Below are positions 1 through 64,000 of a DNA stretch of 64,000 bases, piece by piece. The notes under the pieces are model-generated. The model ran no database searches. It had not been told where the DNA came from and worked only from the letters and a program-made list of their open reading frames with translations. The translations under genes were made by a program, and so were the position numbers. The stretch spans positions 46,036 through 110,035 of IMG/VR virus record IMGVR_UViG_3300045988_151707. One strand, 5' to 3'. How positions within the stretch are numbered: position 1 is the stretch's first letter; each line of letters starts with the position of its first letter. This DNA is from a virus.

Positions 1-741
1 CGGATTGTGCTGTATCAGGGTGTGAAGCAGGGAGAGTTTTTCTTCCTTATCGGGTTTATCGTAATACATATCGGCGTATTTCCGAAAGATGCGGTATGCT
101 GTTTCCTTGTCTATCGACATAAAGAAGCCTGATATATCCATTGTGGCCACAAAGGCTTTCTTTGTGTAACCGTCCGTTACATCACGAATATTCCGCTGTA
201 TCTGCTCGATGGCTGTAGATGCGGAATGCCCGATACGGTTGCCGTGGCTTACATCACCATTGGCTTCGTGGACTTTCTCGCATATCTCGCCAAGCATCGG
301 AGCGACGTAGTGGTGCACGATACGGTCGGTGTAGTTAGCTGCAAACACTTCTCTATATACAGGATAGTCGAGGACAAAACAGATGCTTGTCTGTGGCTGG
401 TAGCCGTTGTCTATTCTGTTTATCAATTCATAAATACGCGACAGGTTGAAATGAAACGATGCTGCTTCGAGCGATGCGTGCTTGTTTTTGTAACAGTCAC
501 TTTCGGCAGCTATCCAGGCGGGCACTTTTTCTGATAAATCGGAGGCCGGCACCACGCTATAGGTGTTGTTCGTGTTGTTGTTGTTCAAGTTGCCATTTCC
601 CATGTTCACATACCAGGCGTTGTTGCCATTGTTGCGGACACAGCTCCAGACGTTGCCGCCCAGGACTTCTGCCCTGTTAATCGAAATAGCTTGCTCACCG
701 CAAGCACAGGGACCTTTATCATTAAACAGTTCTGCCGACAT
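1..741 (-). CDS. DGR reverse transcriptase, N-terminal 247 codons (runs off window edge)
   Basis: Uninterrupted minus-strand frame from ATG 741-739 to position 1. It is absent from the supplied ORF track because it has no stop in the window. The translation ..FVLDYPVYREVFAANYTDRIVHHYV..FVATMDISGFFMSIDKE.. resembles the RT finger/palm motifs of Bordetella phage Brt (..SDFSKFFPSID..). The functional start is uncertain: ATG 741, a Met inside the TR, or GTG 525. Confidence 0.85.
   Translation of the reverse strand, partial: MSAELFNDKGPCACGEQAISINRAEVLGGNVWSCVRNNGNNAWYVNMGNGNLNNNNTNNTYSVVPASDLSEKVPAWIAAESDCYKNKHASLEAASFHFNLSRIYELINRIDNGYQPQTSICFVLDYPVYREVFAANYTDRIVHHYVAPMLGEICEKVHEANGDVSHGNRIGHSASTAIEQIQRNIRDVTDGYTKKAFVATMDISGFFMSIDKETAYRIFRKYADMYYDKPDKEEKLSLLHTLIQHNP
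541..666 (-). repeat. DGR template repeat (TR), 126 bp
   Basis: Aligns without gaps to 1185-1310. All 15 mismatches fall at plus-strand T (coding-strand A) of this copy. The coding strand is AAC-rich (..NNGNN..NLNNNNTNNT..). Confidence 0.92.
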
Positions 742-744
742 AGT

Positions 745-1098
745 TCAAGACTTTTCGGATCTGACATTCTTTATCCTCGCAAGCGAAGATAAAATATTAT
801 CGCACAAAACGTCTATTACAGACGCTTTCTCTTTGCTGCATCCTCCAAGAGCCACTATCAAGTATATCCCGAACTGCAACTCGTATGTCAGTTCTGTAGC
901 TCTTTTATAATAGTCCATTCCACGGACCTGGCGCATAGCGTAGATGAAGAGTAATGCGCCTTGCTTCAGCATAGGATCTATATATGTTCTGCTTATGACC
1001 TTATAAGCTTTGCTGTTGATTTCTATGAGACAATTATTCAGGCGTATCACATCCTGAATAATCGGTGCGTCCAAATGTTTCCTCCCGGATCTGTTCAT
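745..1098 (-). CDS. avd: DGR accessory variability determinant-like protein (small basic helical protein)
   Basis: 117-aa ORF located between the target gene and the TR/RT, which is the canonical avd position. Helical, basic sequence (..YKRATELTYELQFGIYLIVALGG..). The family call rests on position and size. Confidence 0.65.
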   Translation of the reverse strand: MNRSGRKHLDAPIIQDVIRLNNCLIEINSKAYKVISRTYIDPMLKQGALLFIYAMRQVRGMDYYKRATELTYELQFGIYLIVALGGCSKEKASVIDVLCDNILSSLARIKNVRSEKS

Positions 1099-1148
1099 TT
1101 CTATTGTCGCGTATTAAATGTTAATATATTTTAATGCAAAAGTTAATG

Positions 1149-1167
1149 AGCCGTGCTCCGCACGGCT
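1149..1167 (-). promoter_or_regulatory. GC-rich stem-loop just downstream of VR (candidate DGR target-recognition hairpin)
   Basis: agccgtg-ctccg-cacggct: 7-bp stem, 5-nt loop, 17 nt past the GC-rich VR 3' end (GTGGTGCCGGCCTCC). Confidence 0.55.
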
Positions 1168-1175
1168 GAGATAAA

Positions 1176-2594
1176 TCAAAAAGCGGAGGCCGGCACCACG
1201 CTACAGGTGCCGTACGCGTTGCCGTAGTACAAGGTGCCATTACCCATGTGCACATACCAGGCGTAGTTGCCACTGTAGCGGACACAGCTCCAGACGTTGC
1301 CGCCCAGGACGCCAGGTATGCCCCATTTTTCATAACTGTTAAGATAGTTTATCAATCCTGAAATTATGCTTTTGTTTGTCCAGTATGGATATAATTCTTT
1401 CTCTCCTGCCATATACTTCCCTTCAAGTGTTTTGATGTAATACACAGCATGAGAGTCCGCCATATTCCATTCGTAATTTGTACTGGAATTTCCCGGTCTG
1501 CTTATGTATGGGGTAATGATATACCAATAACCGTCAACGGTTATGGCTTCCGCTCCTTTTGCGCCCGGAGAAAGAAGAGGTCGTTCGGCGGAGTTTACTC
1601 CGGTGTCGTTCATGTTTACACCGTTTGTTTTCTGCTGTTCGTACAGCCATTCAGCGTATTCAGGTTTAAAATAATATGCGTTGTTTACTGAATACTTATT
1701 ATTTGTATTGTACATTGCTTTCAAACCTGTGTTCTGGCCGTTTACGAAGAAAAACATATCTTCACCTAACTGAGCCTGTACGCCTGATGAATTTAGGATT
1801 TCCACATCGGTTATTGTGCCTTCTGCTTCAGAAGATGTTATGCCGCTACAGATGGCAAACCTGTGGCGAAGCCATTCATTCTGTACATACATGGATTCAA
1901 GACGTTCGGCGTAATTATCCGCTATCATAGCATTTACATTACCGCAATTCTTTTCCATTATCCAGCGTTGCTTGGTATTACCGCTATAAAGTTCAAGCTT
2001 GTCGTCTTCCGTTACGGTTACGCTCCAGTCGGCTGCGAAGTGACTTCCTGCAGCATGGGTGCCAAGGTTCTCATCTATGGTTCCATGATAGTCTGTTCCT
2101 TCTCCTGTTCCGGTTCTCTGATCGTATTCATAAACGGAATGCTGCATTGCGTTTGATGCTTTGCTTGTAGTACCGGACGTGGCGTAATATTCTCCCTGCC
2201 ACGGCCAATACAATATCGTTCTTATCCCGTTGCACTCCAAAGAGAATCCTACCGGAGGAGCAATGAGTTCGTTGTCGAAGCCGTTGGCCACGCTGCGCTC
2301 GTTCCATTCTTTTACCGTGTAATGCTTCAGGTCTGCATCTACAATCTTGATATGGTCGTTTGTAGCTACGGCTTCCGTCTTGCCTTCTTTTGTTGTGATG
2401 GCAGTGGAGCGTACCGGCAGTATCAGCATTTGCGATTCAAAGGCGTATTCATCCCCTGTCGGAATGGCTGCTATTTTAGCCGGATATTCGGAAAGGATTT
2501 CTCCTACATTTTCTACACCCTTTGCTTCAATGGCTGCCTTTATGGCGGCTTTGCTTTCTTTTAACTTGTTTAGTTTGTCTGCTGTCGTTCCCAT
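1176..2594 (-). CDS. DGR target protein, fibre/receptor-binding-like, VR at C-terminus
   Basis: 472-aa ORF. The N-terminus MGTTADKLNKLKESKAAIKAAIEAKG is fibre-like. C-terminus ..LGGNVWSCVRYSGNYAWYVHMGNGTLYYGNAYGTCSVVPASAF is encoded by the VR. Confidence 0.88.
   Translation of the reverse strand: MGTTADKLNKLKESKAAIKAAIEAKGVENVGEILSEYPAKIAAIPTGDEYAFESQMLILPVRSTAITTKEGKTEAVATNDHIKIVDADLKHYTVKEWNERSVANGFDNELIAPPVGFSLECNGIRTILYWPWQGEYYATSGTTSKASNAMQHSVYEYDQRTGTGEGTDYHGTIDENLGTHAAGSHFAADWSVTVTEDDKLELYSGNTKQRWIMEKNCGNVNAMIADNYAERLESMYVQNEWLRHRFAICSGITSSEAEGTITDVEILNSSGVQAQLGEDMFFFVNGQNTGLKAMYNTNNKYSVNNAYYFKPEYAEWLYEQQKTNGVNMNDTGVNSAERPLLSPGAKGAEAITVDGYWYIITPYISRPGNSSTNYEWNMADSHAVYYIKTLEGKYMAGEKELYPYWTNKSIISGLINYLNSYEKWGIPGVLGGNVWSCVRYSGNYAWYVHMGNGTLYYGNAYGTCSVVPASAF
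1185..1310 (-). repeat. DGR variable repeat (VR), 126 bp
   Basis: Partner of the TR at 541-666. 111/126 identical, and every difference lies opposite a TR adenine. Ends 9 nt before the target gene stop codon. Confidence 0.92.
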
Positions 2595-2845
2595 TATATC
2601 ACCTCCCCGTTTATTTCATCAAGTACTGTGTTTATATCTCCTATAGCATTGCTTAAATCCTGAGAGGTGGCGTACCCTTTCTGCGCAAGAGTTTCTTCTG
2701 TTACATATCCTTCAGGAACTTGCTTTAAAGAAGAATTTACTCCATCAACGAGTTCGTCTATCTTCTTCGTTATAGCGTTCATTTCATCAGACTGCAACAC
2801 CTGCTCTCTGGTGAATGTTTTATTTAATTTCTGAATATCTGCCAT
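2594..2845 (-). CDS. hypothetical coiled-coil protein upstream of DGR target (fibre-associated)
   Basis: 83-aa ORF. Its TAATG stop/start overlaps the target gene. Confidence 0.6.
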   Translation of the reverse strand: MADIQKLNKTFTREQVLQSDEMNAITKKIDELVDGVNSSLKQVPEGYVTEETLAQKGYATSQDLSNAIGDINTVLDEINGEVI

Positions 2846-2851
2846 GGCATA

Positions 2852-2992
2852 TTATTTTAATTTGTTTACATCGAGCTTTCCTTTGTCGAGTACGAGGTAT
2901 TTTTCTTCAGGAGGAGATATATGCTTTTTCTTCTTAATCTCACAGAATCTATACGTCAAAAGCTTAAACGTATTTAGCTTAATAGGTTTCAT
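2852..2992 (-). CDS. small hypothetical protein (46 aa)
   Basis: Read manually: MKPIKLNTFKLL... It has an ATGA overlap with the upstream ORF stop. Below the track size cut-off. Confidence 0.3.
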   Translation of the reverse strand: MKPIKLNTFKLLTYRFCEIKKKKHISPPEEKYLVLDKGKLDVNKLK

Positions 2993-3270
2993 GATCCTGC
3001 CTCCCTTATGGTTGCTTTTGTAACTTTACTTGATACAACAATTTTAATATACTTAGGATAGACCGCATGACAAAAATCTGCATCTATTACGTCCCCCCAC
3101 TTTAGTTCAATATATGAACGCCTATACTTTCCTTCATCACTTCCCCTTTGATAAATCTCCAATGTTCCTCCACTCTCCATTTCGATATGAAGATTATAGT
3201 CTGAGTTTACTTTTGTTTCTGATACAAATGATTTGCCTTCCTCATTAAATAATAATTCTCTCTGTTCCAT
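2989..3270 (-). CDS. hypothetical protein
   Basis: Track ORF trimmed to ATG 3270 (MEQRELLF..). The track start at 3288 is a TTG inside the -7 promoter box. Confidence 0.55.
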   Translation of the reverse strand: MEQRELLFNEEGKSFVSETKVNSDYNLHIEMESGGTLEIYQRGSDEGKYRRSYIELKWGDVIDADFCHAVYPKYIKIVVSSKVTKATIREAGS

Positions 3271-3285
3271 GATATTTGTTTTTAG

Positions 3286-3327
3286 CAAAAATAAGTAACA
3301 TACACAAAAATAAGAAGGACAAAAAAA
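3286..3327 (-). promoter_or_regulatory. conserved promoter architecture, copy 1
   Basis: Minus strand reads TTTTTTTGTCCTTC-N20-TATTTTTG. The -7 box (TAnnTTTG) lies 16 nt upstream of ATG 3270. Confidence 0.6.
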
Positions 3328-3498
3328 CAGCTGTATATATATCGGATAAGACTACTTTTTTAAAAGGGAATCTAATTAAAATTGTCTCACATTTTATATT
3401 TTACACCGTTTTTCAGCACTTTTTCCATTTAATCAGAAATTGTGAAACTCAAACACAACCAAATCAATATTTTTGCAATAAACAAACTACTTATCATT

Positions 3499-4173
3499 AT
3501 GAAAAAAAACTTATTTTTTACATTGACTTTAATTTTAATTATGTGCTTGTTTACTTCTTGCGGAAGTACATATATGGCTGTTTACGATTTAGGTCTTTCT
3601 TCTGTTGAAAGCCCTTCATACTCAAAAGATCCATTTGGTAATTCGGAAATAGTAAAGATTTCTGATGAAGTCCCTTCAAAAAATAAAAAGGCTCAGATTG
3701 TAAACAAATACAGATACACGGATAAATACATTGACATTGTGTGGTGGTACTCTACCACTCAGTTTGAATTTGAGCTGAAAAATGTTTCAGAAAAAACACT
3801 GAAAATAAATTGGGATGATGTAACCTTTATGGACTATACAGGTAATATAAGCCGGATTATGCACAAAGGAGTAAAATACATAGACAAAGATAAAAGTCAG
3901 GGAAGCATAAGCATACCCAAAAACGGAAAGCTAAACGATATTATAGTCCCTACGTCAAATGTATATTTCAGTCAGGGGTTTGGCGTTTATGTTCCTTCTG
4001 AATGGAAACAAAAATCAATCATTCCATGTTTCTACAAGAGTAAGAAAGAAATGCAGAATGATATTGACAATAAAATTTGGATAGGTAAAAAAGTACAAAT
4101 ACTTTTCCCGATAGAGATTGAAGGAAAGAAAAATGACTACAATTTTGAGTTTACAGTTAACGGTACATACTGA
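3499..4173 (+). CDS. lipoprotein, unknown function (opposite strand to neighbours)
   Basis: MKKNLFFTLTLILIMCLFTSCGS: signal peptide plus lipobox Cys. Followed by a strong terminator. Confidence 0.7.
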   Translation: MKKNLFFTLTLILIMCLFTSCGSTYMAVYDLGLSSVESPSYSKDPFGNSEIVKISDEVPSKNKKAQIVNKYRYTDKYIDIVWWYSTTQFEFELKNVSEKTLKINWDDVTFMDYTGNISRIMHKGVKYIDKDKSQGSISIPKNGKLNDIIVPTSNVYFSQGFGVYVPSEWKQKSIIPCFYKSKKEMQNDIDNKIWIGKKVQILFPIEIEGKKNDYNFEFTVNGTY

Positions 4174-4186
4174 TAATAAAAAAACA

Positions 4187-4229
4187 ATGCAGCCGGGGAA
4201 GAAACGACAAAACCCGGCTGCATTTTCAT
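4187..4229. terminator. bidirectional stem-loop terminator
   Basis: atgcagccggg-N15-cccggctgcat: 11-bp stem, then a T-rich stretch. Lies between convergent genes. Confidence 0.7.
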
Positions 4230-4380
4230 TCATATAGGGTGGAAAGACAAACTACATCATCTTTTTCTCATAATTATATCGCCCACCACATTTGCCAGCA
4301 CATTAGAGCCAAATCCTCTTATCCCGTCAAGTTGAGCTACCATACGTATAAGGAGGTCCAGCTTTTCTTCTATGCGGCTG

Positions 4381-4929
4381 TTACATGGCTGCCGGCTCTC
4401 CGTACATGCGCTTCTTGAAGTAACGGCGCACCTGAAAGTTCATATCTTTGTCCTTAAGATAGGAAACGGCCTTTTTGTAACATGAAAGAGCCATCTTTTC
4501 ATTCGGTACTTCCGATGGCTTCTTGAAGCCCATATCCTCTGCAATACTGTAAGCCATGTCGCTGTAAATCATGTTTGCTGTAACACAGAGCGCATACGAA
4601 TTGTAGAACGGTTTTTCTTCAGGAATACCTCCTAGCTGCTTCACCGCAGAAACAAATGTGTCGTGACCCCAGTGGAATCCCTGAACACCGTCTTCATTTA
4701 TCATTGTTTTCCCAATGTTTACGGCTTCACTTTCGTCCAGGTAATTATTCCACTCTGTTGCTTCGAGGTGCGCCAGCCAGTTTCTTGCCATCTCCGGATG
4801 CACCTTTGCCAACTCGCGGAACATGTATTTTTCGGCTTCCCCGAAAATCTTCATATTTTTCACATCCTTGCTTTCTTTCATCAAGGCGTACAGATAATTG
4901 TATCTGTCTATCATTTGTTCGGTTGTCAT
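4381..4929 (-). CDS. hypothetical protein
   Basis: Track ORF trimmed to MTTEQMIDRY.. at 4929. Confidence 0.55.
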   Translation of the reverse strand: MTTEQMIDRYNYLYALMKESKDVKNMKIFGEAEKYMFRELAKVHPEMARNWLAHLEATEWNNYLDESEAVNIGKTMINEDGVQGFHWGHDTFVSAVKQLGGIPEEKPFYNSYALCVTANMIYSDMAYSIAEDMGFKKPSEVPNEKMALSCYKKAVSYLKDKDMNFQVRRYFKKRMYGEPAAM

Positions 4930-5076
4930 GTCTATTTGTTTTAAATTAGTTTCTCCAAAACTTCCCGCCCTCGCGGACGGGAAGCCACTCAAACATTTTT
5001 CCTTTTCCTTCGCTTTTTTACGGGTTCATCGGCGGATGCCAGACTGAAAGCGCTAAACGCGGCTGCCTGAACTTCG

Positions 5077-5493
5077 TTAAGCGGGAAAGGTAGCAGTAAT
5101 CGTGACCGGGACTGCAATCAGTGCGCCGCAAGCAGAGCAACCGCAACCGTTCTCATTGTAAGAGAATACCTGCGGAACTAAAGCTGTAGCTACCACACTG
5201 GTAGGGGCTGTATTTGCCGCACCGATGAAGGTTACTGTAAACTGTTCGGTCCACTGAATAGTCTTTGCTGCACATCCGTTTTTCGGAGTGTAGGTCAGAG
5301 TTACAGCTGCGTTGATAAGCGCAATGTTCTGCGTGTTGTTGTTTGTGACGCTTGCTACACTGAATACGACGGTAGCAGTAGGTTGAACGCCGTTGTTCAC
5401 GCAATAAGCCTGACGCAGTTTCTTAGTGATGTTTACCGTCAGTGGCTGAGCGGTAGCTGTCGGAACTCCAGACAAAGTAATTGACTGAATCAT
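5077..5493 (-). CDS. hypothetical virion-module protein, Cys-rich near C-terminus
   Basis: 138-aa ORF, T/V/A-rich, with ..NGCGCSACG.. near the end. Confidence 0.55.
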   Translation of the reverse strand: MIQSITLSGVPTATAQPLTVNITKKLRQAYCVNNGVQPTATVVFSVASVTNNNTQNIALINAAVTLTYTPKNGCAAKTIQWTEQFTVTFIGAANTAPTSVVATALVPQVFSYNENGCGCSACGALIAVPVTITATFPA

Positions 5494-5554
5494 AGTTGTG
5501 TTGTGTTTGTGTTATATATCTTTTACAGGACACCAGGCCGCCTGTATTCGGCAC

Positions 5555-6052
5555 TTATTTCTCTTCTTTTTCTCGTGTTTCATTCTTTGGTGCAGGCTGC
5601 GGTTGTGGGTGCGACGGCTGTGCGGGCTGCTGCGGAACCTTCACCACATATTCCTCGGGTTTCTGATACGGAAGGTTGCAGTCCAGGTATTTCTTCAGTT
5701 CCACCAGGTCATCGCGGTCAAAAGTGAAGAATCCGTCGATAACAGATAGCTTCCCCTGCTGGATGGCAGAATCTACATAACCATGAGCCAGTTCCGGGAT
5801 CATGTCGTCCGGAATGCGGGACACAAATCGTTCAAGGAACGGACGGATCATTTTTGTCCCTCCTAAAGATGCCAGCGAATTGATTTCATTGGAAATCTGC
5901 CATCCGGGGCCTGCGAGTCCGATTGACTTGAATAACTTCTCCACCGGAAGCATACCGGCAGAAATACCGTTGAGCGTATTGCCCATCATAACCGGAATGA
6001 CCGGCTCACCCCATTTCAGGATGACAGCGGTCAGAATCTGTGCGTTTGTCAT
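5555..6052 (-). CDS. hypothetical protein with P/Q-rich tail
   Basis: 165-aa ORF, co-directional with its neighbours. Confidence 0.55.
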   Translation of the reverse strand: MTNAQILTAVILKWGEPVIPVMMGNTLNGISAGMLPVEKLFKSIGLAGPGWQISNEINSLASLGGTKMIRPFLERFVSRIPDDMIPELAHGYVDSAIQQGKLSVIDGFFTFDRDDLVELKKYLDCNLPYQKPEEYVVKVPQQPAQPSHPQPQPAPKNETREKEEK

Positions 6053-6141
6053 TGTGCTGCGTGTTTGAGTTTTTTCTACAGTGCTTGAAAATCAAAAGGA
6101 AGGGGAAGACCGGACGGTCCTCCCCCGGGGCCAGTTTGGGG

Positions 6142-6654
6142 TTACTGGGCAGACGGACATCCGCAGCATCCATCCTGACATACGTTGCTTGACGGAATGT
6201 ATGTCTTAGTGATAGCCTGCAAAGCGGCGATGCTGTTCTGCATGCACTGCAGAGCAGCGGTGTTGGTACCGTTGTAAACGGCCTGCTGCATGTTGACAGC
6301 TGTCTGAGCGTCTTTGTTGGAACGAACTTCCACTGCAAGTTCCTTGATCTGACCCTGCAAGTCTTTGTAGGCTTCCACAATCTTCTGATCAGTGTACTTG
6401 TCAGCCTTCAGCAAAGCGATTTCTGAATCCTTTGCATTCAGTTGTTCCACCATGTTCAACTCATAACGGCTTACGGGCATGTTGTCTGAGCATACGCCTT
6501 CTGCGTTCCATCCCCAGCCATTGCGACCCAGGATGTTACCACCGTTGATACCCAAAAATGATGCGATGCCTGCTGCTGCACCCACAGTGTTGAAATTACC
6601 TTGTCCCTGGCCGGTTACGTTGTAACTCTGGCCATCCATACCTTTGATTGTCAT
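6142..6654 (-). CDS. hypothetical protein, coiled-coil, Cys-cluster C-terminus
   Basis: Trimmed to MTIKGMDG.. Ends ..CQDGCCGCPSAQ. Confidence 0.55.
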   Translation of the reverse strand: MTIKGMDGQSYNVTGQGQGNFNTVGAAAGIASFLGINGGNILGRNGWGWNAEGVCSDNMPVSRYELNMVEQLNAKDSEIALLKADKYTDQKIVEAYKDLQGQIKELAVEVRSNKDAQTAVNMQQAVYNGTNTAALQCMQNSIAALQAITKTYIPSSNVCQDGCCGCPSAQ

Positions 6655-6718
6655 ACTGTTTTTTGTTTGTGTTGTGCCGTGAACTATTTCCCGACATGAC
6701 AAAGGTACGGACGAAGCA

Positions 6719-7024
6719 TTACTCTGGGAATGAGTTATTTCCTAACCTCTTCCTGATTCTTTCGCAACTTATTCTGAATATTTTCTGTGTGCTGAGACGC
6801 TGGTCGAAATTGGTATGAATCTGGTTGACGGCACGCTCCGTCTTTCCGATTCTTGCAGCGATATACGACGGATTCAATCCGCTCTGAAAAAGGAAATGCA
6901 CCAGCAGATAGCGTGCATCTACCGTCTCTGTGTCCTTCCTTCCGGAAAGAATCTGTGCGGACGGTATTTCCGTTTCCTCCGATACCATGCGGAGGATGGT
7001 GTTAAAAATCTCACTCTTGCTCAT
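6719..7024 (-). CDS. small HTH protein resembling DnaA C-terminal (domain IV) fold
   Basis: ..DARYLLVHFLFQSGLNPSYIAARIGKTERAVNQIHTNF.. resembles the DnaA domain IV helix-turn-helix pattern. Confidence 0.45.
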   Translation of the reverse strand: MSKSEIFNTILRMVSEETEIPSAQILSGRKDTETVDARYLLVHFLFQSGLNPSYIAARIGKTERAVNQIHTNFDQRLSTQKIFRISCERIRKRLGNNSFPE

Positions 7025-7091
7025 CGTTTCTTTGTTTATCTGGACACGTCTGCCCTGTGTTTTCTCTTGTGTTTAACGAAACAACCTGCCG

Positions 7092-7646
7092 CTACCATTG
7101 CAGCAGGTTGTAATTAAGCGTAACGCCCAGAAACGGTTCTGTCTTCCCTGAAAGCCCTATCCCGCATCCGGCGCTCAGTCCTATCCCCCACCTCTTTTTT
7201 TTCGGTGCCGGTGCATTTACCACCCCCGTCTGTGTGCGGCGGTAAAACTCTGCCGACACCAGTTGCGGGCGGTACCCTGAAATGACTATCCGGTAGTCGT
7301 CCGTGCGGTATTCCTTCTCTGTGAGAGGAATAATCACGTCCACGTTGTCTTTCCCTGTAGAAAGCGAATCAGAAACAACCGTAACCGTATCCGCTATGCT
7401 GTCCGGGATGGAAGCTGGTCCGGACGGTTTCTGCGGACGATATACCGGAAGGCGTGCGGTGTCTGTTCCTGCGGGACGCTCTGACACGGGAGGAGCAACT
7501 GCCGTGTCGCGTATCGTATCTACCCTGACGGGAAGCCATACGGTATCACCCTGCCCAGACTGCGGCGACGCGCATCCACGGAAGAAAAGCGAAAAGAGGA
7601 GCGCGGCCGACAGCAAGCCTACCAGTATCCACGGGAGCTGTTTCAT
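7092..7646 (-). CDS. secreted/lipoprotein-like protein overlapping the endolysin gene (lysis accessory candidate)
   Basis: N-terminal signal MKQLPWILVGLLSAALLFSLFFRGCAS. 4-nt overlap with the amidase gene. Confidence 0.5.
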   Translation of the reverse strand: MKQLPWILVGLLSAALLFSLFFRGCASPQSGQGDTVWLPVRVDTIRDTAVAPPVSERPAGTDTARLPVYRPQKPSGPASIPDSIADTVTVVSDSLSTGKDNVDVIIPLTEKEYRTDDYRIVISGYRPQLVSAEFYRRTQTGVVNAPAPKKKRWGIGLSAGCGIGLSGKTEPFLGVTLNYNLLQW

Positions 7647-8215
7647 ACGCCAAGGTATTTACAGATTCCCTGCACATGCAGCGTGACAATCTTCTGTCGG
7701 CCTTCATCCGACAGAAGGAAGTCCACATCTTCGCGATTGTCCTGGAAAAGGTTTTCCGTCAGCACAGCCGGGCAAATGGTATGCTTCAGAATGCAGAAAC
7801 CGCTTTCCTTGTCGCTGTCGCCGTCGGCGGTGTCCTTACGAATCTTCATTCCTTTCAGCACCTGCTCTGCACTCTGATACAGACATTCGGCCAGTTTGTC
7901 GGCCTTGGTCTGACCTACGCTGGTCCATGCCTCCCATCCGCGTGCGGTCATCCACTGCGTGCCGCTTCCGGCAGCGTTGCAATGGACGGATACCAGGATG
8001 CTGTCTTTCACCCGGTTGGCGCGTGCGCACCGTTCCTGAAGCGAAATGTCTTCCTCTTCCGGAACGAGCAGCTGCGCGTCCAGCCCTTTCTTCTTTAGCG
8101 CATCTACCACGCGGCGTGCAATGTCGCGTGCATAGGCATATTCGCGCAACCGTCCGTCGGGCGACTGCTTCCCTTTGGTGTCTGCACCATGACCGTTATC
8201 AATCCAGATTTTCAT
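7643..8215 (-). CDS. N-acetylmuramoyl-L-alanine amidase (endolysin)
   Basis: MKIWIDNGHGADTKGKQSPDG..VSVHCNAAGSG..: Amidase_3-type motifs. Confidence 0.85.
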   Translation of the reverse strand: MKIWIDNGHGADTKGKQSPDGRLREYAYARDIARRVVDALKKKGLDAQLLVPEEEDISLQERCARANRVKDSILVSVHCNAAGSGTQWMTARGWEAWTSVGQTKADKLAECLYQSAEQVLKGMKIRKDTADGDSDKESGFCILKHTICPAVLTENLFQDNREDVDFLLSDEGRQKIVTLHVQGICKYLGV

Positions 8216-8251
8216 GTCGTGTCTAGTTTAGTTTTTGTGTTGTGACTGTGG

Positions 8252-8827
8252 TTATGCAGAAGCTAGAACCCCGGCCTTTTCAAGCTCGTCAATCAGCTTG
8301 TTCAGTACGGTATGTGCATCTGCCGAACCTGTAGCATCTGTTACATGGGCACCCTGTTTTACCAAACCTGGTGTTCCTGATGCGGCATTTGTATAAGTTG
8401 TATCAGTCCAGTTTACTGTTACATAGGCTTTCCCGCTGCCATCTACTTTTACAGCATAATTCTTGCTGTTTTCAGAATAGCCGGTCTGGATTCCTCCCAA
8501 AGCAGAGTCGCTGGCTTTCGGGAGCACATAGCTTTCACCTCCGCCGCCACCACCGGCTGCTGCGGAATCCTTGATAACCAATGCCTTGACTTTTTTCACC
8601 TCCACATCGCTCAGAAGCCGTACCTTCATGCCGGCAGGTACATTGATTTCAATTACTGAATTTGTGAAATTCACCGTATCCATTGCGACGGGTTCCATGG
8701 TGTCAATAAACTGGTAGATTGAAAGCCTTCCGCTTTTCACACCCTGAATCTGCACCATTGTACGTCCTTCGGAAGTATATTCGGCCACATAGCCTTCAGC
8801 TCCCTTCTTAAAACTGATTTCGTCCAT
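8252..8827 (-). CDS. hypothetical structural protein with Gly6 linker and fibre-like C-terminal segment
   Basis: 191 aa, with ..AAAGGGGGGESYVLPKASDSALGGIQ..PGLVKQGAHVTDATG.. Confidence 0.5.
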   Translation of the reverse strand: MDEISFKKGAEGYVAEYTSEGRTMVQIQGVKSGRLSIYQFIDTMEPVAMDTVNFTNSVIEINVPAGMKVRLLSDVEVKKVKALVIKDSAAAGGGGGGESYVLPKASDSALGGIQTGYSENSKNYAVKVDGSGKAYVTVNWTDTTYTNAASGTPGLVKQGAHVTDATGSADAHTVLNKLIDELEKAGVLASA

Positions 8828-8856
8828 TGTTTGTGTTGTGTTTTTGGTTTGTAACT

Positions 8857-9489
8857 CTATTTATAGGGATTCTCCCGGTATTCCGGAAGAATGAACTGTA
8901 TGTTCACCGCTGCATCGTGCAGCACCTTATGGGCTTGTTCCTCACTTACCTCCATTTCGTCGGTAAACTCGCAGAAGATGTTTCCTACCCAGTCGGAAGC
9001 GCTGTTCAGCCTCTTTATGGCTACGCCGCGACAGCCATTGGTTATAAACAGGGATTTGGCCATCTTGTCCTTCACTTGAGAGTCTATATCCGTATAGCAG
9101 AGAAAAAGGTTTTCGGCCAGCCCTCTGCTGAATACTGCCATTTCGCTCATAGGGAGCCGCTGCACGTTGTCCTTCATGCCCGACACCCCCTTGCGTTTCA
9201 CTTCGAAATAGATGGAAAGGAAGGCTGCGTTACCCAGCGGGTGCGGCTGTACGATGTACACCCTGTCGGCCTTTGTCTCGTAGAGCACCTTCCACAGTTC
9301 GCCGAATACCTTTGCCGTGTTCTCGCTTCGCTTGAAGCTAAGACGTTCGGTTTCCTGCTTGTACCGTTCCAACTTCATATCGTTCATCTTGTCACGATAC
9401 TTCTGCGTCATTTTGTTGTACTGAGTAAAAATCAAGGTACCCACGGAAACTACAGCTGCGCTTATGGCCGTCACCATTTCTGCGTCCAT
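8857..9489 (-). CDS. hypothetical protein with N-terminal TM helix
   Basis: 210-aa ORF. MDAEMVTAISAAVVSVGTLIFTQ is hydrophobic. Confidence 0.55.
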   Translation of the reverse strand: MDAEMVTAISAAVVSVGTLIFTQYNKMTQKYRDKMNDMKLERYKQETERLSFKRSENTAKVFGELWKVLYETKADRVYIVQPHPLGNAAFLSIYFEVKRKGVSGMKDNVQRLPMSEMAVFSRGLAENLFLCYTDIDSQVKDKMAKSLFITNGCRGVAIKRLNSASDWVGNIFCEFTDEMEVSEEQAHKVLHDAAVNIQFILPEYRENPYK

Positions 9490-9513
9490 TCCGTGCCTCC
9501 TTCCGATTTCCCA

Positions 9514-9912
9514 TTATTCCATTTCAGGCGTATTTTTTTCAAAAAGAGCGGCAATAGCTTTTACCACATCGTAGAAACCGCATCCACTAAGGCCGGCAGC
9601 CAGTCCGTAAATAAGCGTTCCCCACCATTGGTATCCTTCGAGCAGAGGAGTAAGCTGAAGCGCCCATGCCAGCACGCAAACCACCATACCTACCGCCACG
9701 CTCACACCGATTTTTGCGAGCTTGCTTCCTGAAATGGCAGGAATTACTTTCAGGATTTGCGTCACGATAGCCGAGATAAGTGCTACGATTCCGGTAAACG
9801 TGCCTAGGTCGATTACGAATCCGGCAGTAGAAGGTTCAGAGGTTACAACGCCCTGTGCGAAAACGGTCACTGCAGAGATCAGCATTGCAAACATTAAAAT
9901 CATCTTTTTCAT
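9514..9912 (-). CDS. multi-TM membrane protein (holin candidate)
   Basis: 132 aa with several hydrophobic segments, in the lysis neighbourhood. Confidence 0.5.
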   Translation of the reverse strand: MKKMILMFAMLISAVTVFAQGVVTSEPSTAGFVIDLGTFTGIVALISAIVTQILKVIPAISGSKLAKIGVSVAVGMVVCVLAWALQLTPLLEGYQWWGTLIYGLAAGLSGCGFYDVVKAIAALFEKNTPEME

Positions 9913-9955
9913 TTTGTCGTCGTTTTTAGTTAAACATTTGGTTTTTGATGCAATA

Positions 9956-9997
9956 CAAAGTTACGAAGAGCACATTGGAGAATGAAGGACAAAAAAA
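9956..9997 (-). promoter_or_regulatory. conserved promoter architecture, copy 2
   Basis: Minus strand reads TTTTTTTGTCCTTC-N20-TAACTTTG, 44 nt upstream of ATG 9912. Confidence 0.6.
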
Positions 9998-10348
9998 CGA
10001 CGGTTTCTCGGAGGACAAAAACAAAAAAGGAGACAATCGCTTGTCTCCTTTCTGTGTGTGTTGATAAAACTCTCATCGAAGAAGGGAATCCCTGTTTTCC
10101 CTATCACGCCGCTAAATTACAAAAAATATTTATATCCGAATAAAACGGATATGTTTTTTTGACAATTGAATGCTTATTTGCACTTTAAAACAATAAAAAG
10201 GGGAATATACCTCTCTTGGAAATATCCCCCTTTATGCATCTAATAATTCATTAAGAATTATAGCTGCAAATATAGCTTTTTATTATGATTGACATCTTGT
10301 TTATGCTTAATTTTTAATATATTTATAGTGTATCTAATAATAATCATT

Positions 10349-11493
10349 ATGAATAAAATTAAGTATGAGCTTGTAACGCATCGTGTACACGGAGGAATGC
10401 TAGCTGTTTTTGTGAAATGTTCACAGTATGGTTCTGTAATAGAACTAGATACTAATGTCAGAGTGTTTAATGACGAATGGAGCAAAGAATTCGGACTTAT
10501 TTCTAAAAATCCAAATGCCGCTAATCTTAACCTGCTAATCAGAAAACTTGTGTATAACCTGGAAGAGATTGAACTAACTTATTCTGGAGAAATTACATTG
10601 TCTAAATTGCATGACATCTATTCAAAACGTGGAGCTTCTGCAGACTGGTATGTAATGTGGGAAAAATCCATGAATGAAAGAGGGTTAAAACCTCGTACTA
10701 TAGAAATACATGAAAATGTTTTGAAGACTATAAAAAAATTCAGAGATTCTTGTCCTGTCACATCATTGACAGAGGATTTCTTCCGCGGATTCATGGGATT
10801 TTTAATTAATTCCGGACTTAAATATTCAACCGTATGTAAGGAAATGCATGTTGTTAAGGCATATTATAATATCGCACGTAAATTGTATGGGAATAAGGTT
10901 CCATCGGATGCATTCGCTTTTTACCATGATCCAAAAGACCTGAACAATACTTATAAACTGAAGTCGTTAAGTGATGATGATATACGTAAGATTGAGAATT
11001 ATGTAGCATCTGGGACGTTATCAGAAAGTAAAAAGCTAACTATCAATCAATTCTTATTCATGAGCTATTCTGGAACTAGGATAAGTGATTTTGCTTCTCT
11101 CAACGAAAAAAACTTCAAGTTGGAAGATGGTCGGATTTGGCTTGAATATAATTCCGTAAAAACAAATACACATGTCAGAATACCTCTTTTTGCTCTGTTT
11201 GATGGAAGAGGTGAGCAAATATATAGCCAGTATCAGAATAGACTTTCAGAGTTTTTTATGTGGGGAACAATTGCAGGTTCAATTCAAGGTTGTCTTCCGC
11301 TCTTAAAGGAAGTGGCCTTAACAAGCATGTAACCGCTCACGTTGCAAGACATACTTGCGCAAGCAGATTAATTAATAGGAATGTTCCTATAACTACAATA
11401 CAGCAAGTAATCGGTCATAGACAAATAAAGACTACGATGATATATGCAAAGATTGACGACAATTCGTTTGTAAGACAATTGAAAGGATTATAA
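10349..11493 (+). pseudogene. tyrosine recombinase (integrase/invertase family) interrupted by a frameshift in a T6 tract
   Basis: Two track ORFs (10289-11332 and 11260-11493). The second carries ..HVTAHVARHTCASRL..GHRQIKTTMIYAKI (HxxR..Y catalytic region). Adding one T to the T-run at 11252-11257 fuses the two frames (..SEFFYVGNNCRFNSRL..). Confidence 0.8.
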
Positions 11494-11516
11494 AAAGCCT
11501 CTTTACGAGGCTTTTT
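11494..11516 (+). terminator. intrinsic terminator after recombinase
   Basis: aaagcctc-tttac-gaggcttt followed by a T-run. Confidence 0.7.
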
Positions 11517-11519
11517 ACA

Positions 11520-12034
11520 AGTTCTGGCGGAACTGATGGGTGGATTTATAAGGAGAAGCCCAGTTTCAGAATCTTTCGACTCCTGTATAAATCAGGGCGT
11601 TTATAATATCAATAAGACCACTTATCCATCCGCAGTAAACTATCCTCCAAGTATTGTCTATGGGCTTCTATTTGTATTCAGTTCATCGAATGGATGGGTT
11701 TCACAATTATCTCATAATTTGGAAAATAATACAATACACACAAGAATAAGAAATGAAAATGGTATTTGGAATGAGTGGAAACAGTTATAATTCTTTCCAT
11801 TCAGTCCATTCTCCATTACTTATTTTTGCCCTTTGATAAGTCGTTCCAGTAAATATCTCTACTAGTATCTGAAATGCACTTTGATCAGATTTCGCAGAAA
11901 GCAGAAAACCAAAATATCCATTTGTGTTTGTTGAGCCATTCTCTGCATAATAATATCCATCTTCAATGTTGTTCGCGTCAACCACTTTGCGTCCACGATA
12001 GGCGAAGGGGAATTGTATTAGTCCCGCCAGGACT
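11520..12034. other. candidate invertible DNA segment (knob-domain switch)
   Basis: Bounded by an imperfect 18-bp inverted repeat: agttctggcggaactgat (11520-11537) and the reverse complement of 12017-12034, agtcctggcgggactaat (15/18 identical). The segment contains two convergent knob-like coding cassettes. Confidence 0.5.
11521..11790 (+). CDS. promoterless alternative knob-domain cassette (silent in this orientation)
   Basis: The frame is open from 11494. It encodes VLAELMGGFIRR...NENGIWNEWKQL, which parallels the C-terminus of the convergent ORF (..ISNGEWTEWKEL). It sits directly after a terminator and has no promoter. Confidence 0.5.
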   Translation, partial: VLAELMGGFIRRSPVSESFDSCINQGVYNINKTTYPSAVNYPPSIVYGLLFVFSSSNGWVSQLSHNLENNTIHTRIRNENGIWNEWKQL

Positions 12035-12369
12035 GATGAAAACTGTTCTTTGCCAATATATATAGGATTCCCATTAGAGTCAATTCCTCTTATAAAAGGA
12101 ATATCTTCTGAAGGCTCATTCAATTTCTCTGATTTTGAAATTTCTCTAGATGCATCTCCTATACTGATTATTCCAGTTTCCATATCGCTCGGATTTGAAA
12201 CTATAAAATTTTTAGGAGAATTTATTTGTAAAAATGATGACATTAATTCAGAGATTACTTTTTTCATGGAATCTTTTGACATCTTTTGTACATCCCCATT
12301 ACTCTTTACACCAAGAAAATAATCAAAATCTTCAACGGATGTAACGTCTGATAATTTTTTATCTGCCAT
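11785..12369 (-). CDS. fibre-tip protein with C-terminal knob-like domain
   Basis: 194 aa. MADKKLSDVTSVEDFDYFLGV.. is a fibre-like N-terminus. The C-terminal 78 aa lie inside the invertible segment. Confidence 0.65.
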   Translation of the reverse strand: MADKKLSDVTSVEDFDYFLGVKSNGDVQKMSKDSMKKVISELMSSFLQINSPKNFIVSNPSDMETGIISIGDASREISKSEKLNEPSEDIPFIRGIDSNGNPIYIGKEQFSSVLAGLIQFPFAYRGRKVVDANNIEDGYYYAENGSTNTNGYFGFLLSAKSDQSAFQILVEIFTGTTYQRAKISNGEWTEWKEL

Positions 12370-12412
12370 AATTATATGTTTTAATCGTTTGTGTTTTGTT
12401 ATATAATACTCA

Positions 12413-12934
12413 TTAAACAGTTTCCTTATTATCCGGAAGAACCGGTCTGTAATAAATTACTTTTTCAGATTCATCAGGAGAAAGTGAAAGAAGCATAGGA
12501 TTCTGGTCTGGCATAGTATCCTCTGATAAAGTATGTGGAGTCACTACCTCAAGAAGCACATCATCAAAATTAAACTTAAAACCAGAAGGAGCTTCTGTGC
12601 CGATTACCTCATTAAAACTTGGATATAAACGCTTTAGTTCCAATGCCTGATTGTTTGTAAGGCTAATGTTATTAATATCTGATGATACTTTTCCCAATAA
12701 AGATACGAGCTTGTTAAGAAAATTATAATCCAGATTATCCGGATAGAACAGATTTCCTTCTTCAATCATAGAATCTTTTTCTGATTCTGGTATTTCTTTC
12801 CACAATGCCGCTTCTTCCATGGATGAAACAATCATTGATTTTTCAAAACGTCTTTCACTAATTGGAACTTCCTCACTCTGAGTAAGAAGACATCCGTTAC
12901 TTGCTTGTAGTATCATTTTTCCTTGCTTTTTCAA
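12413..12934 (-). CDS. hypothetical protein (fibre module)
   Basis: 173-aa ORF, AT-rich module. Confidence 0.55.
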   Translation of the reverse strand: MKKQGKMILQASNGCLLTQSEEVPISERRFEKSMIVSSMEEAALWKEIPESEKDSMIEEGNLFYPDNLDYNFLNKLVSLLGKVSSDINNISLTNNQALELKRLYPSFNEVIGTEAPSGFKFNFDDVLLEVVTPHTLSEDTMPDQNPMLLSLSPDESEKVIYYRPVLPDNKETV

Positions 12935-13184
12935 TCATGTTGTCAATAGCATCAATAAAACGTGGGTTCCCGAACCTGGAATATTCCTTAATCAGTTCCA
13001 CTTCTTTCTCATCATATTCTTCTTCACCATCTGAATTGTATATCTTACGGCACAATTCAAGCGAAGCAACTCCCCTGCCCGATGCGTAGATAGCATCGGC
13101 AAACATTTCTCTTACATCTTCCACTGCTTCCGTGACGCGTGAAAGACCGTTGAAAACGTGTAATTCCTTAAAATTCAGTTTCAT
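12897..13184 (-). CDS. hypothetical protein (fibre module)
   Basis: 95-aa ORF directly after the large fibre gene. Confidence 0.55.
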   Translation of the reverse strand: MKLNFKELHVFNGLSRVTEAVEDVREMFADAIYASGRGVASLELCRKIYNSDGEEEYDEKEVELIKEYSRFGNPRFIDAIDNMIEKARKNDTTSK

Positions 13185-13186
13185 TA

Positions 13187-16100
13187 TTATCCTATTTTAT
13201 AACAAATTCCATTTTTAAAATAAAGGGTTTTTGAATACCCGTTTGGGGGCACATATTCTGCGGTACCTGTAAATCCAGTAACTGAATTACCTCCTTCTGT
13301 CATTGATATTTGAGTAGGATTTATAATCATACTAGAATCTCCCATCTTTAATCTTATATCTCCGTTTGTTATCTGAGTGCTCTTGTCACCGCTGTTCATT
13401 CTTATGTCAAACGGGTATAGGTAAAGCGTTTCCCCTTCAATATTTTTCAATGATATTGCAGCTGATTCATATCCTGAATTGTCGTAGAAAAACCAGCTAG
13501 AAAGCACATTCCCTGTACTTGAAACTAAAGCCATTTGTCTTGAATCAGGGTCTAATATAATTCTGTTTCCATCTGAATTAGTAACAACACCTCCAGTGAA
13601 AGTACCTGTAGCAGATTTCAACTCACCGGAAAAAGATCCGCTCGTAGCTACGACTTCACCTTGTATATGTGCTTTTGTAGCATACATCTCACCAGATTCC
13701 GTCACACGGAAGGGAGCAGAAGCACGGTTCTCGTAAGTGCTTCCTGCAAAAATACGCACAAGGCTGCCTGAATTGCTTCCTGTCATACCTGCAGTAACAG
13801 TACCATCATCTTTCTGTATAAGCAGGTCGTTTCCCTGAAACAACTGTATTTTTGCATTCTTGGCTATAATCAGTGATGTAAAAATAGAACCTACATTCGC
13901 GCCAAACCTTTTCCAAAATTCAGTGTTTGCGTATGTAATGCTGCTGCTCGATACATGCGTTTTCAAACACTGGTATGCGTCCCATCCGGTTTCAACAGCA
14001 TTGTTTCTTACCAATACTACATCTATATAACGAACAGGAAGGCTTCCGTCTTTCACATCGCTGTCATTACGGTATTCCGTGTTCAATGCCCATTCAGAAT
14101 CGCGGATTACACATCCCTGAAGACCGTCTGCCCCTTTCTCGCCAAGCTGTGCAAATACAGCAGGAGTAGAGAATAACCCCCATTCTCCATCTGTTGATTT
14201 CCTTCTTTTAGAGACCCATTCGTATGGATAAGAAACAGAAATACCTGAAGGTGAGCGTGTCCATCCACTTGGTATGTAATCATCTATCTGTGCTGTTGTT
14301 GGAGTTGAAGGGGTTGAATTTATTGTTGTTCGTGTGTAAATTTCTTCAGTATAAGGTCCGTCTTCGCCTTTTTGAGCAATTATTTCGTATTCTAAAGAGT
14401 TTTGTTCTCCCGTTAGTATATATCCTCCATCTTCAAATATAAATCTATTCCCATCATTATCTGTCCAACACCATAAAGGAGGATTGTTAGTTGCATTTTT
14501 TGCAGAAAATGAAGAACCACACATTGTTACAACACCCATTTCAGGAACTTCCATGCCAGACTCCCACCTTCCAATATAAGTTAACCCAGCTCCATCTTCA
14601 CCCTTATCTACTTGTAGAAGCCAATCAGCATTTTCCTTGGAAGGTTCTGTATCTGTCCCGTCTTCTGCTACGCATAGCCACAATATACCATCATGGCTTA
14701 CACGGTCATAAAATTCATATTTTGTGCCACTTTCCCATTGACCTCTGTCATTTGCCACAAGAACCGGCGTTCCATCTGGTCTTACTTGATTTATTGTACC
14801 AGTAAAATACACAGAATTAAGGTACATGGAGTAACCAGACATGTTCAGCCCGAATATGTTCAAATTCGTCAGGTCGCCATACTGCATGGCAATATTCCCA
14901 ACCGTAAATTCCCAGTCATTCTGTTTCCAGAGAAGTCGGGTATATGATCGTGTTTCGTATGCGGAGCTTTGTCTTGCTTCATCAGTAAAGTTTCCGTAGC
15001 ATGAAAAACTCATCTGTGGCTGTGGATGAATAGTATATCCGGGACGAAGTGCATAACGGAATGTCTCATTATTATCTCCCGACACCTCCGTCACGCGAAA
15101 ATAGGTGGTTGCAAATCCGGAAAATTTGAAGTTACCTTTGCTGTCGTCAGAATCCTCGGTAGCATCCCTTTCATCGCCAAAATGGAAGATACCAAGTGCA
15201 ATGTCATCCTTAGATACCGCACCAAACTCTCCTTTTTCCAGCTTTAGTGTACAAGTTCCAGTTGTAAGCTGATTACCTTCCGAATCCGTATCAGGTGTGC
15301 ATGACAGAATAATTCCAGCACCAGGTACACGCCATTTAATCCCCAGGAAAATCTCTACACGGTTGTACCGGAGTTCAGGAACCTCCAGAAATTCCCACAA
15401 GCGAAGTCCGCGCATTTCTCCGTATCCTTTTTTATCTATCTTTGCGCCAAAACCGGTTAAACCTTCGGCAAAACCTTTCTCTCCCACCACAATTCCTGCC
15501 ATCATCGTAAGCAAGAATTTTGTGGAGTCTTCACGGTCTTTATTGATAAGGTATTGTCTGAGAAGGTCTAAATATTTTCCAGTAAGCAACTTGGTTGTGG
15601 GCACGGATTCGTCGCTTTGAAGGAATTCTCCCTCATCTCCCTGGCGTGCCACATCAGAAATCTGCTTGTCGTTGATAACCAGCTTGCCGATAATGGAAAG
15701 CGTGCCTTGAACTATGTAGGAAGTGAAGCGTTTCAGCGGACGGATAAGGTCATCGGCTGTCACTTCAAACAGTTCTTTCCATCCGGCTGTATCCTGCGTT
15801 TGTCCTTCAGGAGTAGAAAGCTTACCGTAGTCCAGTGTAATTTCACGGTCGAGGGTGGCAGCTTCCAGACTGTCGGTGGCGGTAATGCTTCCGATACGTA
15901 TGTAATAGAAATCTTCGCTGGGATTCTCTCCGCCGATGCTTCCGTCAGTAGCATAGTCGTTCACGGAAAACAGCACCATGGCATCGTCAGAACCACGTTC
16001 CAGACGGGCATAGATGTAGTGTGCCTCCGTGCGGTTCAGACGGGTGTTGTATCCCGTCAGCGTCCAGCTTCGGTATTCTCCGTTGGGCAGATAATCTATG

Positions 16101-16246
16101 CCGTAGCTTTTCTGCGGAGCCACCATGATGGTACAGCCCGGAACCACCCCCACCTGAATCAGGTTGGGGTTTTCCAGTGCATTTTCTATCATGGACACGC
16201 CCTGGTAAGAAATTCGGTATGCGTTACTCTGGTAATCGGTTATCAT
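13187..16246 (-). CDS. large tail fibre / host-specificity protein
   Basis: 1019 aa. Contains a CBM5/12-like segment ..QWESGTKYEFYDRVSHDGILWLCVAEDGTDTEPSKENADWL.. Confidence 0.7.
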   Translation of the reverse strand: MITDYQSNAYRISYQGVSMIENALENPNLIQVGVVPGCTIMVAPQKSYGIDYLPNGEYRSWTLTGYNTRLNRTEAHYIYARLERGSDDAMVLFSVNDYATDGSIGGENPSEDFYYIRIGSITATDSLEAATLDREITLDYGKLSTPEGQTQDTAGWKELFEVTADDLIRPLKRFTSYIVQGTLSIIGKLVINDKQISDVARQGDEGEFLQSDESVPTTKLLTGKYLDLLRQYLINKDREDSTKFLLTMMAGIVVGEKGFAEGLTGFGAKIDKKGYGEMRGLRLWEFLEVPELRYNRVEIFLGIKWRVPGAGIILSCTPDTDSEGNQLTTGTCTLKLEKGEFGAVSKDDIALGIFHFGDERDATEDSDDSKGNFKFSGFATTYFRVTEVSGDNNETFRYALRPGYTIHPQPQMSFSCYGNFTDEARQSSAYETRSYTRLLWKQNDWEFTVGNIAMQYGDLTNLNIFGLNMSGYSMYLNSVYFTGTINQVRPDGTPVLVANDRGQWESGTKYEFYDRVSHDGILWLCVAEDGTDTEPSKENADWLLQVDKGEDGAGLTYIGRWESGMEVPEMGVVTMCGSSFSAKNATNNPPLWCWTDNDGNRFIFEDGGYILTGEQNSLEYEIIAQKGEDGPYTEEIYTRTTINSTPSTPTTAQIDDYIPSGWTRSPSGISVSYPYEWVSKRRKSTDGEWGLFSTPAVFAQLGEKGADGLQGCVIRDSEWALNTEYRNDSDVKDGSLPVRYIDVVLVRNNAVETGWDAYQCLKTHVSSSSITYANTEFWKRFGANVGSIFTSLIIAKNAKIQLFQGNDLLIQKDDGTVTAGMTGSNSGSLVRIFAGSTYENRASAPFRVTESGEMYATKAHIQGEVVATSGSFSGELKSATGTFTGGVVTNSDGNRIILDPDSRQMALVSSTGNVLSSWFFYDNSGYESAAISLKNIEGETLYLYPFDIRMNSGDKSTQITNGDIRLKMGDSSMIINPTQISMTEGGNSVTGFTGTAEYVPPNGYSKTLYFKNGICYKIG

Positions 16247-17244
16247 TTCCCTTTTCTGTATTTCTGATTCATTTTCTCAATTTCCTTGGCTTCCTTGGCC
16301 ATGGCATTCATAATTCCCAGGATGCGGACCGCCTCGCTGTCGTACACTGCGTCGTAGTCACTGAATCCCTGATACTTCATGATGTTGTTAATCATTTCCA
16401 CCTCTATCTTGATGGGGTTCTGCCGTCCGTTCTTTTTCCCGTTAGGCGTGAACAGCTCCGGATACATGCGTGCGTAGGCTTCCTGCACGCTCTGAAAATA
16501 CTGCACCATGACGGGGAACATGCGGGCTTCTACCATGCTAAACCAGCGGGCGTTTTTCTGTATCTGTCCGGAGTTGAACGACCACACGCGGCGCTTACAC
16601 TTGCGCAGGTAGCGCCCTTCGCGTATCTCTCCCGTCTCGCGCACGGATTCGTTGAACAGCGTGGCCAAAAACCGGCAGCGTGCCTGCTTCATGCGGCGCA
16701 ACTGCATCCGGATGGCGGCATGGGTCGATTTTCGCCTTACAAGCGTCTGTAGAACCTTCTGTGCGTCCCAGTACATGATAAGCAGATTCTGTGCGGACTG
16801 GTACTGCGCAAAGCTGACATCGGACATCACATCTTTCGGTGCTTTCAGACGAAGGGTCCCCATACGAAGCCGGATAATTCCGTATGGAGTGACGGTGCGT
16901 GCAAAAGGATTGTCCAGAAAACCGAGCTTCTGGTCTATCCACTGGTCCACCTGCCATGCCCGCATGGGAATGCGCTCAAACAGGTGTCGAATCCCTTTGC
17001 GCCGGAAGAGAAACACCGTCTCACCATTTTCATCGGTCACGGTGCGCCGCACGATTTTCAGTCCGAGAAAAAGCATGAAGCACTTCAGCTTGAAAAGTCG
17101 GTCGGCACGTTCCTCGTCGCCTGCCGCAGCCATAGCCTCCTTACGCTTGTAAAGTCTGTTCACCTCTTCCAGTTCTTCGGTCGACAGCCAGTTCCAGCTG
17201 TCGGGAAGTTCCGGAAGATGTATCTGGTAGTTTGTCGTATCCAT
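16243..17244 (-). CDS. hypothetical virion-module protein
   Basis: 333 aa. 4-nt overlap with the fibre gene. Confidence 0.6.
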   Translation of the reverse strand: MDTTNYQIHLPELPDSWNWLSTEELEEVNRLYKRKEAMAAAGDEERADRLFKLKCFMLFLGLKIVRRTVTDENGETVFLFRRKGIRHLFERIPMRAWQVDQWIDQKLGFLDNPFARTVTPYGIIRLRMGTLRLKAPKDVMSDVSFAQYQSAQNLLIMYWDAQKVLQTLVRRKSTHAAIRMQLRRMKQARCRFLATLFNESVRETGEIREGRYLRKCKRRVWSFNSGQIQKNARWFSMVEARMFPVMVQYFQSVQEAYARMYPELFTPNGKKNGRQNPIKIEVEMINNIMKYQGFSDYDAVYDSEAVRILGIMNAMAKEAKEIEKMNQKYRKGK

Positions 17245-17263
17245 TTGTCGTTTCTTTATACTC

Positions 17264-17304
17264 CAAAGTTAGGTATATGACAACTGGGGATGAAGGACAA
17301 AAAA
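17264..17304 (-). promoter_or_regulatory. conserved promoter architecture, copy 3
   Basis: Minus strand reads TTTTTTGTCCTTC-N20-TAACTTTG, 20 nt upstream of ATG 17244. Confidence 0.6.
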
Positions 17305-18330
17305 TCAGTGCCGGGTAAAGGCTTGCGGACGCATGACGAAGATGGCGTTGTCCTGGTTGTCGTAATCGAATATGGGCTGTTTGTCCGGTCCGGTTATTTC
17401 AGTGAGCGGCGGCACATACAGCGGAGAATCCTTGATAAACTCTCCGAAAGAATCCTGATGGTTGGAAATAAATTTGCGTGCCTTTGTCATGGAATAAGCT
17501 GCCTCGTTTTCGCTGTACTTTCGCTGTTTTTCCGGACGGCGCGACTCGATGTAGAGTGCCAGCGCCATGCGCAGACAGTCCACCGCCTTCTGCCACACCG
17601 CATTTATGGCATCCTTGTCTTCGCCCGTGAAAAGGTCAGACTTTAGCGAGCGCGTGCACCATTTCACCAGCGCATCGGTCAGCTCCTCCCCTATCTCCGG
17701 CTCTATGTAGGCGCTCTGGCAATAGCGGATGTCAGGCAACATGGCGATGAACTTCTCCCGGCTTTCGTTAATATCCAGAAAACGGTTCATCTCGATGGCG
17801 GTAGTAAACAGCAAGTCGCCCTGAAGGTAGAAGTAACGGCTTTCGCGCCACAAATCGGCAAACACGGGGGCCTGACTGCACGCATCCTCTTCCAGGAATA
17901 CCAGCAGACGGTCTACTCCGCGACGTCCCTTGAAATACGCATCGCGTTCAAACCGGCTCACGGATTTCTCGTCGGCCTTGTCGTACCCGTCGGTGTACAC
18001 CTGATTCAGTCCACCTCCGTCGTTCAGACTCACCGTGAGAATGCCGGTGCTGTTGGCCAGCGACAAGTAGACCACCGGAAGCTGACAGGCACGTATCAGA
18101 CGGATTTCGGGTGTAAGGTTTTCTTTTTCCACGTAGGCCGCCGTCACTCCGCCATACTCTTCCATGGCCTTATCGTATTCTTCGCATACCTTTTCGTAGA
18201 GTTTCCGCCCAAGTATCGGCACAAGAATGTTCTCTTCTGTCTCTTCCATGATTGTGAGAAGTGACTGGTCGCCGCTGTACACGCTGGTGGGCACGTATGC
18301 CCTGATTTCTTCGGTTTTCGTTACTAGCAT
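17305..18330 (-). CDS. hypothetical protein
   Basis: Track ORF trimmed to ATG 18330 (MLVTKTEE..). The track start at 18351 is a TTG inside the -7 box. Confidence 0.6.
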   Translation of the reverse strand: MLVTKTEEIRAYVPTSVYSGDQSLLTIMEETEENILVPILGRKLYEKVCEEYDKAMEEYGGVTAAYVEKENLTPEIRLIRACQLPVVYLSLANSTGILTVSLNDGGGLNQVYTDGYDKADEKSVSRFERDAYFKGRRGVDRLLVFLEEDACSQAPVFADLWRESRYFYLQGDLLFTTAIEMNRFLDINESREKFIAMLPDIRYCQSAYIEPEIGEELTDALVKWCTRSLKSDLFTGEDKDAINAVWQKAVDCLRMALALYIESRRPEKQRKYSENEAAYSMTKARKFISNHQDSFGEFIKDSPLYVPPLTEITGPDKQPIFDYDNQDNAIFVMRPQAFTRH

Positions 18331-18348
18331 AGTCTTTGTGTTTTTCTT

Positions 18349-18389
18349 CAAAGTTAGCGGTCTGATTCGGTAGTTTGAAGGACAAAAAA
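18349..18389 (-). promoter_or_regulatory. conserved promoter architecture, copy 4
   Basis: Minus strand reads TTTTTTGTCCTTC-N20-TAACTTTG, 19 nt upstream of ATG 18330. Confidence 0.6.
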
Positions 18390-18395
18390 CGAAAA

Positions 18396-18466
18396 ATTGG
18401 AGGTTTTATGAAATTTAGAAACAATTTTAATGCGATTTCGGTTTAAAATTGTTATTTTTGCGGTAG
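18396..18466 (+). promoter_or_regulatory. ~70-bp promoter-operator module, copy a (faces plus-strand operon)
   Basis: aacaattttaa-N12-ttaaaattgtt is an 11-bp perfect inverted repeat that overlaps a TAttTTTG -7 box (18453-18460). Near-identical to the reverse complement of 47398-47468. Confidence 0.6.
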
Positions 18467-18484
18467 GTAAAATGTAATAAAACG

Positions 18485-18967
18485 ATGAACATGAAATCTA
18501 AAAAAGTTATGAAAAAGACTTACGTGCTCATGCTTTCGCAATCTTTCCCGACCAAACATCCCCGGTCTGGGAGCCCTACCGGATTCCGTGAGAAATTCCT
18601 TTCCGGAGAAAAACGCCACACCATCCGGACCAACTTCCCGCTTTGGGAAAAACGCATACACGAGGTGCAGCAAGGTGAAGCGGTTATCTCCGTCCGTCAG
18701 TGGGAAGGCCGTCCGTATTTCAGCAGGCAAATAACAATAGGCTGTCTGACCGCAGAATCCGGAACAGGTATTCAGAAACTTACCTTCCAGCTGGATCGCG
18801 ACGGATGTGCCTCTTTCAATTTCTTTGACATCGACGGTAAATATCCGGAACTGAAAGAACTTGCGGCCAACGATGGTCTGTCGGTAGACGACTGGAAAGA
18901 GTGGTTCCGGGGTTATGACTTCAGTCAGCCGATGGCAGTAATTCAATTCGGTAAATTCAGGTATTAA
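18485..18967 (+). CDS. ASCH-like domain protein
   Basis: 160 aa. The ..GEKRHTIRTNFPLW.. pattern resembles ASCH. The family call is weak. Confidence 0.45.
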   Translation: MNMKSKKVMKKTYVLMLSQSFPTKHPRSGSPTGFREKFLSGEKRHTIRTNFPLWEKRIHEVQQGEAVISVRQWEGRPYFSRQITIGCLTAESGTGIQKLTFQLDRDGCASFNFFDIDGKYPELKELAANDGLSVDDWKEWFRGYDFSQPMAVIQFGKFRY

Positions 18968-19140
18968 TGATGAAAGAGTATTTTATTGCTACTGCAATTT
19001 TTGTAGGTCTTGTGGCTTTCGTTATGGCAATGAGCTATTTCTCCGGTTTGGATTACGACATTCTTTTTATAGAATTTATGCTTACATACCTAGTGATTAA
19101 TAAATTATCTGAAATACAAAACGATAAAAAAGAAGAATAA
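18967..19140 (+). CDS. small membrane protein (57 aa)
   Basis: Read manually: MMKEYFIATAIFVGLVAFVMAMSYF.. TAATG overlap with the previous stop. Confidence 0.45.
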   Translation: MMKEYFIATAIFVGLVAFVMAMSYFSGLDYDILFIEFMLTYLVINKLSEIQNDKKEE

Positions 19141-19141
19141 T

Positions 19142-19342
19142 ATGGCAGCGTATGACGTAAACGGGCGGTGCGAAGACTGCACATTTGCTGACGCATTTGG
19201 AAGAAGTTGCCAGCATGGGATGCTATTCCCTGTCATGGTACTAATTGCGTTTGGAGATGTATATCAGTGTCCGAACTTTCAGAAAAAGAATGCTGAACAG
19301 CTTCAGGAACAAATTCGATTAAAGAACAAAGAAAATAAATAG
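19142..19342 (+). CDS. hypothetical Cys-containing small protein
   Basis: 66-aa ORF, tightly packed in the operon. Confidence 0.5.
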   Translation: MAAYDVNGRCEDCTFADAFGRSCQHGMLFPVMVLIAFGDVYQCPNFQKKNAEQLQEQIRLKNKENK

Positions 19343-19345
19343 GAT

Positions 19346-19597
19346 ATGGATTTTAAGAAATTAAAATTACTCACAGAACTGATTGATGGATATGAATGGC
19401 AAATGGGCCATGGTCTTGCGGTATGGATAGAATATTCTAATTGCACGACTGTTTTTGATAAGATATTGGAAATAGATACTGAACTATTCCCTAATTGTTT
19501 AGCAGAAAGAACAGGTATTTACATTGATCATTTTGAAGATATACTGAGCTTGTATACCAACGATATTGAGAAGTTGTTCCCTAAAGACGAAGATTGA
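19346..19597 (+). CDS. hypothetical protein
   Basis: 83-aa ORF, 3-nt spacing from its neighbour. Confidence 0.55.
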   Translation: MDFKKLKLLTELIDGYEWQMGHGLAVWIEYSNCTTVFDKILEIDTELFPNCLAERTGIYIDHFEDILSLYTNDIEKLFPKDED

Positions 19598-19600
19598 AAT

Positions 19601-19810
19601 ATGGCGAAGAAAGAATTTAAAGTTGGAGAAACATTCCAGTGCGGGCTGGTAAAGCTGAGAGTAGTTAAATCCGAAAAGGCTGGAACATGTACAGGATGCG
19701 ACCTACTTGGGCTAGAATATTGCACAGCTGTTCAAGAATTTATCGGAAGTTGTTACCGTGGTGATAGAGAAGATAAAACCGATGTAATCTTTGTAAAAGT
19801 GGAGGAATAA
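19601..19810 (+). CDS. hypothetical protein
   Basis: 69-aa ORF, tightly packed. Confidence 0.5.
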   Translation: MAKKEFKVGETFQCGLVKLRVVKSEKAGTCTGCDLLGLEYCTAVQEFIGSCYRGDREDKTDVIFVKVEE

Positions 19811-19813
19811 AAT

Positions 19814-20335
19814 ATGGATTTCAAATCACAAATAGCAACCACACGCGACCAGTCGAAAATACTTCTTTCGCTGGGCCTGAAACCGGAAACGGCCGACATG
19901 GTGTATCACCACACCAACAGCCGGGTAAAATCATTGGAATGGGAACTTCAGACAAAACCTCCCACATTGAGAGGGAAGTATTGGACACCGGAAAGAATCG
20001 CAAAACTGGAAAGCCCTTTCCATAAGCACCCGGACGGAACCCTGATGACCGGAGAGGAAATTTTCGACGCTCTCTGGGGAAAAGATGTTCCTGCATGGAG
20101 TCTTGACCGGCTTCTGGAAATTATGCCTAAGTCAATCACTCAAAGTAACCGCCAAAATGCTGATTTTGCAATGAATAGTGACGGTACCTTCTGGTTTATT
20201 TCATACGAAGAACTTGGATATGATATGAAGCACCAGGAAATGAACATTGGTTCTTTTGACACCGCTATTTGCATGATTAGATGGCTTATACATAATAATC
20301 ACCTGAACCCGGAATACTTAAAAGACAAACCATGA
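19814..20335 (+). CDS. hypothetical protein (distant paralogue of 21683-22111)
   Basis: 173 aa. It shares ..AWSLDRLLEIMP.. and a C-terminal ..WLIHNNHLN pattern with ..LDDVLSLLP..WCAENGYLN in the other ORF. Confidence 0.55.
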   Translation: MDFKSQIATTRDQSKILLSLGLKPETADMVYHHTNSRVKSLEWELQTKPPTLRGKYWTPERIAKLESPFHKHPDGTLMTGEEIFDALWGKDVPAWSLDRLLEIMPKSITQSNRQNADFAMNSDGTFWFISYEELGYDMKHQEMNIGSFDTAICMIRWLIHNNHLNPEYLKDKP

Positions 20336-20670
20336 AAAGAGAGGATATAGAAAAGAAATACAATGAACTTGTAAAGTCTATCGAAACAAAGATAATGTAC
20401 GATGGGCGTGGAACGGTGGACAGATATACCTGCGATACGTGCGGACATATCATATACACCACGTATAGGGACAAAGGTGTAACCCCATTCACAATAAGAT
20501 GCACACGATGTGGAGGTACAAAGTATCATGACAAAACTTATGATAAAAAAACTGTCCCTGGTTATGTGAATGTAATGGATTGGTATCGCCCTACATTAGA
20601 GCAAACATTAAAAATGCCTGACAGAGTGATTGAACATATTCTTAACGGAGGACTTGTTTTGGAGGATTGA
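20332..20670 (+). CDS. zinc-ribbon protein
   Basis: CDTCGH..N22..CTRCGG. ATGA overlap with its neighbour. Confidence 0.55.
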   Translation: MKREDIEKKYNELVKSIETKIMYDGRGTVDRYTCDTCGHIIYTTYRDKGVTPFTIRCTRCGGTKYHDKTYDKKTVPGYVNVMDWYRPTLEQTLKMPDRVIEHILNGGLVLED

Positions 20671-21323
20671 TTATGAAAACAATAGAAATATACGAAACAA
20701 ATGATGGTAGCCGATTCGACAAAAAAGAAGGAGCTATTAAATATGAAGGACTTTGCGATAAATGCAATTCGATAAATCTAAAACTCGGAATATTAGGACG
20801 TGACTTAGAATCAAATGAGTATATACAGCATGATCCGGAAGTCATAAAAAACACATTTAAAGAGTTTATGGGTATTGTAGCAGATTCAATACCTGATTAT
20901 TCCAACATGGCTATTGAATGTGGTAACGGGGAAAGACACATGAGTCATATATATCGAGTCATCTCTGATTATAACATTAAATGCCTTAGCTATTTAATGT
21001 TTAGATTTTACTGTATCGACTTTAAAAATGGGAAAGAGTTTCAGCAACCTTACTTCACTTCACATCAAGAAAAAGTGACAGTCAGAGTGAAATTAGACAA
21101 CTGCGAAAACTTCTCCCCCACCTGCGCAACATGCAACAGTTATAACGACGGGAAATGTACCAATTTCGGGAAGGAAGGAAAAGCGGAAGATTCCTGCAAA
21201 TACTATCAGTCGGACGTGATTGAATATACCTGCCAGCAGTGCGGACGTAAATACGAAATCATAGACTCTGATGCAGGTGATCGTGAGAAGTTTTGCTGCA
21301 AAGCATGTGAAAACGGATATTAA
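20667..21323 (+). CDS. hypothetical protein with Cys-rich C-terminal region
   Basis: 218 aa, with CATCNSYNDGKCTNF..CQQCGRKY..CCKACENGY. Confidence 0.55.
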   Translation: MIMKTIEIYETNDGSRFDKKEGAIKYEGLCDKCNSINLKLGILGRDLESNEYIQHDPEVIKNTFKEFMGIVADSIPDYSNMAIECGNGERHMSHIYRVISDYNIKCLSYLMFRFYCIDFKNGKEFQQPYFTSHQEKVTVRVKLDNCENFSPTCATCNSYNDGKCTNFGKEGKAEDSCKYYQSDVIEYTCQQCGRKYEIIDSDAGDREKFCCKACENGY

Positions 21324-21339
21324 TCAAAACTAAGTAACC

Positions 21340-21690
21340 ATGGAAATAGAAATTACACCTGAAGAAATGCTGGAGCGCTTCAAGCTCTACGGAGAAATTT
21401 ATCTGCTTCTGGCTCCCGTCTGTGAATATGATGACATGGACGATTTCAGAATAGAAAGTTATGAGATTATCGACGAGCTGGATTTAGAAGATGAAATATT
21501 TTTCCAGGCAGATGGCGTGGAAGTCAGATTTAAAGGCGTGGAATTTAAAGAAGATATGCTGTACATCCTATATACAAACGAAGATGAATGCGAAGAATAT
21601 TTACATCCCGTCATCCACCTGGAAACAGAGTCCATCCGAAAAGTGAAATCAATTCTCGAACAATATGTCAAAGCAATCAGCCATGAGTAA
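21340..21690 (+). CDS. acidic hypothetical protein
   Basis: 116-aa ORF. Confidence 0.55.
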   Translation: MEIEITPEEMLERFKLYGEIYLLLAPVCEYDDMDDFRIESYEIIDELDLEDEIFFQADGVEVRFKGVEFKEDMLYILYTNEDECEEYLHPVIHLETESIRKVKSILEQYVKAISHE

Positions 21691-22111
21691 ACAGGTATTG
21701 GATGTTGAGCAAATGATGCATCTTAAAGAGTTGGGTGTTGATACAAGCAAAGCGAGCGCTAAAGAATATATTATCTCCGAGACTGAAAATTATTGTGGAT
21801 ATTCGAGAAATATTGTTGTTATTGACGGATATATCGAAAACTTCATAGAACAAAGGAAGGCTTTTACCTTAGATGATGTTTTGAGTCTGCTACCAGATTG
21901 TATAGATAAAGAAGAAGCCAAGCTCAATGTTGGTAAAAAATCTGTATCATACGAAAAAATGGTAGGTTATAGTTATGATGGTGACTTGATTTTATTTCAT
22001 AATGATATTCTTTTAGAAGCTGCATACGAAATGCTTTGCTGGTGCGCAGAAAACGGATATCTAAACCATAGACAGTATGATGAACAAACATCAAAAGAAG
22101 CTGATAGATGA
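21683..22111 (+). CDS. hypothetical protein
   Basis: Track ORF trimmed to the second Met, which gives an ATGAGTAA overlap with the upstream stop. Confidence 0.5.
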   Translation: MSKQVLDVEQMMHLKELGVDTSKASAKEYIISETENYCGYSRNIVVIDGYIENFIEQRKAFTLDDVLSLLPDCIDKEEAKLNVGKKSVSYEKMVGYSYDGDLILFHNDILLEAAYEMLCWCAENGYLNHRQYDEQTSKEADR

Positions 22112-22430
22112 AGTAGAAGCAATTATCGGCCATGAGGTAGAAGCCACCAGAAGACTAAAAGAGCTGGATAAACACATAGAAATGATGAAAAACATGCGGT
22201 ACATAAAACTTAATCATAGAATTGATTACAGCGATATCACTCTGACTGGGAATGGTAGGAATGGACTATGCTTAAACATTGATGTTGACGACCGGATTTA
22301 CGAACGTATAATTGATGCATACGTCCAAGAATTTTATGAACAAGTCAGAACCGTTGCCAAGCTCTTATCATATTTAAGAAACAAAGAACTATTAAAAGAA
22401 CTTATTTATGACTCCCGAAGAATACCTTGA
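22077..22430 (+). CDS. hypothetical protein
   Basis: 117-aa ORF that overlaps its neighbours. Confidence 0.45.
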   Translation: MMNKHQKKLIDEVEAIIGHEVEATRRLKELDKHIEMMKNMRYIKLNHRIDYSDITLTGNGRNGLCLNIDVDDRIYERIIDAYVQEFYEQVRTVAKLLSYLRNKELLKELIYDSRRIP

Positions 22431-22683
22431 CAAGAAGAAAGCGGAGCAATTCAATGGAAGAGAATCCTACTACACCGTCTCACTGGACGATGCAGTGAAA
22501 GCCGTTGAAATGGCCCGCAGTGAAAACAAACCTGCTGACAACATACCGGTATCAGCGCTATACGGATGGATTTGCCCGAAATGCGGACGTGTCTACTCCC
22601 CTACCGTACCCACATGTATGAGATGCATAAACTTTGAAATAGGCCGTACAACATGCGCGGAACAGTCGGAACGTATGAAATAA
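22408..22683 (+). CDS. zinc-ribbon protein
   Basis: CPKCGRVYSPTVPTCMRC. Confidence 0.5.
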   Translation: MTPEEYLDKKKAEQFNGRESYYTVSLDDAVKAVEMARSENKPADNIPVSALYGWICPKCGRVYSPTVPTCMRCINFEIGRTTCAEQSERMK

Positions 22684-22705
22684 CAAACCATTAAACAACA
22701 TTTCT

Positions 22706-23221
22706 ATGGAATTTAAACATCAGAAAGACCTCGGTCCTGACGCCATTCAGAAATGGTGTGAGGAACTGGACCGGAAACCCAAAAGAGAATTAACACCGGA
22801 AGAAGGAAAAACTTTGTTTATGTGTATGATAAACGAACCCCATTACAGAACAGACAAAAATTTTGAATCCTTGCTAGGTAAATGGAACGGAGTCGCCATC
22901 CTTCACGACCGGATAAAAGAAAACCACACCTACACTATTGAGAACGCAGTCCTGCTTTTCCTCGGATCTGTGATTGACCGACCGGGAATAGCTGTCCAAT
23001 ATGCAAACTTCATGCAGTACAAATGCTGGCAGTACCATATCAAGCATGTAGATATGAAATCCTTCACCAGACGTATTTTACCGGCAGGACTTCTCACCGA
23101 AGATGCCTTATATGAAATGTGGAACAAACAAAAGTATATCAGTGAAAAAGAAAGAGGACTTCTCAACATGCTGGATAATGCTTATTTCATGCAGTCAATC
23201 AGAGAAATAGAAGAAAAATAG
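22706..23221 (+). CDS. hypothetical protein
   Basis: 171-aa ORF. Confidence 0.55.
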   Translation: MEFKHQKDLGPDAIQKWCEELDRKPKRELTPEEGKTLFMCMINEPHYRTDKNFESLLGKWNGVAILHDRIKENHTYTIENAVLLFLGSVIDRPGIAVQYANFMQYKCWQYHIKHVDMKSFTRRILPAGLLTEDALYEMWNKQKYISEKERGLLNMLDNAYFMQSIREIEEK

Positions 23222-23225
23222 CCCT

Positions 23226-23831
23226 ATGACCGCAAACGATTATTCAATAGAAAAATATCTGTCTGAATACCTGAAGCCGCTGGAAGAGAAAGGAATTATT
23301 ACAGACTTGCGGGTTATTCCATGCAGATGCCGCATCATGTTCAGACTGAATGAACCCTCACGAGAAAACTCAATGAAAGTCATTATCGAAACAGAGGCGG
23401 ATGAAGACCATATCACATTTTTCAAGTCCGATGTGTCGGTGGAGGAAACATTTAGATCACCTGAACGAATGTTTATTTATCAAAGACTCATGGATGCAAA
23501 TAAAACCCTTAATGATGAACTAAACAAGAAGTCAGTAAACACCGATTTATACATTACGAAATACCTGAAGCCGCTGGAAGAAATCGGAATTATCCAAAAC
23601 ATTCAAATAGAGAATAATGGGAACGTCTGGTTCTACATGAAAGCGAAAATAAAAGGCATGACTGTTTCTGGTCGTATTATTCCAGGTACAGAGTTTGATC
23701 TAGTCACTCTTCAGACGAATAGTTGTCGAACTGTATGTAAGATATTCTCATTTGTAAAAAATGAATCCTATACAAATGATTTGAAAGTATGCCTAGTAAA
23801 TTTAATGGATAATCTTGATGAATTACTTTAA
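23226..23831 (+). CDS. hypothetical protein with internal duplication
   Basis: KYLSEYLKPLEEKGIITDLRV and KYLKPLEEIGIIQNIQI lie about 100 aa apart. Confidence 0.55.
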   Translation: MTANDYSIEKYLSEYLKPLEEKGIITDLRVIPCRCRIMFRLNEPSRENSMKVIIETEADEDHITFFKSDVSVEETFRSPERMFIYQRLMDANKTLNDELNKKSVNTDLYITKYLKPLEEIGIIQNIQIENNGNVWFYMKAKIKGMTVSGRIIPGTEFDLVTLQTNSCRTVCKIFSFVKNESYTNDLKVCLVNLMDNLDELL

Positions 23832-23843
23832 ATCAATCAAATA

Positions 23844-24254
23844 ATGGAATCAAAATCAGAAGGTGCAAAAAGACTGGAAGAAGAAGTTCTTTTCATAAAG
23901 CAAGAAATGGAAACCGAGCTCGCTCCATACAGAATGAAACTCCTGGAGATACATAACGAAATGAACAGGATCTCGCAACCATACGAGAAAAGAATCAAGC
24001 AGAAAGAACAGGAATATCTCGATAAATTCCTTGTAGACTGTAACGGGAACATCATTCACACGGGAGACGTTCTTATAAACAACGTAACCAGTGATTCATT
24101 TAAAGTGGTAAACCGGTTCCAGCAAAAGCTGATTCATTACCTCGGTAATCCTCGTGTGGTAGTAGTAAAACTGAATAAGAAAGGAGAGGCCGGGAAGAAA
24201 GAATTTTCTATTTTCCCGAATGAGCTACAAACCTATTATACTCTCAAAAAATAA
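23844..24254 (+). CDS. hypothetical protein
   Basis: 136-aa ORF. Confidence 0.55.
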   Translation: MESKSEGAKRLEEEVLFIKQEMETELAPYRMKLLEIHNEMNRISQPYEKRIKQKEQEYLDKFLVDCNGNIIHTGDVLINNVTSDSFKVVNRFQQKLIHYLGNPRVVVVKLNKKGEAGKKEFSIFPNELQTYYTLKK

Positions 24255-24259
24255 GTAGT

Positions 24260-24562
24260 ATGGACAATAAAGTCAAACCCAGAATAAGCGCAGTCATTAC
24301 CGACTGTCTGAAGTGTCCGCACTCAAAAAGGTACGACTCTTCTCAAGGCTCAACCGGTTCAGTGCTTGTATGCAAAGAAAAAGAACAAATAATCATTAGT
24401 GATGATTATATTTATCACACAGATAAGATAAATATGAGTAACTTTATCCTGGAATGGTGCCCGCTGGATTGCTACACCGGAGAGAATGAAATTTACGGGC
24501 TTAAAGAAAAAAACCTACGTGATTCACAATGTGAAGTACCTATGGTGAGATATAATAACTAG
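24260..24562 (+). CDS. CxxC protein, tandem paralogue 1
   Basis: ISAVITDCLKCPHSKRY...WCPLDCYTGEN. Confidence 0.55.
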   Translation: MDNKVKPRISAVITDCLKCPHSKRYDSSQGSTGSVLVCKEKEQIIISDDYIYHTDKINMSNFILEWCPLDCYTGENEIYGLKEKNLRDSQCEVPMVRYNN

Positions 24563-24567
24563 AACCT

Positions 24568-24819
24568 ATGGCAGAAAAAAAGAAAATCAGCACAATTGTT
24601 TCGCATTGCGAAGAATGCGTTTTCCACCGGAAATACAACCAGGAAGGCGCTAGTTTTGGATATATCATTCTATGTTCACCCACAAATAGGGTGGTAAAGC
24701 GGAATGACGTAAATAAAATTATTGATGCACCAATAGAAATCCCAGACTGGTGTCCGCTAGATGACTATCAGGGGGATAATAAAACCTATGAAATTTTAGA
24801 TACAGAACAAAACGAATAA
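24568..24819 (+). CDS. CxxC protein, tandem paralogue 2
   Basis: ISTIVSHCEECVFHRKY...WCPLDDYQGDN. Confidence 0.55.
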   Translation: MAEKKKISTIVSHCEECVFHRKYNQEGASFGYIILCSPTNRVVKRNDVNKIIDAPIEIPDWCPLDDYQGDNKTYEILDTEQNE

Positions 24820-24822
24820 ACC

Positions 24823-25305
24823 ATGAAAAAAGAATTTACCGAGGACCAGCTTGTATATATACGAGACGTTTTCGCTCATGAATGTGACAGATATATTGAT
24901 TCAGGCGAAAGGGATATGGCGCATGAAGCACTGGATATTGTAAACGTAGTACAGTCAAAATACGACTGTGACGAATACGCCGACCTGGAATCCTTTATGC
25001 TGGATGAAAGCTGGACTTATGGCTACATAGAAAAACGTGAATTGGAAGAAAGTGAAGAAGAAGCTGTCAGACTGATGATTCAATTTTCCAAATCTTCGGA
25101 ACAGGACCCATCGGAAGAACTGAAAGAAGCGGTAAATGAGCATTTGTATTTAAACGATGCAAATCGAGGAAAAACGAAGCTGGATGTAGTAATGAATAGA
25201 AAAGTAAAGATAAACAGACTCATTATTCTTTGCATAAATTCATGCGAGGAAAGCGAATTGATAAGACTTGATGACATAGCAGACTTGCTGGCCGAAAACA
25301 TTTAA
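24823..25305 (+). CDS. acidic hypothetical protein
   Basis: 160-aa ORF. Confidence 0.55.
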   Translation: MKKEFTEDQLVYIRDVFAHECDRYIDSGERDMAHEALDIVNVVQSKYDCDEYADLESFMLDESWTYGYIEKRELEESEEEAVRLMIQFSKSSEQDPSEELKEAVNEHLYLNDANRGKTKLDVVMNRKVKINRLIILCINSCEESELIRLDDIADLLAENI

Positions 25306-25317
25306 AACGAATAAACC

Positions 25318-26070
25318 ATGGAAGAAAGAAAAATAAACTTTAAAAAGAACGATGATAATACTCCAGTTCTTGATCCGGACGGAATGCTTTACGAAAAGCT
25401 GACAGAGAAACAGAAGAAAATAAACGAAAGAATCTCTTTATTGCTTTACATGCTAAAAGAAGGGAGCCTGAAAGAGGGTACAAAAGAAGCATTGCTTGAA
25501 TTGTTTCATAAGAATGCAATAGACATCCTGAACGAACTTGGATATGAAGACAGCCTGAATAAAAAGTACAATGAATACATCCAGGAAATACGCTCACTCA
25601 ACCATGAGAACCGGGAACTAAGAAAACAGCTTGGCATGAAGGTATCGAACGAGGATGCAAGGGAAAGGTTGAAACTTATCACTGAATCCTTTGGTGAATG
25701 GTGGCACAACGAAGGAACCGGGAATATAGATGATATTATTTTCGACCGGTACAAAATGACAGCCACATTGAGAGGGAGTATATTCCCTTCCAGTCGCGAA
25801 AAGGAAATAAAAAATCAGGTGGAAATGTTGAAGAAAAAAGGATTCGATGTATCGTCTGTCACAAACTACGGGCACCACCTTACAGCCTCTGAAAAAAACT
25901 TCAATATTCTGAAAGAACTTTTCAAAAGCGCTTTCCCGCATTCGGACATTGACGAAATAAATACAGCCACCTATCTGGGAGGTGAAAGCAGAGAAGAATA
26001 TGTGTACGTTATTACAAAGATCATCGTTAATTTCAATAACCTTGACGACATTAAAATCACAGAGCCATGA
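25318..26070 (+). CDS. hypothetical protein
   Basis: 250-aa ORF. Confidence 0.6.
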   Translation: MEERKINFKKNDDNTPVLDPDGMLYEKLTEKQKKINERISLLLYMLKEGSLKEGTKEALLELFHKNAIDILNELGYEDSLNKKYNEYIQEIRSLNHENRELRKQLGMKVSNEDARERLKLITESFGEWWHNEGTGNIDDIIFDRYKMTATLRGSIFPSSREKEIKNQVEMLKKKGFDVSSVTNYGHHLTASEKNFNILKELFKSAFPHSDIDEINTATYLGGESREEYVYVITKIIVNFNNLDDIKITEP

Positions 26071-26486
26071 CCGAACTGAATACTGAAAATGTGGACCGAA
26101 TTTTCGCCGACTGCATGTTTCGCAGCCACGAAGAATACGAAGAATGTAAGAAAGAAGGACTTCATTTTTTTGTGCGTTCTATTCAGAATACCAATGTAAA
26201 TGTAGGATTCCATACGGAACGTATCGAAAAGCACCGGCAGGAAATCAGAGAAATGTTGTTGCAATTACCTGACGGATTCTTTAAAGATAAAGGTGGCGGA
26301 GCTTCTTTCCTGCAAGCTGCTTGCGCAAAAGATGGAGAATTATGGACAGGATTCCATACAGAAGTAGAAAAGCTTTGCCTGCTTGGACTCGCTTCAAAAC
26401 AGATGCGGATGCTTACACCAGACGCGGAGATATGCCCAATGCTACCAGGCGGAATGCCCTATCTGCGTGTGGAAATAGAACAGTAA
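26067..26486 (+). CDS. hypothetical protein
   Basis: 139 aa, ATGA overlap with its neighbour. Confidence 0.55.
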   Translation: MTELNTENVDRIFADCMFRSHEEYEECKKEGLHFFVRSIQNTNVNVGFHTERIEKHRQEIREMLLQLPDGFFKDKGGGASFLQAACAKDGELWTGFHTEVEKLCLLGLASKQMRMLTPDAEICPMLPGGMPYLRVEIEQ

Positions 26487-26525
26487 TTTTATACATTCAT
26501 TTATACATAAAAATACAAACAGATT

Positions 26526-26840
26526 ATGAAAGATAAAATCTTAAAAGCAATCAACTTTATTTTCCCTATTTTCGTATGTGCTCAAATAGCCTTTTCTGTT
26601 TTTTCATATTTTAACGGGACTGAAACAAGGGACTTGTTGTACAATTTTTTCATCTCTATTATATTGATGCTTTCTTTCATCATTGCACAGATAGCCAAGA
26701 CATGCACCCAGTTCCTGATGATAAAGCGGATTGAACACAGATTGATTATCAATCTTTTAAACGCCATTCAAGGGAACACGAGCCATGAAAAACAGCCGGA
26801 AAATAAAGATTCAAAAAGCAAAGATGAAGAAAAATCGTAG
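26526..26840 (+). CDS. membrane protein (2 TM) with Lys/Asp-rich tail
   Basis: 104-aa ORF, last gene of the plus-strand operon. Confidence 0.5.
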   Translation: MKDKILKAINFIFPIFVCAQIAFSVFSYFNGTETRDLLYNFFISIILMLSFIIAQIAKTCTQFLMIKRIEHRLIINLLNAIQGNTSHEKQPENKDSKSKDEEKS

Positions 26841-26852
26841 TTACGCCAGTTT

Positions 26853-26930
26853 AGTGGCGTAGTATCGCCACCAAAAAATCTATTAAGCGCGACTGAAGTG
26901 GCGTAGTATCGCCACTAAAAAATCTATTAA
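26853..26930. repeat. two 34-bp direct repeats, each with a gtggcg-N6-cgccac hairpin
   Basis: agtggcgtagtatcgccacNaaaaaatctattaa at 26853-26886 and 26897-26930, 33/34 identical. Confidence 0.8.
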
Positions 26931-26954
26931 TAAACACTTTAGCCAAGATCAACA

Positions 26955-26993
26955 AAAATCCCGACAAATCAGAAGTTTTGCCGGGATTTTTTC
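26955..26993. terminator. stem-loop terminator between convergent operons
   Basis: aaaatcccg-N18-cgggatttt followed by a T-run. Confidence 0.65.
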
Positions 26994-27031
26994 TGTGAAT
27001 AAAACCAAAAAAAGAAGAAGAAAAATGTATG

Positions 27032-28765
27032 TTATAGCGTGGATTCTGTCTCTTCTGTGCCTGTTGCGCTGCGGTCGAGCGTGGTAAATGTCTGCTGACG
27101 GATGACTATTTCTCCATGCTTGTCCCATTTATTGAATGTATAGATATTCTTCAGGAACCGCAGATAAATGCGCTGCCGGGTAGAAAGCTGGTTTTGCTTG
27201 AGCAACTGCAATTCGCGCTGGTAAGTTCCCCCACTGCTACCGCTTTTACCGGGAACCGCACCAATAAGGGCCGGATGCACACCGATGGCAAAGAATATAA
27301 TGCTGGATATTTCCTCCAACTCGTTTTTCAATTCTATTGAGTTTGCTACCTGCGGCACATCCACAATCTCGACCGCATGCTGCATCGTCTTCCCGTCAGG
27401 GCCTACAAACGAGTCCAGACAAATAGTTTTCCCGTTGTTCTCACGGCGTTGAAGGAACTCATTCACCTTCTTATAGATACTGTCACGTACAGCTTGTTTC
27501 GCTTCGGTAGTATCCGCTCCCATTTCATCGAACATCGCACGAAGGTATTCGTTGTTGATGAAAATCATTTTACCCCACATGGTCGCATTCTGGCGGGCCA
27601 TGTGCTTATCAGCCATCAGAGTCGTGGCATAATCGAAGGTCATCGACGGGAAGATACTCCACCAGGCCGGCTGAGGGTAATAAGGTTTCAGCATAGACGC
27701 ATAGTAGCTGGGACAGCAGAACCAGGTGGTACGTTTCTTTGGAGGACGGTTCTTACTCTTTTCCACCTGACGGCGAAGCTCCGTAAGCATATTTTCAGGC
27801 ATCAGTGTGGGATAAGCCACCACATCCTTTCTTTCCAGCTTTGGCGTGGCATCCTTTCGCCACTTCTCCGCATAATACACGTAGTTTATGCGCATCCGTT
27901 CGTCCATTTCCTCCATACGGCAGCACACCGCCGGAATGTTTCCTAACTTGACGATTTTCGGGTCCCACTCTTCGTCCTTCCGTCCGATGCTTAGCCCGAT
28001 AGTCGGGAAATAAATGTCCATGTGCGCGTCGTCTGTCATGCACTTCAGGTAGTGAAGTTCCAGATTGTTATTTTCGCAGAACTTGTCCCATTCCTTGTCG
28101 GTCTCTTCCCAGGTGCGATAATCTTCACGAAGCTGCTTCAGCTCGTATTCAGGTGTTCCAACCTGTGCGGAATCTTTCTTCTCCTCTCCGGAGATGGCCT
28201 GCGACCAGGTGATTGTACCTCCCCCACCCTGCTCTTCGCCGCTTTCTGCTTTCTGCTGGTCAATCTGTGCCTGAATCTCCATGATGCGGTTGCGAATCAG
28301 TAGTCCGGCATCCTTGAAGGGAATCAGTTCAGTCTTTACCGTACCGTTTACGTAGCGTGACCAGCGGTACATAAGCTGCGGCCCGAGCCCTACGGCCAGG
28401 TCAATAATATATTTGATGGCGGCCGCCGTGTATGGAAGACTGCCTACCAGCTTGTAGATGGTATTCGGCAGCATGTTGCCAGGTCCCCATGGAATGTAAC
28501 CAAGACCGGGTGTCCCGGCATTGCTGACCGGCACCGGGTTTGACTGCCGGCTGTCGAAAATATCAAACGTGCCCTGAATGGGCAGCCCGCCGATAGCCCC
28601 TCCCCCTTTCATCATTTCCGAGGAAGATACAGACGGGATTTCCGACACGAGGGCCGTGCCGATACACTGGTATCCACGGTCTAAGAGTGAAGTCACTTTT
28701 CCTCTGAACTCCTTTATTCCCGGGTTGGACTTCTTACGGTTTGTATTTTTTGTGTTTGTCGCCAT
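27032..28765 (-). CDS. portal-like protein
   Basis: 577 aa. The call is based on size and general sequence character (..GVHPALIGAVPGKSGSSGGTYQRELQ..). I did not recognise a diagnostic motif with certainty. Confidence 0.4.
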   Translation of the reverse strand: MATNTKNTNRKKSNPGIKEFRGKVTSLLDRGYQCIGTALVSEIPSVSSSEMMKGGGAIGGLPIQGTFDIFDSRQSNPVPVSNAGTPGLGYIPWGPGNMLPNTIYKLVGSLPYTAAAIKYIIDLAVGLGPQLMYRWSRYVNGTVKTELIPFKDAGLLIRNRIMEIQAQIDQQKAESGEEQGGGGTITWSQAISGEEKKDSAQVGTPEYELKQLREDYRTWEETDKEWDKFCENNNLELHYLKCMTDDAHMDIYFPTIGLSIGRKDEEWDPKIVKLGNIPAVCCRMEEMDERMRINYVYYAEKWRKDATPKLERKDVVAYPTLMPENMLTELRRQVEKSKNRPPKKRTTWFCCPSYYASMLKPYYPQPAWWSIFPSMTFDYATTLMADKHMARQNATMWGKMIFINNEYLRAMFDEMGADTTEAKQAVRDSIYKKVNEFLQRRENNGKTICLDSFVGPDGKTMQHAVEIVDVPQVANSIELKNELEEISSIIFFAIGVHPALIGAVPGKSGSSGGTYQRELQLLKQNQLSTRQRIYLRFLKNIYTFNKWDKHGEIVIRQQTFTTLDRSATGTEETESTL

Positions 28766-28769
28766 ATAA

Positions 28770-29033
28770 CTACTTAACCAATATCTTTGTGTCGTTAATC
28801 TGCAGAATAAGTACGTCGTACACGTAACGGAAATCTCCGTTTGGCATTACCAGTTTACGGTATCCCTTTTCTCGGTTGTACGAAACGGCACGCTGCACGT
28901 TGTAACATTCGCTTATCGTTCCGTCCTTACACACAAAACGTATGTCGAACGGCTTGTTTTTCCCGTCCGGAGTGCGGGCGTTCATCAGCTTGTACGCCTC
29001 CGTCCAGAGCAGACGTTTGGTCGGTTTCTTCAT
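28770..29033 (-). CDS. small basic hypothetical protein
   Basis: Trimmed to MKKPTKRLLW. The track start is a TTG in the -7 box. Confidence 0.5.
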   Translation of the reverse strand: MKKPTKRLLWTEAYKLMNARTPDGKNKPFDIRFVCKDGTISECYNVQRAVSYNREKGYRKLVMPNGDFRYVYDVLILQINDTKILVK

Positions 29034-29051
29034 CTTTCGTTTGTTTTGGTA

Positions 29052-29093
29052 CAAAGATATACAAGGTTAATATGGTAATGAAGGACAAAAAAA
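29052..29093 (-). promoter_or_regulatory. conserved promoter architecture, copy 5
   Basis: Minus strand reads TTTTTTTGTCCTTC-N20-TATCTTTG, 19 nt upstream of ATG 29033. Confidence 0.6.
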
Positions 29094-29464
29094 CGCACCT
29101 CCCTTCACAGGGAAGCGCGGTAAACATAACACTGATAATGATTGTATCAAACAACATTACTTTGTGCGATTATCCTTCCATCTTCCTTCACAGGAAAATA
29201 GGACTTTGTGTAAGCTTAATTCTGTCAAAATAAAGAATAAAGTGCACACCACCGTGTGCAATAACATGGTTACTATTTTTCTCATGATGATGCAAATATA
29301 TCCTATTTCTCTGAATATCAAAAAGAAAAAGGATGAAGAACCACTGTTCCCCATCCAGGTGTAATAAAACAAAGAACATTTTCATGCTCAATTCTTTGCA
29401 AATATAATGTTTTTACCGCACATAAGCAAACTTTGAAACTAATTGATTATCTGATTTATAATAA

Positions 29465-29855
29465 ATACTTTTATTCAAACATACTTTTATTCTTTTATAT
29501 AAAAATACTTTTACTCTTTTATTATTTCATACTTTTATATTTTCATTCAGTTGTATTAAAACATTATTATTCTTTTGCATATCTGTATATTTGAATGTAA
29601 ATACTTTTACTCTTTCATACTTTTATACTTTTATGTTTTTATACTTTTACTCAATTATTCTTTTATACGTTCATACTTCTATGATTTTGTACTAAAATAT
29701 CTTTCCATCACCCATTTTGTATTTTCACACAAAAGTATGTTTATATAAAAATACTTTTGTGTTTTTACGTTTCTATGCTTTTATTCATTTATACTATTAT
29801 TATTTTATGTATCCGCACAAAAATGCTTTTATATTTTTATTCAAAAATACTTTTA
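29465..29855. repeat. ATACTTTTA 9-mer repeat field upstream of parA (centromere-like or iteron site)
   Basis: At least 10 direct copies: 29465, 29481, 29505, 29529, 29601, 29617, 29625, 29641, 29751, 29847. One 12-bp perfect palindrome: acacaaaagtat-N12-atacttttgtgt (29727-29762). Degenerate copies at 29673, 29774 and 29823. Confidence 0.75.
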
Positions 29856-29967
29856 TGCGTTTGCACATTTGAATATTTACATTTTTGCATAAAAATATTT
29901 CTGTATTTATGGAGGAAATGAAAAAAAACGACTATCTTTGCAGTGTAATAAAACAAAAACATTTGAT

Positions 29968-30750
29968 ATGGCAATTACAATTTCTTCATTCAACTTTAAG
30001 GGTGGAGTAGGGAAGACCACTACCACCGTCAATCTGGCAAAAGCCTTACATTCTCTTGGTAAACGTGTGCTGGTAATAGATGCCGACGCACAGGGTAACG
30101 CATCTAAAATGATGGGATTCCGTCTGGCCACGGAAAAGGATGGTAAAACCCTTTACGAAGCCATGTCTGGAAATGCCAGCATCATGGAATGTGTGTTCTG
30201 TGAAAATGAAAACGAAGAAAGCTTCGACTTCATTCCTTCACGCCCGAACTTATACCAGTGCGAACAGGAACTGGTTAGCCGTACCGGACGCGAATACATC
30301 CTTCGCATGATGCTGAACAATCTGGAAGACCATTATGATTTTATCCTGATTGACTGCCCTCCGAACTACGGACTGGTTTCTATCAATGCAATGGTGGCTT
30401 CTGACTACCTGCTGATTCCTATCAACTGCGAAGTATTTGCCCTTGACGGAATGGGCCTGATTACCGCAAAATATGAGGAAATCAAAAAGCTGGTGAACCC
30501 GAAACTTGAAATTCTGGGTTACATCATGTCACGCTACGACAAGCGTCTGTCGCTTCACCGTCAGGCATACGAACAGATGAATCAGAATTTCCCTGGGAAG
30601 GTGTTCAATACCACCATCCGCACGAACATTCAGCTGGCCGAATCGCCTGCGCAGCGCATGAACGTGTTCGATTTTGCGCCCAACTGCACGGGAGCTGCCG
30701 ACTACATGGAGCTGGCCAAAGAGATTCTATCACGATTAGATAACCGGTAA
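29968..30750 (+). CDS. parA: ParA/Soj-family partition ATPase
   Basis: MAITISSFNFKGGVGKTTTTVNLA..VLVIDADAQGNAS: deviant Walker A motif. Confidence 0.88.
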   Translation: MAITISSFNFKGGVGKTTTTVNLAKALHSLGKRVLVIDADAQGNASKMMGFRLATEKDGKTLYEAMSGNASIMECVFCENENEESFDFIPSRPNLYQCEQELVSRTGREYILRMMLNNLEDHYDFILIDCPPNYGLVSINAMVASDYLLIPINCEVFALDGMGLITAKYEEIKKLVNPKLEILGYIMSRYDKRLSLHRQAYEQMNQNFPGKVFNTTIRTNIQLAESPAQRMNVFDFAPNCTGAADYMELAKEILSRLDNR

Positions 30751-30761
30751 AACCCACGATT

Positions 30762-31262
30762 ATGGCTAAACAACGATTCAACCTGAATGAAACAATGCTC
30801 GATGCCCGGCAGGGCATTGAGGAAGCACGCGCCAACGCGGAGAAGGCAGGGGAGGAGAGTGCTGTGACTCAGGAAAAGGCAGAAGAAAAGACGGAAGAAT
30901 CTCCTGCTACCTTCACTGCTGAAAACTCATGCGTTGAAGCAAATAACCAGAAAGAGGAAAACATCTGTCCGGAACAAGAGGCTGCGCCCGATAAAGAATC
31001 CGTTAAAAGTGAATCACCCGCAGTAGAACGGAAAATAAACGGCATACGAAAAAGAATTAGAAAAGATGAAAAAGAGGGACGCATCATGCGGAATGTCTAT
31101 CTGGAAGAAGACATGCTCGAGAAGCTGGAAGACATTAAGAAAAGCATGAACAAAGGCCGTAACAAGGAAAAGAAAGATACCTTGGTGTTTGTCATCGACT
31201 TGCTGAACGTAGCCGCGCAGGAGTTCATTGACAAATACTACAAAGACATCGTGGGGAAATAA
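30762..31262 (+). CDS. partition adaptor candidate (ParG/ParB-like, possible RHH C-terminus)
   Basis: 166 aa immediately after parA. Acidic N-terminus. The C-terminus ..RNVYLEEDMLEKLEDIKKSM.. is RHH-like. The call rests mainly on position. Confidence 0.45.
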   Translation: MAKQRFNLNETMLDARQGIEEARANAEKAGEESAVTQEKAEEKTEESPATFTAENSCVEANNQKEENICPEQEAAPDKESVKSESPAVERKINGIRKRIRKDEKEGRIMRNVYLEEDMLEKLEDIKKSMNKGRNKEKKDTLVFVIDLLNVAAQEFIDKYYKDIVGK

Positions 31263-31282
31263 TTCCGCACAATTCATACACC

Positions 31283-31325
31283 GAAAGGGCAGGGGAGCAC
31301 ACGCTTCTCTGCCCTTCGCTTTTTG
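31283..31325. terminator. stem-loop terminator between convergent genes
   Basis: aagggcag-N16-ctgccctt followed by cgcttttt. Confidence 0.65.
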
Positions 31326-31332
31326 AATGATG

Positions 31333-32205
31333 TCACATTTCTATCTCGATGGCCGGATTCCATTCGTCCGGATCAGAAAAAGTGATTCCCGTATTTCCAC
31401 TGAACAGACGGCAGATGGCGTTTGTGCACCGGTTCCTCAGAAGCGGAACGCCGGAAGCCTGTGCACCGTAAAGCATTTTCCCGTCGGCTCCCAGAGCCTC
31501 TATTTTCAGCGTCACGTCAAATTCTTCCGACTCGGTAGGAGTGAAGGTAAACACGGAGAAATAAAGCCCGCTACGGCCCGCATACTCGTCGCCTATCTCC
31601 CAGGTAATCGCATAGTCGGATGCGGAATCTGCGTCACCGTTACCGGTAGTCACATCCAGCGTGCGAAGATGACCGCCTACCGTCATTCGTACCGATTTCA
31701 CCGAGGCTGGAAACGCATCTTTCACGGTAATCATGGCACGGCTTACTACGCGCTTCATTTGCAGTTCCTGACTCGAAGCCATATTCTCGTCCACTTGAAG
31801 AGAAAAGTCCTGCCAGAAAGTCTCTGTTACTTTCTCAGGAGTATATTTCATGCCTTCCATACTTCCTCCGGTACTGCTGTGAGCCAGGAAGTACACATGA
31901 TGCGCTCCATACTTCATGTTCAGTGTAAGGGGAGAAGGAAGCGAAACGGTGTCCGCCTGCATCTGCTCGCCGTCCATGTAATCCCAATAGGAGAGGGTAG
32001 TGGCCAGCTCGGCCAGCGTGCCGGCACGTGAATTATTCCACTGGTTGATGTCTCCCTGTCCGATTTCCATAAACACCGGAAGGAAAGACACCCTGCACGT
32101 TTTCTCACTCGTCTGCCCTATATCCGTCGGACGGACGATGTTTTCCTTGCTGCAAGACGCCATAATCAGGATAGCAGCCATGCAAATGCTTTTCGACAAA
32201 TTCAT
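31333..32205 (-). CDS. lipoprotein resembling FimB/Mfa2-type fimbrillin family
   Basis: MNLSKSICMAAILIMASCSKEN has a lipobox. About 290 aa with a ..VPLLRNRCTN..LF.. C-terminal pattern. The family call is tentative. Confidence 0.45.
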   Translation of the reverse strand: MNLSKSICMAAILIMASCSKENIVRPTDIGQTSEKTCRVSFLPVFMEIGQGDINQWNNSRAGTLAELATTLSYWDYMDGEQMQADTVSLPSPLTLNMKYGAHHVYFLAHSSTGGSMEGMKYTPEKVTETFWQDFSLQVDENMASSQELQMKRVVSRAMITVKDAFPASVKSVRMTVGGHLRTLDVTTGNGDADSASDYAITWEIGDEYAGRSGLYFSVFTFTPTESEEFDVTLKIEALGADGKMLYGAQASGVPLLRNRCTNAICRLFSGNTGITFSDPDEWNPAIEIEM

Positions 32206-32287
32206 GTTGTTTAGTTTTAAGTTTATACCATAATTAACGCACGTCCGGAGTTTCGTTTCCGGTTTTGATGGATTTTTATTGTAAAGT

Positions 32288-32722
32288 TCGGAAAGTTTGC
32301 ACATTTATATAGTTCGGAATCTTTGCACCTTTACACGAAATAATTTCCCTTACTGACGGAATCTTTTCACCTATTGACGGAATCATTGCACCTACATGCT
32401 TTTAAAAACCTAATAATCAATGATTTTCAGAATTTATATAATTATCTATATGTTATAATATAAAGAAACGATAGTTTCTTAAATAAGGGATAAAAGAAAA
32501 AATATATCGGTCTGCTTTTATTAATGATATTATGATATAAGATATATAGTAAAGCGTAATTTGCTATAAAACAAATAGTTATATTAATAAAGGTGCAAAC
32601 TTTCCGTTTTTAGGGGTAAACTTTCCGTCAATATGTACTAAGTTTCCGTGTGTATGGGTAAAGATTCCGTCATATAGGGGAAAATTTCCGAACATATATA
32701 GATTAAAGGTGCAAACTTTCCG
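32288..32722. other. candidate replication origin: opposed iteron arrays flanking an AT-rich core
   Basis: Left array: cggaaNNtttgcacc-type repeats at 32288, 32313, 32355, 32376. Right array: the reverse-complement form ggtRNaaNNttccg at 32592, 32614, 32636, 32656, 32678, 32708, with ~21-22 bp periodicity. AT-rich core at 32393-32591. Confidence 0.7.
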
Positions 32723-32737
32723 AACTATTTTCATTCA

Positions 32738-32803
32738 ATATTTTCCGTTTTTGGAAAATATTGTCATTTTATTTTCCGTTTTTGGAAAATATATCTATAT
32801 TTG
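32738..32803 (+). promoter_or_regulatory. two palindromic operators plus -7 box upstream of HTH/rep operon
   Basis: atattttcc-gttttt-ggaaaatat at 32738-32761, repeated at 32770-32793. TAtaTTTG at 32796-32803, 18 nt upstream of ATG 32821. Confidence 0.6.
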
Positions 32804-32820
32804 TGCCAAATAACGAACCA

Positions 32821-33075
32821 ATGAAGATTTATTTAGAAGAAAGATTAAAAGAGTCAGGTATAAGCAAGGATGAACTGGCAAAGAGACTGGGTATTTCCAA
32901 TTCAAGTCTGACAAAGAAATTAAACGGTCCGTCACGTACTAACCTGCAATTTCTGGAAAGTGTGGCCGATGCGTTGGGAATATCTGTTTTCTCTCTTATT
33001 GATGATGAAAAATACGTGAAGGTAGGTACATTCCAGTCCGATGGGAATACTTACGAAATACGAAAAATAAACTGA
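32821..33075 (+). CDS. XRE-family HTH regulator
   Basis: MKIYLEERLKESGISKDELAKRLGISNSSLTKKLNG.. Confidence 0.7.
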   Translation: MKIYLEERLKESGISKDELAKRLGISNSSLTKKLNGPSRTNLQFLESVADALGISVFSLIDDEKYVKVGTFQSDGNTYEIRKIN

Positions 33076-33081
33076 TAGCCT

Positions 33082-34545
33082 ATGCGACGGAAGAAAAGCA
33101 CCACCGAATCAAGCAACTCACTGATTAAAGAGCTTAGCTCAGTAGAGTTTATTAAACAACCCTATCTGTATGCCATGGTAGGGGCAGATTTTTCACTCTA
33201 CCAGCGAAGTATTATGATAGAAATCATGAAGTCCATGCAAGACCGCTTCAATGAATTTCTGAAAAACAGACGTGCAGACGGACAAATGTCACTTTTCCCT
33301 GATGATCTGGACGACAATCAGATTCTCACATTCCGAATCAGCGCTTCCTCTCTTGGAGTAAGTCCTCGTGACTATATGTATCTTAGTGAGGCATGCGATA
33401 ATCTGATGAAGATGAACTGTTCTTTTTACAGATATGATGAAGTGGGAAGACCTATTCGTACATACGCACATCTGTTTTCTACGATTGAAATGCCGATGAT
33501 TCCGGTTTCAGGCTCGAAAGAAAAAGAAAGGAGGATGAACTACGTGGAAGCGCGTATGGATGCAAAGGTCTTGAAAGAACTGTGCGATTTAGGTAACGGG
33601 AAAGGTTATCTTGACCACATTTACCGAATAGCCCGTATCTGCAAACGCAAACGTACACCAAGCATTTATATTTATCTTTCCAGATGGAAAGACTTCCCAA
33701 AGAAATCGGTGGAATATGTGGAGCTCAAGAAATTCCTGGGAGTGATAACATTGGAAAATGTGGAGGTGAACGGGGTAGTTACTAAGACTTACGAAAAAGA
33801 CCGATACCCGAAATTCAGTAAATTTTGTAAGGAAGTGATGGACCCGATACGTGAAGACCTCGACCGTATGGCCAGCGAAAATCAGGTGGACTTTACTTTT
33901 GATTATGAACCTGTATATAAGGGTTCAACGAAGAGAGGAAACCCTGACGAGATATTATTTAAAATCAAGCTGAGTGAACTTGGGGAGGAAATGTCGCGTA
34001 AACGAAGACAGCAAAAACTTCCCGCAGATATTTGGGACTTGCTTCGCTCTGAATATAAACTGACGGAAACAGATGTGCGTATGCTGACCGATATGCTTCC
34101 TGACGAACTGATGAACGATTTCCGGGCCGAAGTGCTGGCACTTCGTGACCGAATGAACCGGTATAAGGTAAACAATCCGAAAAGTTATGTGGTGACTTCA
34201 CTCAAGAATTTTATTATCCAGCACACTCCGGAGGCAAAAGAAACAAAAGAAGATAATAGGGTAGAGGAGAAGAAAACCGTCAAGCATAAAACAATAAGCG
34301 AAGAAGATAAAAGCCGATGGATGGCATTTATGGAACTTCTTCAAGGTTCTGTAAGTCCGGTTGAATTTAGCACCTGGCTGTCGTCGCTTGAATTTGTTTC
34401 GCTTAATGGTGAGGAAGTGACACTATCTGTACCGGCTGCATACGTAGCGACTTATATTGACGAAAAGCTGAGTGCACCATTTAAACAAGCGCTTAATGCA
34501 GTGTATGGCGAAGATGTAAAACTACTTTATGAAGTAAGAAAATAA
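33082..34545 (+). CDS. plasmid-type replication initiator with DnaA domain-I-like C-terminus
   Basis: The N-terminal region is Rep-initiator-like (..FIKQPYLYAMVGADFSLYQRSIMIEIM..). The C-terminal ..WMAFMELLQGSVSPVEFSTWLSSLEFVSLNGEEVTLSVPAAYVATYIDEKL.. matches the DnaA N-terminal domain pattern. Confidence 0.6.
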   Translation: MRRKKSTTESSNSLIKELSSVEFIKQPYLYAMVGADFSLYQRSIMIEIMKSMQDRFNEFLKNRRADGQMSLFPDDLDDNQILTFRISASSLGVSPRDYMYLSEACDNLMKMNCSFYRYDEVGRPIRTYAHLFSTIEMPMIPVSGSKEKERRMNYVEARMDAKVLKELCDLGNGKGYLDHIYRIARICKRKRTPSIYIYLSRWKDFPKKSVEYVELKKFLGVITLENVEVNGVVTKTYEKDRYPKFSKFCKEVMDPIREDLDRMASENQVDFTFDYEPVYKGSTKRGNPDEILFKIKLSELGEEMSRKRRQQKLPADIWDLLRSEYKLTETDVRMLTDMLPDELMNDFRAEVLALRDRMNRYKVNNPKSYVVTSLKNFIIQHTPEAKETKEDNRVEEKKTVKHKTISEEDKSRWMAFMELLQGSVSPVEFSTWLSSLEFVSLNGEEVTLSVPAAYVATYIDEKLSAPFKQALNAVYGEDVKLLYEVRK

Positions 34546-34550
34546 CGAAT

Positions 34551-34589
34551 AAATCCCGGAACGGAAAGCACCGTCCCGGGATTTTATTT
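34551..34589. terminator. stem-loop terminator
   Basis: aaatcccggaacgg-aaagca-ccgtcccgggattt followed by tatttt. Lies between convergent genes. Confidence 0.7.
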
Positions 34590-35093
34590 TCACTCCACAT
34601 AGTCCTTCGTGTCGACGCAAAGCTCTACTTTTTGTACATCGGTCAGTTCAAGAAAAACTGCATACCAGTTGTTCAGGAAAGGGCCGTAGGTAGAATAGTG
34701 AAGCTCCTCCGTTTCAAGGTTTATGTTCCGGAAAATCTTCCGTTTCTCCTGCTGCTCACGTAGCCAGGCAAGAAACTTCTGCATGTGCATCTTCGCTTCT
34801 TGAATGGCTTCGTATGACTGCTGCTTGTCGGTCGGCTTCATATTATCCGTTTTAACGAGGAAATAAATCACGTGCATAGGTTTGTCCATACCGCCTTTAA
34901 TCGTCCCGTCCTGGGCAAATTCGTAGCCCACACAAGGCGATTTCACGTCGGGCAGCTTGCTCATGAACGAGGGAATAGCTACAATGTTGTCGAAAAGGAA
35001 AAACCGTTTGTTCTTTCCGGTTTCTCCGGGCGTATGAAGCATGGGCTTGTACTTTGTGGCCCATTCTTCGATGATTTCTTTTAATTCTGTCAT
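34590..35093 (-). CDS. hypothetical protein
   Basis: 167-aa ORF. Confidence 0.55.
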   Translation of the reverse strand: MTELKEIIEEWATKYKPMLHTPGETGKNKRFFLFDNIVAIPSFMSKLPDVKSPCVGYEFAQDGTIKGGMDKPMHVIYFLVKTDNMKPTDKQQSYEAIQEAKMHMQKFLAWLREQQEKRKIFRNINLETEELHYSTYGPFLNNWYAVFLELTDVQKVELCVDTKDYVE

Positions 35094-35095
35094 AA

Positions 35096-35386
35096 TTAAA
35101 ATTTTGTTGGTTTTCTTAATTCTTTATCAAATGCCATTATAAATCCGATAAAAGTAAAAGACAGTAATGAAAGCCATATTCCCAGTTTACCTAATTCAGC
35201 ATAAAGTAGCATGACTATCATGGCTGCTGTGATAATCCCTCCCAGAAGATTAGTCAGTTCCGATTCTTTTTGGAACATGAGGAAGACACCTAGCAGAAGG
35301 ACAGCCAGTTCTATTCTTATCTGCTGGAGAAAATACATACCTACCAGCAAGAACGTGTTCGACAATATTCTGATTATCGTTTTCAT
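35096..35386 (-). CDS. membrane protein (3 TM)
   Basis: 96 aa, hydrophobic. Confidence 0.5.
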   Translation of the reverse strand: MKTIIRILSNTFLLVGMYFLQQIRIELAVLLLGVFLMFQKESELTNLLGGIITAAMIVMLLYAELGKLGIWLSLLSFTFIGFIMAFDKELRKPTKF

Positions 35387-35919
35387 TTCATCCGGAATTT
35401 ATAATCACTTCTTTTAAACTCGTCCTGGAAAGAAACCAGTACGCCGTTTTCGATGAAGTCCTGATAATAGGAAGACACGAGCACTTGCAGTCGCTTTAGT
35501 TGATAACGCACTTCCATGGCGATTACAGGTCGTGACTGACGGTCTCCTTCTTCCTTCCATTTTTTATACAATTTCTTGTAATGGGCAAATTCGTCTCTAT
35601 CCACATCTTCAATGGGCTGTCCGGCACCGACACCCATATCTACGAAATACAGGTAATAGTTGAAGAAGAAGGAAATCTTCTTTGTGTCACCTCCGGCACC
35701 GTTGAATATCTTGGCATACATGCGCCGGTAAGCCTGTCCGGTACTCCGCTTGGCGGCCGGTGTATTTCGGTACCCGATGTACGGGCCGGGGTATCCTCCC
35801 GGCCATACATGCTGTGTCTCGAAGTTGGTCTGAAGCTGCCGGATCATGTTGTTTGCCCAGCGCGTCAAGTCCAGGAACTCATCCTTTACCGCCTGACTGA
35901 TGGTTTTCTGTTCTGACAT
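35383..35919 (-). CDS. hypothetical protein
   Basis: 178 aa, 4-nt overlap with its neighbour. Confidence 0.55.
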   Translation of the reverse strand: MSEQKTISQAVKDEFLDLTRWANNMIRQLQTNFETQHVWPGGYPGPYIGYRNTPAAKRSTGQAYRRMYAKIFNGAGGDTKKISFFFNYYLYFVDMGVGAGQPIEDVDRDEFAHYKKLYKKWKEEGDRQSRPVIAMEVRYQLKRLQVLVSSYYQDFIENGVLVSFQDEFKRSDYKFRMK

Positions 35920-35922
35920 GGC

Positions 35923-36084
35923 TTATACATAGTTTAATGGATTTTCAAAAATATCTTTTATCATTTCCTGTTTGCATCCTTTGAACCATTTGAAAGGTTC
36001 TTTGCAGTAACTGATACCGATTGTTCCGGTTGTAGCATAGAACGAAACTTTGGCGTAACCGTTTTTATTTGATTTCTTTTTCAT
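35923..36084 (-). CDS. small basic protein (53 aa)
   Basis: Read manually: MKKKSNKNGYAKVSFYATTG.. Confidence 0.35.
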   Translation of the reverse strand: MKKKSNKNGYAKVSFYATTGTIGISYCKEPFKWFKGCKQEMIKDIFENPLNYV

Positions 36085-36091
36085 ACATTCA

Positions 36092-36117
36092 TACTTTTAT
36101 GTTTTTATGTAAAAGTA
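36092..36117. promoter_or_regulatory. isolated palindromic copy of the par-region 9-mer
   Basis: tactttta-N10-taaaagta. Same core as the repeats at 29465-29855. Confidence 0.5.
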
Positions 36118-36122
36118 GTTTT

Positions 36123-36746
36123 CTAAATTACTCCCTTTTCTTTTAGTTTTTTGTTCACTTCTTCATACACAGAGTAAAACATATATTTTTTCCCTCCGCA
36201 CCTGGTACCTCTTCTTAAAGAAGCAAATAACGCTGACAGTCCAACTCCGTTCTTTCTCGCACATTCAGCTACCGAATAATACACTTCTCCTGTTTCTAAT
36301 GCAATTACTTTTTTGCAGATTCCAGGAGGTGATTTGCGGTGTGGGCCAAAATTACTATCAGGGTTGTTTATAAGCCTTAAACAGTTTTCTCTCGAAAGCT
36401 GTCTTCGTCTTTCCTGACGTTCTTTTGACCATTTATGGAAACCATTGTTTAATTTATGTCCCTTACGGAAATGGCCTGTTCCTATTTCATGGTTAGGATC
36501 AGGAGTAAACTTCAGTTCATCCATTCTCTGCTCCTCATATATTTTCCTGAAGTCTTCTTCATAATACCATCTGAATCCTTTACATGCAGTTCCTCTCCGA
36601 CAACTGAAACTAATGGAATGCCGACTTACACCGGATTTTATTGCTGCGTCTCTGATAAAGTCAAAATATCCGGCAACTGTACCGTCTGGATTTACCGCAA
36701 CTACCGGGTGATTGCTTCCTATTTTATATTGACTGTTCGATGGCAT
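36123..36746 (-). CDS. NUMOD-type DNA-binding protein (homing-endonuclease-associated modules, no nuclease motif seen)
   Basis: ..VVAVNPDGTVAGYFDFIRDAAIKSGVSRHSIS.. and ..VIALETGEVYYSVAECARKNGVGLSAL.. are NUMOD1-like. ..GHKLNNGFHKWSKERQ.. is NUMOD3-like. Confidence 0.5.
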   Translation of the reverse strand: MPSNSQYKIGSNHPVVAVNPDGTVAGYFDFIRDAAIKSGVSRHSISFSCRRGTACKGFRWYYEEDFRKIYEEQRMDELKFTPDPNHEIGTGHFRKGHKLNNGFHKWSKERQERRRQLSRENCLRLINNPDSNFGPHRKSPPGICKKVIALETGEVYYSVAECARKNGVGLSALFASLRRGTRCGGKKYMFYSVYEEVNKKLKEKGVI

Positions 36747-36838
36747 ATTTTTGTCATAATGTTTAATTTGACAAATTTGTCAAATTAAACATAATTCAGT
36801 TTATATCAAATCTGTAAACATGAATACCAATATGCGTA

Positions 36839-37795
36839 TCATTCCTTGTCACTGATTAATGCGTTTCCGCAGGTGATTCTATCGGAGTCTTCTTCTTTTG
36901 ACGGGACAAATACGATGACATCCCATCCTTCTTCAAGTAACGGCTGCTCGAACTTGCGGTACACATTGTAATCGGAATATCCGGTTACTTCAAAACCGTT
37001 TTCTATGGCCGAGCTGGTTTCATGAATCGGCGTAATTTTTACGATAAACTTCTTTTTGTCAAACAGCGCAGAAAGTTCCTTCGCATCAAGAATGGTCTGT
37101 GCCGTAACAGGGAAATTCAGGGTGTATTTCCTTCCTTTCGGCATAGGAAGTTCTTTGGCCAATGCGGAAATTTCCTGAAGCGAAAGGCTCTTTCCGTCAA
37201 ACAATTCGTTTCGCTGTGCTTCGTCGGTAGAATTGATGGAAAACTGCAGTCCGGCTTCTCCGTGGTAGAACTCGTTCTTGATGTCGCACCAGGTAAGAAT
37301 AAAATCTTTCAGCCGTTTGTTGGCTCTTGGCAGCATGGTCGATACAACCGGATGAACGGTGTCTGCCATTAGTCCGCATCTCTTTACGAGACTTTTCAGC
37401 TGCAGAGTAAAGGAAGGCACGTTTTCATTCCAGGTAGGCTCTCCCATCCGGGCGAAATGTACGTTGAATCTTTCTGTGTGGAATACATATTCATTTTCAA
37501 TGATGGTTCTAATCTGATAGGCCAGTTCTTCCAGCGAAGCGTTACCATGGAATCCGAAACGGGGTACGTCGCAGAACTTACATTTCATCGGGCATCCTTT
37601 CTGCGTAGAGATGGTTGCCACCCATTTCTTGCTCAAGTCAACTTCTGTGTTGGCCACACCGTTTATTTCTTTGGTCAGGCCCAAGAAATCGGCCTTGATA
37701 TTGTTTTCTTTTCCGTAGTCTCCCACGGTAAGAAATTCCAGCTTCTTTTCTGTATCAACATAAATCTTTCCTGTGTGTGTCTTGATTGTTTTCAT
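36839..37795 (-). CDS. radical SAM enzyme, RlmN/Cfr-like
   Basis: ..ISTQKGCPMKCKFCDVPRFGFHGNASLEELAYQI.. (CxxxCxxC), ..FARMGEPTWN.., and a C-terminal ..ITCGNAL that parallels the RlmN/Cfr ..ACGQL. Confidence 0.65.
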   Translation of the reverse strand: MKTIKTHTGKIYVDTEKKLEFLTVGDYGKENNIKADFLGLTKEINGVANTEVDLSKKWVATISTQKGCPMKCKFCDVPRFGFHGNASLEELAYQIRTIIENEYVFHTERFNVHFARMGEPTWNENVPSFTLQLKSLVKRCGLMADTVHPVVSTMLPRANKRLKDFILTWCDIKNEFYHGEAGLQFSINSTDEAQRNELFDGKSLSLQEISALAKELPMPKGRKYTLNFPVTAQTILDAKELSALFDKKKFIVKITPIHETSSAIENGFEVTGYSDYNVYRKFEQPLLEEGWDVIVFVPSKEEDSDRITCGNALISDKE

Positions 37796-37843
37796 TTTTC
37801 TTCTTTTTGGGGTTTTGGTTTGGTTTATTTGTAAAATTTGAAA

Positions 37844-39559
37844 TCAAAAAATAGATAATTGCGCATCTTCGCACGAATTATCGACAAACATTTTCTTGAA
37901 GATGTAATAAAGAACATCCACCACAATGCTGTTGCCGGCCATTTTGTATTGCTGCGTCTTGCTGATTCCTGACTTCTGAATATTATCAATATCTTTTTCG
38001 GAAACCCCCATAAGGCGGAAGCATTCGCGAGGTGTGAGTTTACGGATTCGGTAATTTGCAAAGTATTCAATTATTTTAGGTTGTAAATTACCTCCTGACA
38101 TGGTGTTAATATTTGGACTTATACCTATCGGGTTGTACACTCTACCTCTTTGAGGGTTCTTAAAACCTTTCTCATCAGCCAAATTACCTACTTGAATAAT
38201 TTTAGATTCTACTACGAAATTATTATCCTGCCATCGGCTTGACGTTATAGCCGAACAATTATCTAATATTGCACCTTTATTAAATCCGCGCGGAGATTGA
38301 AAGATTTTTGCTTCTATTCCCTCATAAAGACATGGAGGCTCTCCGCCTGCTGTCAACGTAGGAGAAACTTTGCCGTTATCTTGTACCCTACCTCTTCTCG
38401 TTAAGCTTTCAGGATAAGAAGCATCGAATACCCCACCTGGCGGGATTTCTATATATCCTTTTTTAGTTGCTTGTTTTATAATTAGTGCTTGATTTATAGG
38501 TTCTGAAATAAAACTTAAACAAGAAGAATCCACAGTCGTCTTAATTGTTCCACATATATCAGATACTGTTTGATTATAAGCATCAAGAAATTGAACTTCA
38601 TGACCACTGATTTTTCCACTATCAACCAATGATTGTACTCTTTTATTCCCATATTTTTTTTCTTTTGAGCTAAAACCTGTTGGCACTGATTCCAAAATTC
38701 TTGGACCTTCACCTTTGTTTGTTGTCAAAGTAGGGCACAAGCCGTTTGAATCGAACACGTTTCCATTCATTCCGTGACCTGAAGGGTTTGTGTTTCCTAC
38801 TACATAAACGTAATTATCGCAATCCCTTGAACCAGCATTAGTCAAAATACTCGATGCAATCACATCACCCATTGTAGGCTCAAACTTAAATCCGTTCCCT
38901 TTAGCCTTGTTCTTCTCGTTTCTTGCAAGAAATGTCTTTACAATCTTCTCGCTCAAATAAAAACTTTCATCCACATCTTTTTCAAGAACATCTTTCAGCC
39001 TTTTCTCCAGAGTGAAAGGTTTCGGAAAATGAAACGAAGCCTCGCCCAATATCGACACCATAAAGACACGTTCCCTGTTTTGCGGTACTCCGAAGTCCTT
39101 TGCATTGAGAACTTTCGTATAATTGCTGTAGCCCTGTCCTTCAAGAAATCTGAGCCATTCTTTCAGGTACGGGGTAAACTTCTTCGATACGAGGTTCTTC
39201 ACGTTCTCCATAAGCAGATACTTCGGACGTTTCGCCTCTATAGCCTTACGGCATTCCCAAAGCAGGCTGCTTCGTGTACCGCTACCCTCTGCAAGCCCTT
39301 TCTGCTGTCCGGCTGTGCTTATATCGGTACAAGGAAATGAGTATGTCAGAAAATCGAAGTCAGGAACACTGCTCCAGTCTATCTTTGATATGTCGCCATA
39401 ATTAGGAGTGTCTCCATGTACGGCCATATATGCCTGAATGGCGTACTTGTCAATTTCACTTATTCCAACAACCTCAAAGTCTATTCCCAGTCTGCTTAAA
39501 GCCATAGACTGCGAACCATATCCTGCAAATGCTTCAAAGACTCGTATTTTATTCTTCAT
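37844..39559 (-). CDS. DNA (cytosine-5) methyltransferase with ~300-aa variable region
   Basis: FEAFAGYGS (motif I), FPCTDIS (motif IV), ENVKNL, QNRERVF, and C-terminal ..RECFRLMG..AGNSIVV. Confidence 0.88.
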   Translation of the reverse strand: MKNKIRVFEAFAGYGSQSMALSRLGIDFEVVGISEIDKYAIQAYMAVHGDTPNYGDISKIDWSSVPDFDFLTYSFPCTDISTAGQQKGLAEGSGTRSSLLWECRKAIEAKRPKYLLMENVKNLVSKKFTPYLKEWLRFLEGQGYSNYTKVLNAKDFGVPQNRERVFMVSILGEASFHFPKPFTLEKRLKDVLEKDVDESFYLSEKIVKTFLARNEKNKAKGNGFKFEPTMGDVIASSILTNAGSRDCDNYVYVVGNTNPSGHGMNGNVFDSNGLCPTLTTNKGEGPRILESVPTGFSSKEKKYGNKRVQSLVDSGKISGHEVQFLDAYNQTVSDICGTIKTTVDSSCLSFISEPINQALIIKQATKKGYIEIPPGGVFDASYPESLTRRGRVQDNGKVSPTLTAGGEPPCLYEGIEAKIFQSPRGFNKGAILDNCSAITSSRWQDNNFVVESKIIQVGNLADEKGFKNPQRGRVYNPIGISPNINTMSGGNLQPKIIEYFANYRIRKLTPRECFRLMGVSEKDIDNIQKSGISKTQQYKMAGNSIVVDVLYYIFKKMFVDNSCEDAQLSIF

Positions 39560-39574
39560 CCTTATTGTGTTTGG

Positions 39575-40291
39575 TTATTTGTATAACTTAAAATGTGAGT
39601 GTGTACCCTTCGGACGCACATTTCGGTTAAACTTTGTATGGTACTTCTTACCGTCATTTCGGGGTACGTGACGGTTCTGACCGACAATACTGAAATAGAA
39701 CGGCACATGGCGTGAGGTGTGGCGGTTTCGGTTGGCTATCTCATGCTGGCTCTCAATCCTATCCCAATTGCTTCCGTTTACATTGCAGGGACTTTGTACT
39801 AGAATGAGTTGTCTGAGATGTTCCACAGCATCTGAGTTCAAAGTCATTTCTCCGCAATTATCCATTCCACGAGAGTAACTTGTTGGGGATTCTTCCACTA
39901 TATTTTTGAGAGGATACATTCTAATTACAGCTTCAGAAGCTGTAAATGCTGCATCTCGCAAAAGCTTTGCAGACTTCCTAAACTCGTTTATTGCATCAAC
40001 AAATCTCTCGTAAAATATTTGCTTATTGATAAGCTCTATAATAGCTTCCTTTATTTTTTCTTCCGGAAGTTTACTGTAAATAGAAATAGTATGAATTGCT
40101 TTCAAAACTTCGGCTTCATCAAGTTCTGGATGTTTCTCTTCCTTATAGGTGAGCATACCTTCCTTATACTTTCCTCCTAATCTTTCACGAAGTTTGTCAA
40201 ATAATTCTTTATCACTGTTCCACATAGGCTCCGATTTTAAGCGATTTCTCCATTTCATCCTGAAGCTTATCAAGTAGGCCACATTCTCCAT
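39575..40291 (-). CDS. hypothetical protein with basic C-terminus
   Basis: 238-aa track ORF. The true start may be the Met at 40225. Confidence 0.5.
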   Translation of the reverse strand: MENVAYLISFRMKWRNRLKSEPMWNSDKELFDKLRERLGGKYKEGMLTYKEEKHPELDEAEVLKAIHTISIYSKLPEEKIKEAIIELINKQIFYERFVDAINEFRKSAKLLRDAAFTASEAVIRMYPLKNIVEESPTSYSRGMDNCGEMTLNSDAVEHLRQLILVQSPCNVNGSNWDRIESQHEIANRNRHTSRHVPFYFSIVGQNRHVPRNDGKKYHTKFNRNVRPKGTHSHFKLYK

Positions 40292-40940
40292 GGCAGAAGA
40301 AACGGAACTCCTTCTGCTGCTTTTCGCAGAAGAATTTCACTTGATCTATCTCTTTGTGATACGGGCAAAGCAGACGAATTTTTTGCAAGGCTACATCTAC
40401 TGCAATCATGGCTCCCATCTTGTATCCCTTCCGGAATGGCTTATGAAGATCCTTTACTTCACGACGGGCCTGTGCGCATTCTGTCTTTGCCTTTACCATG
40501 TGGTGATAGAATTTGTCGGCCAGTCCCAGACCTTCTTCTCTGATTTTTTCTTTGTGCAGTCTTGGAGCTTTCTTGATAACTTCCGGACGCGAGCGGTGCA
40601 TGTAAATCAGACCGGCAAACGATGGTACTTCGTCGGGAGAAATCATTCCTTCCGGCACAGCATAGTAGAAATAGTTCGGTTTGTTAGATGTATCTTCGTC
40701 GGCCATGAAATTAAACTTCTGCAATTTATGCTTCTGGTCGTTATGGAAGTCGGCACGCGAAATCTTGATTTCTATCTCGTACCAGTAACCGGAGTTCGTG
40801 AGGATCAACACATCGCTCTCCCACCCGAACACGTACATGTTGCGCAGAAAGAACTTTGGTGAGCTCATGAAGCTGCGAAGCCCGTCCTGTATGCTTGTTT
40901 CCGTATATTCAAATCTTTCCAGCTTTCCCATATTACCCAC
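40212..40940 (-). CDS. PD-(D/E)xK-like nuclease-fold protein (MmcB-like)
   Basis: ..GWESDVLILTNSGYWYEIEIKISRADF.. fits the D..ExK pattern. Confidence 0.45.
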   Translation of the reverse strand: MGNMGKLERFEYTETSIQDGLRSFMSSPKFFLRNMYVFGWESDVLILTNSGYWYEIEIKISRADFHNDQKHKLQKFNFMADEDTSNKPNYFYYAVPEGMISPDEVPSFAGLIYMHRSRPEVIKKAPRLHKEKIREEGLGLADKFYHHMVKAKTECAQARREVKDLHKPFRKGYKMGAMIAVDVALQKIRLLCPYHKEIDQVKFFCEKQQKEFRFFCHGECGLLDKLQDEMEKSLKIGAYVEQ

Positions 40941-41208
40941 CTATTTCACCTTTCAAGCGCTTAATGGCAAGGTTTCTTGCCTTAATGGTTTCTTCCTGCT
41001 CTCGGACTTTTGTTTTGAGCGATGAAACCCGGCGTTGCAATTTCTCCACCGTGGGCGTGTTATTCCGCTCATAGTTTAGCTCTGCCTGAAGCTTTTCCAC
41101 CTTCTTCTCCAGTTCCGCCGTGCGTGCCTGTTCGCGCCGGTAGTCCCGGCAGAGGTACTTAAAAAGTATCTCTACCGGAATGTCCAGTGCCTTATTCCAC
41201 TTTTCCAT
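40933..41208 (-). CDS. coiled-coil protein
   Basis: 91-aa ORF. Confidence 0.5.
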   Translation of the reverse strand: MEKWNKALDIPVEILFKYLCRDYRREQARTAELEKKVEKLQAELNYERNNTPTVEKLQRRVSSLKTKVREQEETIKARNLAIKRLKGEIGG

Positions 41209-41923
41209 CGTCTTCCTTCTTTTTGATGTACCAGTCGAACTCTTCCAGCGGCTTGTCTACCACAGAAATGTAGTCTCCATCACGTTTCAGAACGCCTTTG
41301 TTGATAAGTTGCCGAATAAGCTTCAGACCGCTTCCGTAACCGTAATGAATATTCAGCACGTTTATCGGGTCAGTATTGATACATTTTTTTCCGCCCTTTT
41401 CTGTGATTCCTAAGTTGTGGCATACACGAGCGGCCGCAGACAATTTCTCATAGTCGTATTCCTCGAACTCAGGCTGTACTTCAGCTTCGGCCTGATACGG
41501 ATATACGTCCATGATGGCGGTCTCTGCGATGGATGCAATGACATAATCGGCCATCGTACCTTTCATTCCTTCGTCCAGCTTCTTCACCGCATCTCGAAGG
41601 TCGGCAGCCTGTACCAGAATGTTGGTGGCTGTCTTCTTTTCTGCACCGCTTTTCTCGTCGATGGTGATAAAGTACAGCTTGCATTTGTACCACTTGTCGG
41701 CAGCTTCCTCGTCGGACGGGAATATCTCGCTGTAGTTGGCCCGCTTGATGTCGATCACTGTGAACTCTCCTGTAATAAACGGCGTGACTTCTTCAATGAG
41801 ACGTGCTTCGGCTTCGGTGAAACTCAGGGCATCTACCAGATAGGGCTCTGTCACTTTCTTGTTCATCCCGTTTTCCGCTACCTTTTCGTAGCGGATTTTT
41901 CCTTCAAACCATGTGTGCATCAT
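41192..41923 (-). CDS. DUF4494-like protein with C-terminal extension
   Basis: MMHTWFEGKIRYEKVAENGMNKKVTEPYLVDALSFTEAEARLIEE..KWYKCKLYFITIDEKSGAEKK.. Confidence 0.55.
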   Translation of the reverse strand: MMHTWFEGKIRYEKVAENGMNKKVTEPYLVDALSFTEAEARLIEEVTPFITGEFTVIDIKRANYSEIFPSDEEAADKWYKCKLYFITIDEKSGAEKKTATNILVQAADLRDAVKKLDEGMKGTMADYVIASIAETAIMDVYPYQAEAEVQPEFEEYDYEKLSAAARVCHNLGITEKGGKKCINTDPINVLNIHYGYGSGLKLIRQLINKGVLKRDGDYISVVDKPLEEFDWYIKKKEDDGKVE

Positions 41924-42150
41924 AATTTGTCCTCCATTATTTTTTCGCGTTGTGCAATCATGGCATCGGCAAAATCATAGGCCATCTTAGCCAACCATTC
42001 CTCGTCGTATGCTATCACTGATTTATATTCCAAACCAAATAATTTTTTAATCTTATTTTTAAAAGTCATGTATTCTGATACATTTTTCTGCATCAATACC
42101 TTCATCGCTTCCATAGCGATGTGGTCTCTACTGATATTACTTTCTGCCAT
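41920..42150 (-). CDS. hypothetical protein
   Basis: 76 aa, 4-nt overlap with its neighbour. Confidence 0.5.
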   Translation of the reverse strand: MAESNISRDHIAMEAMKVLMQKNVSEYMTFKNKIKKLFGLEYKSVIAYDEEWLAKMAYDFADAMIAQREKIMEDKL

Positions 42151-42165
42151 AGTTATTTTATTGAA

Positions 42166-42696
42166 TTAGATAATAATTGTCATTATTGCGTAAGTAGCTA
42201 AATCGAGAAAAGCATTTTCCACTTTTTCTGATTGTGATTCTGCTTCTTCTTTATCCAGCAAAAAATATATTTCTTTAATCTTTGATTTCAGAATTATTCC
42301 AGCTATCGGTGTACCTCGTAGAGCAATCATACGATAAAACTGAACATTAGCCTGATATATTTCTCTTTTACATCTTTCTTCTATCTCTTTTTCTACAATC
42401 ATCTTTTCATGATGATATTTTTTGTAAAAAAACAGCAGGAAGTATATGGAGTGATTGTAAATTTTAATCATAGAGGCACCAATATCACCATCTTCCTCAA
42501 AAGAATTACATTCTTCATAAAGAAACTTCAGGAAGTTTGGCATACCAGGGTGAACTACTTCCTTCGGGAATCTTATTTCATCGGATTCCATCTTTTTTTT
42601 AAAAGATATTTCCCATGAATTATCGGAACATTCCCATACTCCACAAAAAGGATTCTGGTAACTTGTATGACCTTGATAAACAAAACCTTTTCCCAT
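42166..42696 (-). CDS. DUF1599-like (MazG-like all-alpha) domain protein, paralogue 1
   Basis: The C-terminus ..VENAFLDLATYAIMTIII parallels that of the next gene. Confidence 0.4.
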   Translation of the reverse strand: MGKGFVYQGHTSYQNPFCGVWECSDNSWEISFKKKMESDEIRFPKEVVHPGMPNFLKFLYEECNSFEEDGDIGASMIKIYNHSIYFLLFFYKKYHHEKMIVEKEIEERCKREIYQANVQFYRMIALRGTPIAGIILKSKIKEIYFLLDKEEAESQSEKVENAFLDLATYAIMTIII

Positions 42697-42699
42697 ATT

Positions 42700-43770
42700 T
42701 TACTTTTGTTTCCTGATCCAAATAATTGTCATCACGCAGTAGTTGGCCAGGTCCAGATAAGTATCTTCCAGCCTTTCGTCCTTCACCTGCCCTTCACCAT
42801 TATTTTTAATCAGGGAATTTATTCTTCGAATTTTGTCACCGATTCGGATTTTGGCTACCAGGAGTCCGTCTTCGTCCATTGACTTTTCAAAGGCGTTTCC
42901 ATAGTCGGCGTTCTTTTTTCGGTAAGTGTAAAGCTGTTCTTGACTGATTTCGGCCATAGAAAGCGTAACTTCCGCATAGTGTTGATATGCAGCACGGGCT
43001 ATGCTTGTAATATGAAGCAAGCCTTCTATCCGGTCTGAATAGGTAATATCATCCTTGAAACATGGCTTGAACAAATTTCCTATTCTGATATGATAAAGAT
43101 TAGGATCTCCACCTGCCATTTTATCGTAAGGTACCAGCTCGTGCAGCACCTCTTCAAACTTCTCAACCATTTCATCCATAGTTTCTTCTACAGGATTCTC
43201 CGGTTGTTTCTCTCCTTCTTCGTTATCATCAGGTATATTTACCGGTTCAGGCAGTTCTTCCAAAAAATCTTCCGGAACGTCGACTATGTTCCGACCCCAC
43301 TGACCTACCTCATACCAGAATACAGGTTCACCATCTTTACGAATTTGTCTTGTTCCAAGCACTTTGTAGATTGCAACCTGAGCATTTGAGATATGTTTTA
43401 AATCAAATTCCCCCATCTGATACGTCAGGGTCTCATTTGCCAATTTAAGCGAGTCGCAGTCTTTCAGCTTTACTACCTGCCCGACACTGAATTTTGATAC
43501 GTTAATTTTACCTTCCATATATGTTGCTATTTTAGTTCCTGATGGCTGTTCTTTGCTTATGATCTTTCTGAAATCAAGCTGTGGAACTTTAGTTCTATCT
43601 CGGATGTTTAAAATATCCTGTTCTTTTTTCTCAATTAATGGCCAGAAACCTCCGAATAGCTCCATCATATTTCCCGCACCCGATTCCATATCAAGGAAAT
43701 CGCATAGTATACTTTTATTTATTTTAAGCGGATTTATTTGTTTTTTATTCCTTTTTTTCTTCTTTTCCAT
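42700..43770 (-). CDS. DUF1599-like C-terminal domain protein, paralogue 2
   Basis: ..YRKKNADYGNAFEKS..IRIGDKIRRINSLI..ERLEDTYLDLANYCVMTIIWI. Start trimmed to MEKKKK. Confidence 0.45.
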   Translation of the reverse strand: MEKKKKRNKKQINPLKINKSILCDFLDMESGAGNMMELFGGFWPLIEKKEQDILNIRDRTKVPQLDFRKIISKEQPSGTKIATYMEGKINVSKFSVGQVVKLKDCDSLKLANETLTYQMGEFDLKHISNAQVAIYKVLGTRQIRKDGEPVFWYEVGQWGRNIVDVPEDFLEELPEPVNIPDDNEEGEKQPENPVEETMDEMVEKFEEVLHELVPYDKMAGGDPNLYHIRIGNLFKPCFKDDITYSDRIEGLLHITSIARAAYQHYAEVTLSMAEISQEQLYTYRKKNADYGNAFEKSMDEDGLLVAKIRIGDKIRRINSLIKNNGEGQVKDERLEDTYLDLANYCVMTIIWIRKQK

Positions 43771-45460
43771 CTTCTTCTGATTTATCGTTGTTATCGTTAT
43801 ATACTTTCTCCATTTCGCGGAAAAGGCGTTTATAAACCTCCGGGAGTGTGCCTTTCTCTTTTGTCTCACGTAAAGAAGCAAACAGCACGTAACGGGGGTC
43901 TGCACCCAGCATCTTACCCACGTCCATTACCAACGGACCGACGGCTTTCTCTGCATTGGGATAGCGTGCAATGTCGCCCATGGCCTCCAGTTCCAGCAAT
44001 CGGTTGATACCTACACCGGTCATGGACGCAAACTTTTCGCGGGTATAACCGTGCATCTCATACATGGCACGCACGCCCTGACCGAGGTTGAGTTCGTAGC
44101 GGCATCCGTCTTTCAGTGCAAGCTGACTCACTTTGACCGTTTTCAGCATACGGAGTGTACGCGCCATTACGTCGGCATCCGCACGCGCTATGTATTCTGC
44201 CATAGCCTTCTTTGTGCCAAACACGTTGTACAGATAGCGTAGGGTAAGCATACTCAGTGTGCCGTGATTGCGGTAGACTTCCTGACGAAGCTTTCTGAGA
44301 GTAATGGATTCGTTTGTTTCAGGTACTGTGCGGATATGGTCTTCCAGACAGAGGTGACGGAACTTGTCAATCACGCTTTCGCCTTCTGCCTTTGCATCGG
44401 GCAGCATTTCCATGACATCGTACACCTCATATTCTTCCGATTCAGGAAGAGGGAGCGAAGCGATTTCATTCAGCAGCATACGCACGTTGTTCTTAGTTCC
44501 CATGCGTGCCATCAGTGTGCGGTAGTCCTGAAAGCAGAGCCCGTCTCCGGCCATCTTCATGCGCAGACTGGCGATGACGTATTCTATAAACTCTACCTGT
44601 AGCGAAACGATTCCGCTCTCCACCAGTTTCAGCAGGTCGTCTTTCACCAGCTCCATCTGGAACTGTGCAGTCAAGGTGCGCACATCCGTTCCCTCCTTAT
44701 CGGGTATTTCAATGTTTCCCACCATCTCACGCAGCATATCTTTCACCGCAGCCATCATCTTTTCGTTGTGCTGGCTTTTCTGCCGGTTCACCTTCCCTAC
44801 TCCGTTGAGCAGTCCGTCCACCTTCCGGCACATGCAGTCGTAGAACTCGATTCCAGTGGTACACATCATGGCCACCATCTCCATGTTCGATACAAGGTCG
44901 CTCTGGCGCACGTTGCACTTGTCGAGCGCATTCTTGGTCGCAAAATAAATGAGGTTTATTTTTTCTCCGTAGGTCTTCCAGAAGATGTTCTGAAGCTTCT
45001 GTGTCAGTGTGCCGCCCCCCCTAATAAAACTTCCGGACAGCCCGGGGTGGATGGTTTCTGTAAAGGTACGCACCTGCATGGCATCGTGCGCATTGCATCG
45101 CTTCATAAGGTCACTAGACAGATTTACCAGTTCGTTGGCCCTGCGCTTCATGTTGTGGCGCGTCAGTCCGCGTTCCTTCAGGCAGGAAACCACTTCGTAG
45201 ATGTATTTCTGAGTGATATTGGTCATCATGATTTCCACCATGAGCAGGTGGGCGTTCAAAATGTCGGCACTGGCCATTCGCTGCTGTGCAGTGTATCGGT
45301 CAAACCGGTTTCGTGTGACGGGAATCATGGATTTCGGACGGCTGATAGAAGCCGCAAGCCCTGTTTCAGAGCTTTTCCCCTTCATGGGTAAAATGGTGGA
45401 GGGAGCCTGCAAGAAAGGATTGTTTCCCAGATTCCCTGCCGGGTTTGTAAATTCGTTCAT
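43745..45460 (-). CDS. large hypothetical protein with C-terminal HTH-like segment
   Basis: 571 aa, with ..GYTREKFASMTGVGINRLLELE.. Confidence 0.6.
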   Translation of the reverse strand: MNEFTNPAGNLGNNPFLQAPSTILPMKGKSSETGLAASISRPKSMIPVTRNRFDRYTAQQRMASADILNAHLLMVEIMMTNITQKYIYEVVSCLKERGLTRHNMKRRANELVNLSSDLMKRCNAHDAMQVRTFTETIHPGLSGSFIRGGGTLTQKLQNIFWKTYGEKINLIYFATKNALDKCNVRQSDLVSNMEMVAMMCTTGIEFYDCMCRKVDGLLNGVGKVNRQKSQHNEKMMAAVKDMLREMVGNIEIPDKEGTDVRTLTAQFQMELVKDDLLKLVESGIVSLQVEFIEYVIASLRMKMAGDGLCFQDYRTLMARMGTKNNVRMLLNEIASLPLPESEEYEVYDVMEMLPDAKAEGESVIDKFRHLCLEDHIRTVPETNESITLRKLRQEVYRNHGTLSMLTLRYLYNVFGTKKAMAEYIARADADVMARTLRMLKTVKVSQLALKDGCRYELNLGQGVRAMYEMHGYTREKFASMTGVGINRLLELEAMGDIARYPNAEKAVGPLVMDVGKMLGADPRYVLFASLRETKEKGTLPEVYKRLFREMEKVYNDNNDKSEEDGKEEKKE

Positions 45461-45486
45461 ATCGCTAAATGATTAATCTGTTCGTA

Positions 45487-45981
45487 TTAAAAAGGAAGAT
45501 CATCCTTTTCGTCAGTCATATTAAGCGTTCCCTGCGTAGGCTGCTGTGGGGCCGCTTGTGCCGGCTGAGCGGGTGAAGGAACAGAAGCCGGTGCAGGCTG
45601 GCTGCCGAAATCGTCGGGCGAAGTAGGAAGCGGAGCAGACGATGATTCTGCCTTCCGCCCTAGCAGACGAAAATCGCGTGCCCATATTTCGGACACATAG
45701 CGTTTTTCTCCGGTTCCTTCTGCCTCGTAGCTTCGTGTGCGGAACTCTCCTTCCACATACACCTGCGAACCTTTGCGGGCAAGCTGGCTGATTATTTCGG
45801 CCAGATTGTCCCAGGCCACAATGGGAATCCATTCCGTATATTCCTTTGTCTCTCCATTTTCCTTGTTTTTCACTTTACGGCTGCAGGCGATGGAGAAACT
45901 TGCTACCTTATGCCCGCTTTCCAGCACTTTATAATCGGGGTCTTTCCCCAGATTACCGATGAATGTACATTTGTTAATCAT
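45487..45981 (-). CDS. ssb: single-stranded DNA-binding protein
   Basis: OB-fold N-terminus (MINKCTFIGNLGKDPDYK..), P/Q/A-rich linker, acidic tip ..DDLPF. Confidence 0.9.
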   Translation of the reverse strand: MINKCTFIGNLGKDPDYKVLESGHKVASFSIACSRKVKNKENGETKEYTEWIPIVAWDNLAEIISQLARKGSQVYVEGEFRTRSYEAEGTGEKRYVSEIWARDFRLLGRKAESSSAPLPTSPDDFGSQPAPASVPSPAQPAQAAPQQPTQGTLNMTDEKDDLPF

Positions 45982-45991
45982 ATCGTTTCTT

Positions 45992-46840
45992 TTAATCTTT
46001 AAACTCTAATTTCTGTTGCATCACTTCGTCTGCATAAAATTCTTTGAAAGACTTCTTGCTTATCCACCATTTCAGGGCCATATCAGGATCTTGCAAAAGC
46101 GGTTTGTCCTTCCATTTGTTTTCGATCAACCATTCAATTGTTTTCCTCCAGTTTTTACCTACGTGCGGGAAATCTTTCATTTCTCGCACATTCTGTTTGT
46201 AGTTCGACATGGGACACATGATACATCCTATCCGTTTATACCCCTTGTCATACAACGAGCAATATTGAATGTGCATTCGTTTCAAGTAGTCCCATACATC
46301 CTTTTCAGTCCAGTAAAGGATAGGAGAAACCAGAATTTTGTCTTTTCCTCCGACGCATGTCACCATCTTTTCCTGATGTTCACTCCACTGATCAAATGTT
46401 CCGGAGAATTTACGGTCTCCCGTTTCAATTTCATTTCTTTTCTTCCGGTTCGTACTCTCCGATTTGCGTATTCCAATCAGGGTAACTTTCCCTGCGCCTG
46501 ACATTTCCTTAAACTCTTCGCAGCACCATCTCACAAGCCGGGTCGGAAGACATCCTTTCTTCTTTGCCATATCATATATGCTCATTTTTGGTTTTATCAG
46601 TTCCACATCGGGATAGTTCTTTTTTGCGAAACGTATAACTTCAGGTGGGTCCACGCTTGTAAGGTTCATGTGAGCCTTGAATTTTACCCCCCCCTGTACG
46701 GCAAGGTGATAGAGGACCTGAGAGTCTTTCCCACCAGAAAACGCCAGATAAAATCCGTTCTCAGGGTCCATTCTCAGTGCCATCTCTTCACTTTTGCGAA
46801 GAAGGTTAATGGAGTATTCTATTTTTTCATCTAGTGTCAT
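45992..46840 (-). CDS. PAPS-reductase/PP-loop family protein
   Basis: ..FYLAFSGGKDSQVLYHL.. (SGGKDS PP-loop), plus ..CIMCP.. Cys motifs. Confidence 0.8.
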   Translation of the reverse strand: MTLDEKIEYSINLLRKSEEMALRMDPENGFYLAFSGGKDSQVLYHLAVQGGVKFKAHMNLTSVDPPEVIRFAKKNYPDVELIKPKMSIYDMAKKKGCLPTRLVRWCCEEFKEMSGAGKVTLIGIRKSESTNRKKRNEIETGDRKFSGTFDQWSEHQEKMVTCVGGKDKILVSPILYWTEKDVWDYLKRMHIQYCSLYDKGYKRIGCIMCPMSNYKQNVREMKDFPHVGKNWRKTIEWLIENKWKDKPLLQDPDMALKWWISKKSFKEFYADEVMQQKLEFKD

Positions 46841-46856
46841 TTCTTTTAAGATTTAG

Positions 46857-46951
46857 TCCCGCGCGGGGGAGTCGAACCCCTGAAATGTGAATTTGTCAAA
46901 ACTTTTAAACTAAACATTATGGAAAACGTGCGCCGACGCACTTCACGCGGG
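46857..46951 (-). other. tRNA-like element (acceptor stem plus canonical T-arm, aberrant core)
   Basis: Minus strand reads CCCGCGT...AGGGG-TTCGACT-CCCCC-GCGCGGG-A. 7-bp acceptor pairing and a TTCGANY T-loop. The D-arm region is a 5-bp/4-nt hairpin, and about 45 nt replace the anticodon arm. Confidence 0.35.
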
Positions 46952-46971
46952 AGCCATTTTATTCAACTTGG

Positions 46972-47310
46972 CTATTTAGAACTAATTACTTTTTCTTCAC
47001 CAGGATTTCCCTGAAACCATATCTGAATACCCAGAAATTTCGCCACCCTGAACTCGATTCTTGCTCCACGGCTTGACTTCCAGTTCTGCTGCAGGTAGAT
47101 GTGACCGCAACGGGAAAGCAGCAGAATGTCCCACACCATGTGCATCCAGTACGGGCGCGATGGTTTCAGTCCGAGAATGATAGGATTTACGGGAGTGAAA
47201 CCCATCGCGGAAATCTCCTGATCTGCATTCTCAAAGTTCTTGTATGCATACAGGTAGGAAAGACCGCCTATTTTACCGGAGTTATAGCATTTTATGTTTT
47301 TCTTTGCCAT
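46972..47310 (-). CDS. DUF4406-like (nucleoside 2-deoxyribosyltransferase-like fold) protein
   Basis: ..SGKIGGLSY..NPI..YWMHMVWDILLLSRCGHIYLQQNWKSSRGARIEFRVAKFLG.. Confidence 0.5.
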   Translation of the reverse strand: MAKKNIKCYNSGKIGGLSYLYAYKNFENADQEISAMGFTPVNPIILGLKPSRPYWMHMVWDILLLSRCGHIYLQQNWKSSRGARIEFRVAKFLGIQIWFQGNPGEEKVISSK

Positions 47311-47397
47311 GTATTTCAGGTTTTACAAAGGGCTCCGCACGGATGCGGAACCCTGAATTTACAAATACCTTTTATCACCCAACATGTCATTGTATGA

Positions 47398-47468
47398 CAT
47401 GGCAAATGTAACAATTTTCAACCGAAATCGCATTAAAATTGTTGCTAAATTTCATAAAACCTCCGATT
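47398..47468 (-). promoter_or_regulatory. ~70-bp promoter-operator module, copy b
   Basis: catggcaaatgtaacaattttcaaccgaaatcgcattaaaattgttgctaaatttcataaaacctccgatt. The minus strand gives a TAcaTTTG -7 box. Confidence 0.55.
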
Positions 47469-47694
47469 TTATATGGATTCTTGCTGATGTAACAGATGCA
47501 ATACGCTGAATAAGTGATAGATAAATGCCATCTTTGTCTTTTATGGTAAAAACGACGCTTCGTTCTACTCCTTTTTTGGCATTCCGGATAGATATTTCGG
47601 GCTCTTTACCTGCTTCAATCCACTCCATGAGTGCAGCTGCTGTGTACGACTGTTCGAAGCATAGAACGTAGGTCCGGTTGGCGAGTGTGAGCAT
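47452..47694 (-). CDS. hypothetical protein
   Basis: 80-aa ORF. Its last codons overlap module b. Confidence 0.45.
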   Translation of the reverse strand: MLTLANRTYVLCFEQSYTAAALMEWIEAGKEPEISIRNAKKGVERSVVFTIKDKDGIYLSLIQRIASVTSARIHIKSEVL

Positions 47695-47704
47695 AGAGTA
47701 AGGT

Positions 47705-48142
47705 TTACCAGTTCAATAATGAAAAACGTCTGGAATGTTTGGGATGCAGCATTTCCATTTTCCGCAGTCGTTCGTCGTCAATCACCACATTCGGCACATC
47801 GCACGAGTCGCAGGATGGTTTCATCACACGCACAATACCGAGCGCGACGGCCATCACCAGCAGGCGCTCGGCTGAATCGAGCGTGGCCCCTTCGTATCGG
47901 CTTCCGTTACCGCGTGCCAGAATCCATGGAGCGCCTTCCGGACGATTGCTGTAACGCATCACGCGAGGAAGTCCCTTCACAGCCGAAAGCACAAACATAT
48001 ATTTTTCTTCCAGCCGGCTACGGCAAAAGGTATGCGCACCTTCCGTAAGTCCCGGAACGGTTACGGTTTCTCCGCAACGCTCGTTTGTGCGGTAGGTGGC
48101 ATACTGGTATATGTGGTTTATTGTGTCGGTGGTGACGTTCAT
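47705..48142 (-). CDS. hypothetical protein
   Basis: 145 aa, 4-nt overlap with the MTase gene. Confidence 0.55.
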   Translation of the reverse strand: MNVTTDTINHIYQYATYRTNERCGETVTVPGLTEGAHTFCRSRLEEKYMFVLSAVKGLPRVMRYSNRPEGAPWILARGNGSRYEGATLDSAERLLVMAVALGIVRVMKPSCDSCDVPNVVIDDERLRKMEMLHPKHSRRFSLLNW

Positions 48143-48804
48143 GGCTTAAATAAATCTCCTTGTATTAGTTTACCGTTTGCGGTATTAATCTCATTCATGC
48201 ACTCCTCACGGAATCTATTTTCTTGCGCATCGAAATAATCTTTGTCTATTTCTGTGGCATAGAAATCAAATCCCATTTTGTAAGCAGCTATTCTGCTACT
48301 TCCGCTTCCAAGGTGAGTGTCCAGAATCTTATCACCTGGCTTAGCAAAAGTACGTAAAAGATAAGCATACAGGTCGATTGGCTTTTGCGTGGGATGAAAT
48401 TTACCCTTGTCTGCTTTACCTCCCTTATTTGATATGCTTATATGCTTTGCTGGTTTATTAAACGATGTCCATGCAAATTCGCATTGAGAGAAGTTTTCCC
48501 AAACTTGTTTTTTGTCCCAACATACAAAACATCTTGTTGGAGGAAGAGGAAAGTAATTACCTCCCCAAATAATCTGATTCTGGCTTACGCGAAACAATTC
48601 ATCAAAGTATTCCTTTGTAGGACGGATGTCCCATCGCTGGATATTTCCCCTGTTTAGACACCTGTTTTTAAGTTTACCTCTTCCATGGGTACTTTTTTTG
48701 TCTAATCCGTATGGAGGGTCCACGATGGCCAGTTCAAAAAACTTGTCGGGTATGGAGCGCATGTATTCCATGCAGTCCATGTTATATGTTTCGCTTATTG
48801 GCAT
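48139..48804 (-). CDS. DNA N6-adenine/N4-cytosine methyltransferase (DPPY type)
   Basis: ..ELAIVDPPYG.. and ..HPTQKP..ILDTHLGSGSS.. Confidence 0.85.
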   Translation of the reverse strand: MPISETYNMDCMEYMRSIPDKFFELAIVDPPYGLDKKSTHGRGKLKNRCLNRGNIQRWDIRPTKEYFDELFRVSQNQIIWGGNYFPLPPTRCFVCWDKKQVWENFSQCEFAWTSFNKPAKHISISNKGGKADKGKFHPTQKPIDLYAYLLRTFAKPGDKILDTHLGSGSSRIAAYKMGFDFYATEIDKDYFDAQENRFREECMNEINTANGKLIQGDLFKP

Positions 48805-48808
48805 ACCA

Positions 48809-49393
48809 CTATCTTACTACAAGATTATTCTTTTCAACCAGATGCACACAGTTTATTTGAGCCAGGCAGTCGGCCAGCGGAGTGTGTCTGTCCGCCACCT
48901 TCGGAGGAAGAAGACCTGCATTATCCAGAGCATCCATATACGGACGCACATCGCGCACTTTCCGGAAGTTCCACGGAAGCACTTCTTCGTCGCATCTGTA
49001 CACGTTCAAGTTATACCATGAATACATGGAACGAAGCATAGCCACGTCGAAATCCAGCTGAAGACACCATAACGTGAAGTCGTTCCCTTCGTCCGTAGCA
49101 GCTATAAACTGCATGAAATCCTCCAGGAAATCCTCCAGTGGTGTTTCTGCTCCTTCCACAAATTCGCGTCGTGCTTCGTCCGACTGCATCATCCACCATT
49201 TAAGTGTGGATGCTTCTACCTTAAAACTGTATCGGATAGAATCGGTAAGGTCTATTTTCCAAACCTTCTGTCGTCCGGTTTCACCCGTTTGCGGGTCAAA
49301 CTCTACGGCAGCCACCGAACGGACCACGCTTCCAGGTGTCCTTCCCAGCGTTTCCGTATCTATCATTACATGCTTGAATTTCTTCTCTCCCAT
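48809..49393 (-). CDS. DEDD-type 3'-5' exonuclease
   Basis: ..HVMIDTETLG.. is an Exo I motif. 194 aa. Confidence 0.6.
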   Translation of the reverse strand: MGEKKFKHVMIDTETLGRTPGSVVRSVAAVEFDPQTGETGRQKVWKIDLTDSIRYSFKVEASTLKWWMMQSDEARREFVEGAETPLEDFLEDFMQFIAATDEGNDFTLWCLQLDFDVAMLRSMYSWYNLNVYRCDEEVLPWNFRKVRDVRPYMDALDNAGLLPPKVADRHTPLADCLAQINCVHLVEKNNLVVR

Positions 49394-49399
49394 AATCTT

Positions 49400-49684
49400 T
49401 CATTTATGTTGAATCAGTCCGTCTTTACCCACACGGCGTTTCTGGTCTTCCGTAGCTTTTTCTTTCGGAAATCTTCCGTGCCATTTTCCTGGAATATATC
49501 TTGCGTGATTTCCGGTTTCGTCAAACTCTATTTTACAGCATTCCGAACAAAGCGGTTTCCATTTGTACGGCAGAAGACTTTCGTCCCATTCTGCATCTGG
49601 CGCAAGTCTTGTCACAATGCTCCAGTATTCCGAAGTGGCGGTGTTGTCCACGCACCCGCATTTTGCACAAATAAAACATCCCAT
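49400..49684 (-). CDS. Cys-rich (zinc-binding?) small protein
   Basis: MGCFICAKCGC..CSECC.. Confidence 0.5.
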   Translation of the reverse strand: MGCFICAKCGCVDNTATSEYWSIVTRLAPDAEWDESLLPYKWKPLCSECCKIEFDETGNHARYIPGKWHGRFPKEKATEDQKRRVGKDGLIQHK

Positions 49685-49685
49685 G

Positions 49686-49820
49686 TCAATCCTCCATCAT
49701 TTGTTTTATCATTTTCAATAGTTCTTTAAATGCAGAAACAGTTATTCCTATTGCAAAAAGAATACTCCATCCAAAAGCTACACTTAACATAGCAACCAGA
49801 AAAATATTAAACGGATTCAT
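49686..49820 (-). CDS. small TM protein (44 aa)
   Basis: MNPFNIFLVAMLSVAFGWSILFAIGITV.. The upstream part of the track ORF looks non-coding. Confidence 0.4.
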   Translation of the reverse strand: MNPFNIFLVAMLSVAFGWSILFAIGITVSAFKELLKMIKQMMED

Positions 49821-50013
49821 TATTTCTTTTGTATATAGGTTTTTCACGAAGCACATCCAGCGCCATGTCGGCCTTTCGCACCATGGCCAGCGTTTCCGAC
49901 GCATAGAGGTCGCCGGCAGCCATGCGTGCCAGAAGTATCTCGCGGTATTCCGCACGCGAAACTACTTCACCAATTACCGGAGGCTTGCGGAAAAGATTCA
50001 CCTGGTAGCTCAT
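49807..50013 (-). CDS. hypothetical protein
   Basis: 68-aa ORF. Confidence 0.45.
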   Translation of the reverse strand: MSYQVNLFRKPPVIGEVVSRAEYREILLARMAAGDLYASETLAMVRKADMALDVLREKPIYKRNNESV

Positions 50014-50489
50014 ACTTTCTTCCGTTTTGATTCAAACTCCTGCTGGAGGATGGTTTCGTATTCCTCGCCCAGCGGATAGCGGCTGCACAGGTACGCCTTT
50101 CCGTTGTAGATAAACCACTGAGGAGTGTGCTGGCGGTTTATGGGAATGCCAAACGCTACCCGGAAATCGTCGGAGGTCACGTCAGGCAGGTCCATGATTT
50201 TACGTGCTATCTCCTGCCCTTTCTCGTTCTGCATATTCGGGATATATTCTCCCTTACCGATAAACTGGTAGGCAAAAAGGTTGGGAACTCTATGGAACTT
50301 CAGGCTTCCGATTCCTACTCCCGGGAACAGTCGTCCCGGACGGTCCGTCCGCGATTCAGCACCCAGACTGGCAGCCAGTTCGTTGGCCGCTTCCACCGCT
50401 CTATTCCCTTTCTCAATCAGTTCCTGAATGCAGCGTCCGCGATGCGTGTTCGATAGCGACACCTTGTAGTAATATCTTTTTTCTTCCAT
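50010..50489 (-). CDS. hypothetical protein
   Basis: 159 aa, 4-nt overlap with its neighbour. Confidence 0.55.
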   Translation of the reverse strand: MEEKRYYYKVSLSNTHRGRCIQELIEKGNRAVEAANELAASLGAESRTDRPGRLFPGVGIGSLKFHRVPNLFAYQFIGKGEYIPNMQNEKGQEIARKIMDLPDVTSDDFRVAFGIPINRQHTPQWFIYNGKAYLCSRYPLGEEYETILQQEFESKRKKV

Positions 50490-50496
50490 GCCGTTT

Positions 50497-50610
50497 TCAG
50501 ATAAATTGTTTTACAAGACAAATGATTCCATACAGGCAGAATCCTACTACCATTACCAGGCCAATCAGGATAAGGCATCCCTGCATGGCCATCTTCTTAA
50601 ATTCATTCAT
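50497..50610 (-). CDS. small TM protein (37 aa)
   Basis: Read manually: MNEFKKMAMQGCLILIGLVMVVGFCLYGIICLVKQFI. ATGAATGA overlap with the upstream stop. Confidence 0.35.
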   Translation of the reverse strand: MNEFKKMAMQGCLILIGLVMVVGFCLYGIICLVKQFI

Positions 50611-51010
50611 AATCCACTCCTTTCTCCAGCGTCATGCCGGGAATGTAATACATTCCGCAGGTGTTCAGTTTTTCGAGTGCCGTCTGTATGCTCTTCTGTG
50701 AATTGTTCACGTAGTTCACCAGATATGCTTTCTTCCCGTTGTACATAGCAGGAATGAATACCGGCATTACCTGGTTCCACGGCAGCACACCTCGCGGCAC
50801 ATTACGCATCAGGCAGTCGTCTGTGGGAATTTCCTCGGCATCCTTTGGCAGATGTTCAAGAAAAATGTGTGAGTCGCCTTCCTCGGCGAGCGTAGTAATA
50901 AGGGGATTTTGCAGTTTAGAAAACAGAGCTTTGTTAAGCTCTCTGCGTCGTTGGTTAGTATAGATCATTTGCCCTGCTTTAATGGTTAATTCATTGTTTT
51001 TCTTTCGCAT
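50603..51010 (-). CDS. hypothetical protein
   Basis: Trimmed to MRKKNNELT. The ATG abuts the -7 box, so the true start may be the downstream Met. Confidence 0.5.
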   Translation of the reverse strand: MRKKNNELTIKAGQMIYTNQRRRELNKALFSKLQNPLITTLAEEGDSHIFLEHLPKDAEEIPTDDCLMRNVPRGVLPWNQVMPVFIPAMYNGKKAYLVNYVNNSQKSIQTALEKLNTCGMYYIPGMTLEKGVDYE

Positions 51011-51078
51011 GGCAAATGTAACAATTTTAAACAAGAATCGCATTAAAATTGTACCTAAAATTCAAAAAACCACCGATT
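51008..51078 (-). promoter_or_regulatory. ~70-bp promoter-operator module, copy c
   Basis: catggcaaatgtaacaattttaaacaagaatcgcattaaaattgtacctaaaattcaaaaaaccaccgatt. About 85% identical to copy b. Confidence 0.55.
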
Positions 51079-51110
51079 CACACCTGAACCGGTGCTGAAT
51101 ATCAAGTGAG

Positions 51111-52361
51111 CTACTCACGCCTAAAGGCATGAGCTTCGGAGATACCAATACCTCCTCTCTTTTCCTGCTTCTTCCTATCATTGCTTTTTAGGACACGAGG
51201 TCGGTCATCCACAAGAGGACAGTCCACAGGCTTGACTTTCCCACGCTCCGTGGGTAGGGCTTTCAAGCCAAATTCCTTGATGTTGCAAGCGGCATTGAAG
51301 TCCCGGTCGTGATGTGTACCACATTCCGGGCATGTCCAACTGCGCTCGCTAAGATTCAATTCTTTGTACACATAGCCGCATTTGCCGCAGGTCTTCGAAC
51401 TTGGGGCAAAGCGGTCTATCTTAATGAGGTTCACGCCATACCAACTGCACTTGTATTCAAGCAAAGTTAGGAACATACCGAAAGAAGCATCTCCTACGGC
51501 TTGTGCCAAATGGTGGTTACGCTGCATACCTTTCACGTTCAAATCTTCCATGCAGATAGTGCGCACTTGGCTGTCGTGCGTGAGTGCATGGGTGATTTTG
51601 TGAAGGCTGTCCTTACGGCTGTTAGCTATGTGTTCCTGTAGCCGGGCTACACGGATGCGTGCCTTGTTGCGGTTGGCAGAACCTTTCTGTTTGCGGCTCA
51701 ACCGCTTTTGTAGCAACTTCAAGCGGTCTAAGCTTCTCTGCAAGTTCTTAGGATTGTCAAACGTGCGTCCGTCAGAACATACGGCAAGCGACTTGATACC
51801 TAAATCAATACCTAAAGCCGTATCTCCCTGTATCGCTGAAGCCGGAAGTTCCTGGATGGTCGTATCAACCAACACGGAAGCAAAGTATCTACCCGAAGGT
51901 GTCATGCTGACGGTAACGGTCTTCACGGTACCTTTGAACCTGCGGTGCAGCACGGCAGGAATGTCTTTCGCCTTGGGGATTGTGATTGTTCCTTTCACAA
52001 AGTCCACGTTGCAATGCTGCGGACACTGGAAACTCTGCTTGCTTTTCCGGCTCTTGAATTTCGGAAAACCGACCGCATGAGTGTCACGGAAGAAGTTTTT
52101 GTAGGCGGTATCAAGGTTGCGGATGGAATTCAGGAGGGCTTGTGAATTTACCTCTGTCAGCCATTGGTTTTCCTTCTTCAGTTCGTTCACCATCCGGTCT
52201 TGAACTTCCTTGTAAGCTACAGACTTCTTATCCTGCTTGTAGGCTTCAATCTTCAGGTTGAGTGCCCAGTTATAGACAAAGCGGCAGCAGCCGAAGGTCT
52301 TGGCAAATAAGACCTTCTGTTCTTCTGTCGGATAGATTCTATATTTGTAGGCTCTCAGCAT
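51111..52361 (-). CDS. tnpB: TnpB (OrfB) RuvC-like RNA-guided nuclease family
   Basis: MLRAYKYRIYPTEEQKVLFAKTFGCCRFVYNWAL..GIDLGIK..CGKCG..CPECGTHHDRDFNAACNI. Confidence 0.9.
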   Translation of the reverse strand: MLRAYKYRIYPTEEQKVLFAKTFGCCRFVYNWALNLKIEAYKQDKKSVAYKEVQDRMVNELKKENQWLTEVNSQALLNSIRNLDTAYKNFFRDTHAVGFPKFKSRKSKQSFQCPQHCNVDFVKGTITIPKAKDIPAVLHRRFKGTVKTVTVSMTPSGRYFASVLVDTTIQELPASAIQGDTALGIDLGIKSLAVCSDGRTFDNPKNLQRSLDRLKLLQKRLSRKQKGSANRNKARIRVARLQEHIANSRKDSLHKITHALTHDSQVRTICMEDLNVKGMQRNHHLAQAVGDASFGMFLTLLEYKCSWYGVNLIKIDRFAPSSKTCGKCGYVYKELNLSERSWTCPECGTHHDRDFNAACNIKEFGLKALPTERGKVKPVDCPLVDDRPRVLKSNDRKKQEKRGGIGISEAHAFRRE

Positions 52362-52438
52362 AGATAATTATTGGCTAGATATATTGCAAATATATAACTT
52401 TATACTTATATTTGCAAATATGTAATACGTTATTTATT

Positions 52439-52843
52439 ATGACATTAGCAAAAAGATATACATCAAATTCCCATTGCGTTTTCAATTTGGGTTATCACAT
52501 TGTATTTTGTCCGAAGTATAGGCGAAAAGTACTGGTAAACGGAGTGGATGAACGATTGAAAATTCTGTTGCAGCAGAAAGCAGACGAACTTGGAATCACC
52601 CTGGAAAACATGGAAGTCATGCCCGATCATGTCCATCTCTTTATCCGAAGCAAGCCTATATATGCCATCCATTTTGTAATCAATCAGTTGAAGGGTTATT
52701 CTTCTGTTTGCTTACGAAAGGAGTTTCCATGGCTACGTAGCCGATTACCATCACTTTGGACCCGTTCCTATTTTGTAGAGTCCGTTGGTCATATATCCGA
52801 GGAAACGGTAAGAAAATATATAGAAAACCAAAAGAATGTCTGA
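52439..52843 (+). CDS. tnpA: IS200/IS605 Y1 (HUH) transposase
   Basis: ..LGYHIVFCPKYRRKVL..MPDHVHLFI..YSSVCLRKEF.. Confidence 0.9.
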   Translation: MTLAKRYTSNSHCVFNLGYHIVFCPKYRRKVLVNGVDERLKILLQQKADELGITLENMEVMPDHVHLFIRSKPIYAIHFVINQLKGYSSVCLRKEFPWLRSRLPSLWTRSYFVESVGHISEETVRKYIENQKNV

Positions 52844-52915
52844 ACAAAAGCGCTATCATCCCCTGCCTAAAGACAGGGGAATTCCCGCTTAATTCTTAAT
52901 TGAAGTGTATGTTTT

Positions 52916-53335
52916 TTACCGTCTGTTTTCCTCTTCAATGTTGGAAATCATTTCTTCATACACTTGCGGAGTTGTTGCTGGGTCCTCTGTGTCTGTCGTA
53001 CCTATTTGCCGTATCACCACTTCACATCCCAGGAAGTGAGCCATGCGCAGGAAGTTCACTATGTGTGTGTCTTTTCCCCGAGAAATGTCGCGGATAGCTT
53101 CGTAGGAAACGCCCGTATCTTTGTCGGCCGTCATGAAATTTACTCCGCAAATCTTAGCACGGTTGAAAAGAAACAATCCGATTTCGCGTGCTGATTTCAT
53201 TGCGCTGTCCGGATAACGCGGAGGATTTTTCGGCAGATTCAGTGCACGATGAATGTTGTAACGGCGGTATCTTACCACCAGATAGCCTGCGAAAAGCAGG
53301 ACGCAGATAACTGAGAAAATTGTTGTTCCGTCCAT
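52916..53335 (-). CDS. membrane-anchored HTH protein
   Basis: N-terminal TM helix (TIFSVICVLLFAGYLVV) plus an XRE-like segment ..TGVSYEAIRDISRGKDTHIVNFLRMAHFLG.. Confidence 0.5.
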   Translation of the reverse strand: MDGTTIFSVICVLLFAGYLVVRYRRYNIHRALNLPKNPPRYPDSAMKSAREIGLFLFNRAKICGVNFMTADKDTGVSYEAIRDISRGKDTHIVNFLRMAHFLGCEVVIRQIGTTDTEDPATTPQVYEEMISNIEEENRR

Positions 53336-53339
53336 AATT

Positions 53340-53567
53340 TTACTCTATTTCGTTTAAACTTTCAATTGATTCTTCAATGCTTGAGAGGGCTTCTTCCATG
53401 TATTCTATGTACTCTTGCATCCGCTCTCCTTTTTCGGATTCCTGGAAAGACTCAGGTAGATTGTCAAAGGCTTCCTGTTCTTCGTCTTTGAGTTCTTCAA
53501 GTTCCTCATATACTTTTCTTAACGACTCTCTTACGTCTTCGATTTCTTTTCTTCTTTTCTTATTCAT
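53340..53567 (-). CDS. acidic coiled-coil small protein
   Basis: 75 aa, with ..EQEAFDNLPESFQESEKGERMQE.. Confidence 0.5.
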   Translation of the reverse strand: MNKKRRKEIEDVRESLRKVYEELEELKDEEQEAFDNLPESFQESEKGERMQEYIEYMEEALSSIEESIESLNEIE

Positions 53568-53592
53568 ACGTTTATAATTTAAAAATGAAGAA

Positions 53593-53666
53593 GGCCGGCG
53601 GGGTATTACTCTCCGTCGGCCTTTGCTCTAACTTAAAACTTCGCTTCGCAGCGGCAGGAAATTATG
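53593..53666 (+). repeat. intergenic unit I1 (inverted orientation)
   Basis: Stem ggccggcgggg/ctccgtcggcc, box CTCTAAC at 53626-53632, then ggaaattatg. Confidence 0.7.
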
Positions 53667-53673
53667 ATTATTA

Positions 53674-53913
53674 TCATTTCAGAAAACATAATCCGCAACG
53701 GTATTCTTTCTTATCTTCCGGAACTTCATATTCAAGCAGGTATTCCGCAAAGAAATCTTTCGCTTCCTGTTCAGTTCCGTTTACATCTTCACAAGCGCTG
53801 TCGTCAAAAATTATTTTCCCATCACATACAAGACGGTAGTATCCGCTTATGGACTGTTCGCATTCAAAATTCTTTCCTGTTGCTTTTACTACATCCTCAA
53901 AACTAGCTTTCAT
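53674..53913 (-). CDS. hypothetical acidic protein
   Basis: 79 aa. Preferred over the antisense track ORF 53664-53906, which is low-complexity. Confidence 0.5.
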   Translation of the reverse strand: MKASFEDVVKATGKNFECEQSISGYYRLVCDGKIIFDDSACEDVNGTEQEAKDFFAEYLLEYEVPEDKKEYRCGLCFLK

Positions 53914-53964
53914 GACTCTAAACAGTTTTTCCCGTGTGCCTCACGATTTGATTAAACATTTGTA

Positions 53965-54025
53965 GTCCGAAAGAGTATCACCTCCGCCGGACTTGTTCTA
54001 ACTTAAAACTAACTTGTGGAATTAT
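53965..54025 (+). repeat. intergenic unit I2 (inverted, start codon lost: GGAATTATT)
   Basis: Loop gagtatcac, box TTCTAAC at 53996-54002. Confidence 0.65.
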
Positions 54026-54099
54026 TTTGTAAACTGTTTATATGTATTTCCCATAATTCTAAAAGTTTGACGTTGTAAATATAGTTATTTTTCACAAGT

Positions 54100-54179
54100 A
54101 GCCGAAGGAAAATCACTTTTCCTACGGCTGATTTACTAACTTAAAAACTAACGCTTCACAGCGTGACCGATGGAATTAT
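54100..54179 (+). repeat. intergenic unit I3 (inverted, GGAATTATA)
   Basis: Stem agccgaagg/cctacggct, box TACTAAC at 54134-54140. Confidence 0.65.
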
Positions 54180-54388
54180 AGTATCCAATCAATTTTTTCT
54201 AATTCTTCTTTCTCTTTTGGAGTTAATGAACACAGAAAATCACAATTACTATAGTATTCACCATTTTCTTCCGGATCTGAAAATGCACTTTCAGAAGCAC
54301 TAACTATTTTCTGTATGGCATAATATAATTCTAAACTTATACCAGTTATGCTTACCGTCCCGTTCTTATTAAATCTTGTTCTGCTCAT
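54176..54388 (-). CDS. hypothetical protein (cassette gene)
   Basis: Trimmed to MSRTRFNKNG, whose ATG sits in the conserved AGAATTATG context. Confidence 0.5.
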   Translation of the reverse strand: MSRTRFNKNGTVSITGISLELYYAIQKIVSASESAFSDPEENGEYYSNCDFLCSLTPKEKEELEKIDWIL

Positions 54389-54455
54389 AATTCTTTTTAT
54401 TTTATAGTTACACATCTGTTCCGGACCAGGATGCAAACCTGAATCCGGAAGTAGG
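54389..54455 (-). repeat. intergenic unit U3
   Basis: Plus-strand box GTTACAC at 54407-54413. Stem ttccgga/tccggaa. Confidence 0.65.
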
Positions 54456-54917
54456 TTAGATGCGCATCATGTCAAGACATTGTTTTTCGGTGATACGACC
54501 TTTTGCAAAGCAGTAATGAAGTGCTGTATAAGATATTCGATATAGTTTACGATCATGTTTTATGCAAAACTCTTTTCCGTTTAGCATATCAATAAACTGC
54601 ATGTAATCTGTCATTGTATTGAATAGCTTTTTCAGACAATTCTCTATAGTCATGGACTTTACAATAAGTTTACCTGATGGATTTATTCTATCTGGAACTC
54701 CATTTATTACTATTTCTGTCCCATGTGACTTGAAATCCAGCAAGCAGTCTTGAATGTCATATATCTCGTTTCCATTCCCATGATAATAGAAAGCGAACTG
54801 ATTAAATTTGCTTTGCAGACCCTTTTCTATAATATAATTTGCTATTCTTACAGCTTCACCTTTAAGTATTGTTTCACCATTAGCTACTTTCTCGATTAAA
54901 TTCTTTTCTACTTTCAT
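54456..54917 (-). CDS. hypothetical protein (cassette gene)
   Basis: 153-aa ORF. Confidence 0.6.
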   Translation of the reverse strand: MKVEKNLIEKVANGETILKGEAVRIANYIIEKGLQSKFNQFAFYYHGNGNEIYDIQDCLLDFKSHGTEIVINGVPDRINPSGKLIVKSMTIENCLKKLFNTMTDYMQFIDMLNGKEFCIKHDRKLYRISYTALHYCFAKGRITEKQCLDMMRI

Positions 54918-54981
54918 AATTCCAAAATTTTAGTTAGACAATGGTTCCCGTACCAATCTTTTAAATCGGTACGAAATTTAC
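54918..54981 (-). repeat. intergenic unit U4
   Basis: Box GTTAGAC at 54933-54939. Stem cgtacc/ggtacg. Confidence 0.75.
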
Positions 54982-55281
54982 TTAGCGGACTCTTTTTATT
55001 TCTTGATTATATTTGCTCTGTAGAAAATACAAGTCTTCTTTGTAAAGGGTATTCAGATATTCCAGTATTTTACTTTTACTCCTTACTTTTTTTAGCTTTG
55101 AAATACTACCCATTCCGCTACTGTCAGTCCTTACATCGCCATTTTTAAATATTAAAAGAATACATCCTGTATATCCTTCCCAGTCTGTTATGATTTCTCC
55201 TACCTGGAATTTACCATACTCTTTTACTTCACCTTTATTCGCATAATGACGAAAATAGTGATGCTCAATGTTTATTACCAT
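54982..55281 (-). CDS. hypothetical protein (cassette gene)
   Basis: 99-aa ORF. Confidence 0.55.
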   Translation of the reverse strand: MVINIEHHYFRHYANKGEVKEYGKFQVGEIITDWEGYTGCILLIFKNGDVRTDSSGMGSISKLKKVRSKSKILEYLNTLYKEDLYFLQSKYNQEIKRVR

Positions 55282-55346
55282 AATTCAAATGTTTTAAAAG
55301 TTAGACAATTGATCCCGATGTGCCGACAATAGCACACCGGAATTAA
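55282..55346 (-). repeat. intergenic unit U5
   Basis: Box GTTAGAC at 55300-55306, followed by a stem-loop. Confidence 0.75.
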
Positions 55347-55592
55347 TCAGCTTACTCCTGCCATACTGAGAAATTCTTTCTCTGTAAGAATAAACAGATC
55401 CAACTTATAAGCTTTTTCTAATTTACCGGTATCACGAGTGTATGCGTCATCGCCAACAATCACAAAGTTGACTGCGTTTGATACGTTTTTCTTAAACACA
55501 CCACCAAGGCTCTCTATCATTTTGATGTAATATTTACGACCTTTGGACAAAGTTCCTGTAATAGAGAATGATTTTCCTGCTAATGTTTCCAT
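55347..55592 (-). CDS. stand-alone BRCT-domain protein
   Basis: ..LAGKSFSITGTLSKGRKYYIKMIESLGGVFKKNVSNAVNFVIVGDD..KLEKAYKLDLFILTEKEFLSM parallels the NAD-ligase BRCT pattern. Confidence 0.65.
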   Translation of the reverse strand: METLAGKSFSITGTLSKGRKYYIKMIESLGGVFKKNVSNAVNFVIVGDDAYTRDTGKLEKAYKLDLFILTEKEFLSMAGVS

Positions 55593-55664
55593 AATTCATT
55601 TATTTTAAAAGTTAGACATTGCAGCCGGACTAAGTTTACAGACTTAGACCGGTTTCAATTACTT
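55593..55664 (-). repeat. intergenic unit U6
   Basis: Box GTTAGAC at 55611-55617. Stem ccggactaagt/acttagaccgg. Confidence 0.75.
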
Positions 55665-55925
55665 TTATTTGCAAGCTTTCATCTTTCTAAACTTACCTTC
55701 ATAATCAGCATTTACATGTCCTGATTGATAAAGGGTTATATTCCTACTTCTTCGATACATTTTATATTCTCCCCACCAATATGCGTTATATTTCTTACGC
55801 ATATACTTGAGAAGATTTATAACTTCGTCTGGCTTTTCCATTGAATATTCAAACCATTCTGAAATGCCACCTTTCCCATCATTATTAAATACAACTACTA
55901 ATAGACCTGATTTTTGATTTCTCAT
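55665..55925 (-). CDS. hypothetical protein (cassette gene)
   Basis: 86-aa ORF. Confidence 0.55.
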   Translation of the reverse strand: MRNQKSGLLVVVFNNDGKGGISEWFEYSMEKPDEVINLLKYMRKKYNAYWWGEYKMYRRSRNITLYQSGHVNADYEGKFRKMKACK

Positions 55926-55994
55926 AATTCTTTATTTTAAGTTAGGCAATGTAACCGGATGGAGTATCACTTTCCATCCGGATATTCTGTTAAT
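55926..55994 (-). repeat. intergenic unit U7
   Basis: Box GTTAGGC at 55941-55947. Stem ccggatgga/tccatccgg, loop gtatcac. Confidence 0.75.
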
Positions 55995-56312
55995 TTAAGA
56001 AATCTCTTTTTTTGTCTTACTGGTTAATTTACCAATAGGATGACAAAAGTCTGCCGATAATACAGATAAAACTCCCATATATTCTTTTTTTACTTTTTCT
56101 TTTGATAATAACTTACATACTTTTATTCTGTTTCTAATTGTTTCCAGAAAATAATCTGCTTCTGTTAAAGGAATATATATTTTATAATCATGATTACGCA
56201 GCCATTCAAAATACTTATATTCATCCTTGTAATTCCCTGACTTATCACACCATATTCTTTTTTTAGCTATTATTTCTGATATATGAATTTCTTTTAATTG
56301 ATTTTTACCCAT
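55995..56312 (-). CDS. hypothetical protein (cassette gene)
   Basis: 105-aa ORF. Confidence 0.55.
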   Translation of the reverse strand: MGKNQLKEIHISEIIAKKRIWCDKSGNYKDEYKYFEWLRNHDYKIYIPLTEADYFLETIRNRIKVCKLLSKEKVKKEYMGVLSVLSADFCHPIGKLTSKTKKEIS

Positions 56313-56376
56313 AATTCCATTATTTTTAGTTAGACAATGTAGACAGATAGAGTATTAATCTCCATCCGTCTATGAA
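56313..56376 (-). repeat. intergenic unit U8
   Basis: Box GTTAGAC at 56329-56335, followed by a stem-loop. Confidence 0.75.
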
Positions 56377-56562
56377 TCAAAAGTTATCAGAAATTTTCTT
56401 TTCTACTTTTTTCTTGAATTTTTCTATCATTTCTTCAATCTCATACCGTAGCTCTTCATTTTCCAGATAGGAACAATATGTTCTGCTGTTATCAATAGAC
56501 TGTAAAATGTTTGTTACAGCATATTGATTTTTCTCTGATAAACTAAGTTTCTTTATATTCAT
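56377..56562 (-). CDS. hypothetical protein (cassette gene)
   Basis: 61-aa ORF. Confidence 0.5.
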   Translation of the reverse strand: MNIKKLSLSEKNQYAVTNILQSIDNSRTYCSYLENEELRYEIEEMIEKFKKKVEKKISDNF

Positions 56563-56627
56563 AATTCCAATAATTTTAGTTAGACAATAGCACCGGAGGG
56601 AGCCTCACTCTCCCATCCGGCATGTGA
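56563..56627 (-). repeat. intergenic unit U9
   Basis: Box GTTAGAC at 56579-56585. Stem ccggagggag/ctcccatccgg. Confidence 0.75.
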
Positions 56628-57023
56628 TTAGTCTTTGTTTTCCCGAGCAAAATCTTCAATGCGTTTTATCTCTTCAGGAGTAAGTAGGTGCTTATACTCT
56701 TCTTCGTATTTTACTTCATGTCTAAAGATTCGAGCATATTCTCTGTAGTCTCCATGCTCTTCCATTAATGAATCACAGCATATCCAGCAACCTCCCGGGA
56801 ATACAAAGCATAGTTTTTTAGCTTCAGGGTTTTTATTTATGACTACCAGATCATTATACATTGGGCTTTCAATTTCAAAATCCCAATATCCAAGAAAATC
56901 ACCAAACCAATTTACCTTAATGTTTGTAGTGATTAAATTGTCCTTTATTGAAGTAACCATAAATTTTTTGCGGTCTTTTCTGATATAGCTTTCACCTACT
57001 TTAAAGAAGCAATCTTGTGTCAT
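56628..57023 (-). CDS. hypothetical protein (cassette gene)
   Basis: 131-aa ORF. Confidence 0.6.
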   Translation of the reverse strand: MTQDCFFKVGESYIRKDRKKFMVTSIKDNLITTNIKVNWFGDFLGYWDFEIESPMYNDLVVINKNPEAKKLCFVFPGGCWICCDSLMEEHGDYREYARIFRHEVKYEEEYKHLLTPEEIKRIEDFARENKD

Positions 57024-57088
57024 AATTCCAATATTTAAAAGTTAGACAATAGCAGCCGGAGGAGTATCACTCTCCGTCCGGCATTCGG
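57024..57088 (-). repeat. intergenic unit U10
   Basis: Box GTTAGAC at 57041-57047. Stem gccggaggag/ctccgtccggc, loop tatcac. Confidence 0.75.
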
Positions 57089-57901
57089 TTAACTCATGGG
57101 AATGTAAACGTCTTTTGCATTTGGATTCGGGCGATAGATAGTGAGTGTTTCCCCGTCGTTATGAGCGAAACATCTTACCTTGCTGCCGTTGCTCCTGTCT
57201 TCCAACGGCTTGCATCCTTCAGGTAGTTCTTCAAGCTTCCAGAAATATTTGCTCCTCAGAAACTGATTTGTGTAATACTGACCGGAATCGTCTTTCCTGT
57301 AAGTCAGTCCCACATAACCTGCCCATTCTTTAAAGGCCTTGATAGTATAGAACTCTTTAAATATGTACATGAAATCCTGCATGATTACTACCTTTGAACG
57401 TCGTTCTCTCATGTAGTGAGGACTGTTGAAGTATATTTCATGCATAGGTATTATCTTCATGTCTTTTTGGCGGAACTTTTTCACTTTTATAGTGAAGTAA
57501 ATACCTTGTTGGGCTCCTGCTCCATAACAACCCCAGGTCCAGAATACGCGGTCTTCATATCCAACAAACTCAAAGTTTGAAGAATGAATATGAGTAAATG
57601 CGCCACCTGAAGTTGAGAATGATTTACCGTTTGTCCATGAGCTTCCGCTTTCACATACATACATCAATCCGAATTTATCTACACTCTCAACCAGCGCATG
57701 ATTGTAAAAGCTATTGTAATTTACAAACTCTATCATATCTCCTTTCTGCGGCTGCATAAGTGATTTGTCATAGTGGGTAAAAAACTCTTTTTCCACATCA
57801 TTTGCTATCTGATAGTTGCTGTTCCATTCTTTTTCGGTAGTGTAATATCCGTTACCATTCCAACACATGTTTGACTTTTTAAAATCTTCTAATGTCATCA
57901 T
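57089..57901 (-). CDS. hypothetical protein (cassette gene)
   Basis: 270-aa ORF. Confidence 0.65.
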   Translation of the reverse strand: MMTLEDFKKSNMCWNGNGYYTTEKEWNSNYQIANDVEKEFFTHYDKSLMQPQKGDMIEFVNYNSFYNHALVESVDKFGLMYVCESGSSWTNGKSFSTSGGAFTHIHSSNFEFVGYEDRVFWTWGCYGAGAQQGIYFTIKVKKFRQKDMKIIPMHEIYFNSPHYMRERRSKVVIMQDFMYIFKEFYTIKAFKEWAGYVGLTYRKDDSGQYYTNQFLRSKYFWKLEELPEGCKPLEDRSNGSKVRCFAHNDGETLTIYRPNPNAKDVYIPMS

Positions 57902-57966
57902 AATTCCAATAGTTTAAGTTAGACAATAAGTAAGGCAGTCGGAATCACTTCCGGCTGCCCTCTACA
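57902..57966 (-). repeat. intergenic unit U11
   Basis: Box GTTAGAC at 57918-57924. Stem ggcagtcggaa/ttccggctgcc. Confidence 0.75.
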
Positions 57967-59091
57967 TTACAGATAGAAAGCTTCTCTCAGCTCTGGTTCG
58001 CGTTTCTTTGAGAAAACCCAACCGGCACCGCATTTCAGTTTACCGTTGAATCGTCCGCCAAGCTCCTTGAGCTTCGCTACATAGTCGCGGGTGTTACCGA
58101 TGATAGCCACAGCCTTTTCGCTATAATCTACAATCTGCAAATCAGATTTATTTTCTACGGCTTTTGCTGTAGAACTTACAGGTTTTTCCTCCGGTTTCTG
58201 ATAAAGGTCTATATCACTCAGATAACCTCGTAAACAACTTGAAGCAGAAGTGTACTGGTTAGATTCCACAAACTCTGAATAAGACTTTGGGAGAAACTGA
58301 TTTGTTTCAGTTATTCCGATAGCCTCTGGATGTTTCGCATAGAATTTTTCTTTTGTCTCATTCCAGATTTTATCAGAATAGCTGCGTTCCAAATCCGGCA
58401 TATAACCGATTCCACCATATAAGGAAGTAAACTCGCTTTTGATGTGTTCTTCAATGTCTTCGTATCCGTTAAATGTCGTATCTACAAACTTAGAACAGAT
58501 TTTAGCAACCATCTTTTCGGTCGGACCGTCCGTCCATCTTATGTTGTAGCTTTTTGAACCATTCTTTTTGGAATAGAATTTTACACCTGGGAAAGCACGC
58601 TTCAGAAGCACAAGCATGTTTTGTTTGGCCGTCTTGTCGTCATAGCTATTACACTCAGTCAGTATCGAGCCATACTCTTTTCGGAGCTGATCGGTACGAT
58701 TTTGGCTGGCTATACGTTTGTTTTTCTCCAGACGCTCGTTCCATGCCTGCTGTACTTCGCACTGGTGAACCAGTTTGGCTATTTCCTGCTCGGGCATACG
58801 GTAGTCGGGCTCTTTGTCGTCCCAATAGTAACCAATACCGAACTTCTTTGATAACGGCTGGTCGTCCTGCCCTACTCTCCAGTATGCGAAACGGTGCGGT
58901 CTACCGATTTCTGCCATTTTCTGCCGTCCGTGAATGTCTGGTGCAGAAGTCACGATAAACTTACCGCTTTCGCTTCCTCCATAACCTAAGAACCCATAAA
59001 CGCGCTGGCCTACTTCGAGAACCTTTTTACCGATTTCTACCATCTGAAAACCATTTGACCAATCCATTCTGTACATTTTTCCTGATTCCAT
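57967..59091 (-). CDS. hypothetical protein (largest cassette gene)
   Basis: 374-aa ORF. The C-terminal motif ..DYSEKAVAIIGNTRDYVAKLKELGGRFN..GAGWVFSKK.. is seen in other mobile-element proteins, but I cannot name the family. Confidence 0.65.
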   Translation of the reverse strand: MESGKMYRMDWSNGFQMVEIGKKVLEVGQRVYGFLGYGGSESGKFIVTSAPDIHGRQKMAEIGRPHRFAYWRVGQDDQPLSKKFGIGYYWDDKEPDYRMPEQEIAKLVHQCEVQQAWNERLEKNKRIASQNRTDQLRKEYGSILTECNSYDDKTAKQNMLVLLKRAFPGVKFYSKKNGSKSYNIRWTDGPTEKMVAKICSKFVDTTFNGYEDIEEHIKSEFTSLYGGIGYMPDLERSYSDKIWNETKEKFYAKHPEAIGITETNQFLPKSYSEFVESNQYTSASSCLRGYLSDIDLYQKPEEKPVSSTAKAVENKSDLQIVDYSEKAVAIIGNTRDYVAKLKELGGRFNGKLKCGAGWVFSKKREPELREAFYL

Positions 59092-59154
59092 AATTCTATA
59101 AATTTTAAGTTAGACAATAGGCCCCGGCAGATTCTCAAAAACCTGCCGGAATGT
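59092..59154 (-). repeat. intergenic unit U12
   Basis: Box GTTAGAC at 59109-59115. Stem ccggcag/ctgccgg. Confidence 0.75.
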
Positions 59155-59697
59155 TTAAGCTACACAGAAGTAGAAATCACCCTGATGGCGGTATCCGCTG
59201 GTAAGCAATGTCCTGGAGTATGCTTCGTAGTCGAAATACTGACCAAACTCAGTTTGAAGTTCTTCAGGCCATTTCATTTCCGCCATATAGGTGGCAAACG
59301 CTTCTTCAGAATCAAATTGCCCTGCGTATTTATCTCTGAACTTTTCTACGAGCTCTTCACCGTCTTTGATATAGGAATAATCCACAAAGTACATATCAAG
59401 AAACGTAAAGAATGCTTCTGTCTCTGTGTCATCCATATCTTTTGCACACTGAATGATACCAAATATTCGCGGGTCGATATAGCTTTCGTTTATCATACCA
59501 TCCGGTATGTTTGAGTAGTCCTGATACATAAATTCCGGTTCGTCTTCGTCACTGTGTAAATCTTTACAGGAATCCAGAAATTCTTCCTTAGATTGATAGT
59601 CTGCCAGATTCATCCATTGTCCGAACAATGAACCGCTGTTATATTCCTTGTATGTTCCTACATAAACACGTGCTTTCAACAATTTTGATTTTTCCAT
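59155..59697 (-). CDS. ardA: ArdA-family antirestriction protein
   Basis: ..ARVYVGTYKEYNSGSLFGQWMNLADY..EPEFMYQDY.. and C-terminal ..YFDYEAYSRTLLTSGYRHQGDFYF.. parallel Tn916 ArdA (VYIANLGKYNEGELVGAWF..; YIDYQAYGRDLDLSGTF..). Confidence 0.8.
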   Translation of the reverse strand: MEKSKLLKARVYVGTYKEYNSGSLFGQWMNLADYQSKEEFLDSCKDLHSDEDEPEFMYQDYSNIPDGMINESYIDPRIFGIIQCAKDMDDTETEAFFTFLDMYFVDYSYIKDGEELVEKFRDKYAGQFDSEEAFATYMAEMKWPEELQTEFGQYFDYEAYSRTLLTSGYRHQGDFYFCVA

Positions 59698-59759
59698 AAT
59701 TCCTTTGTTTTTAGTTAGACATGGCAGCCGATACAGTTATAACACCGTATCGGCTAATA
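59698..59759 (-). repeat. intergenic unit U13
   Basis: Box GTTAGAC at 59714-59720. Stem agccgatac/gtatcggct. Confidence 0.75.
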
Positions 59760-60128
59760 CTATGCAGCTTTGTAGCCATCCTCTGTCTCAATTATCACAC
59801 CCTGACTGATTGCATAGCTTACAGCCTGCGATGTAACAATGTTGAAAACATCTGATTCTCTTTTGATGTCATCCATGTACATGTCATTCCAATCTACCTG
59901 AACGTCATCATCTTTCACCCATACGTCAATCCATTCGCCCCACCAACCGTCAGGAAGCTGTACATACACCGCGCAACTGCCCGGACCGTCTATCTCAATT
60001 TTTGTGGCTACGGTTTCATGCTTGCATATTCTTCTTACTATTTTCTTATGATCGGGACGATGATTCATTTGTGAATACATAGCTTTTGTAAGTCTTTCCC
60101 AATCCTGAGCTGTCAATGATTTTGTCAT
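59760..60128 (-). CDS. hypothetical protein (cassette gene)
   Basis: 122-aa ORF. Confidence 0.6.
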   Translation of the reverse strand: MTKSLTAQDWERLTKAMYSQMNHRPDHKKIVRRICKHETVATKIEIDGPGSCAVYVQLPDGWWGEWIDVWVKDDDVQVDWNDMYMDDIKRESDVFNIVTSQAVSYAISQGVIIETEDGYKAA

Positions 60129-60200
60129 AATTCCTTGGTTTTAGTTAGACATAAAAGAAGCCGGAAGCAATGATAAATCGCTTTCGGCTTGCATCTGATT
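60129..60200 (-). repeat. intergenic unit U14
   Basis: Box GTTAGAC at 60144-60150. Stem aagccggaagc/gctttcggctt. Confidence 0.75.
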
Positions 60201-60272
60201 TATAGGTCTTTATTCACCTCAATCTCTTCAATAATATAATTGTCATCGGCATTTTCACGACATTGGGTTTGG

Positions 60273-60428
60273 TTATAGTTTTTCTAAACTCCATATATCA
60301 TCATCAGTAAGCTTTGTCTTACCCTTTATTCTTTTCATCGCTTTTTTACGTGTAGAATAAATTCCTAATAAATCACGGCTTGCATGACTTAGCCATGCAT
60401 CAGCCTGAAAAACTGCAAATACTATCAT
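60273..60428 (-). CDS. small hypothetical protein (51 aa, cassette gene)
   Basis: Read manually: MIVFAVFQADAWLSHASRDLLG.. The ATG lies in the TGAATTATG context and is preceded by unit U15. Confidence 0.45.
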   Translation of the reverse strand: MIVFAVFQADAWLSHASRDLLGIYSTRKKAMKRIKGKTKLTDDDIWSLEKL

Positions 60429-60493
60429 AATTCAATCAATTTTAAGTTAGTAATAAGAAAGCCCATGCAGTTACATACCGCACAGGCTTTTTG
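60429..60493 (-). repeat. intergenic unit U15
   Basis: Box GTTAGTA at 60446-60452, followed by a stem-loop. Confidence 0.7.
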
Positions 60494-60859
60494 TTACGAT
60501 GCTATACGCAAAGGATAGATAGTATATACATACCCCTGTCCTCCTCGATAGGCTATGGAATTGTGTGTGTCAAAATATTGCCATGACTGCATATCCTCCC
60601 AATATTCTTTGTTCAGGCGCTTCTCATAGAATGCAATCAGTATTTTATCTATACACTCTTTGTATTCTTCAAACCAATACCAGATAGTATCGTTATAATG
60701 AAAAAAATATCCTGTTTTGCCGTTTACACGTATCATGTCAGGATCTCCTTCAAACATAGCCAACTCATCAAAATCTTCTTCAGATTCATCCGTCCAGCCC
60801 TCTTTTACACATAAATCGTAAAATTCACCAGGGTTTTCAAGAATGTTTATAGCTCTCAT
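60494..60859 (-). CDS. hypothetical protein (cassette gene)
   Basis: 121-aa ORF. Confidence 0.6.
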   Translation of the reverse strand: MRAINILENPGEFYDLCVKEGWTDESEEDFDELAMFEGDPDMIRVNGKTGYFFHYNDTIWYWFEEYKECIDKILIAFYEKRLNKEYWEDMQSWQYFDTHNSIAYRGGQGYVYTIYPLRIAS

Positions 60860-60923
60860 AATTCAAAAGTTTATAGTTAGACAATAGAGGCCGTACCATA
60901 GTCAAATATGGTACAGCCTTACA
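60860..60923 (-). repeat. intergenic unit U16
   Basis: Box GTTAGAC at 60876-60882. Stem aggccgtaccata/tatggtacagcct. Confidence 0.75.
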
Positions 60924-61520
60924 TCATACAGCTATTGAAGATACGCTATGACATACCTTGCCGTCTTCAAAGAATGTGTACTGATTGCAGTCGCATTCGT
61001 CCTGAGCCTGTTCGTCTGTTATCTCATAGAAATAACTGTAGCCCCATTCCTCATACTTTCCGCAAACATCCAGATACCAGGAAGCTATATTTTCCCTTAC
61101 TTTTTCAACTATAGCGTTTTCCTTGTCGGTATAGGCTTCTTCTTCCAACTCTACATCATTACTGCTTGCATAGCAATAGCGGTGTCCACGTGTGAATACC
61201 ACTTTGTTTATAAGTTTTTCGGCTATACCACGTTGGAATCCTCTAAGGCCGTCCATAGCTATCTTTTTAAGCTCATTGTTCTTTATAAAGTCTGAGAAAT
61301 AAACCTCTCCATAAAGAGAGAATCCGTCACCCTGACAATAATTCAGTCTATATTGCGGAGTCAGCTCGAAGCCATACTGACATCTGAAGTCTTCTTTTAC
61401 GCCAGACGAGAATATATACGGCTCACGTCCTTCCAACAGGAAGTTTTTAGCTTCTTCTTTTGCCTGTTCGCTTAATTCGCTATACTCATACACATTTTTC
61501 TCGATAGTAATTGTCTTCAT
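60924..61520 (-). CDS. hypothetical protein (cassette gene)
   Basis: 198-aa ORF. Confidence 0.65.
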   Translation of the reverse strand: MKTITIEKNVYEYSELSEQAKEEAKNFLLEGREPYIFSSGVKEDFRCQYGFELTPQYRLNYCQGDGFSLYGEVYFSDFIKNNELKKIAMDGLRGFQRGIAEKLINKVVFTRGHRYCYASSNDVELEEEAYTDKENAIVEKVRENIASWYLDVCGKYEEWGYSYFYEITDEQAQDECDCNQYTFFEDGKVCHSVSSIAV

Positions 61521-61584
61521 AATTCCTATAGTTTTAAGTTAGTAATCGTGTCTGGAAGTACCGTAAAGCACCTCCAGCATGTAA
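61521..61584 (-). repeat. intergenic unit U17
   Basis: Box GTTAGTA at 61538-61544, followed by a stem-loop. Confidence 0.7.
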
Positions 61585-61788
61585 TTAATACCCCATAGCG
61601 TCGTAGTACGATTTATTTTTTACGTACTCTTTTGCTATTTCGTAGTCACTGCAATCTTCGCCGAGCTTTGCGCTAATACTTTCGTATGCGCTTTTGGGCA
61701 TAACATAGATAACCTGTTCGCTCCAGTCGGAACGACCGGCGAAATACAAAGCCACGAATAAAAACACGCAGCACAGAATGACTTTCAT
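61585..61788 (-). CDS. small secreted/membrane protein
   Basis: MKVILCCVFLFVALYFAG.. is a signal-like N-terminus. Confidence 0.5.
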   Translation of the reverse strand: MKVILCCVFLFVALYFAGRSDWSEQVIYVMPKSAYESISAKLGEDCSDYEIAKEYVKNKSYYDAMGY

Positions 61789-61861
61789 TTTCTTTTTGAT
61801 AACTCAAACTATTTAAGAAGTTTGCAGGCCGTACACCGGTAAAGGTGAACGGCCTGATAGG

Positions 61862-62062
61862 TCATAGTCTGATAGCATTCTGGCAAGCCATATCTGTAGA
61901 TAGAATATGTAAAGCTTCTATATCCGAAATTTGCTTGTATTTTGCTCCCCGGTCTGAATATTCCATACATACCTTTTTTGCATGATTCAGCATGTTTGTT
62001 ACGCATAGATTCCCTATTTTACCTTTGAATGTAGTATAGGTTATCAAATAAAATTTTTCCAT
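61862..62062 (-). CDS. hypothetical protein
   Basis: 66-aa ORF. The upstream sequence is a degenerate copy of the unit box. Confidence 0.45.
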   Translation of the reverse strand: MEKFYLITYTTFKGKIGNLCVTNMLNHAKKVCMEYSDRGAKYKQISDIEALHILSTDMACQNAIRL

Positions 62063-62771
62063 AATCCAAATTTTACATAGTTATACATACAAGAAGTGCC
62101 ATGCACCCAAAGGCGCATAGCACTACATAGGTAGGGGTTTTCCGTACCACCCCCGAAGCTGGTTATCGGTACGTTGACGCATACCAGCCTATATGCACCA
62201 TGATACACTATTTGCATAGGTTCACGGATACACTTTTCGCATAGACTACCTTTGCAGGCGCACCGCCATACAGACACACGTGTCCGCATGGTACGTTGAT
62301 TCCATAGGCCCGGATAACTCCCAGCCCGTTCCATACATACGCTAAAACAGTATGGATCTTTTCCGGTTAACTACTCCGGCATACACCCAAGATTGAACAG
62401 GGCATAGCACACCCGTACATGAATCCATACGGACACGGTGCACCCTGACTGATCGTTCAACACGTTGCAGGACACACCACACCCATACGGGTACAGTTAT
62501 GCCATAGAATTATGAATTATGATTTTCGCGGCCCTGGATACCTTCAGACTCTTGGCCTGGATGACTATAGGCGCATGGACACACCTATCCGCACAACACA
62601 TAGTAAACCCGTGTTGTGTTTCAAGACGGCCCACAGTGCAGCCTTATGCAGCTGGAGTGTATAGTCCCAAATACTACATATAGATACCCTTTTCGCCGGC
62701 CGTATGATATAGAATATATTTTTGTGGGTGTCCGGGAATCGGACCCGGACGAATACCATACACCCTAGAGA
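62063..62771. other. ORF-free ~0.7-kb CA-rich region (candidate structured RNA or cis-acting site)
   Basis: No plausible ORF on either strand. GC content is visibly higher than in the flanking genes. More than 13 CATAG/CATAC/CATGG motifs. Local hairpins at 62592-62618 and 62730-62750. Confidence 0.5.
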
Positions 62772-63311
62772 TTAAGCCGCGTCTACAATACGTTCTGCAA
62801 TTTGTAGCAACATATCTTCAGAAGCGTCTAAAAATTCTACTTTTAAAGCTTGCAATGTAGCGTTTATCTTAGATTCACGTTTTTCTGCTTTTTTAGTTTC
62901 TATCTTTGCTGCTTTCTCCTTTGCTGCTTTTTCCCGTTTTTCCTTTTCCTGATTTATTTGTAGCAAACTTTCTAAGCTTGCAAAAAAATCGTCTTCATCG
63001 AATCTTATTGGAACGTATTCGAAATATTTTTTCCCTATCTGGACTACTTTTAATTCGTTCCCGTCCAATGTTTCAATATCTGATAATCTTTTTAATTTAC
63101 AGAAAACAGGCAAACCGTCTCCAAGCTCGAAGCTCAACAACATAGAAAGATCAACTTTCTTTATACCGTAAAAATCTAAGTATCTTTTGATTTTTTCCTG
63201 ATCACGGTTTTTGTTTATTGTATTCATAACGCCAAACGGTGATCTATTAAGCTTTTTAGTTTCTTTTTTAGCTTCGCGTCTCAATACTGATTTAGATACA
63301 TTTGTTTTCAT
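62772..63311 (-). CDS. Lys/Glu-rich hypothetical protein
   Basis: 179-aa ORF preceded by unit U18. Confidence 0.6.
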   Translation of the reverse strand: MKTNVSKSVLRREAKKETKKLNRSPFGVMNTINKNRDQEKIKRYLDFYGIKKVDLSMLLSFELGDGLPVFCKLKRLSDIETLDGNELKVVQIGKKYFEYVPIRFDEDDFFASLESLLQINQEKEKREKAAKEKAAKIETKKAEKRESKINATLQALKVEFLDASEDMLLQIAERIVDAA

Positions 63312-63345
63312 AAGTCCATAATTTTAAGTTAGTATATAGTAACGG
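63312..63345 (-). repeat. intergenic unit U18
   Basis: cataagtccataattttaaGTTAGTA. Box at 63328-63334. Confidence 0.65.
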
Positions 63346-63641
63346 GTATCGACTATGCACGACCCGGGAGAACATAGTTCACCCGTTAGGCTACCTTTCG
63401 GCTCCTTTCCCGCTATCAATATATTACTATCTCATACGGATTTTTTGTTACAGACTAACCGCGCCGCGTGTACTTTGTTCCGTTTGCTTTCGTGTGTAGC
63501 TGTCAAACTATGACAGCCGGGAAAGTATCAAACTATGATAGTGAACAGGATCACCAGCCGGAACGCAGCTTACGTTTATACGGTTTTTTTTCAAAGAACA
63601 TTTTTTCTTTCTGGATAATTTCAGGAGCGGAAAGAAAAACG

Positions 63642-63722
63642 TATCTTTGTTTTGCAACAAACAGAAGAAAGTTTTATCTTTCTTTTTCCCGGGCGGGTAT
63701 TCCTGTAATACCCGCTTTTTTT
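63642..63722 (+). ncRNA. candidate small RNA (-7 box to intrinsic terminator)
   Basis: TAtcTTTG at 63642-63649. Hairpin agaaag/ctttct, then the terminator gcgggtat-tcctgta-atacccgc plus T7 (63693-63722). There is no credible ORF here. Confidence 0.3.
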
Positions 63723-63915
63723 ATACCTGGAAAGAACGTTGTATCAGTTTTGGCAAGCCTGATTTACTTGTGTAACCTTTTGTTTTTCGATTACACTACG
63801 AAGGTACTCAAATTTCTCTATTGCGCAATAGGTATACACATTTTTCTCTATTATTTTAACCGTTATTTAATATTCAGTCCAAAATGAAAGGTTTATTCAC
63901 ATTTTCGCGCGCTTT

Positions 63916-63951
63916 CTGGTGGCGTTCCTACATGGTGAGGAACGCCACCAG
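63916..63951. repeat. perfect 13-bp inverted repeat (hairpin)
   Basis: ctggtggcgttcc-tacatggtga-ggaacgccaccag. Confidence 0.85.
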
Positions 63952-64000
63952 CGGACACCAGCGGACACCAGCGGACACCAGCGGACACCAGCGGACACCA
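63952..64000. repeat. tandem decamer repeat cggacaccag, at least 4.9 copies, truncated by the window
   Basis: Read directly. It continues to the last base of the window. Confidence 0.9.

What the first reader, a model, noticed from the sequence alone, without database searches (positions are those of the whole stretch)
1..2594. Diversity-generating retroelement in canonical order (target-VR, avd, TR, RT), only partly visible in the ORF track
The 126-bp segments 541-666 (TR) and 1185-1310 (VR) align without gaps and have 15 mismatches. Every mismatch is a plus-strand T (coding-strand A) in the TR copy, replaced by C, A or G in the VR copy. This is the adenine-specific signature of DGR mutagenic retrohoming. 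At protein level, TR LGGNVWSCVRNNGNNAWYVNMGNGNLNNNNTNNTYSVVPAS compares with VR LGGNVWSCVRYSGNYAWYVHMGNGTLYYGNAYGTCSVVPAS. The VR forms the C-terminal 42 codons of a 472-aa fibre-like protein. A 117-aa avd-like gene and an RT ORF follow. The RT ORF is not in the supplied track because it leaves the window. The element therefore appears to diversify a receptor-binding tip.
Basis: partly seen in the sequence, partly recalled or inferred. Interest (0 to 1): 0.72.

Follow-up and report, generated by a model that had tools for sequence, protein, structure and literature searches.

The report
Active diversity-generating retroelement in a gut phage
This is a real and currently active diversity-generating retroelement in a roughly 100-kb phage of gut Bacteroidales, which rewrites the last 42 codons of a 472-residue phage protein; it belongs to a well-known kind of system but has some lineage-specific details.

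Summary
TR 541-666 and VR 1185-1310 (minus strand) align without gaps, and all 15 mismatches fall on TR adenines (p about 5e-10).

The part of the RT beyond the window was recovered from an identical public contig. It is an intact 490-aa RT with the DGR-type IGNFYSQ motif and an FVDD catalytic box.

The 117-aa "avd-like" protein has no detectable sequence match to Avd. Its confident model (pLDDT 95) is a four-helix bundle, and its best PDB matches are the Avd/23S-IVS family (2gsc, 2rld, 4dwl).

The population test was done with 29 copies of the element from different samples:
- 28 VRs are distinct.
- 420 of 424 TR-VR differences lie at TR adenines.
- Each VR carries its own TR's non-adenine polymorphisms.

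A GC-rich hairpin with covarying stems follows the VR.

Two claims remain unproven. The C-type-lectin fold has only weak Lcl_C/DUF1566 signals, and the target model was poor. The "fibre / receptor-binding" role rests on gene neighbourhood alone.

Lineage-specific extras:
- The TR lies in frame inside the RT ORF.
- A covariation-supported two-helix RNA element sits directly 5' of the TR (666-717).
- No conserved structure was found 3' of the TR.

Verdict: a new member of a known kind, of moderate interest.

The parts
1176..2594 (-). Target gene, 472 aa; the VR is codons about 429-470, followed by Ala-Phe-stop. The family is found only in metagenome sources and has no Pfam, PHROG or PDB match.
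   Evidence: ORF listed. 395 homologues came from Logan, ENA and JGI only. In the family alignment the N-terminal ~420 residues are conserved and the last ~40 are hypervariable around a fixed scaffold WSCVR..AWYV..G.G....V.P.SAF. No significant family hits.
1185..1310 (-). Variable region (VR), 126 nt (homology extends to 1180).
   Evidence: Gapless alignment to the TR with 15 mismatches, all at TR adenines. 28 distinct VRs among 29 sampled copies, with variation confined to TR-A columns.
1184..1203 (-). Non-mutagenised 3' end of the VR (TAGCGTGGTGCCGGCCTCCG), ending in a GC-rich 14-mer. It is the IMH-like 3' boundary of homing. TR/VR identity breaks at 1183 (VR C, TR A).
   Evidence: Sequence. 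No A-to-N variation was seen 3' of VR position 1204. The assignment as IMH is inferred by analogy with BPP-1 (PMC5758913, PMC3240598).
1149..1167 (.). GC-rich inverted repeat AGCCGTGC-GGA-GCACGGCT, starting 16 nt after the end of TR/VR identity (1184) and 8 nt after the stop codon. It is the candidate DGR target-recognition hairpin/cruciform and may also act as a terminator stem.
   Evidence: Fold. Relatives at 35-60% Avd identity keep a hairpin at the same place with different, complementary stem sequences and a GGA or GGAT loop. BPP-1 has the matching element: 7-10 bp GC-rich stem, 4-34 bp from the VR (PMC3240598).
745..1098 (-). Accessory gene, 117 aa, basic (pI 9.5). A structural homologue of Avd that is cryptic at the sequence level.
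   Evidence: AF2 model with pLDDT 95 and four helices. Nine of the top 12 Foldseek PDB hits, including the top nine, are chains of 2gsc, 2rld (S23/23S-IVS family) and 4dwl (Bordetella Avd), with TM 0.56-0.85 (0.72/0.78 for 4dwl). pI. In all 52 related loci with enough flank (45 IMG/VR, 7 others) it sits between an A-biased VR and TR. No sequence-level link to Avd.
666..717 (-). Conserved structured element directly 5' of the TR. Outer helix 707-711/672-676, inner helix 700-705/689-694, loop GGTGA, and a 12-nt 3' internal loop with conserved TAYNYC. It lies inside the first 25 codons of the RT ORF.
   Evidence: 13 distinct sequences: 97.2% of cells paired against 24-48% in slid controls; 7 of 11 pairs show compensatory changes, and all 5 outer pairs covary. 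Covariance model R1 hits once in the window (E 3e-16). It does not hit the BPP-1, BS-TP1, Bacteroides phage F2, MT835523 or Magia DGR loci. No Rfam match.
541..666 (-). Template region (TR), 126 nt with 36 adenines (14 Asn codons). It lies in frame inside the RT ORF.
   Evidence: Nearly invariant across samples: 9 TR variants, and wherever a TR differs from the others by a base other than A, its own VR carries the same base. No codon can mutate to a stop. 4^36 DNA variants and about 3.6e20 peptide variants are possible.
1..741 (-). 5' part (247 codons) of the reverse transcriptase ORF. The ATG at 741 lies 3 nt after the avd stop. The RT domain begins at about residue 78. The remaining 243 codons lie beyond the window.
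   Evidence: Translation. phrog_1423 reverse transcriptase, E 9e-20. The full 490-aa ORF in L003, identical over the shared region, has an RVT_1 hit, IGNFYSQ and FVDD. PDB hits are to group II intron, retron and Cas1-fused RTs and to a 328-aa RT, 8ub7.

Best explanation
Window 1-2594 holds a complete and currently active diversity-generating retroelement of a roughly 100-110 kb integrase-carrying phage of gut Bacteroidales. Only the 3' half of the RT gene falls outside the window.

Proposed mechanism:
1. The cassette target-avd-TR-RT is transcribed from the minus strand.
2. An RNA containing the TR (541-666) is copied into cDNA by the RT together with a divergent, basic, four-helix-bundle Avd homologue. 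Random nucleotides are incorporated opposite template adenines.
3. The cDNA replaces the VR (1185-1310) at the 3' end of the 472-aa target gene. The GC-rich 3' end of the VR and the hairpin at 1149-1167 help direct this step.
4. Up to about 1e20 variants of a 42-residue C-terminal surface result, on a scaffold that resembles Lcl_C/DUF1566 (the 'CLec2' type of DGR variable domain). This most likely retunes ligand or receptor binding of a virion protein.

Shown here: the repeat pair and its adenine specificity; the intact RT with DGR motifs; the Avd-like fold; the conserved VR-proximal hairpin; natural diversification restricted to TR adenines; and transfer of TR polymorphisms to the cognate VR.

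Inferred: the biochemical steps (by analogy with Bordetella phage BPP-1), the lectin-like fold, the virion location and receptor-binding role of the target, and the role of the conserved RNA element 5' of the TR.
For: - Repeat pair: TR/VR are gapless with 15 of 15 mismatches at TR-A, p 5e-10.
- Population data: ten public copies found through the identical avd protein show VRs that differ at A columns while the TRs stay nearly constant. Across 29 copies there are 28 distinct VRs and 424 mismatches, 420 of them at A (G 257, T 120, C 43). 32 of the 33 columns where every TR has A are variable. At the columns where TRs differ by a non-A base, each VR carries its own TR's base.
- More distant relatives: 52 of 52 loci with enough flank (Avd 35-99% identical) have the same avd-TR / VR arrangement with A-biased mismatches.
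- RT: 490 aa, RVT_1, IGNFYSQ, FVDD. The closest annotated relatives are RTs of DGR-bearing Bacteroides phages BS-TP1, F1, F2 and F4 at 31-34% identity.
- Avd fold: pLDDT 95; the top PDB hits are 2gsc, 2rld and 4dwl; pI 9.5, as for Bordetella Avd.
- Hairpin after the VR is conserved with stem covariation, matching the functional element of BPP-1 (PMC3240598).
- VR domain: Lcl_C (PF07603) is hit by 16 of 43 family members over the VR (best E 0.005). The best PDB match of the C-terminal profile is the Lcl C-terminal domain 8q4e, E 0.01, aligned to the very C-terminus.
- Phage context: tape-measure gene, amidase, integrase and a tail-fibre-like PHROG hit nearby. Relatives occur in IMG/VR contigs of 100-120 kb and in Bacteroidales and Paludibacteraceae MAGs.
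Against: - The accessory protein shows no sequence relationship to Avd in Pfam, NCBIfam, PDB phmmer/hmmsearch or hhalign. Four-helix bundles are common, and the Foldseek E-values are only 8e-3 to 7e-2.
- The catalytic box is FVDD rather than the usual YxDD.
- The hairpin loop is GGA or GGAT, not the GRNA consensus reported for phage DGRs.
- The lectin-like fold is not demonstrated. The target model had mean pLDDT 53 and gave no significant structural hits. The Lcl_C signals are below Pfam's threshold.
- No structured spacer RNA was found in the 165 nt downstream of the TR, where Bordetella's essential Sp RNA lies. Priming of cDNA synthesis therefore cannot simply be transferred from the Bordetella model.
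- The variation seen is between samples. Within-population heterogeneity was not measured.
Confidence: 0.95

Rival explanations
1. The cassette is a genuine DGR, but the diversified 472-aa protein is not a tail-fibre or receptor-binding tip. It could be another surface protein, for example a capsid or tail decoration adhesin that binds mucus or other glycans, or a non-virion protein.
For: - The target has no similarity to any tail-fibre family, or to anything in 50,697 GenBank phage records, PHROGs, Pfam or PDB.
- It lies upstream of the tape-measure gene rather than in the usual distal-tail position. It sits next to small ORFs of unknown function and near the lysis genes.
- The model shows an N-terminal helical segment followed by beta-rich domains, but with low confidence.
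Against: - A gene two positions downstream of the RT matches PHROG 1807 'tail fiber protein' (E 8.5e-10), so tail-associated genes are adjacent.
- In characterised phage DGRs the target is typically the receptor-binding protein (BPP-1 Mtd, annotated).
- There is no signal peptide or lipobox, which fits a virion component.
Confidence: 0.3
2. The element is a decayed or dormant DGR. The TR/VR differences are fossils of past activity, and the between-sample variation is ordinary divergence.
For: - Only assembled consensus sequences were compared. No within-sample read data were examined.
- The catalytic box is FVDD, not YxDD.
- One copy (L047) has a shorter RT reading frame of 356 aa.
Against: - 28 of 29 copies differ in the VR, while avd is 97.7-100% identical to the window at the nucleotide level and the TR 97.6-100% identical, in the ten copies compared; across the 29 copies only 9 TR variants occur.
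- 420 of 424 differences are at TR adenines.
- VRs carry the non-A polymorphisms of their own TRs, so transfer occurred after the TRs diverged.
- The RT ORF is intact with FVDD and IGN[FYL]YSQ in nine of the ten sampled relatives whose RT lies fully within the fetched sequence; the tenth (L047) keeps both motifs but has a shortened frame.
- The FVDD box is conserved across the whole lineage, so it is not a recent lesion.
Confidence: 0.03
3. The repeat pair is not retroelement-driven. It would be a duplicated coding segment diverging by chance or by conventional recombination and selection.
For: None beyond the bare existence of a direct repeat.
Against: - Adenine-only mismatches, p 5e-10 in the window alone and 420 of 424 across copies.
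- An adjacent RT with DGR motifs, and an Avd-fold protein.
- The same architecture in every relative examined.
Confidence: 0.01

Closest known systems
Bordetella phage BPP-1 DGR (mtd-avd-TR-brt), the prototype
   Same: - Same gene order and strand logic.
- VR at the 3' end of the target, of similar length (126 versus 134 nt).
- Adenine-specific TR-to-VR differences.
- A basic ~120-aa four-helix-bundle accessory protein (TM 0.72-0.78 to 4dwl; pI 9.5 for both).
- A GC-rich inverted repeat shortly after the VR.
   Different: - The RT is 490 aa against 328 aa, only distantly related (E 3e-4 to a 328-aa PDB RT), and has FVDD.
- Avd similarity is undetectable by sequence.
- The TR is embedded in frame in the RT ORF, instead of being separated from brt by a non-coding structured spacer.
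- No conserved structure was detected 3' of the TR.
- A conserved two-helix element lies 5' of the TR instead and is absent from BPP-1.
- The hairpin loop is GGA(T), not GAAA/GRNA.
- The target scaffold looks like Lcl_C/DUF1566, not Mtd.
Legionella-type DGRs with 'CLec2' variable regions (DUF1566/DUF823/Fib_succ_major; category d of Wu et al. 2018, PMC5758913)
   Same: - The VR peptide pattern W-S-x-V-R ... A-W-x-V ... G-x-G ... V-x-P-x-S-A-F gives weak Lcl_C (formerly DUF1566) matches in 16 of 43 family members.
- It aligns end to end with the C-terminus of the Legionella Lcl domain 8q4e.
- Wu et al. likewise describe these matches as weak and mixed.
- The architecture is avd-TR-RT (their type B).
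   Different: - The target here is a phage protein with a ~380-residue unannotated N-terminal part, not a bacterial surface lipoprotein.
- All matches are below the Pfam gathering threshold.
- The fold was not confirmed.
DGRs of cultured Bacteroides phages (BS-TP1 PQ571274; B. uniformis phages F1/F2/F4, PMC8143477)
   Same: - They are the closest annotated RTs, at 31-34% identity.
- The host order is the same (Bacteroidales relatives).
- BS-TP1 has a similar genome size (111.7 kb), and its RT ORF also reads through a TR-like segment, since the tblastn match starts at query residue 29.
- An Avd-type four-helix-bundle gene lies upstream of the RT.
   Different: - The target proteins differ: 2187 aa in BS-TP1, and the 472-aa target has no match in any GenBank phage.
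- The Avd proteins are unrelated at the sequence level.
- The 5'-TR structured element is absent from the BS-TP1 and F2 loci.
DiGReF 'group 3' DGR architecture (TR overlaps the annotated RT ORF; Schillinger et al. 2012, PMC3521204)
   Same: The TR lies inside the 5' end of the RT ORF.
   Different: Here the in-frame arrangement is shown to be conserved across a lineage down to 35% Avd identity. Most members have no ATG between the TR and RT motif 1, and a covarying RNA element sits in the leader codons. The paper only classifies the overlap.

Membership tests
Diversity-generating retroelement (DGR) | A template repeat and a variable repeat that are near-identical and differ almost only at template adenines | tested here: met
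   15 of 15 mismatches at TR-A in the window, p 5.4e-10. 420 of 424 across 29 copies.
Diversity-generating retroelement (DGR) | A reverse transcriptase of the DGR type adjacent to the TR (RT motifs 1-7, [I/L/V]GxxxSQ in motif 4, catalytic xxDD) | tested here: met
   The 490-aa ORF in the identical contig L003 has an RVT_1 hit, IGNFYSQ and FVDD. phrog_1423 RT at E 9e-20 on the window part. F replaces the usual Y of YxDD throughout the lineage. No phylogenetic placement in the DGR RT clade was made.
Diversity-generating retroelement (DGR) | The VR lies in the coding sequence (usually the 3' end) of a target gene, and mutable adenines sit at codon positions 1-2 (AAY codons) so that no stops arise | tested here: met
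   The VR is codons ~429-470 of 472. There are 14 Asn codons, and no codon can become a stop. 14 of the 15 changes are at codon positions 1 or 2.
Diversity-generating retroelement (DGR) | Evidence of ongoing mutagenic retrohoming (VR variable, TR constant, in natural populations) | tested here: met
   28 distinct VRs in 29 copies. TRs are nearly invariant, and each VR carries its own TR's non-A polymorphisms. This is between samples only; within-sample read data were not available.
Diversity-generating retroelement (DGR) | Target-site signals: a GC-rich IMH at the 3' end of the VR and a GC-rich hairpin/cruciform a few bp downstream | tested here: met
   GC-rich invariant 3' end at 1184-1197, with TR/VR divergence from 1183. 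An 8-bp GC-rich hairpin at 1149-1167 starts 16 nt after the last TR/VR-identical base and is conserved with covarying stems in relatives. Its loop is GGA or GGAT rather than GRNA.
Diversity-generating retroelement (DGR) | Structured spacer RNA 3' of the TR that primes cDNA synthesis (shown for Bordetella; predicted for many DGRs) | tested here: not met
   RNAalifold on 13 diverse relatives found no conserved helix in the 165 nt after the TR, which is RT-coding. Up/down duplex energies fell within the shuffled range. This feature is not part of the usual definition of a DGR, and a negative alifold result on coding sequence is weak evidence.
Avd (accessory variability determinant; Pfam 23S_rRNA_IVP / S23 family) | Sequence membership in the family | tested here: not met
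   No hit in Pfam, NCBIfam, PHROGs or PDB, nor by hhalign to Bordetella or BS-TP1 Avd. Only 1 of 19 family members touches PF05635, at E 0.023.
Avd (accessory variability determinant; Pfam 23S_rRNA_IVP / S23 family) | A ~110-130 aa basic four-helix bundle encoded immediately upstream of the TR-RT | tested here: met
   pLDDT 95 with four helices. The best PDB matches are 2gsc, 2rld and 4dwl, with TM up to 0.83. pI 9.48. The position is conserved in 52 of 52 related loci. The pentameric assembly and RT binding could not be tested.
C-type-lectin-fold DGR variable proteins (CLec2 / Lcl_C = DUF1566 type) | The variable residues sit on a C-type-lectin-like (Lcl_C/DUF1566) scaffold | tested here: inconclusive
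   Sub-threshold Lcl_C hits over the VR in 16 of 43 members (best E 0.005; cut-off 34.9 bits). The C-terminal profile's best PDB hit is the Lcl C-terminal domain 8q4e, E 0.01. The AF2 model of the target was poor (pLDDT 53), and the Foldseek results were not significant.
Phage tail fibre / receptor-binding protein | Homology to known fibre or RBP families, or location in the distal tail module | tested here: inconclusive
   No homology. The neighbourhood holds a tail-fibre-like PHROG hit and a tape-measure gene, but the target lies upstream of the tape measure.

The most novel reading that the evidence does not exclude
In this Bacteroidales-phage lineage the DGR RNA may be organised differently from the Bordetella paradigm.
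- The TR is part of the RT coding sequence.
- The only conserved structured RNA is a two-helix element immediately 5' of the TR (666-717).
- No spacer-like structure exists 3' of the TR.

Priming, processivity or termination of adenine-mutagenic cDNA synthesis, or coupling of RT translation to template use, would then rely on an upstream element and on a sequence-cryptic Avd. That would make this a distinct mechanistic variant of mutagenic retrohoming.
Probability: 0.25. Interest if true: 0.6.

Novelty: new member of a known kind. Interest (0 to 1): 0.38.

Why it matters
DGRs are the main known natural system of targeted protein hypermutation and are especially common in gut phages. One more example is not surprising in itself.

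This one is useful for four reasons:
- It is abundant. The avd protein was indexed in 62 blocks of public assemblies, and there are about 25 near-identical IMG/VR contigs. It is also demonstrably active in nature.
- Its target family (about 400 homologues) and its accessory protein are invisible to standard annotation. Profile-based DGR finders that require an Avd hit, or lectin-domain annotation, would under-describe it.
- It offers a natural series of 28 VR variants on a fixed scaffold.
- It carries a covariation-supported RNA element next to the TR, in a position that differs from the structurally characterised Bordetella DGR RNA. This gives a concrete, testable handle on how conserved the cis-priming and stop mechanism really is.

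Tried and rejected
- Nucleotide search (megablast) of 1-3300 against GenBank phages: no match.
- tblastn of the target against the same phages: no match.
- Pfam, NCBIfam and PHROGs on the target and on avd: nothing significant.
- PDB sequence searches with single sequences and with profiles of the target and avd families: nothing for avd, nothing for the full target.
- hhalign of the avd family profile against Bordetella Avd and BS-TP1 Avd: probabilities below 1%.
- AF2 of the full target with a 43-sequence alignment: mean pLDDT 53. The Foldseek searches against PDB and BFVD were therefore uninformative. Lcl and DUF1566 entries appear among the non-significant hits, and I give them no weight.
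- A third homologue search with the C-terminal profile found only fragments of the same family. None had Pfam annotation, so no bridge to annotated DUF1566 proteins was obtained.
- Search for the avd gene in GTDB species genomes with exact peptides: nothing. A looser family pattern found only distant relatives in Bacteroidales and Paludibacteraceae MAGs. The host is therefore inferred at order level only.
- Rfam at gathering and at permissive thresholds: no family.
- Search for a second VR in the window: none.
- Search for a conserved spacer structure 3' of the TR, and for an upstream/downstream duplex analogous to the Bordetella stop duplex: none beyond the shuffled expectation.
- The idea that the conserved 'leader peptide' KG..AC..QA.S of the RT ORF is a protein motif was dropped. 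RNA pairing explains the conservation.
- The idea that BS-TP1 (111.7 kb) is the same phage was rejected. It has a different target, and the RT is only 34% identical.

Full report
**1. Observation**

All genes in 1-2594 are on the minus strand.

- The 126-nt segments 541-666 and 1185-1310 align without gaps.
- On the coding strand, all 15 differences have A in the 541-666 copy and G, T or C in the 1185-1310 copy.
- With 36 A among 126 template positions, the probability that 15 of 15 fall on A is 5.4e-10.
- Fourteen of the 15 changes hit codon positions 1 or 2.
- The quoted peptides are correct.
- Homology continues 5 nt further (536-540 / 1180-1184). It includes one more TR-A / VR-C difference at 539/1183, which is the same C in every VR printed for the ten public copies.
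- No further VR-like copy exists in the 64 kb.

**2. The RT**

The ORF starting at ATG 741 (3 nt after the avd stop) runs off the window after 247 codons. It matches PHROG 1423 'reverse transcriptase' at E 9e-20.

An exact-sequence look-up of the 117-aa protein found it in 62 blocks of public assemblies, and ten loci were fetched. L003 (ENA ERZ28657847, contig of 109,934 bp) is identical to the window over every segment compared, including the VR.

In L003 the RT ORF is 490 aa. It has an RVT_1 hit, the DGR-type motif IGNFYSQ and the catalytic box FVDD. F in place of Y is conserved in all relatives examined.

PDB relatives are group II intron, retron and Cas1-fused RTs, plus a 328-aa 'Reverse transcriptase' (8ub7, E 3e-4) that I take to be Bordetella bRT from its length; this is my own inference. 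The closest annotated phage RTs, at 31-34% identity, belong to DGR-bearing Bacteroides phages BS-TP1, F1, F2 and F4.

**3. Population test**

The ten loci from different samples have nearly identical TRs but different VRs. The differences sit at TR-adenine columns.

I pooled these with IMG/VR copies, giving 29 TR/VR pairs of this element:

| Measure | Result |
|---|---|
| Distinct VRs | 28 of 29 (the window equals L003) |
| TR-VR mismatches | 424 |
| Mismatches at TR adenines | 420 (A to G 257, A to T 120, A to C 43) |
| Columns with A in every TR that vary in VRs | 32 of 33 |

At the columns where TRs differ from one another by a base other than A, each VR carries the base of its own TR (for example T/T in 8 copies and C/C in 21). 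Information has therefore flowed from TR to VR since the TRs diverged. This is the signature of active mutagenic retrohoming, although it was measured between samples rather than within one.

The template can specify 4^36 DNA variants and about 3.6e20 peptide variants, and none of its codons can become a stop.

**4. Accessory protein**

The 117-aa ORF (745-1098) has no hit in:
- Pfam, PHROGs or NCBIfam;
- PDB by sequence;
- Pfam or PDB even as a 19-member family profile;
- hhalign against Bordetella Avd or the BS-TP1 'four helix bundle protein'.

An exhaustive HMMER scan of 1.8 billion representatives found only 32 relatives.

Its AF2 model is confident (pLDDT 95, pTM 0.86) and shows four long helices. 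The top nine Foldseek PDB hits, and eleven of the top twelve, are three entries: 2gsc and 2rld (S23 / 23S-IVS family) and 4dwl (Bordetella Avd). TM-scores are 0.56-0.85; for 4dwl they are 0.72/0.78, with rmsd 2.3 Å over 107 columns. The protein is basic (pI 9.48, against 9.55 for Bordetella Avd). [quoted passage not shown]

In 45 of 45 IMG/VR loci and 7 of 7 further loci (six from MAGs and IMG/VR locus L058) with enough flank, a relative of this protein (35-99% identity) sits between an A-biased VR and TR.

I file it as a structural Avd homologue. Sequence membership failed; fold, size, charge and position all fit.

**5. Target-site signals**

The last 20 nt of the VR (1184-1203, ending in GGTGCCGGCCTCCG) never vary. 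Starting 16 nt after the last TR/VR-identical base (1184), and 8 nt past the stop codon, lies AGCCGTGC-GGA-GCACGGCT (1149-1167).

Relatives keep a hairpin at the same position with different but complementary stems and a GGA or GGAT loop, for example:
- GTCGTGC-GGAT-GCACGAC
- GGGCGTGC-GGAT-GCACGCCC
- ACAATGC-GGA-GCATTGT

This corresponds to the hairpin/cruciform required for BPP-1 retrohoming: a 7-10 bp GC-rich stem, 4-34 bp from the VR. The published loop consensus there is GRNA (PMC3240598), so the loop here is a variant.

**6. The target**

The 472-aa protein has about 395 homologues, all from metagenome sources and none with a Pfam domain. In the family alignment the first ~420 residues are well conserved. 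The last ~40 are hypervariable around fixed scaffold residues (WSCVR, AWYV, G.G, V.P.SAF). This is the expected footprint of a DGR across a whole family.

Evidence on the fold:
- 16 of 43 members give sub-threshold Lcl_C (PF07603, formerly DUF1566) matches over the VR.
- A profile of the C-terminal ~100 residues has the Legionella Lcl C-terminal domain 8q4e as its best PDB hit (E 0.01), aligned to the last residue, with both sequences ending in AF.
- DUF1566-type VRs are the 'CLec2 / category d' DGR targets of Wu et al., who also describe these matches as weak.
- The AF2 model of the whole protein was poor (pLDDT 53), and the structural searches were not significant.

The lectin-like fold therefore remains plausible but unproven.

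Nothing supports 'fibre-like' by homology. The context is tail-associated: PHROG 1807 'tail fiber protein' two genes downstream of the RT, then a 1956-2196-aa tape-measure gene. An amidase and an integrase lie on the other side.

**7. Genome context**

- Contigs carrying the element cluster at 100-112 kb, and IMG/VR lists them as viral.
- The window also carries an integrase, a C5 methylase, a TnpB-like gene and a DnaA_N-domain protein.
- Distant relatives of the accessory gene occur in Bacteroidales and Paludibacteraceae MAGs.
- L002 carries the same avd-TR-RT (about 98% identical) and a 473-aa gene in the target position, but among different neighbouring genes. The cassette therefore moves between phage backbones.

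**8. Lineage-specific features**

(a) The TR lies in frame inside the RT ORF. In relatives down to 35% Avd identity, the open frame always starts upstream of or at the TR. Most have no ATG between the TR and RT motif 1. Overlap of the TR with the annotated RT ORF is a known architecture class (DiGReF group 3, PMC3521204).

(b) The apparent conservation of the leader codons is explained by RNA structure. A two-helix element sits directly 5' of the TR (window 666-717), with 97% of cells paired against 24-48% in slid controls. Seven of 11 pairs show compensatory changes, and all five outer pairs covary. A covariance model finds it once in the window (E 3e-16). The model finds it in relatives but not in the BPP-1, BS-TP1, F2, MT835523 or Magia DGR loci. 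Rfam has no such family.

(c) No conserved structure was found in the 165 nt 3' of the TR. No upstream/downstream duplex exceeded the shuffled expectation. In Bordetella, by contrast, the essential priming, Avd-binding and stop elements lie in the spacer 3' of the TR and pair with the 20 nt upstream of it (bioRxiv 10.1101/2023.10.23.563531).

The role of the 5' element is unknown. It could be a stop or roadblock, an Avd/RT binding site, or a regulator of RT translation. In one subgroup the RT start codon lies in or at the hairpin.

**9. Verdict**

This is a canonical-order, intact and naturally active DGR of a gut Bacteroidales phage. It is a new member of a well-known kind. Interest is moderate. 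It comes mainly from the sequence-cryptic Avd, the unannotated but widespread target family, and the covariation-supported RNA element on the 'wrong' side of the TR.

Noticed in passing
window 666-717 (minus strand): A conserved two-helix RNA/DNA element sits immediately 5' of the TR and shows strong covariation (7 of 11 pairs compensatory). It is specific to this DGR lineage, is absent from Rfam, and is absent from the five other DGR loci searched.
   Followed up: yes
window 541-741 (minus strand); L038-L065: The TR is in frame inside the RT ORF throughout the lineage, usually with no ATG between the TR and RT motif 1. The RT is therefore probably made with a TR-encoded N-terminal extension. 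In one subgroup the start codon lies in or beside the 5'-TR hairpin.
   Followed up: partly
window about 376-540 (minus strand) and relatives: No conserved secondary structure was detected in the 165 nt downstream of the TR, where the Bordetella DGR has its essential structured spacer RNA.
   Followed up: partly
L002 (Logan DRR828822_7227) 8501-11830: The same avd-TR-RT (about 98% nt identity), next to a 473-aa gene in the target position, sits among different neighbouring genes, including a different tape-measure gene. This suggests the DGR cassette is exchanged between phage backbones.
   Followed up: partly
window 1202 and about 1289 (VR), both in AGC Ser codons: Two template adenines are never changed in any of 28 VRs, while 32 of the 33 columns where every TR has A vary. 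Substitutions are biased to G (61%), then T (29%) and C (10%).
   Followed up: partly
window 51111-52361 (minus strand): A 416-aa ORF carries HTH_OrfB_IS605, OrfB_IS605 and Cas12f1-like TNB domains. It is a TnpB-type gene inside the phage genome.
   Followed up: no
window 3442-4173 (plus strand): A 243-aa ORF lies on the opposite strand to all its neighbours. It has a hydrophobic N-terminus ending in a lipobox-like FTSC, so it may be a phage-encoded lipoprotein. It has no family match.
   Followed up: no
window 37844-39559 (minus strand); 10289-11332 (plus strand): A C-5 cytosine DNA methylase (E 7e-70), and a tyrosine integrase about 10 kb from the DGR. The corresponding gene in the related loci carries a Phage_integrase hit. 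Together they suggest a temperate lifestyle for a roughly 100-110 kb phage.
   Followed up: no

What the first reader, a model, noticed from the sequence alone, without database searches (positions are those of the whole stretch)
11494..12369. Candidate invertible host-range switch: two back-to-back knob domains bounded by an in-frame inverted repeat next to a tyrosine recombinase
The 194-aa fibre-tip gene (minus strand) ends ..ISNGEWTEWKEL. A promoterless plus-strand frame (open 11494-11790, directly after a terminator) ends ..NENGIWNEWKQL. The rest of each ~80-aa knob-like domain is comparable. The two stops form the palindrome TTATAA (11785-11790). The outer boundaries carry an 18-bp inverted repeat with 15/18 identity (11520-11537 and 12017-12034). 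It encodes V-L-A-(E/G)-L in the same codon phase in both cassettes. Inversion of ~515 bp would therefore swap the C-terminal knob in frame. The adjacent gene is a tyrosine recombinase. This resembles the Gin/Cin/Min fibre switches and the R64 shufflon, but uses a tyrosine recombinase, and it sits in an element that also has a DGR on a different fibre gene. The 10.0-13.2 kb module is visibly more AT-rich than its flanks.
Basis: partly seen in the sequence, partly recalled or inferred. Interest (0 to 1): 0.78.

Follow-up and report, generated by a model that had tools for sequence, protein, structure and literature searches.

The report
Invertible tail-fibre tip switch (phage shufflon)
This gut phage can swap the tip domain of a small tail-fibre protein by flipping a 500-bp DNA segment; such switches are already known in phages, and in this copy the flipping enzyme gene is broken, so the switch is probably stuck.

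Summary
The interpretation, an in-frame invertible knob switch driven by a tyrosine recombinase, is borne out by related sequences. Two 15-bp sites, AGTY-CTGGCGG-RACT (11520-11534 + and 12020-12034 -), are unique in the window. They bracket two tail-to-tail cassettes: Q, expressed as the C-terminus of the 194-aa gene, and M, silent.

A close relative (L029) carries exactly the predicted inverted form. M is fused in frame, Q is silent, the segment is 96% identical in reverse complement, and the flanks are 97% identical in direct orientation. Other relatives hold 2-5 cassettes in shuffled orders and orientations. About 20 cassette types are fused to the same 112-aa N-terminus, and many contigs break exactly at the sites.

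Both knobs are predicted to have the R-pyocin / Mu tail-fibre knob fold. The locus is a minimal two-cassette member of a shufflon family of Bacteroidales phages. That family includes the BV01-like Phocaeicola shufflon described in a 2026 preprint, and it is analogous to Rin of Bifidobacterium prophages and to R64 Rci/sfx.

In this window the recombinase carries a -1 frameshift (T6 instead of T7). The same broken allele occurs in 8 contigs, and all 7 where the fibre gene is visible are Q-ON. The switch is therefore probably locked here. Verdict: real, a new member of a known kind.

The parts
12034..12369 (-). Constant N-terminal part (aa 1-112) of the fibre-tip gene (whole gene 11785-12369). 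It ends ..EQFSSV at the proximal site.
   Evidence: ORF. The same 112-aa N-terminus is fused to about 20 different C-termini in homologues.
12020..12034 (-). Proximal (expression) recombination site AGTC-CTGGCGG-GACT, with its core at 12024-12030. It encodes V-L-A-G-L in frame.
   Evidence: The breakpoint of collinearity with L029 falls inside it.
11785..12033 (-). Cassette Q, the expressed knob domain (VLAGLIQFPFAYRGRK...EWTEWKEL, 82 aa plus stop).
   Evidence: AF2 pLDDT is 88-91 for residues ~130-194. Foldseek matches the pyocin R2, Mu and phi812 fibre knobs.
11521..11790 (+). Cassette M, the silent knob domain (VLAELMGGFIRRSPV...IWNEWKQL, 89 aa plus stop). It has no promoter and follows a terminator hairpin directly.
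   Evidence: M is expressed as an in-frame fusion in L029/P0010, L030/P0008, L025 and L026. Its fold is given.
11520..11534 (+). Distal recombination site AGTT-CTGGCGG-AACT, with its core at 11524-11530.
11524..12030 (.). Invertible segment, measured core to core (500 bp centre to centre). It holds the two cassettes tail to tail, with stop codons abutting as TTATAA at 11785-11790.
   Evidence: It is 96% identical to the reverse complement of the L029 segment and 31% identical in direct orientation. It is 94-96% identical to the Q-M segment of the second phage lineage, while the flanks there are unrelated.
11484..11526 (+). Hairpin (A5-GCCUC-loop-GAGGC-U5) that terminates the recombinase gene and insulates the silent cassette.
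   Evidence: -17.3 kcal/mol, z = -6.3; I25.
10289..11493 (+). Tyrosine recombinase gene, frameshifted here. The N-terminal ORF is 10289/10349-11332 and the catalytic C-terminal ORF is 11260-11493.
   Evidence: Pfam and PHROG integrase hits are split over the two ORFs. The intact 401-aa orthologue is in L017.
11252..11257 (+). T6 run, the site of the -1 frameshift. Intact relatives have T7 and one relative has T8.
   Evidence: The identical truncated 327-aa product occurs in 8 contigs.
12413..16246 (-). Upstream tail module in the same orientation: a 1019-aa tail-fibre-like protein (13187-16246), a 95-aa protein (12897-13184) and a 173-aa protein (12413-12934).
   Evidence: PHROG tail fibre / host-specificity hits. 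The gene order is conserved in all lineage-1 relatives.

Best explanation
The locus is a minimal, two-cassette shufflon. A small tail-fibre tip protein has a constant 112-aa N-terminus that ends in a short helix (..SVLA(E/G)L). The DNA for that helix is a 15-bp recombination site, AGTY-CTGGCGG-RACT. An inverted copy of the site lies 500 bp away, next to a tyrosine recombinase gene.

The recombinase pairs the two sites, exchanges strands within the invariant asymmetric 7-bp core CTGGCGG, and flips the segment. After a flip the promoterless cassette M replaces cassette Q as the C-terminal knob, still in frame (194 aa becomes 201 aa). Both knobs have the pyocin/Mu fibre-knob fold. The switch therefore presumably changes which surface receptor the virion binds; this last step is inferred.

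Relatives carry up to five cassettes in invertible tail-to-tail pairs, so the system is a true multiple-inversion shufflon drawing on a shared cassette pool.

In this particular genome the recombinase gene has lost one T from a T7 run. It is split into two frames, so the switch is most likely frozen in the Q-ON state unless a recombinase is supplied in trans.
For: Shown by the sequences:
- The sites are unique and inverted and lie in frame in both cassettes.
- The exact inverted form exists in L029. The segment is 96% identical in reverse complement against 31% direct, the flanks are 97% identical in direct orientation, and the recombinase there is intact with T7.
- L004 and L009 have flanks 98.7% and 99.9% identical, and their 632-bp segment is 100% identical in reverse complement.
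- L020 [Q M' D E'] and L024 [E D' M Q'] differ by inversion of the whole array.
- Relatives carry 2-5 cassettes in permuted orders.
- The 4 nt to the left of the core (AGTY, AGCA or CTGC) reassort relative to the cassettes, while the core never varies. This places the crossover in or at the core.
- 10 of the 24 IMG/VR contigs found with the fibre protein end within 90 nt of a site. Three contigs of about 103-108 kb have both ends at shufflon sites. This is the signature of mixed arrangements within a sample.
- About 20 C-terminal types are fused to one N-terminus. M and Q each occur both as fusions and as stand-alone silent ORFs in many contigs.
- The knob fold is supported, and NCBI names the lineage-2 homologue P0040 a 'pyocin knob domain-containing protein'.

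For the locked state:
- T6 replaces T7.
- The identical truncated product occurs in 8 contigs built by different assembly pipelines.
- All 7 contigs with a visible fibre gene are Q-ON.
Against: - No read-level data were available, so inversion within one population is inferred from contig breaks and comparisons between contigs, not observed.
- Recombinase activity on these sites is untested.
- The 7-8 contigs with the T6 allele may be one clonal strain. Their uniform orientation is then weak evidence that inversion depends on the recombinase.
- The N-terminal 125 residues are poorly modelled (pLDDT below 50), and the protein matches no Pfam or NCBIfam family and no solved structure by sequence. 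Its place in the virion rests on gene neighbourhood and the knob fold alone.
- The Foldseek E-values are modest (2e-3 to 6e-2), although the probability is about 1.0.
- Some relatives (L025, L026) have cassettes but no adjacent recombinase.
Confidence: 0.88

Rival explanations
1. The arrangements are fixed differences between strains, created by occasional modular exchange (horizontal transfer or homologous recombination at the short conserved linker). They are not a programmed, reversible inversion.
For: The evidence here is between contigs, not within a clone. The Q-M segment has clearly moved between two phage lineages, with breakpoints at the sites. Some relatives lack an adjacent recombinase. 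The window strain shows one orientation in 7 contigs.
Against: - A 100% identical segment sits in opposite orientation in near-identical genomes.
- Contigs break systematically at the sites, including three near-complete genomes broken only there.
- The asymmetric 7-bp core is invariant and the left arms reassort.
- A tyrosine recombinase is adjacent in two lineages and in BS-TP2, P. vulgatus and Prevotella relatives.
- 15 bp is too short for efficient RecA-dependent inversion.
- The homologous BV01-like shufflon was reported to show every configuration in read data (PMC13596623).
Confidence: 0.07
2. The plus-strand frame is an independent small gene (84 aa from the ATG at 11536), for example a fibre assembly factor, and not a silent exchange cassette.
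For: An ATG follows the site directly. Gene callers annotate 84-aa stand-alone ORFs of this cassette in more than 75 contigs.
Against: - It is preceded directly by a strong terminator hairpin, and the scan found no consensus promoter in the 43 nt between the recombinase stop and the ATG at 11536.
- Many cassettes start with ATT or other non-start codons at that position.
- The same sequence is fused in frame to the constant N-terminus in 201-aa and 181-aa proteins of two lineages.
- It is homologous to, and folds like, the expressed knob.
Confidence: 0.03
3. The switch in this window is still active despite the frameshift. Either low-level slippage at the T run restores the frame, or a related recombinase from the host or a co-resident phage acts in trans.
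For: - Both sites and the silent cassette are intact.
- Two recombinases only 29% identical are associated with the same site sequence, so trans action by relatives is plausible.
- Independent T6 and T8 alleles exist at the same run.
Against: All 7 contigs carrying this allele with a visible fibre gene are Q-ON. A run of 6 T is short for efficient slippage. No M-ON contig with the T6 allele was found.
Confidence: 0.15

Closest known systems
Tail-fibre shufflon of BV01-like Phocaeicola vulgatus phages (Res Sq preprint, Sept 2026, PMC13596623)
   Same: - Both are multi-cassette inversion systems at the 3' end of a tail-fibre gene, flanked by a recombinase, in Bacteroidaceae phages.
- The directional motif TGGGAGAACT matches 8 of 10 positions of the site here (TGGCGGAACT).
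- In P. vulgatus ATCC 8482 (L059) the site TTCTGGGAGAACTGATGAA heads a cassette LLGELMNSLKLFPFM.., which resembles the N cassette of this family (ALAELMNGNNLFPFM..).
- It lies next to a recombinase 69% identical, over residues 1-198, to the lineage-2 recombinase.
   Different: - The core differs at two positions.
- The window's recombinase is only 29% identical to the lineage-2 (BS-TP2/BV01-like) type.
- The host element is an uncultured phage of about 110 kb with no nucleotide match in INPHARED.
- The target is a 194-aa protein with pyocin-knob cassettes.
- This copy has two cassettes and a broken recombinase.
Rin shufflon of Bifidobacterium prophages (Mavrich et al. 2018, PMC6109161)
   Same: A phage-encoded tyrosine recombinase sits next to a receptor-binding protein gene with a constant N-terminal part and several invertible C-terminal cassettes. 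The cassettes are separated by short asymmetric crossover sites.
   Different: The crossover site is unrelated (rix, TTCCCTAACCC), the host phylum differs (Actinobacteria), the RBP type is unrelated, and recombinase orthology was not established here.
R64 / IncI plasmid shufflon (Rci recombinase, sfx sites, PilV adhesin)
   Same: - Both use a tyrosine recombinase for multiple inversions that swap the C-terminal segments of an adhesin, with cassettes arranged tail to tail.
- The site architecture is the same: variable left arm, invariant 7-bp core, conserved right arm (PMC11852207).
   Different: R64 is a plasmid pilus system, not a phage fibre. The recombinase here is a Bacteroidota-type integrase (Arm-DNA-bind_5, SAM_5 and catalytic domains). 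No Rci-specific match was found, and the site sequences are unrelated.
Gin (Mu), Cin (P1), Pin (e14) and Min (p15B) tail-fibre inversion systems
   Same: Inversion swaps the C-terminal, receptor-binding part of a phage tail fibre. The knob modelled here superposes on the Mu tail-fibre structure 8ju3.
   Different: Those systems use serine invertases with a Fis-dependent enhancer and 26-bp gix/cix sites, and they also switch a downstream assembly-chaperone gene. Here the enzyme is a tyrosine recombinase, the sites are 15 bp, and no chaperone gene lies in the segment.

Membership tests
Shufflon / programmed gene-altering inversion system (functional class) | Two or more short sites in inverted orientation that bound the 3' alternative segments of one gene, in frame | tested here: met
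   Sites at 11520-11534(+) and 12020-12034(-), both encoding VLA(E/G)L in the cassette frame.
Shufflon / programmed gene-altering inversion system (functional class) | Both orientations (or several permutations) occur in otherwise identical genomes | tested here: met
   Window versus L029; L004 versus L009; L020 versus L024 and the permuted 3-5 cassette arrays. Heterogeneity within a sample is inferred only from contig breaks.
Shufflon / programmed gene-altering inversion system (functional class) | A dedicated site-specific recombinase encoded next to the invertible region | tested here: inconclusive
   A tyrosine recombinase gene is adjacent and intact in about 20 relatives. In this window it is frameshifted (T6). 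Its activity on the sites is untested.
R64-type shufflon (Rci/sfx) | Asymmetric site: variable left arm, conserved 7-bp core and conserved right arm | tested here: met
   The core CTGGCGG and the right arm RACTKATKGG are conserved in 49 unique sites, while the left arm is AGTY, AGCA or CTGC. The sites counted were selected on CTGGCGG[AG]ACT, so invariance of those positions there is by construction; the looser search required only CTG[GA]CGG and found one CTGACGG cassette site. Conservation of the right arm may also reflect coding constraint.
R64-type shufflon (Rci/sfx) | Recombinase is an Rci orthologue with the extra C-terminal domain | tested here: not met
   The only NCBIfam hits are generic Xer, integron and FimB/E-type models, all below their cut-offs. 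The domain layout is that of a Bacteroidota integrase. The locus works like the R64 shufflon but is not a member.
Gin/Cin/Pin/Min invertible tail-fibre segments | Serine (resolvase/invertase family) recombinase | tested here: not met
   The adjacent enzyme has Phage_integrase (tyrosine) catalytic motifs, HxxR...Y.
Bacteroidales phage tail-fibre shufflon (BV01-like) | Directional motif TGGGAGAACT-like heading each cassette | tested here: met
   The motif is TGGCGG(A/G)ACT here (8 of 10). Variants: CTGGAAGAACT in phage BS-TP2, GTGGGAGGACT in B. mediterraneensis (L055), TGTGGCGGGACT in a Prevotella MAG (L058), and the BV01 motif itself in P. vulgatus (L059).
Bacteroidales phage tail-fibre shufflon (BV01-like) | Homologous recombinase adjacent to the array | tested here: inconclusive
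   The lineage-2 recombinase is 72% identical to BS-TP2 gp3 and 69% identical to the P. vulgatus copy. The window-type recombinase is homologous over its full length but only 29-30% identical.
Rin shufflon (Bifidobacterium prophages) | rix crossover site TTCCCTAACCC | tested here: not met
   The site here is AGTYCTGGCGGRACT, compared with the rix sequence given in PMC6109161.
Pyocin / Mu-type tail-fibre knob domain | Compact C-terminal beta-sandwich knob that superposes on solved fibre knobs | tested here: met
   Both the Q and M models hit 6cl6, 6cl5, 6ct8, 8ju3 and 9euf, with probability 0.97-1.0; the ~72-79-column knob-only alignments (6ct8, 8ju3, and 9euf_5 for Q) have rmsd 2.6-3.3 A. The knobs have pLDDT of about 70-91.
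Pyocin / Mu-type tail-fibre knob domain | Sequence-level match to a curated knob family | tested here: not met
   No Pfam, NCBIfam or PDB sequence hit for the window protein. Only NCBI's name for the lineage-2 homologue P0040 points this way.

The most novel reading that the evidence does not exclude
The shufflon sites may serve not only for inversion within one genome but also as docking points for cassette exchange between different phages.

The 500-bp Q-M segment is 94-96% identical between two phage lineages. The DNA just outside both sites aligns at only 49-61%, and the two recombinases are 29% identical. The same site consensus, with small variations, recurs in Bacteroides, Phocaeicola and Prevotella (pro)phages.

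This would make a community-wide, shared pool of receptor-binding knobs. Phages would trade them by site-specific double crossover in trans, analogous to recombinase-mediated cassette exchange or to integron cassettes. Recurrent frameshifts in the recombinase's T7 run (T6 and T8 alleles) would freeze favourable states.
Probability: 0.3. Interest if true: 0.62.

Novelty: new member of a known kind. Interest (0 to 1): 0.45.

Why it matters
Bacteroidales vary their capsules and surface proteins by phase variation, and a phage that can shuffle its receptor-binding knob is the matching counter-move. This locus adds three things to what is known:

- The site is well defined: a 7-bp core plus a conserved right arm.
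- The cassette catalogue is large, with about 20 knob types on one scaffold.
- The same cassettes circulate between unrelated phage backbones.

The locus also offers a natural 'locked' allele (T6 recombinase, Q-ON) beside switching relatives, and it points to a cultured phage (BS-TP2) that carries an unannotated relative of the system. These features are useful for host-range prediction, for interpreting fragmented viral assemblies, and for engineering Bacteroides phages with swappable tips. The finding does not reveal a new principle.

Tried and rejected
- Megablast of the module and of 50 kb of the window against INPHARED phages gave no relatives, apart from two ~130-180-bp matches to unannotated 'Bacteriophage sp.' records from human faeces. 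tblastn of the lineage-2 protein P0040 against phages gave none.
- The fibre-tip protein has no relative in the GTDB representative genomes, so lineage 1 could not be assigned to a host directly. The only genomic relative of its recombinase is a truncated remnant in a Bacteroides sp. MAG, with no shufflon (L027).
- Pfam, PHROG and NCBIfam gave nothing for the fibre-tip protein or its small neighbours. A profile search of PDB sequences gave nothing.
- The simple terminator scan missed the hairpin at 11484-11526, but folding confirmed it.
- I considered that the T-run differences might be homopolymer sequencing errors and rejected this. The identical truncated product appears in 8 contigs from ENA and Logan assemblies.
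- I considered that the T run is a phase-variable tract. The census (about 20 contigs with T7, one with T8, one strain with T6) fits ordinary hotspot mutation better.
- I considered the silent frame as a stand-alone gene and rejected it (see rival explanations).
- The end of contig L035, 31 nt past a 3-SNP cluster, is a k-mer bubble and not evidence of inversion.
Full report
**1. What is in the window**

The minus-strand ORF 11785-12369 encodes a 194-aa protein ending ISNGEWTEWKEL. On the plus strand a frame stays open from the stop of the neighbouring recombinase gene to 11790 and ends NENGIWNEWKQL. The two stop codons abut as TTATAA (11785-11790).

The longest inverted repeat in 10.0-13.3 kb has arms at 11512-11537 and 12017-12042 (26 nt, 77%). 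Its core, AGTYCTGGCGGRACT, occurs exactly twice in the 64-kb window, in inverted orientation. None was expected in 100 shuffles. Read in the cassette frame, both copies encode V-L-A-(E/G)-L.

A strong hairpin (11484-11526, -17.3 kcal/mol, z = -6.3) separates the recombinase stop from the distal site. The plus-strand cassette therefore has no promoter of its own. The 10-13 kb module is AT-rich, with GC 0.33-0.36.

**2. The recombinase**

Pfam and PHROGs identify a Bacteroidota-type tyrosine recombinase, with Phage_int_SAM_5, Phage_integrase and a weak Arm-DNA-bind_5 match. The matches are split over two ORFs in different frames, 10289-11332 and 11260-11493.

Intact orthologues of 401 aa read ..NRLSEFFYVGSNCRFNS.. 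across a T7 run (L017). The window has T6 at 11252-11257, and one relative has T8.

The truncated 327-aa product is found with identical sequence in 8 contigs from two assembly sources, so the frameshift is a real allele and not a sequencing error. The window is identical to ENA ERZ28657847 scaffold_145 (109,934 bp; L028, 0 mismatches in 10,585 nt).

**3. Relatives show the predicted inversion**

A search of IMG/VR with the 194-aa protein returned 24 loci. All loci were oriented alike and each site-headed frame was translated. This shows one constant N-terminus of 112 aa followed by different C-termini, with further site-headed cassettes downstream, 2 to 5 per locus, mostly in tail-to-tail pairs.

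- **Exact inverted form.** L029 (ENA ERZ28638722, 79.8 kb; protein P0010, 201 aa) is the inverted form of the window's locus, with M fused in frame and Q silent, at the same coordinates. The 515-bp segment is 96% identical to the reverse complement of the window's and 31% identical in direct orientation. The flanks are 97% identical in direct orientation, and the recombinase is intact with T7.
- **A second pair.** L004 and L009 have flanks 98.7% and 99.9% identical and a 632-bp segment that is 100% identical in reverse complement.
- **Whole-array inversion.** L020 [Q M' D E'] and L024 [E D' M Q'] differ by inversion of a whole four-cassette array.
- **Cassette census.** The protein database holds about 20 C-terminal types on the same N-terminus. 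Both M and Q occur as fusions and as silent stand-alone ORFs in many contigs.

**4. Evidence for site-specific exchange and for mixed populations**

In the 49 unique sites tabulated (selected on CTGGCGG[AG]ACT), the right arm beyond that motif..KATKGG, is well conserved. The looser search required only CTG[GA]CGG; among the cassette sites it found CTGGCGG every time except one CTGACGG. The four bases to the left are AGTY at the outer sites and AGCA or CTGC at the internal head-to-head junctions.

A given cassette is found behind different left arms. N occurs with AGCA or CTGC; T with CTGC, AGTC or AGTT; I with AGTT, AGCA or AGTC. This is what exchange within the core predicts.

The architecture is a variable left arm, a 7-bp core and a conserved right arm, as described for R64 sfx sites (PMC11852207).

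Ten of the 24 IMG/VR contigs end within 90 nt of a site. Three contigs of about 103-108 kb have both ends at shufflon sites (L011/L043, L014/L046, L018/L042). These are essentially complete genomes that assembled everywhere except across the shufflon. That pattern indicates several arrangements within the sequenced populations. This step is an inference, because no reads could be examined.

**5. What the cassettes encode**

Pairwise BLASTP aligns only the last 19 residues of Q and M. The multiple alignment, however, shows shared motifs (G.Y ... G.L..F ... Q ... Y.R ... W..WK.L).

AlphaFold models place the site-encoded residues in a short helix (107-117). A confidently modelled beta-sandwich knob follows, with pLDDT 88-91 for Q and 67-90 for M. 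The N-terminal 125 residues are poorly modelled.

Foldseek against the PDB returns the same set for both models: R1/R2 pyocin fibre knobs (6cl5, 6cl6, 6ct8), the Mu tail fibre (8ju3) and a phi812 baseplate fibre (9euf). Probabilities are 0.97-1.0 and E-values 2e-3 to 0.3; the ~72-79-column knob-only alignments (6ct8, 8ju3, and 9euf_5 for Q) have rmsd 2.6-3.3 A. NCBI names a lineage-2 homologue a 'pyocin knob domain-containing protein'.

The gene follows a 1019-aa protein with tail-fibre / host-specificity PHROG hits and precedes the lysis genes. The protein is therefore most likely a fibre-tip adhesin. A host-range consequence is inferred, not shown.

**6. Mechanism and state of this copy**

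The best-supported mechanism has four steps:
1. The adjacent tyrosine recombinase synapses the two inverted sites.
2. It exchanges strands in or at the asymmetric CTGGCGG core.
3. This inverts the 500-bp segment.
4. The single promoter and constant N-terminus are then joined in frame to the other knob.

Multi-cassette relatives reach further cassettes by successive inversions.

In the window's strain the recombinase is a pseudogene (T6). All 7 contigs that carry this allele with a visible fibre gene are Q-ON. Relatives with T7 are found in both orientations. I conclude the switch is intact in cis but probably locked here. The contigs may represent one clone, and trans-complementation cannot be excluded (about 15%).

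**7. Wider family and comparison with known systems**

A second phage lineage has a different N-terminus (MAEEDFVLSF.., about 174 aa) and a recombinase only 29% identical. It nevertheless uses the same site and shares cassettes Q and M.

The Q-M segment is 94-96% identical between the lineages, while the DNA outside both sites aligns at 49-61%. The segment has therefore moved horizontally, with breakpoints at the sites.

The lineage-2 recombinase has the following relatives:

| Identity to lineage-2 recombinase | Where found | Site there |
|---|---|---|
| 92-96% | Phocaeicola sp. and Bacteroides mediterraneensis genomes (L055 is the B. mediterraneensis type strain) | GTGGGAGGACT in L055 |
| 72% | Cultured Bacteroides phage BS-TP2; array unannotated in the record | CTGGAAGAACTGAT |
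| 69% (residues 1-198) | P. vulgatus ATCC 8482 | TTCTGGGAGAACTGATGAA |
| 54% | Prevotella MAG (L058) | TGTGGCGGGACTTATG, three copies |

The P. vulgatus site is the motif reported for the BV01-like tail-fibre shufflon (PMC13596623).

Phage shufflons driven by tyrosine recombinases were first reported as Rin in Bifidobacterium prophages (PMC6109161). Gene-altering inversions in tail fibres are a recognised class (PMC9881135). The contrast with the serine invertases Gin, Cin and Min is correct.

**8. Verdict**

The finding is real and correctly interpreted. It is a new member of a known kind: a two-cassette, apparently locked representative of a Bacteroidales phage shufflon family, in an uncultured gut phage of about 110 kb that also carries a DGR (TR 536-666, VR 1180-1310; all 16 mismatches fall at template adenines on the coding strand).

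The most novel reading still open is that the sites also mediate cassette exchange between phages, creating a shared pool of knobs.

Noticed in passing
window 536-666 and 1180-1310: DGR template and variable repeats (131 nt, 88% identical). All 16 differences fall at T on the + strand of the template, which is A on the coding strand of the minus-strand target gene 1176-2594. The variable repeat lies at the 3' end of that 472-aa gene, which has no Pfam or PHROG match. The reverse transcriptase was not located.
   Followed up: partly
window 11252-11257; L015/L039; about 20 other lineage-1 loci: The recombinase T run is T7 in intact genes, T6 in the window strain and T8 in IMG/VR contig 3300045988_160321. 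These are two independent frameshifts, in opposite directions, at one homopolymer. This is most simply a mutational hotspot, but a second-tier on/off control of shuffling is not excluded.
   Followed up: partly
window 11524-12030 versus L020 4135-4649 and L022: The whole Q-M invertible segment is 94-96% identical between two phage lineages. Their sequences just outside both sites align at only 49-61%, and their recombinases are 29% identical. The segment has been transferred horizontally, bounded exactly by the recombination sites.
   Followed up: partly
L032/L033 (Bacteroides phage BS-TP2, PQ571275: about 56772 and about 575-585; recombinase gp3 at 1708-3000): A cultured phage carries an unannotated relative of this shufflon: inverted CTGGAAGAACTGAT sites and knob-like silent cassettes ending ..GGWGTWKTV and ..GTWTDWKQI. 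It lies between the tail genes and a recombinase 72% identical to the lineage-2 enzyme. This is a possible experimental model.
   Followed up: partly
L025 8254-8585; L026 6851-7137: Some lineage-2 relatives keep the cassettes and sites but have no recombinase gene between the array and the holin gene. Their outermost site is flanked by TACCCATAAGT, which looks like an inverted right arm (a cassette stub).
   Followed up: no
L035 (Logan SRR35139744), corresponding to window 11535-11538: This contig is identical to the window over 4.2 kb except for three substitutions directly after the core (AACTGATGGG changed to AACTTAATGG; LMGG becomes LNGG). The contig ends 31 nt later. The same variant right arm occurs in L029 and L022. 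This may be heteroduplex repair or gene conversion at the edge of the exchange region.
   Followed up: no
window 51111-52361 (-), with 84-nt repeats at 47385-47468 and 50995-51078: A TnpB / IS605 OrfB-like gene (Cas12f1-like TNB, OrfB_IS605 and HTH domains) lies inside the phage genome. An 82%-identical 84-nt direct repeat occurs twice, with the second copy (50995-51078) ending ~33 nt beyond the gene's 3' end and the first (47385-47468) ~3.6 kb beyond it.
   Followed up: no
window 29462-29882: A cluster of degenerate direct repeats in the most AT-rich stretch of the window (GC 0.27). It lies about 3 kb upstream of a protein with a DnaA N-terminal domain (33082-34545). This could be an iteron-type replication origin.
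   Followed up: no
window 55914-55975, 56302-56363, 56552-56613, 59687-59748: Four copies of a 62-nt element (..CATAATTCC.TTATTTTTAGTTAGACAATG..) are repeated in a run of short minus-strand genes. It is probably a repeated promoter or regulatory element.
   Followed up: no
L058 (Prevotella sp. MAG) 2161, 3089, 3528; L055 (B. mediterraneensis Marseille-P2644T) 2445, 3200: Related site variants (TGTGGCGGGACTTATGCC three times; GTGGGAGGACTACT twice) lie upstream of recombinases 54% and 92% identical to the lineage-2 enzyme. The shufflon family therefore extends across Bacteroidales genera, with a drifting core sequence.
   Followed up: partly
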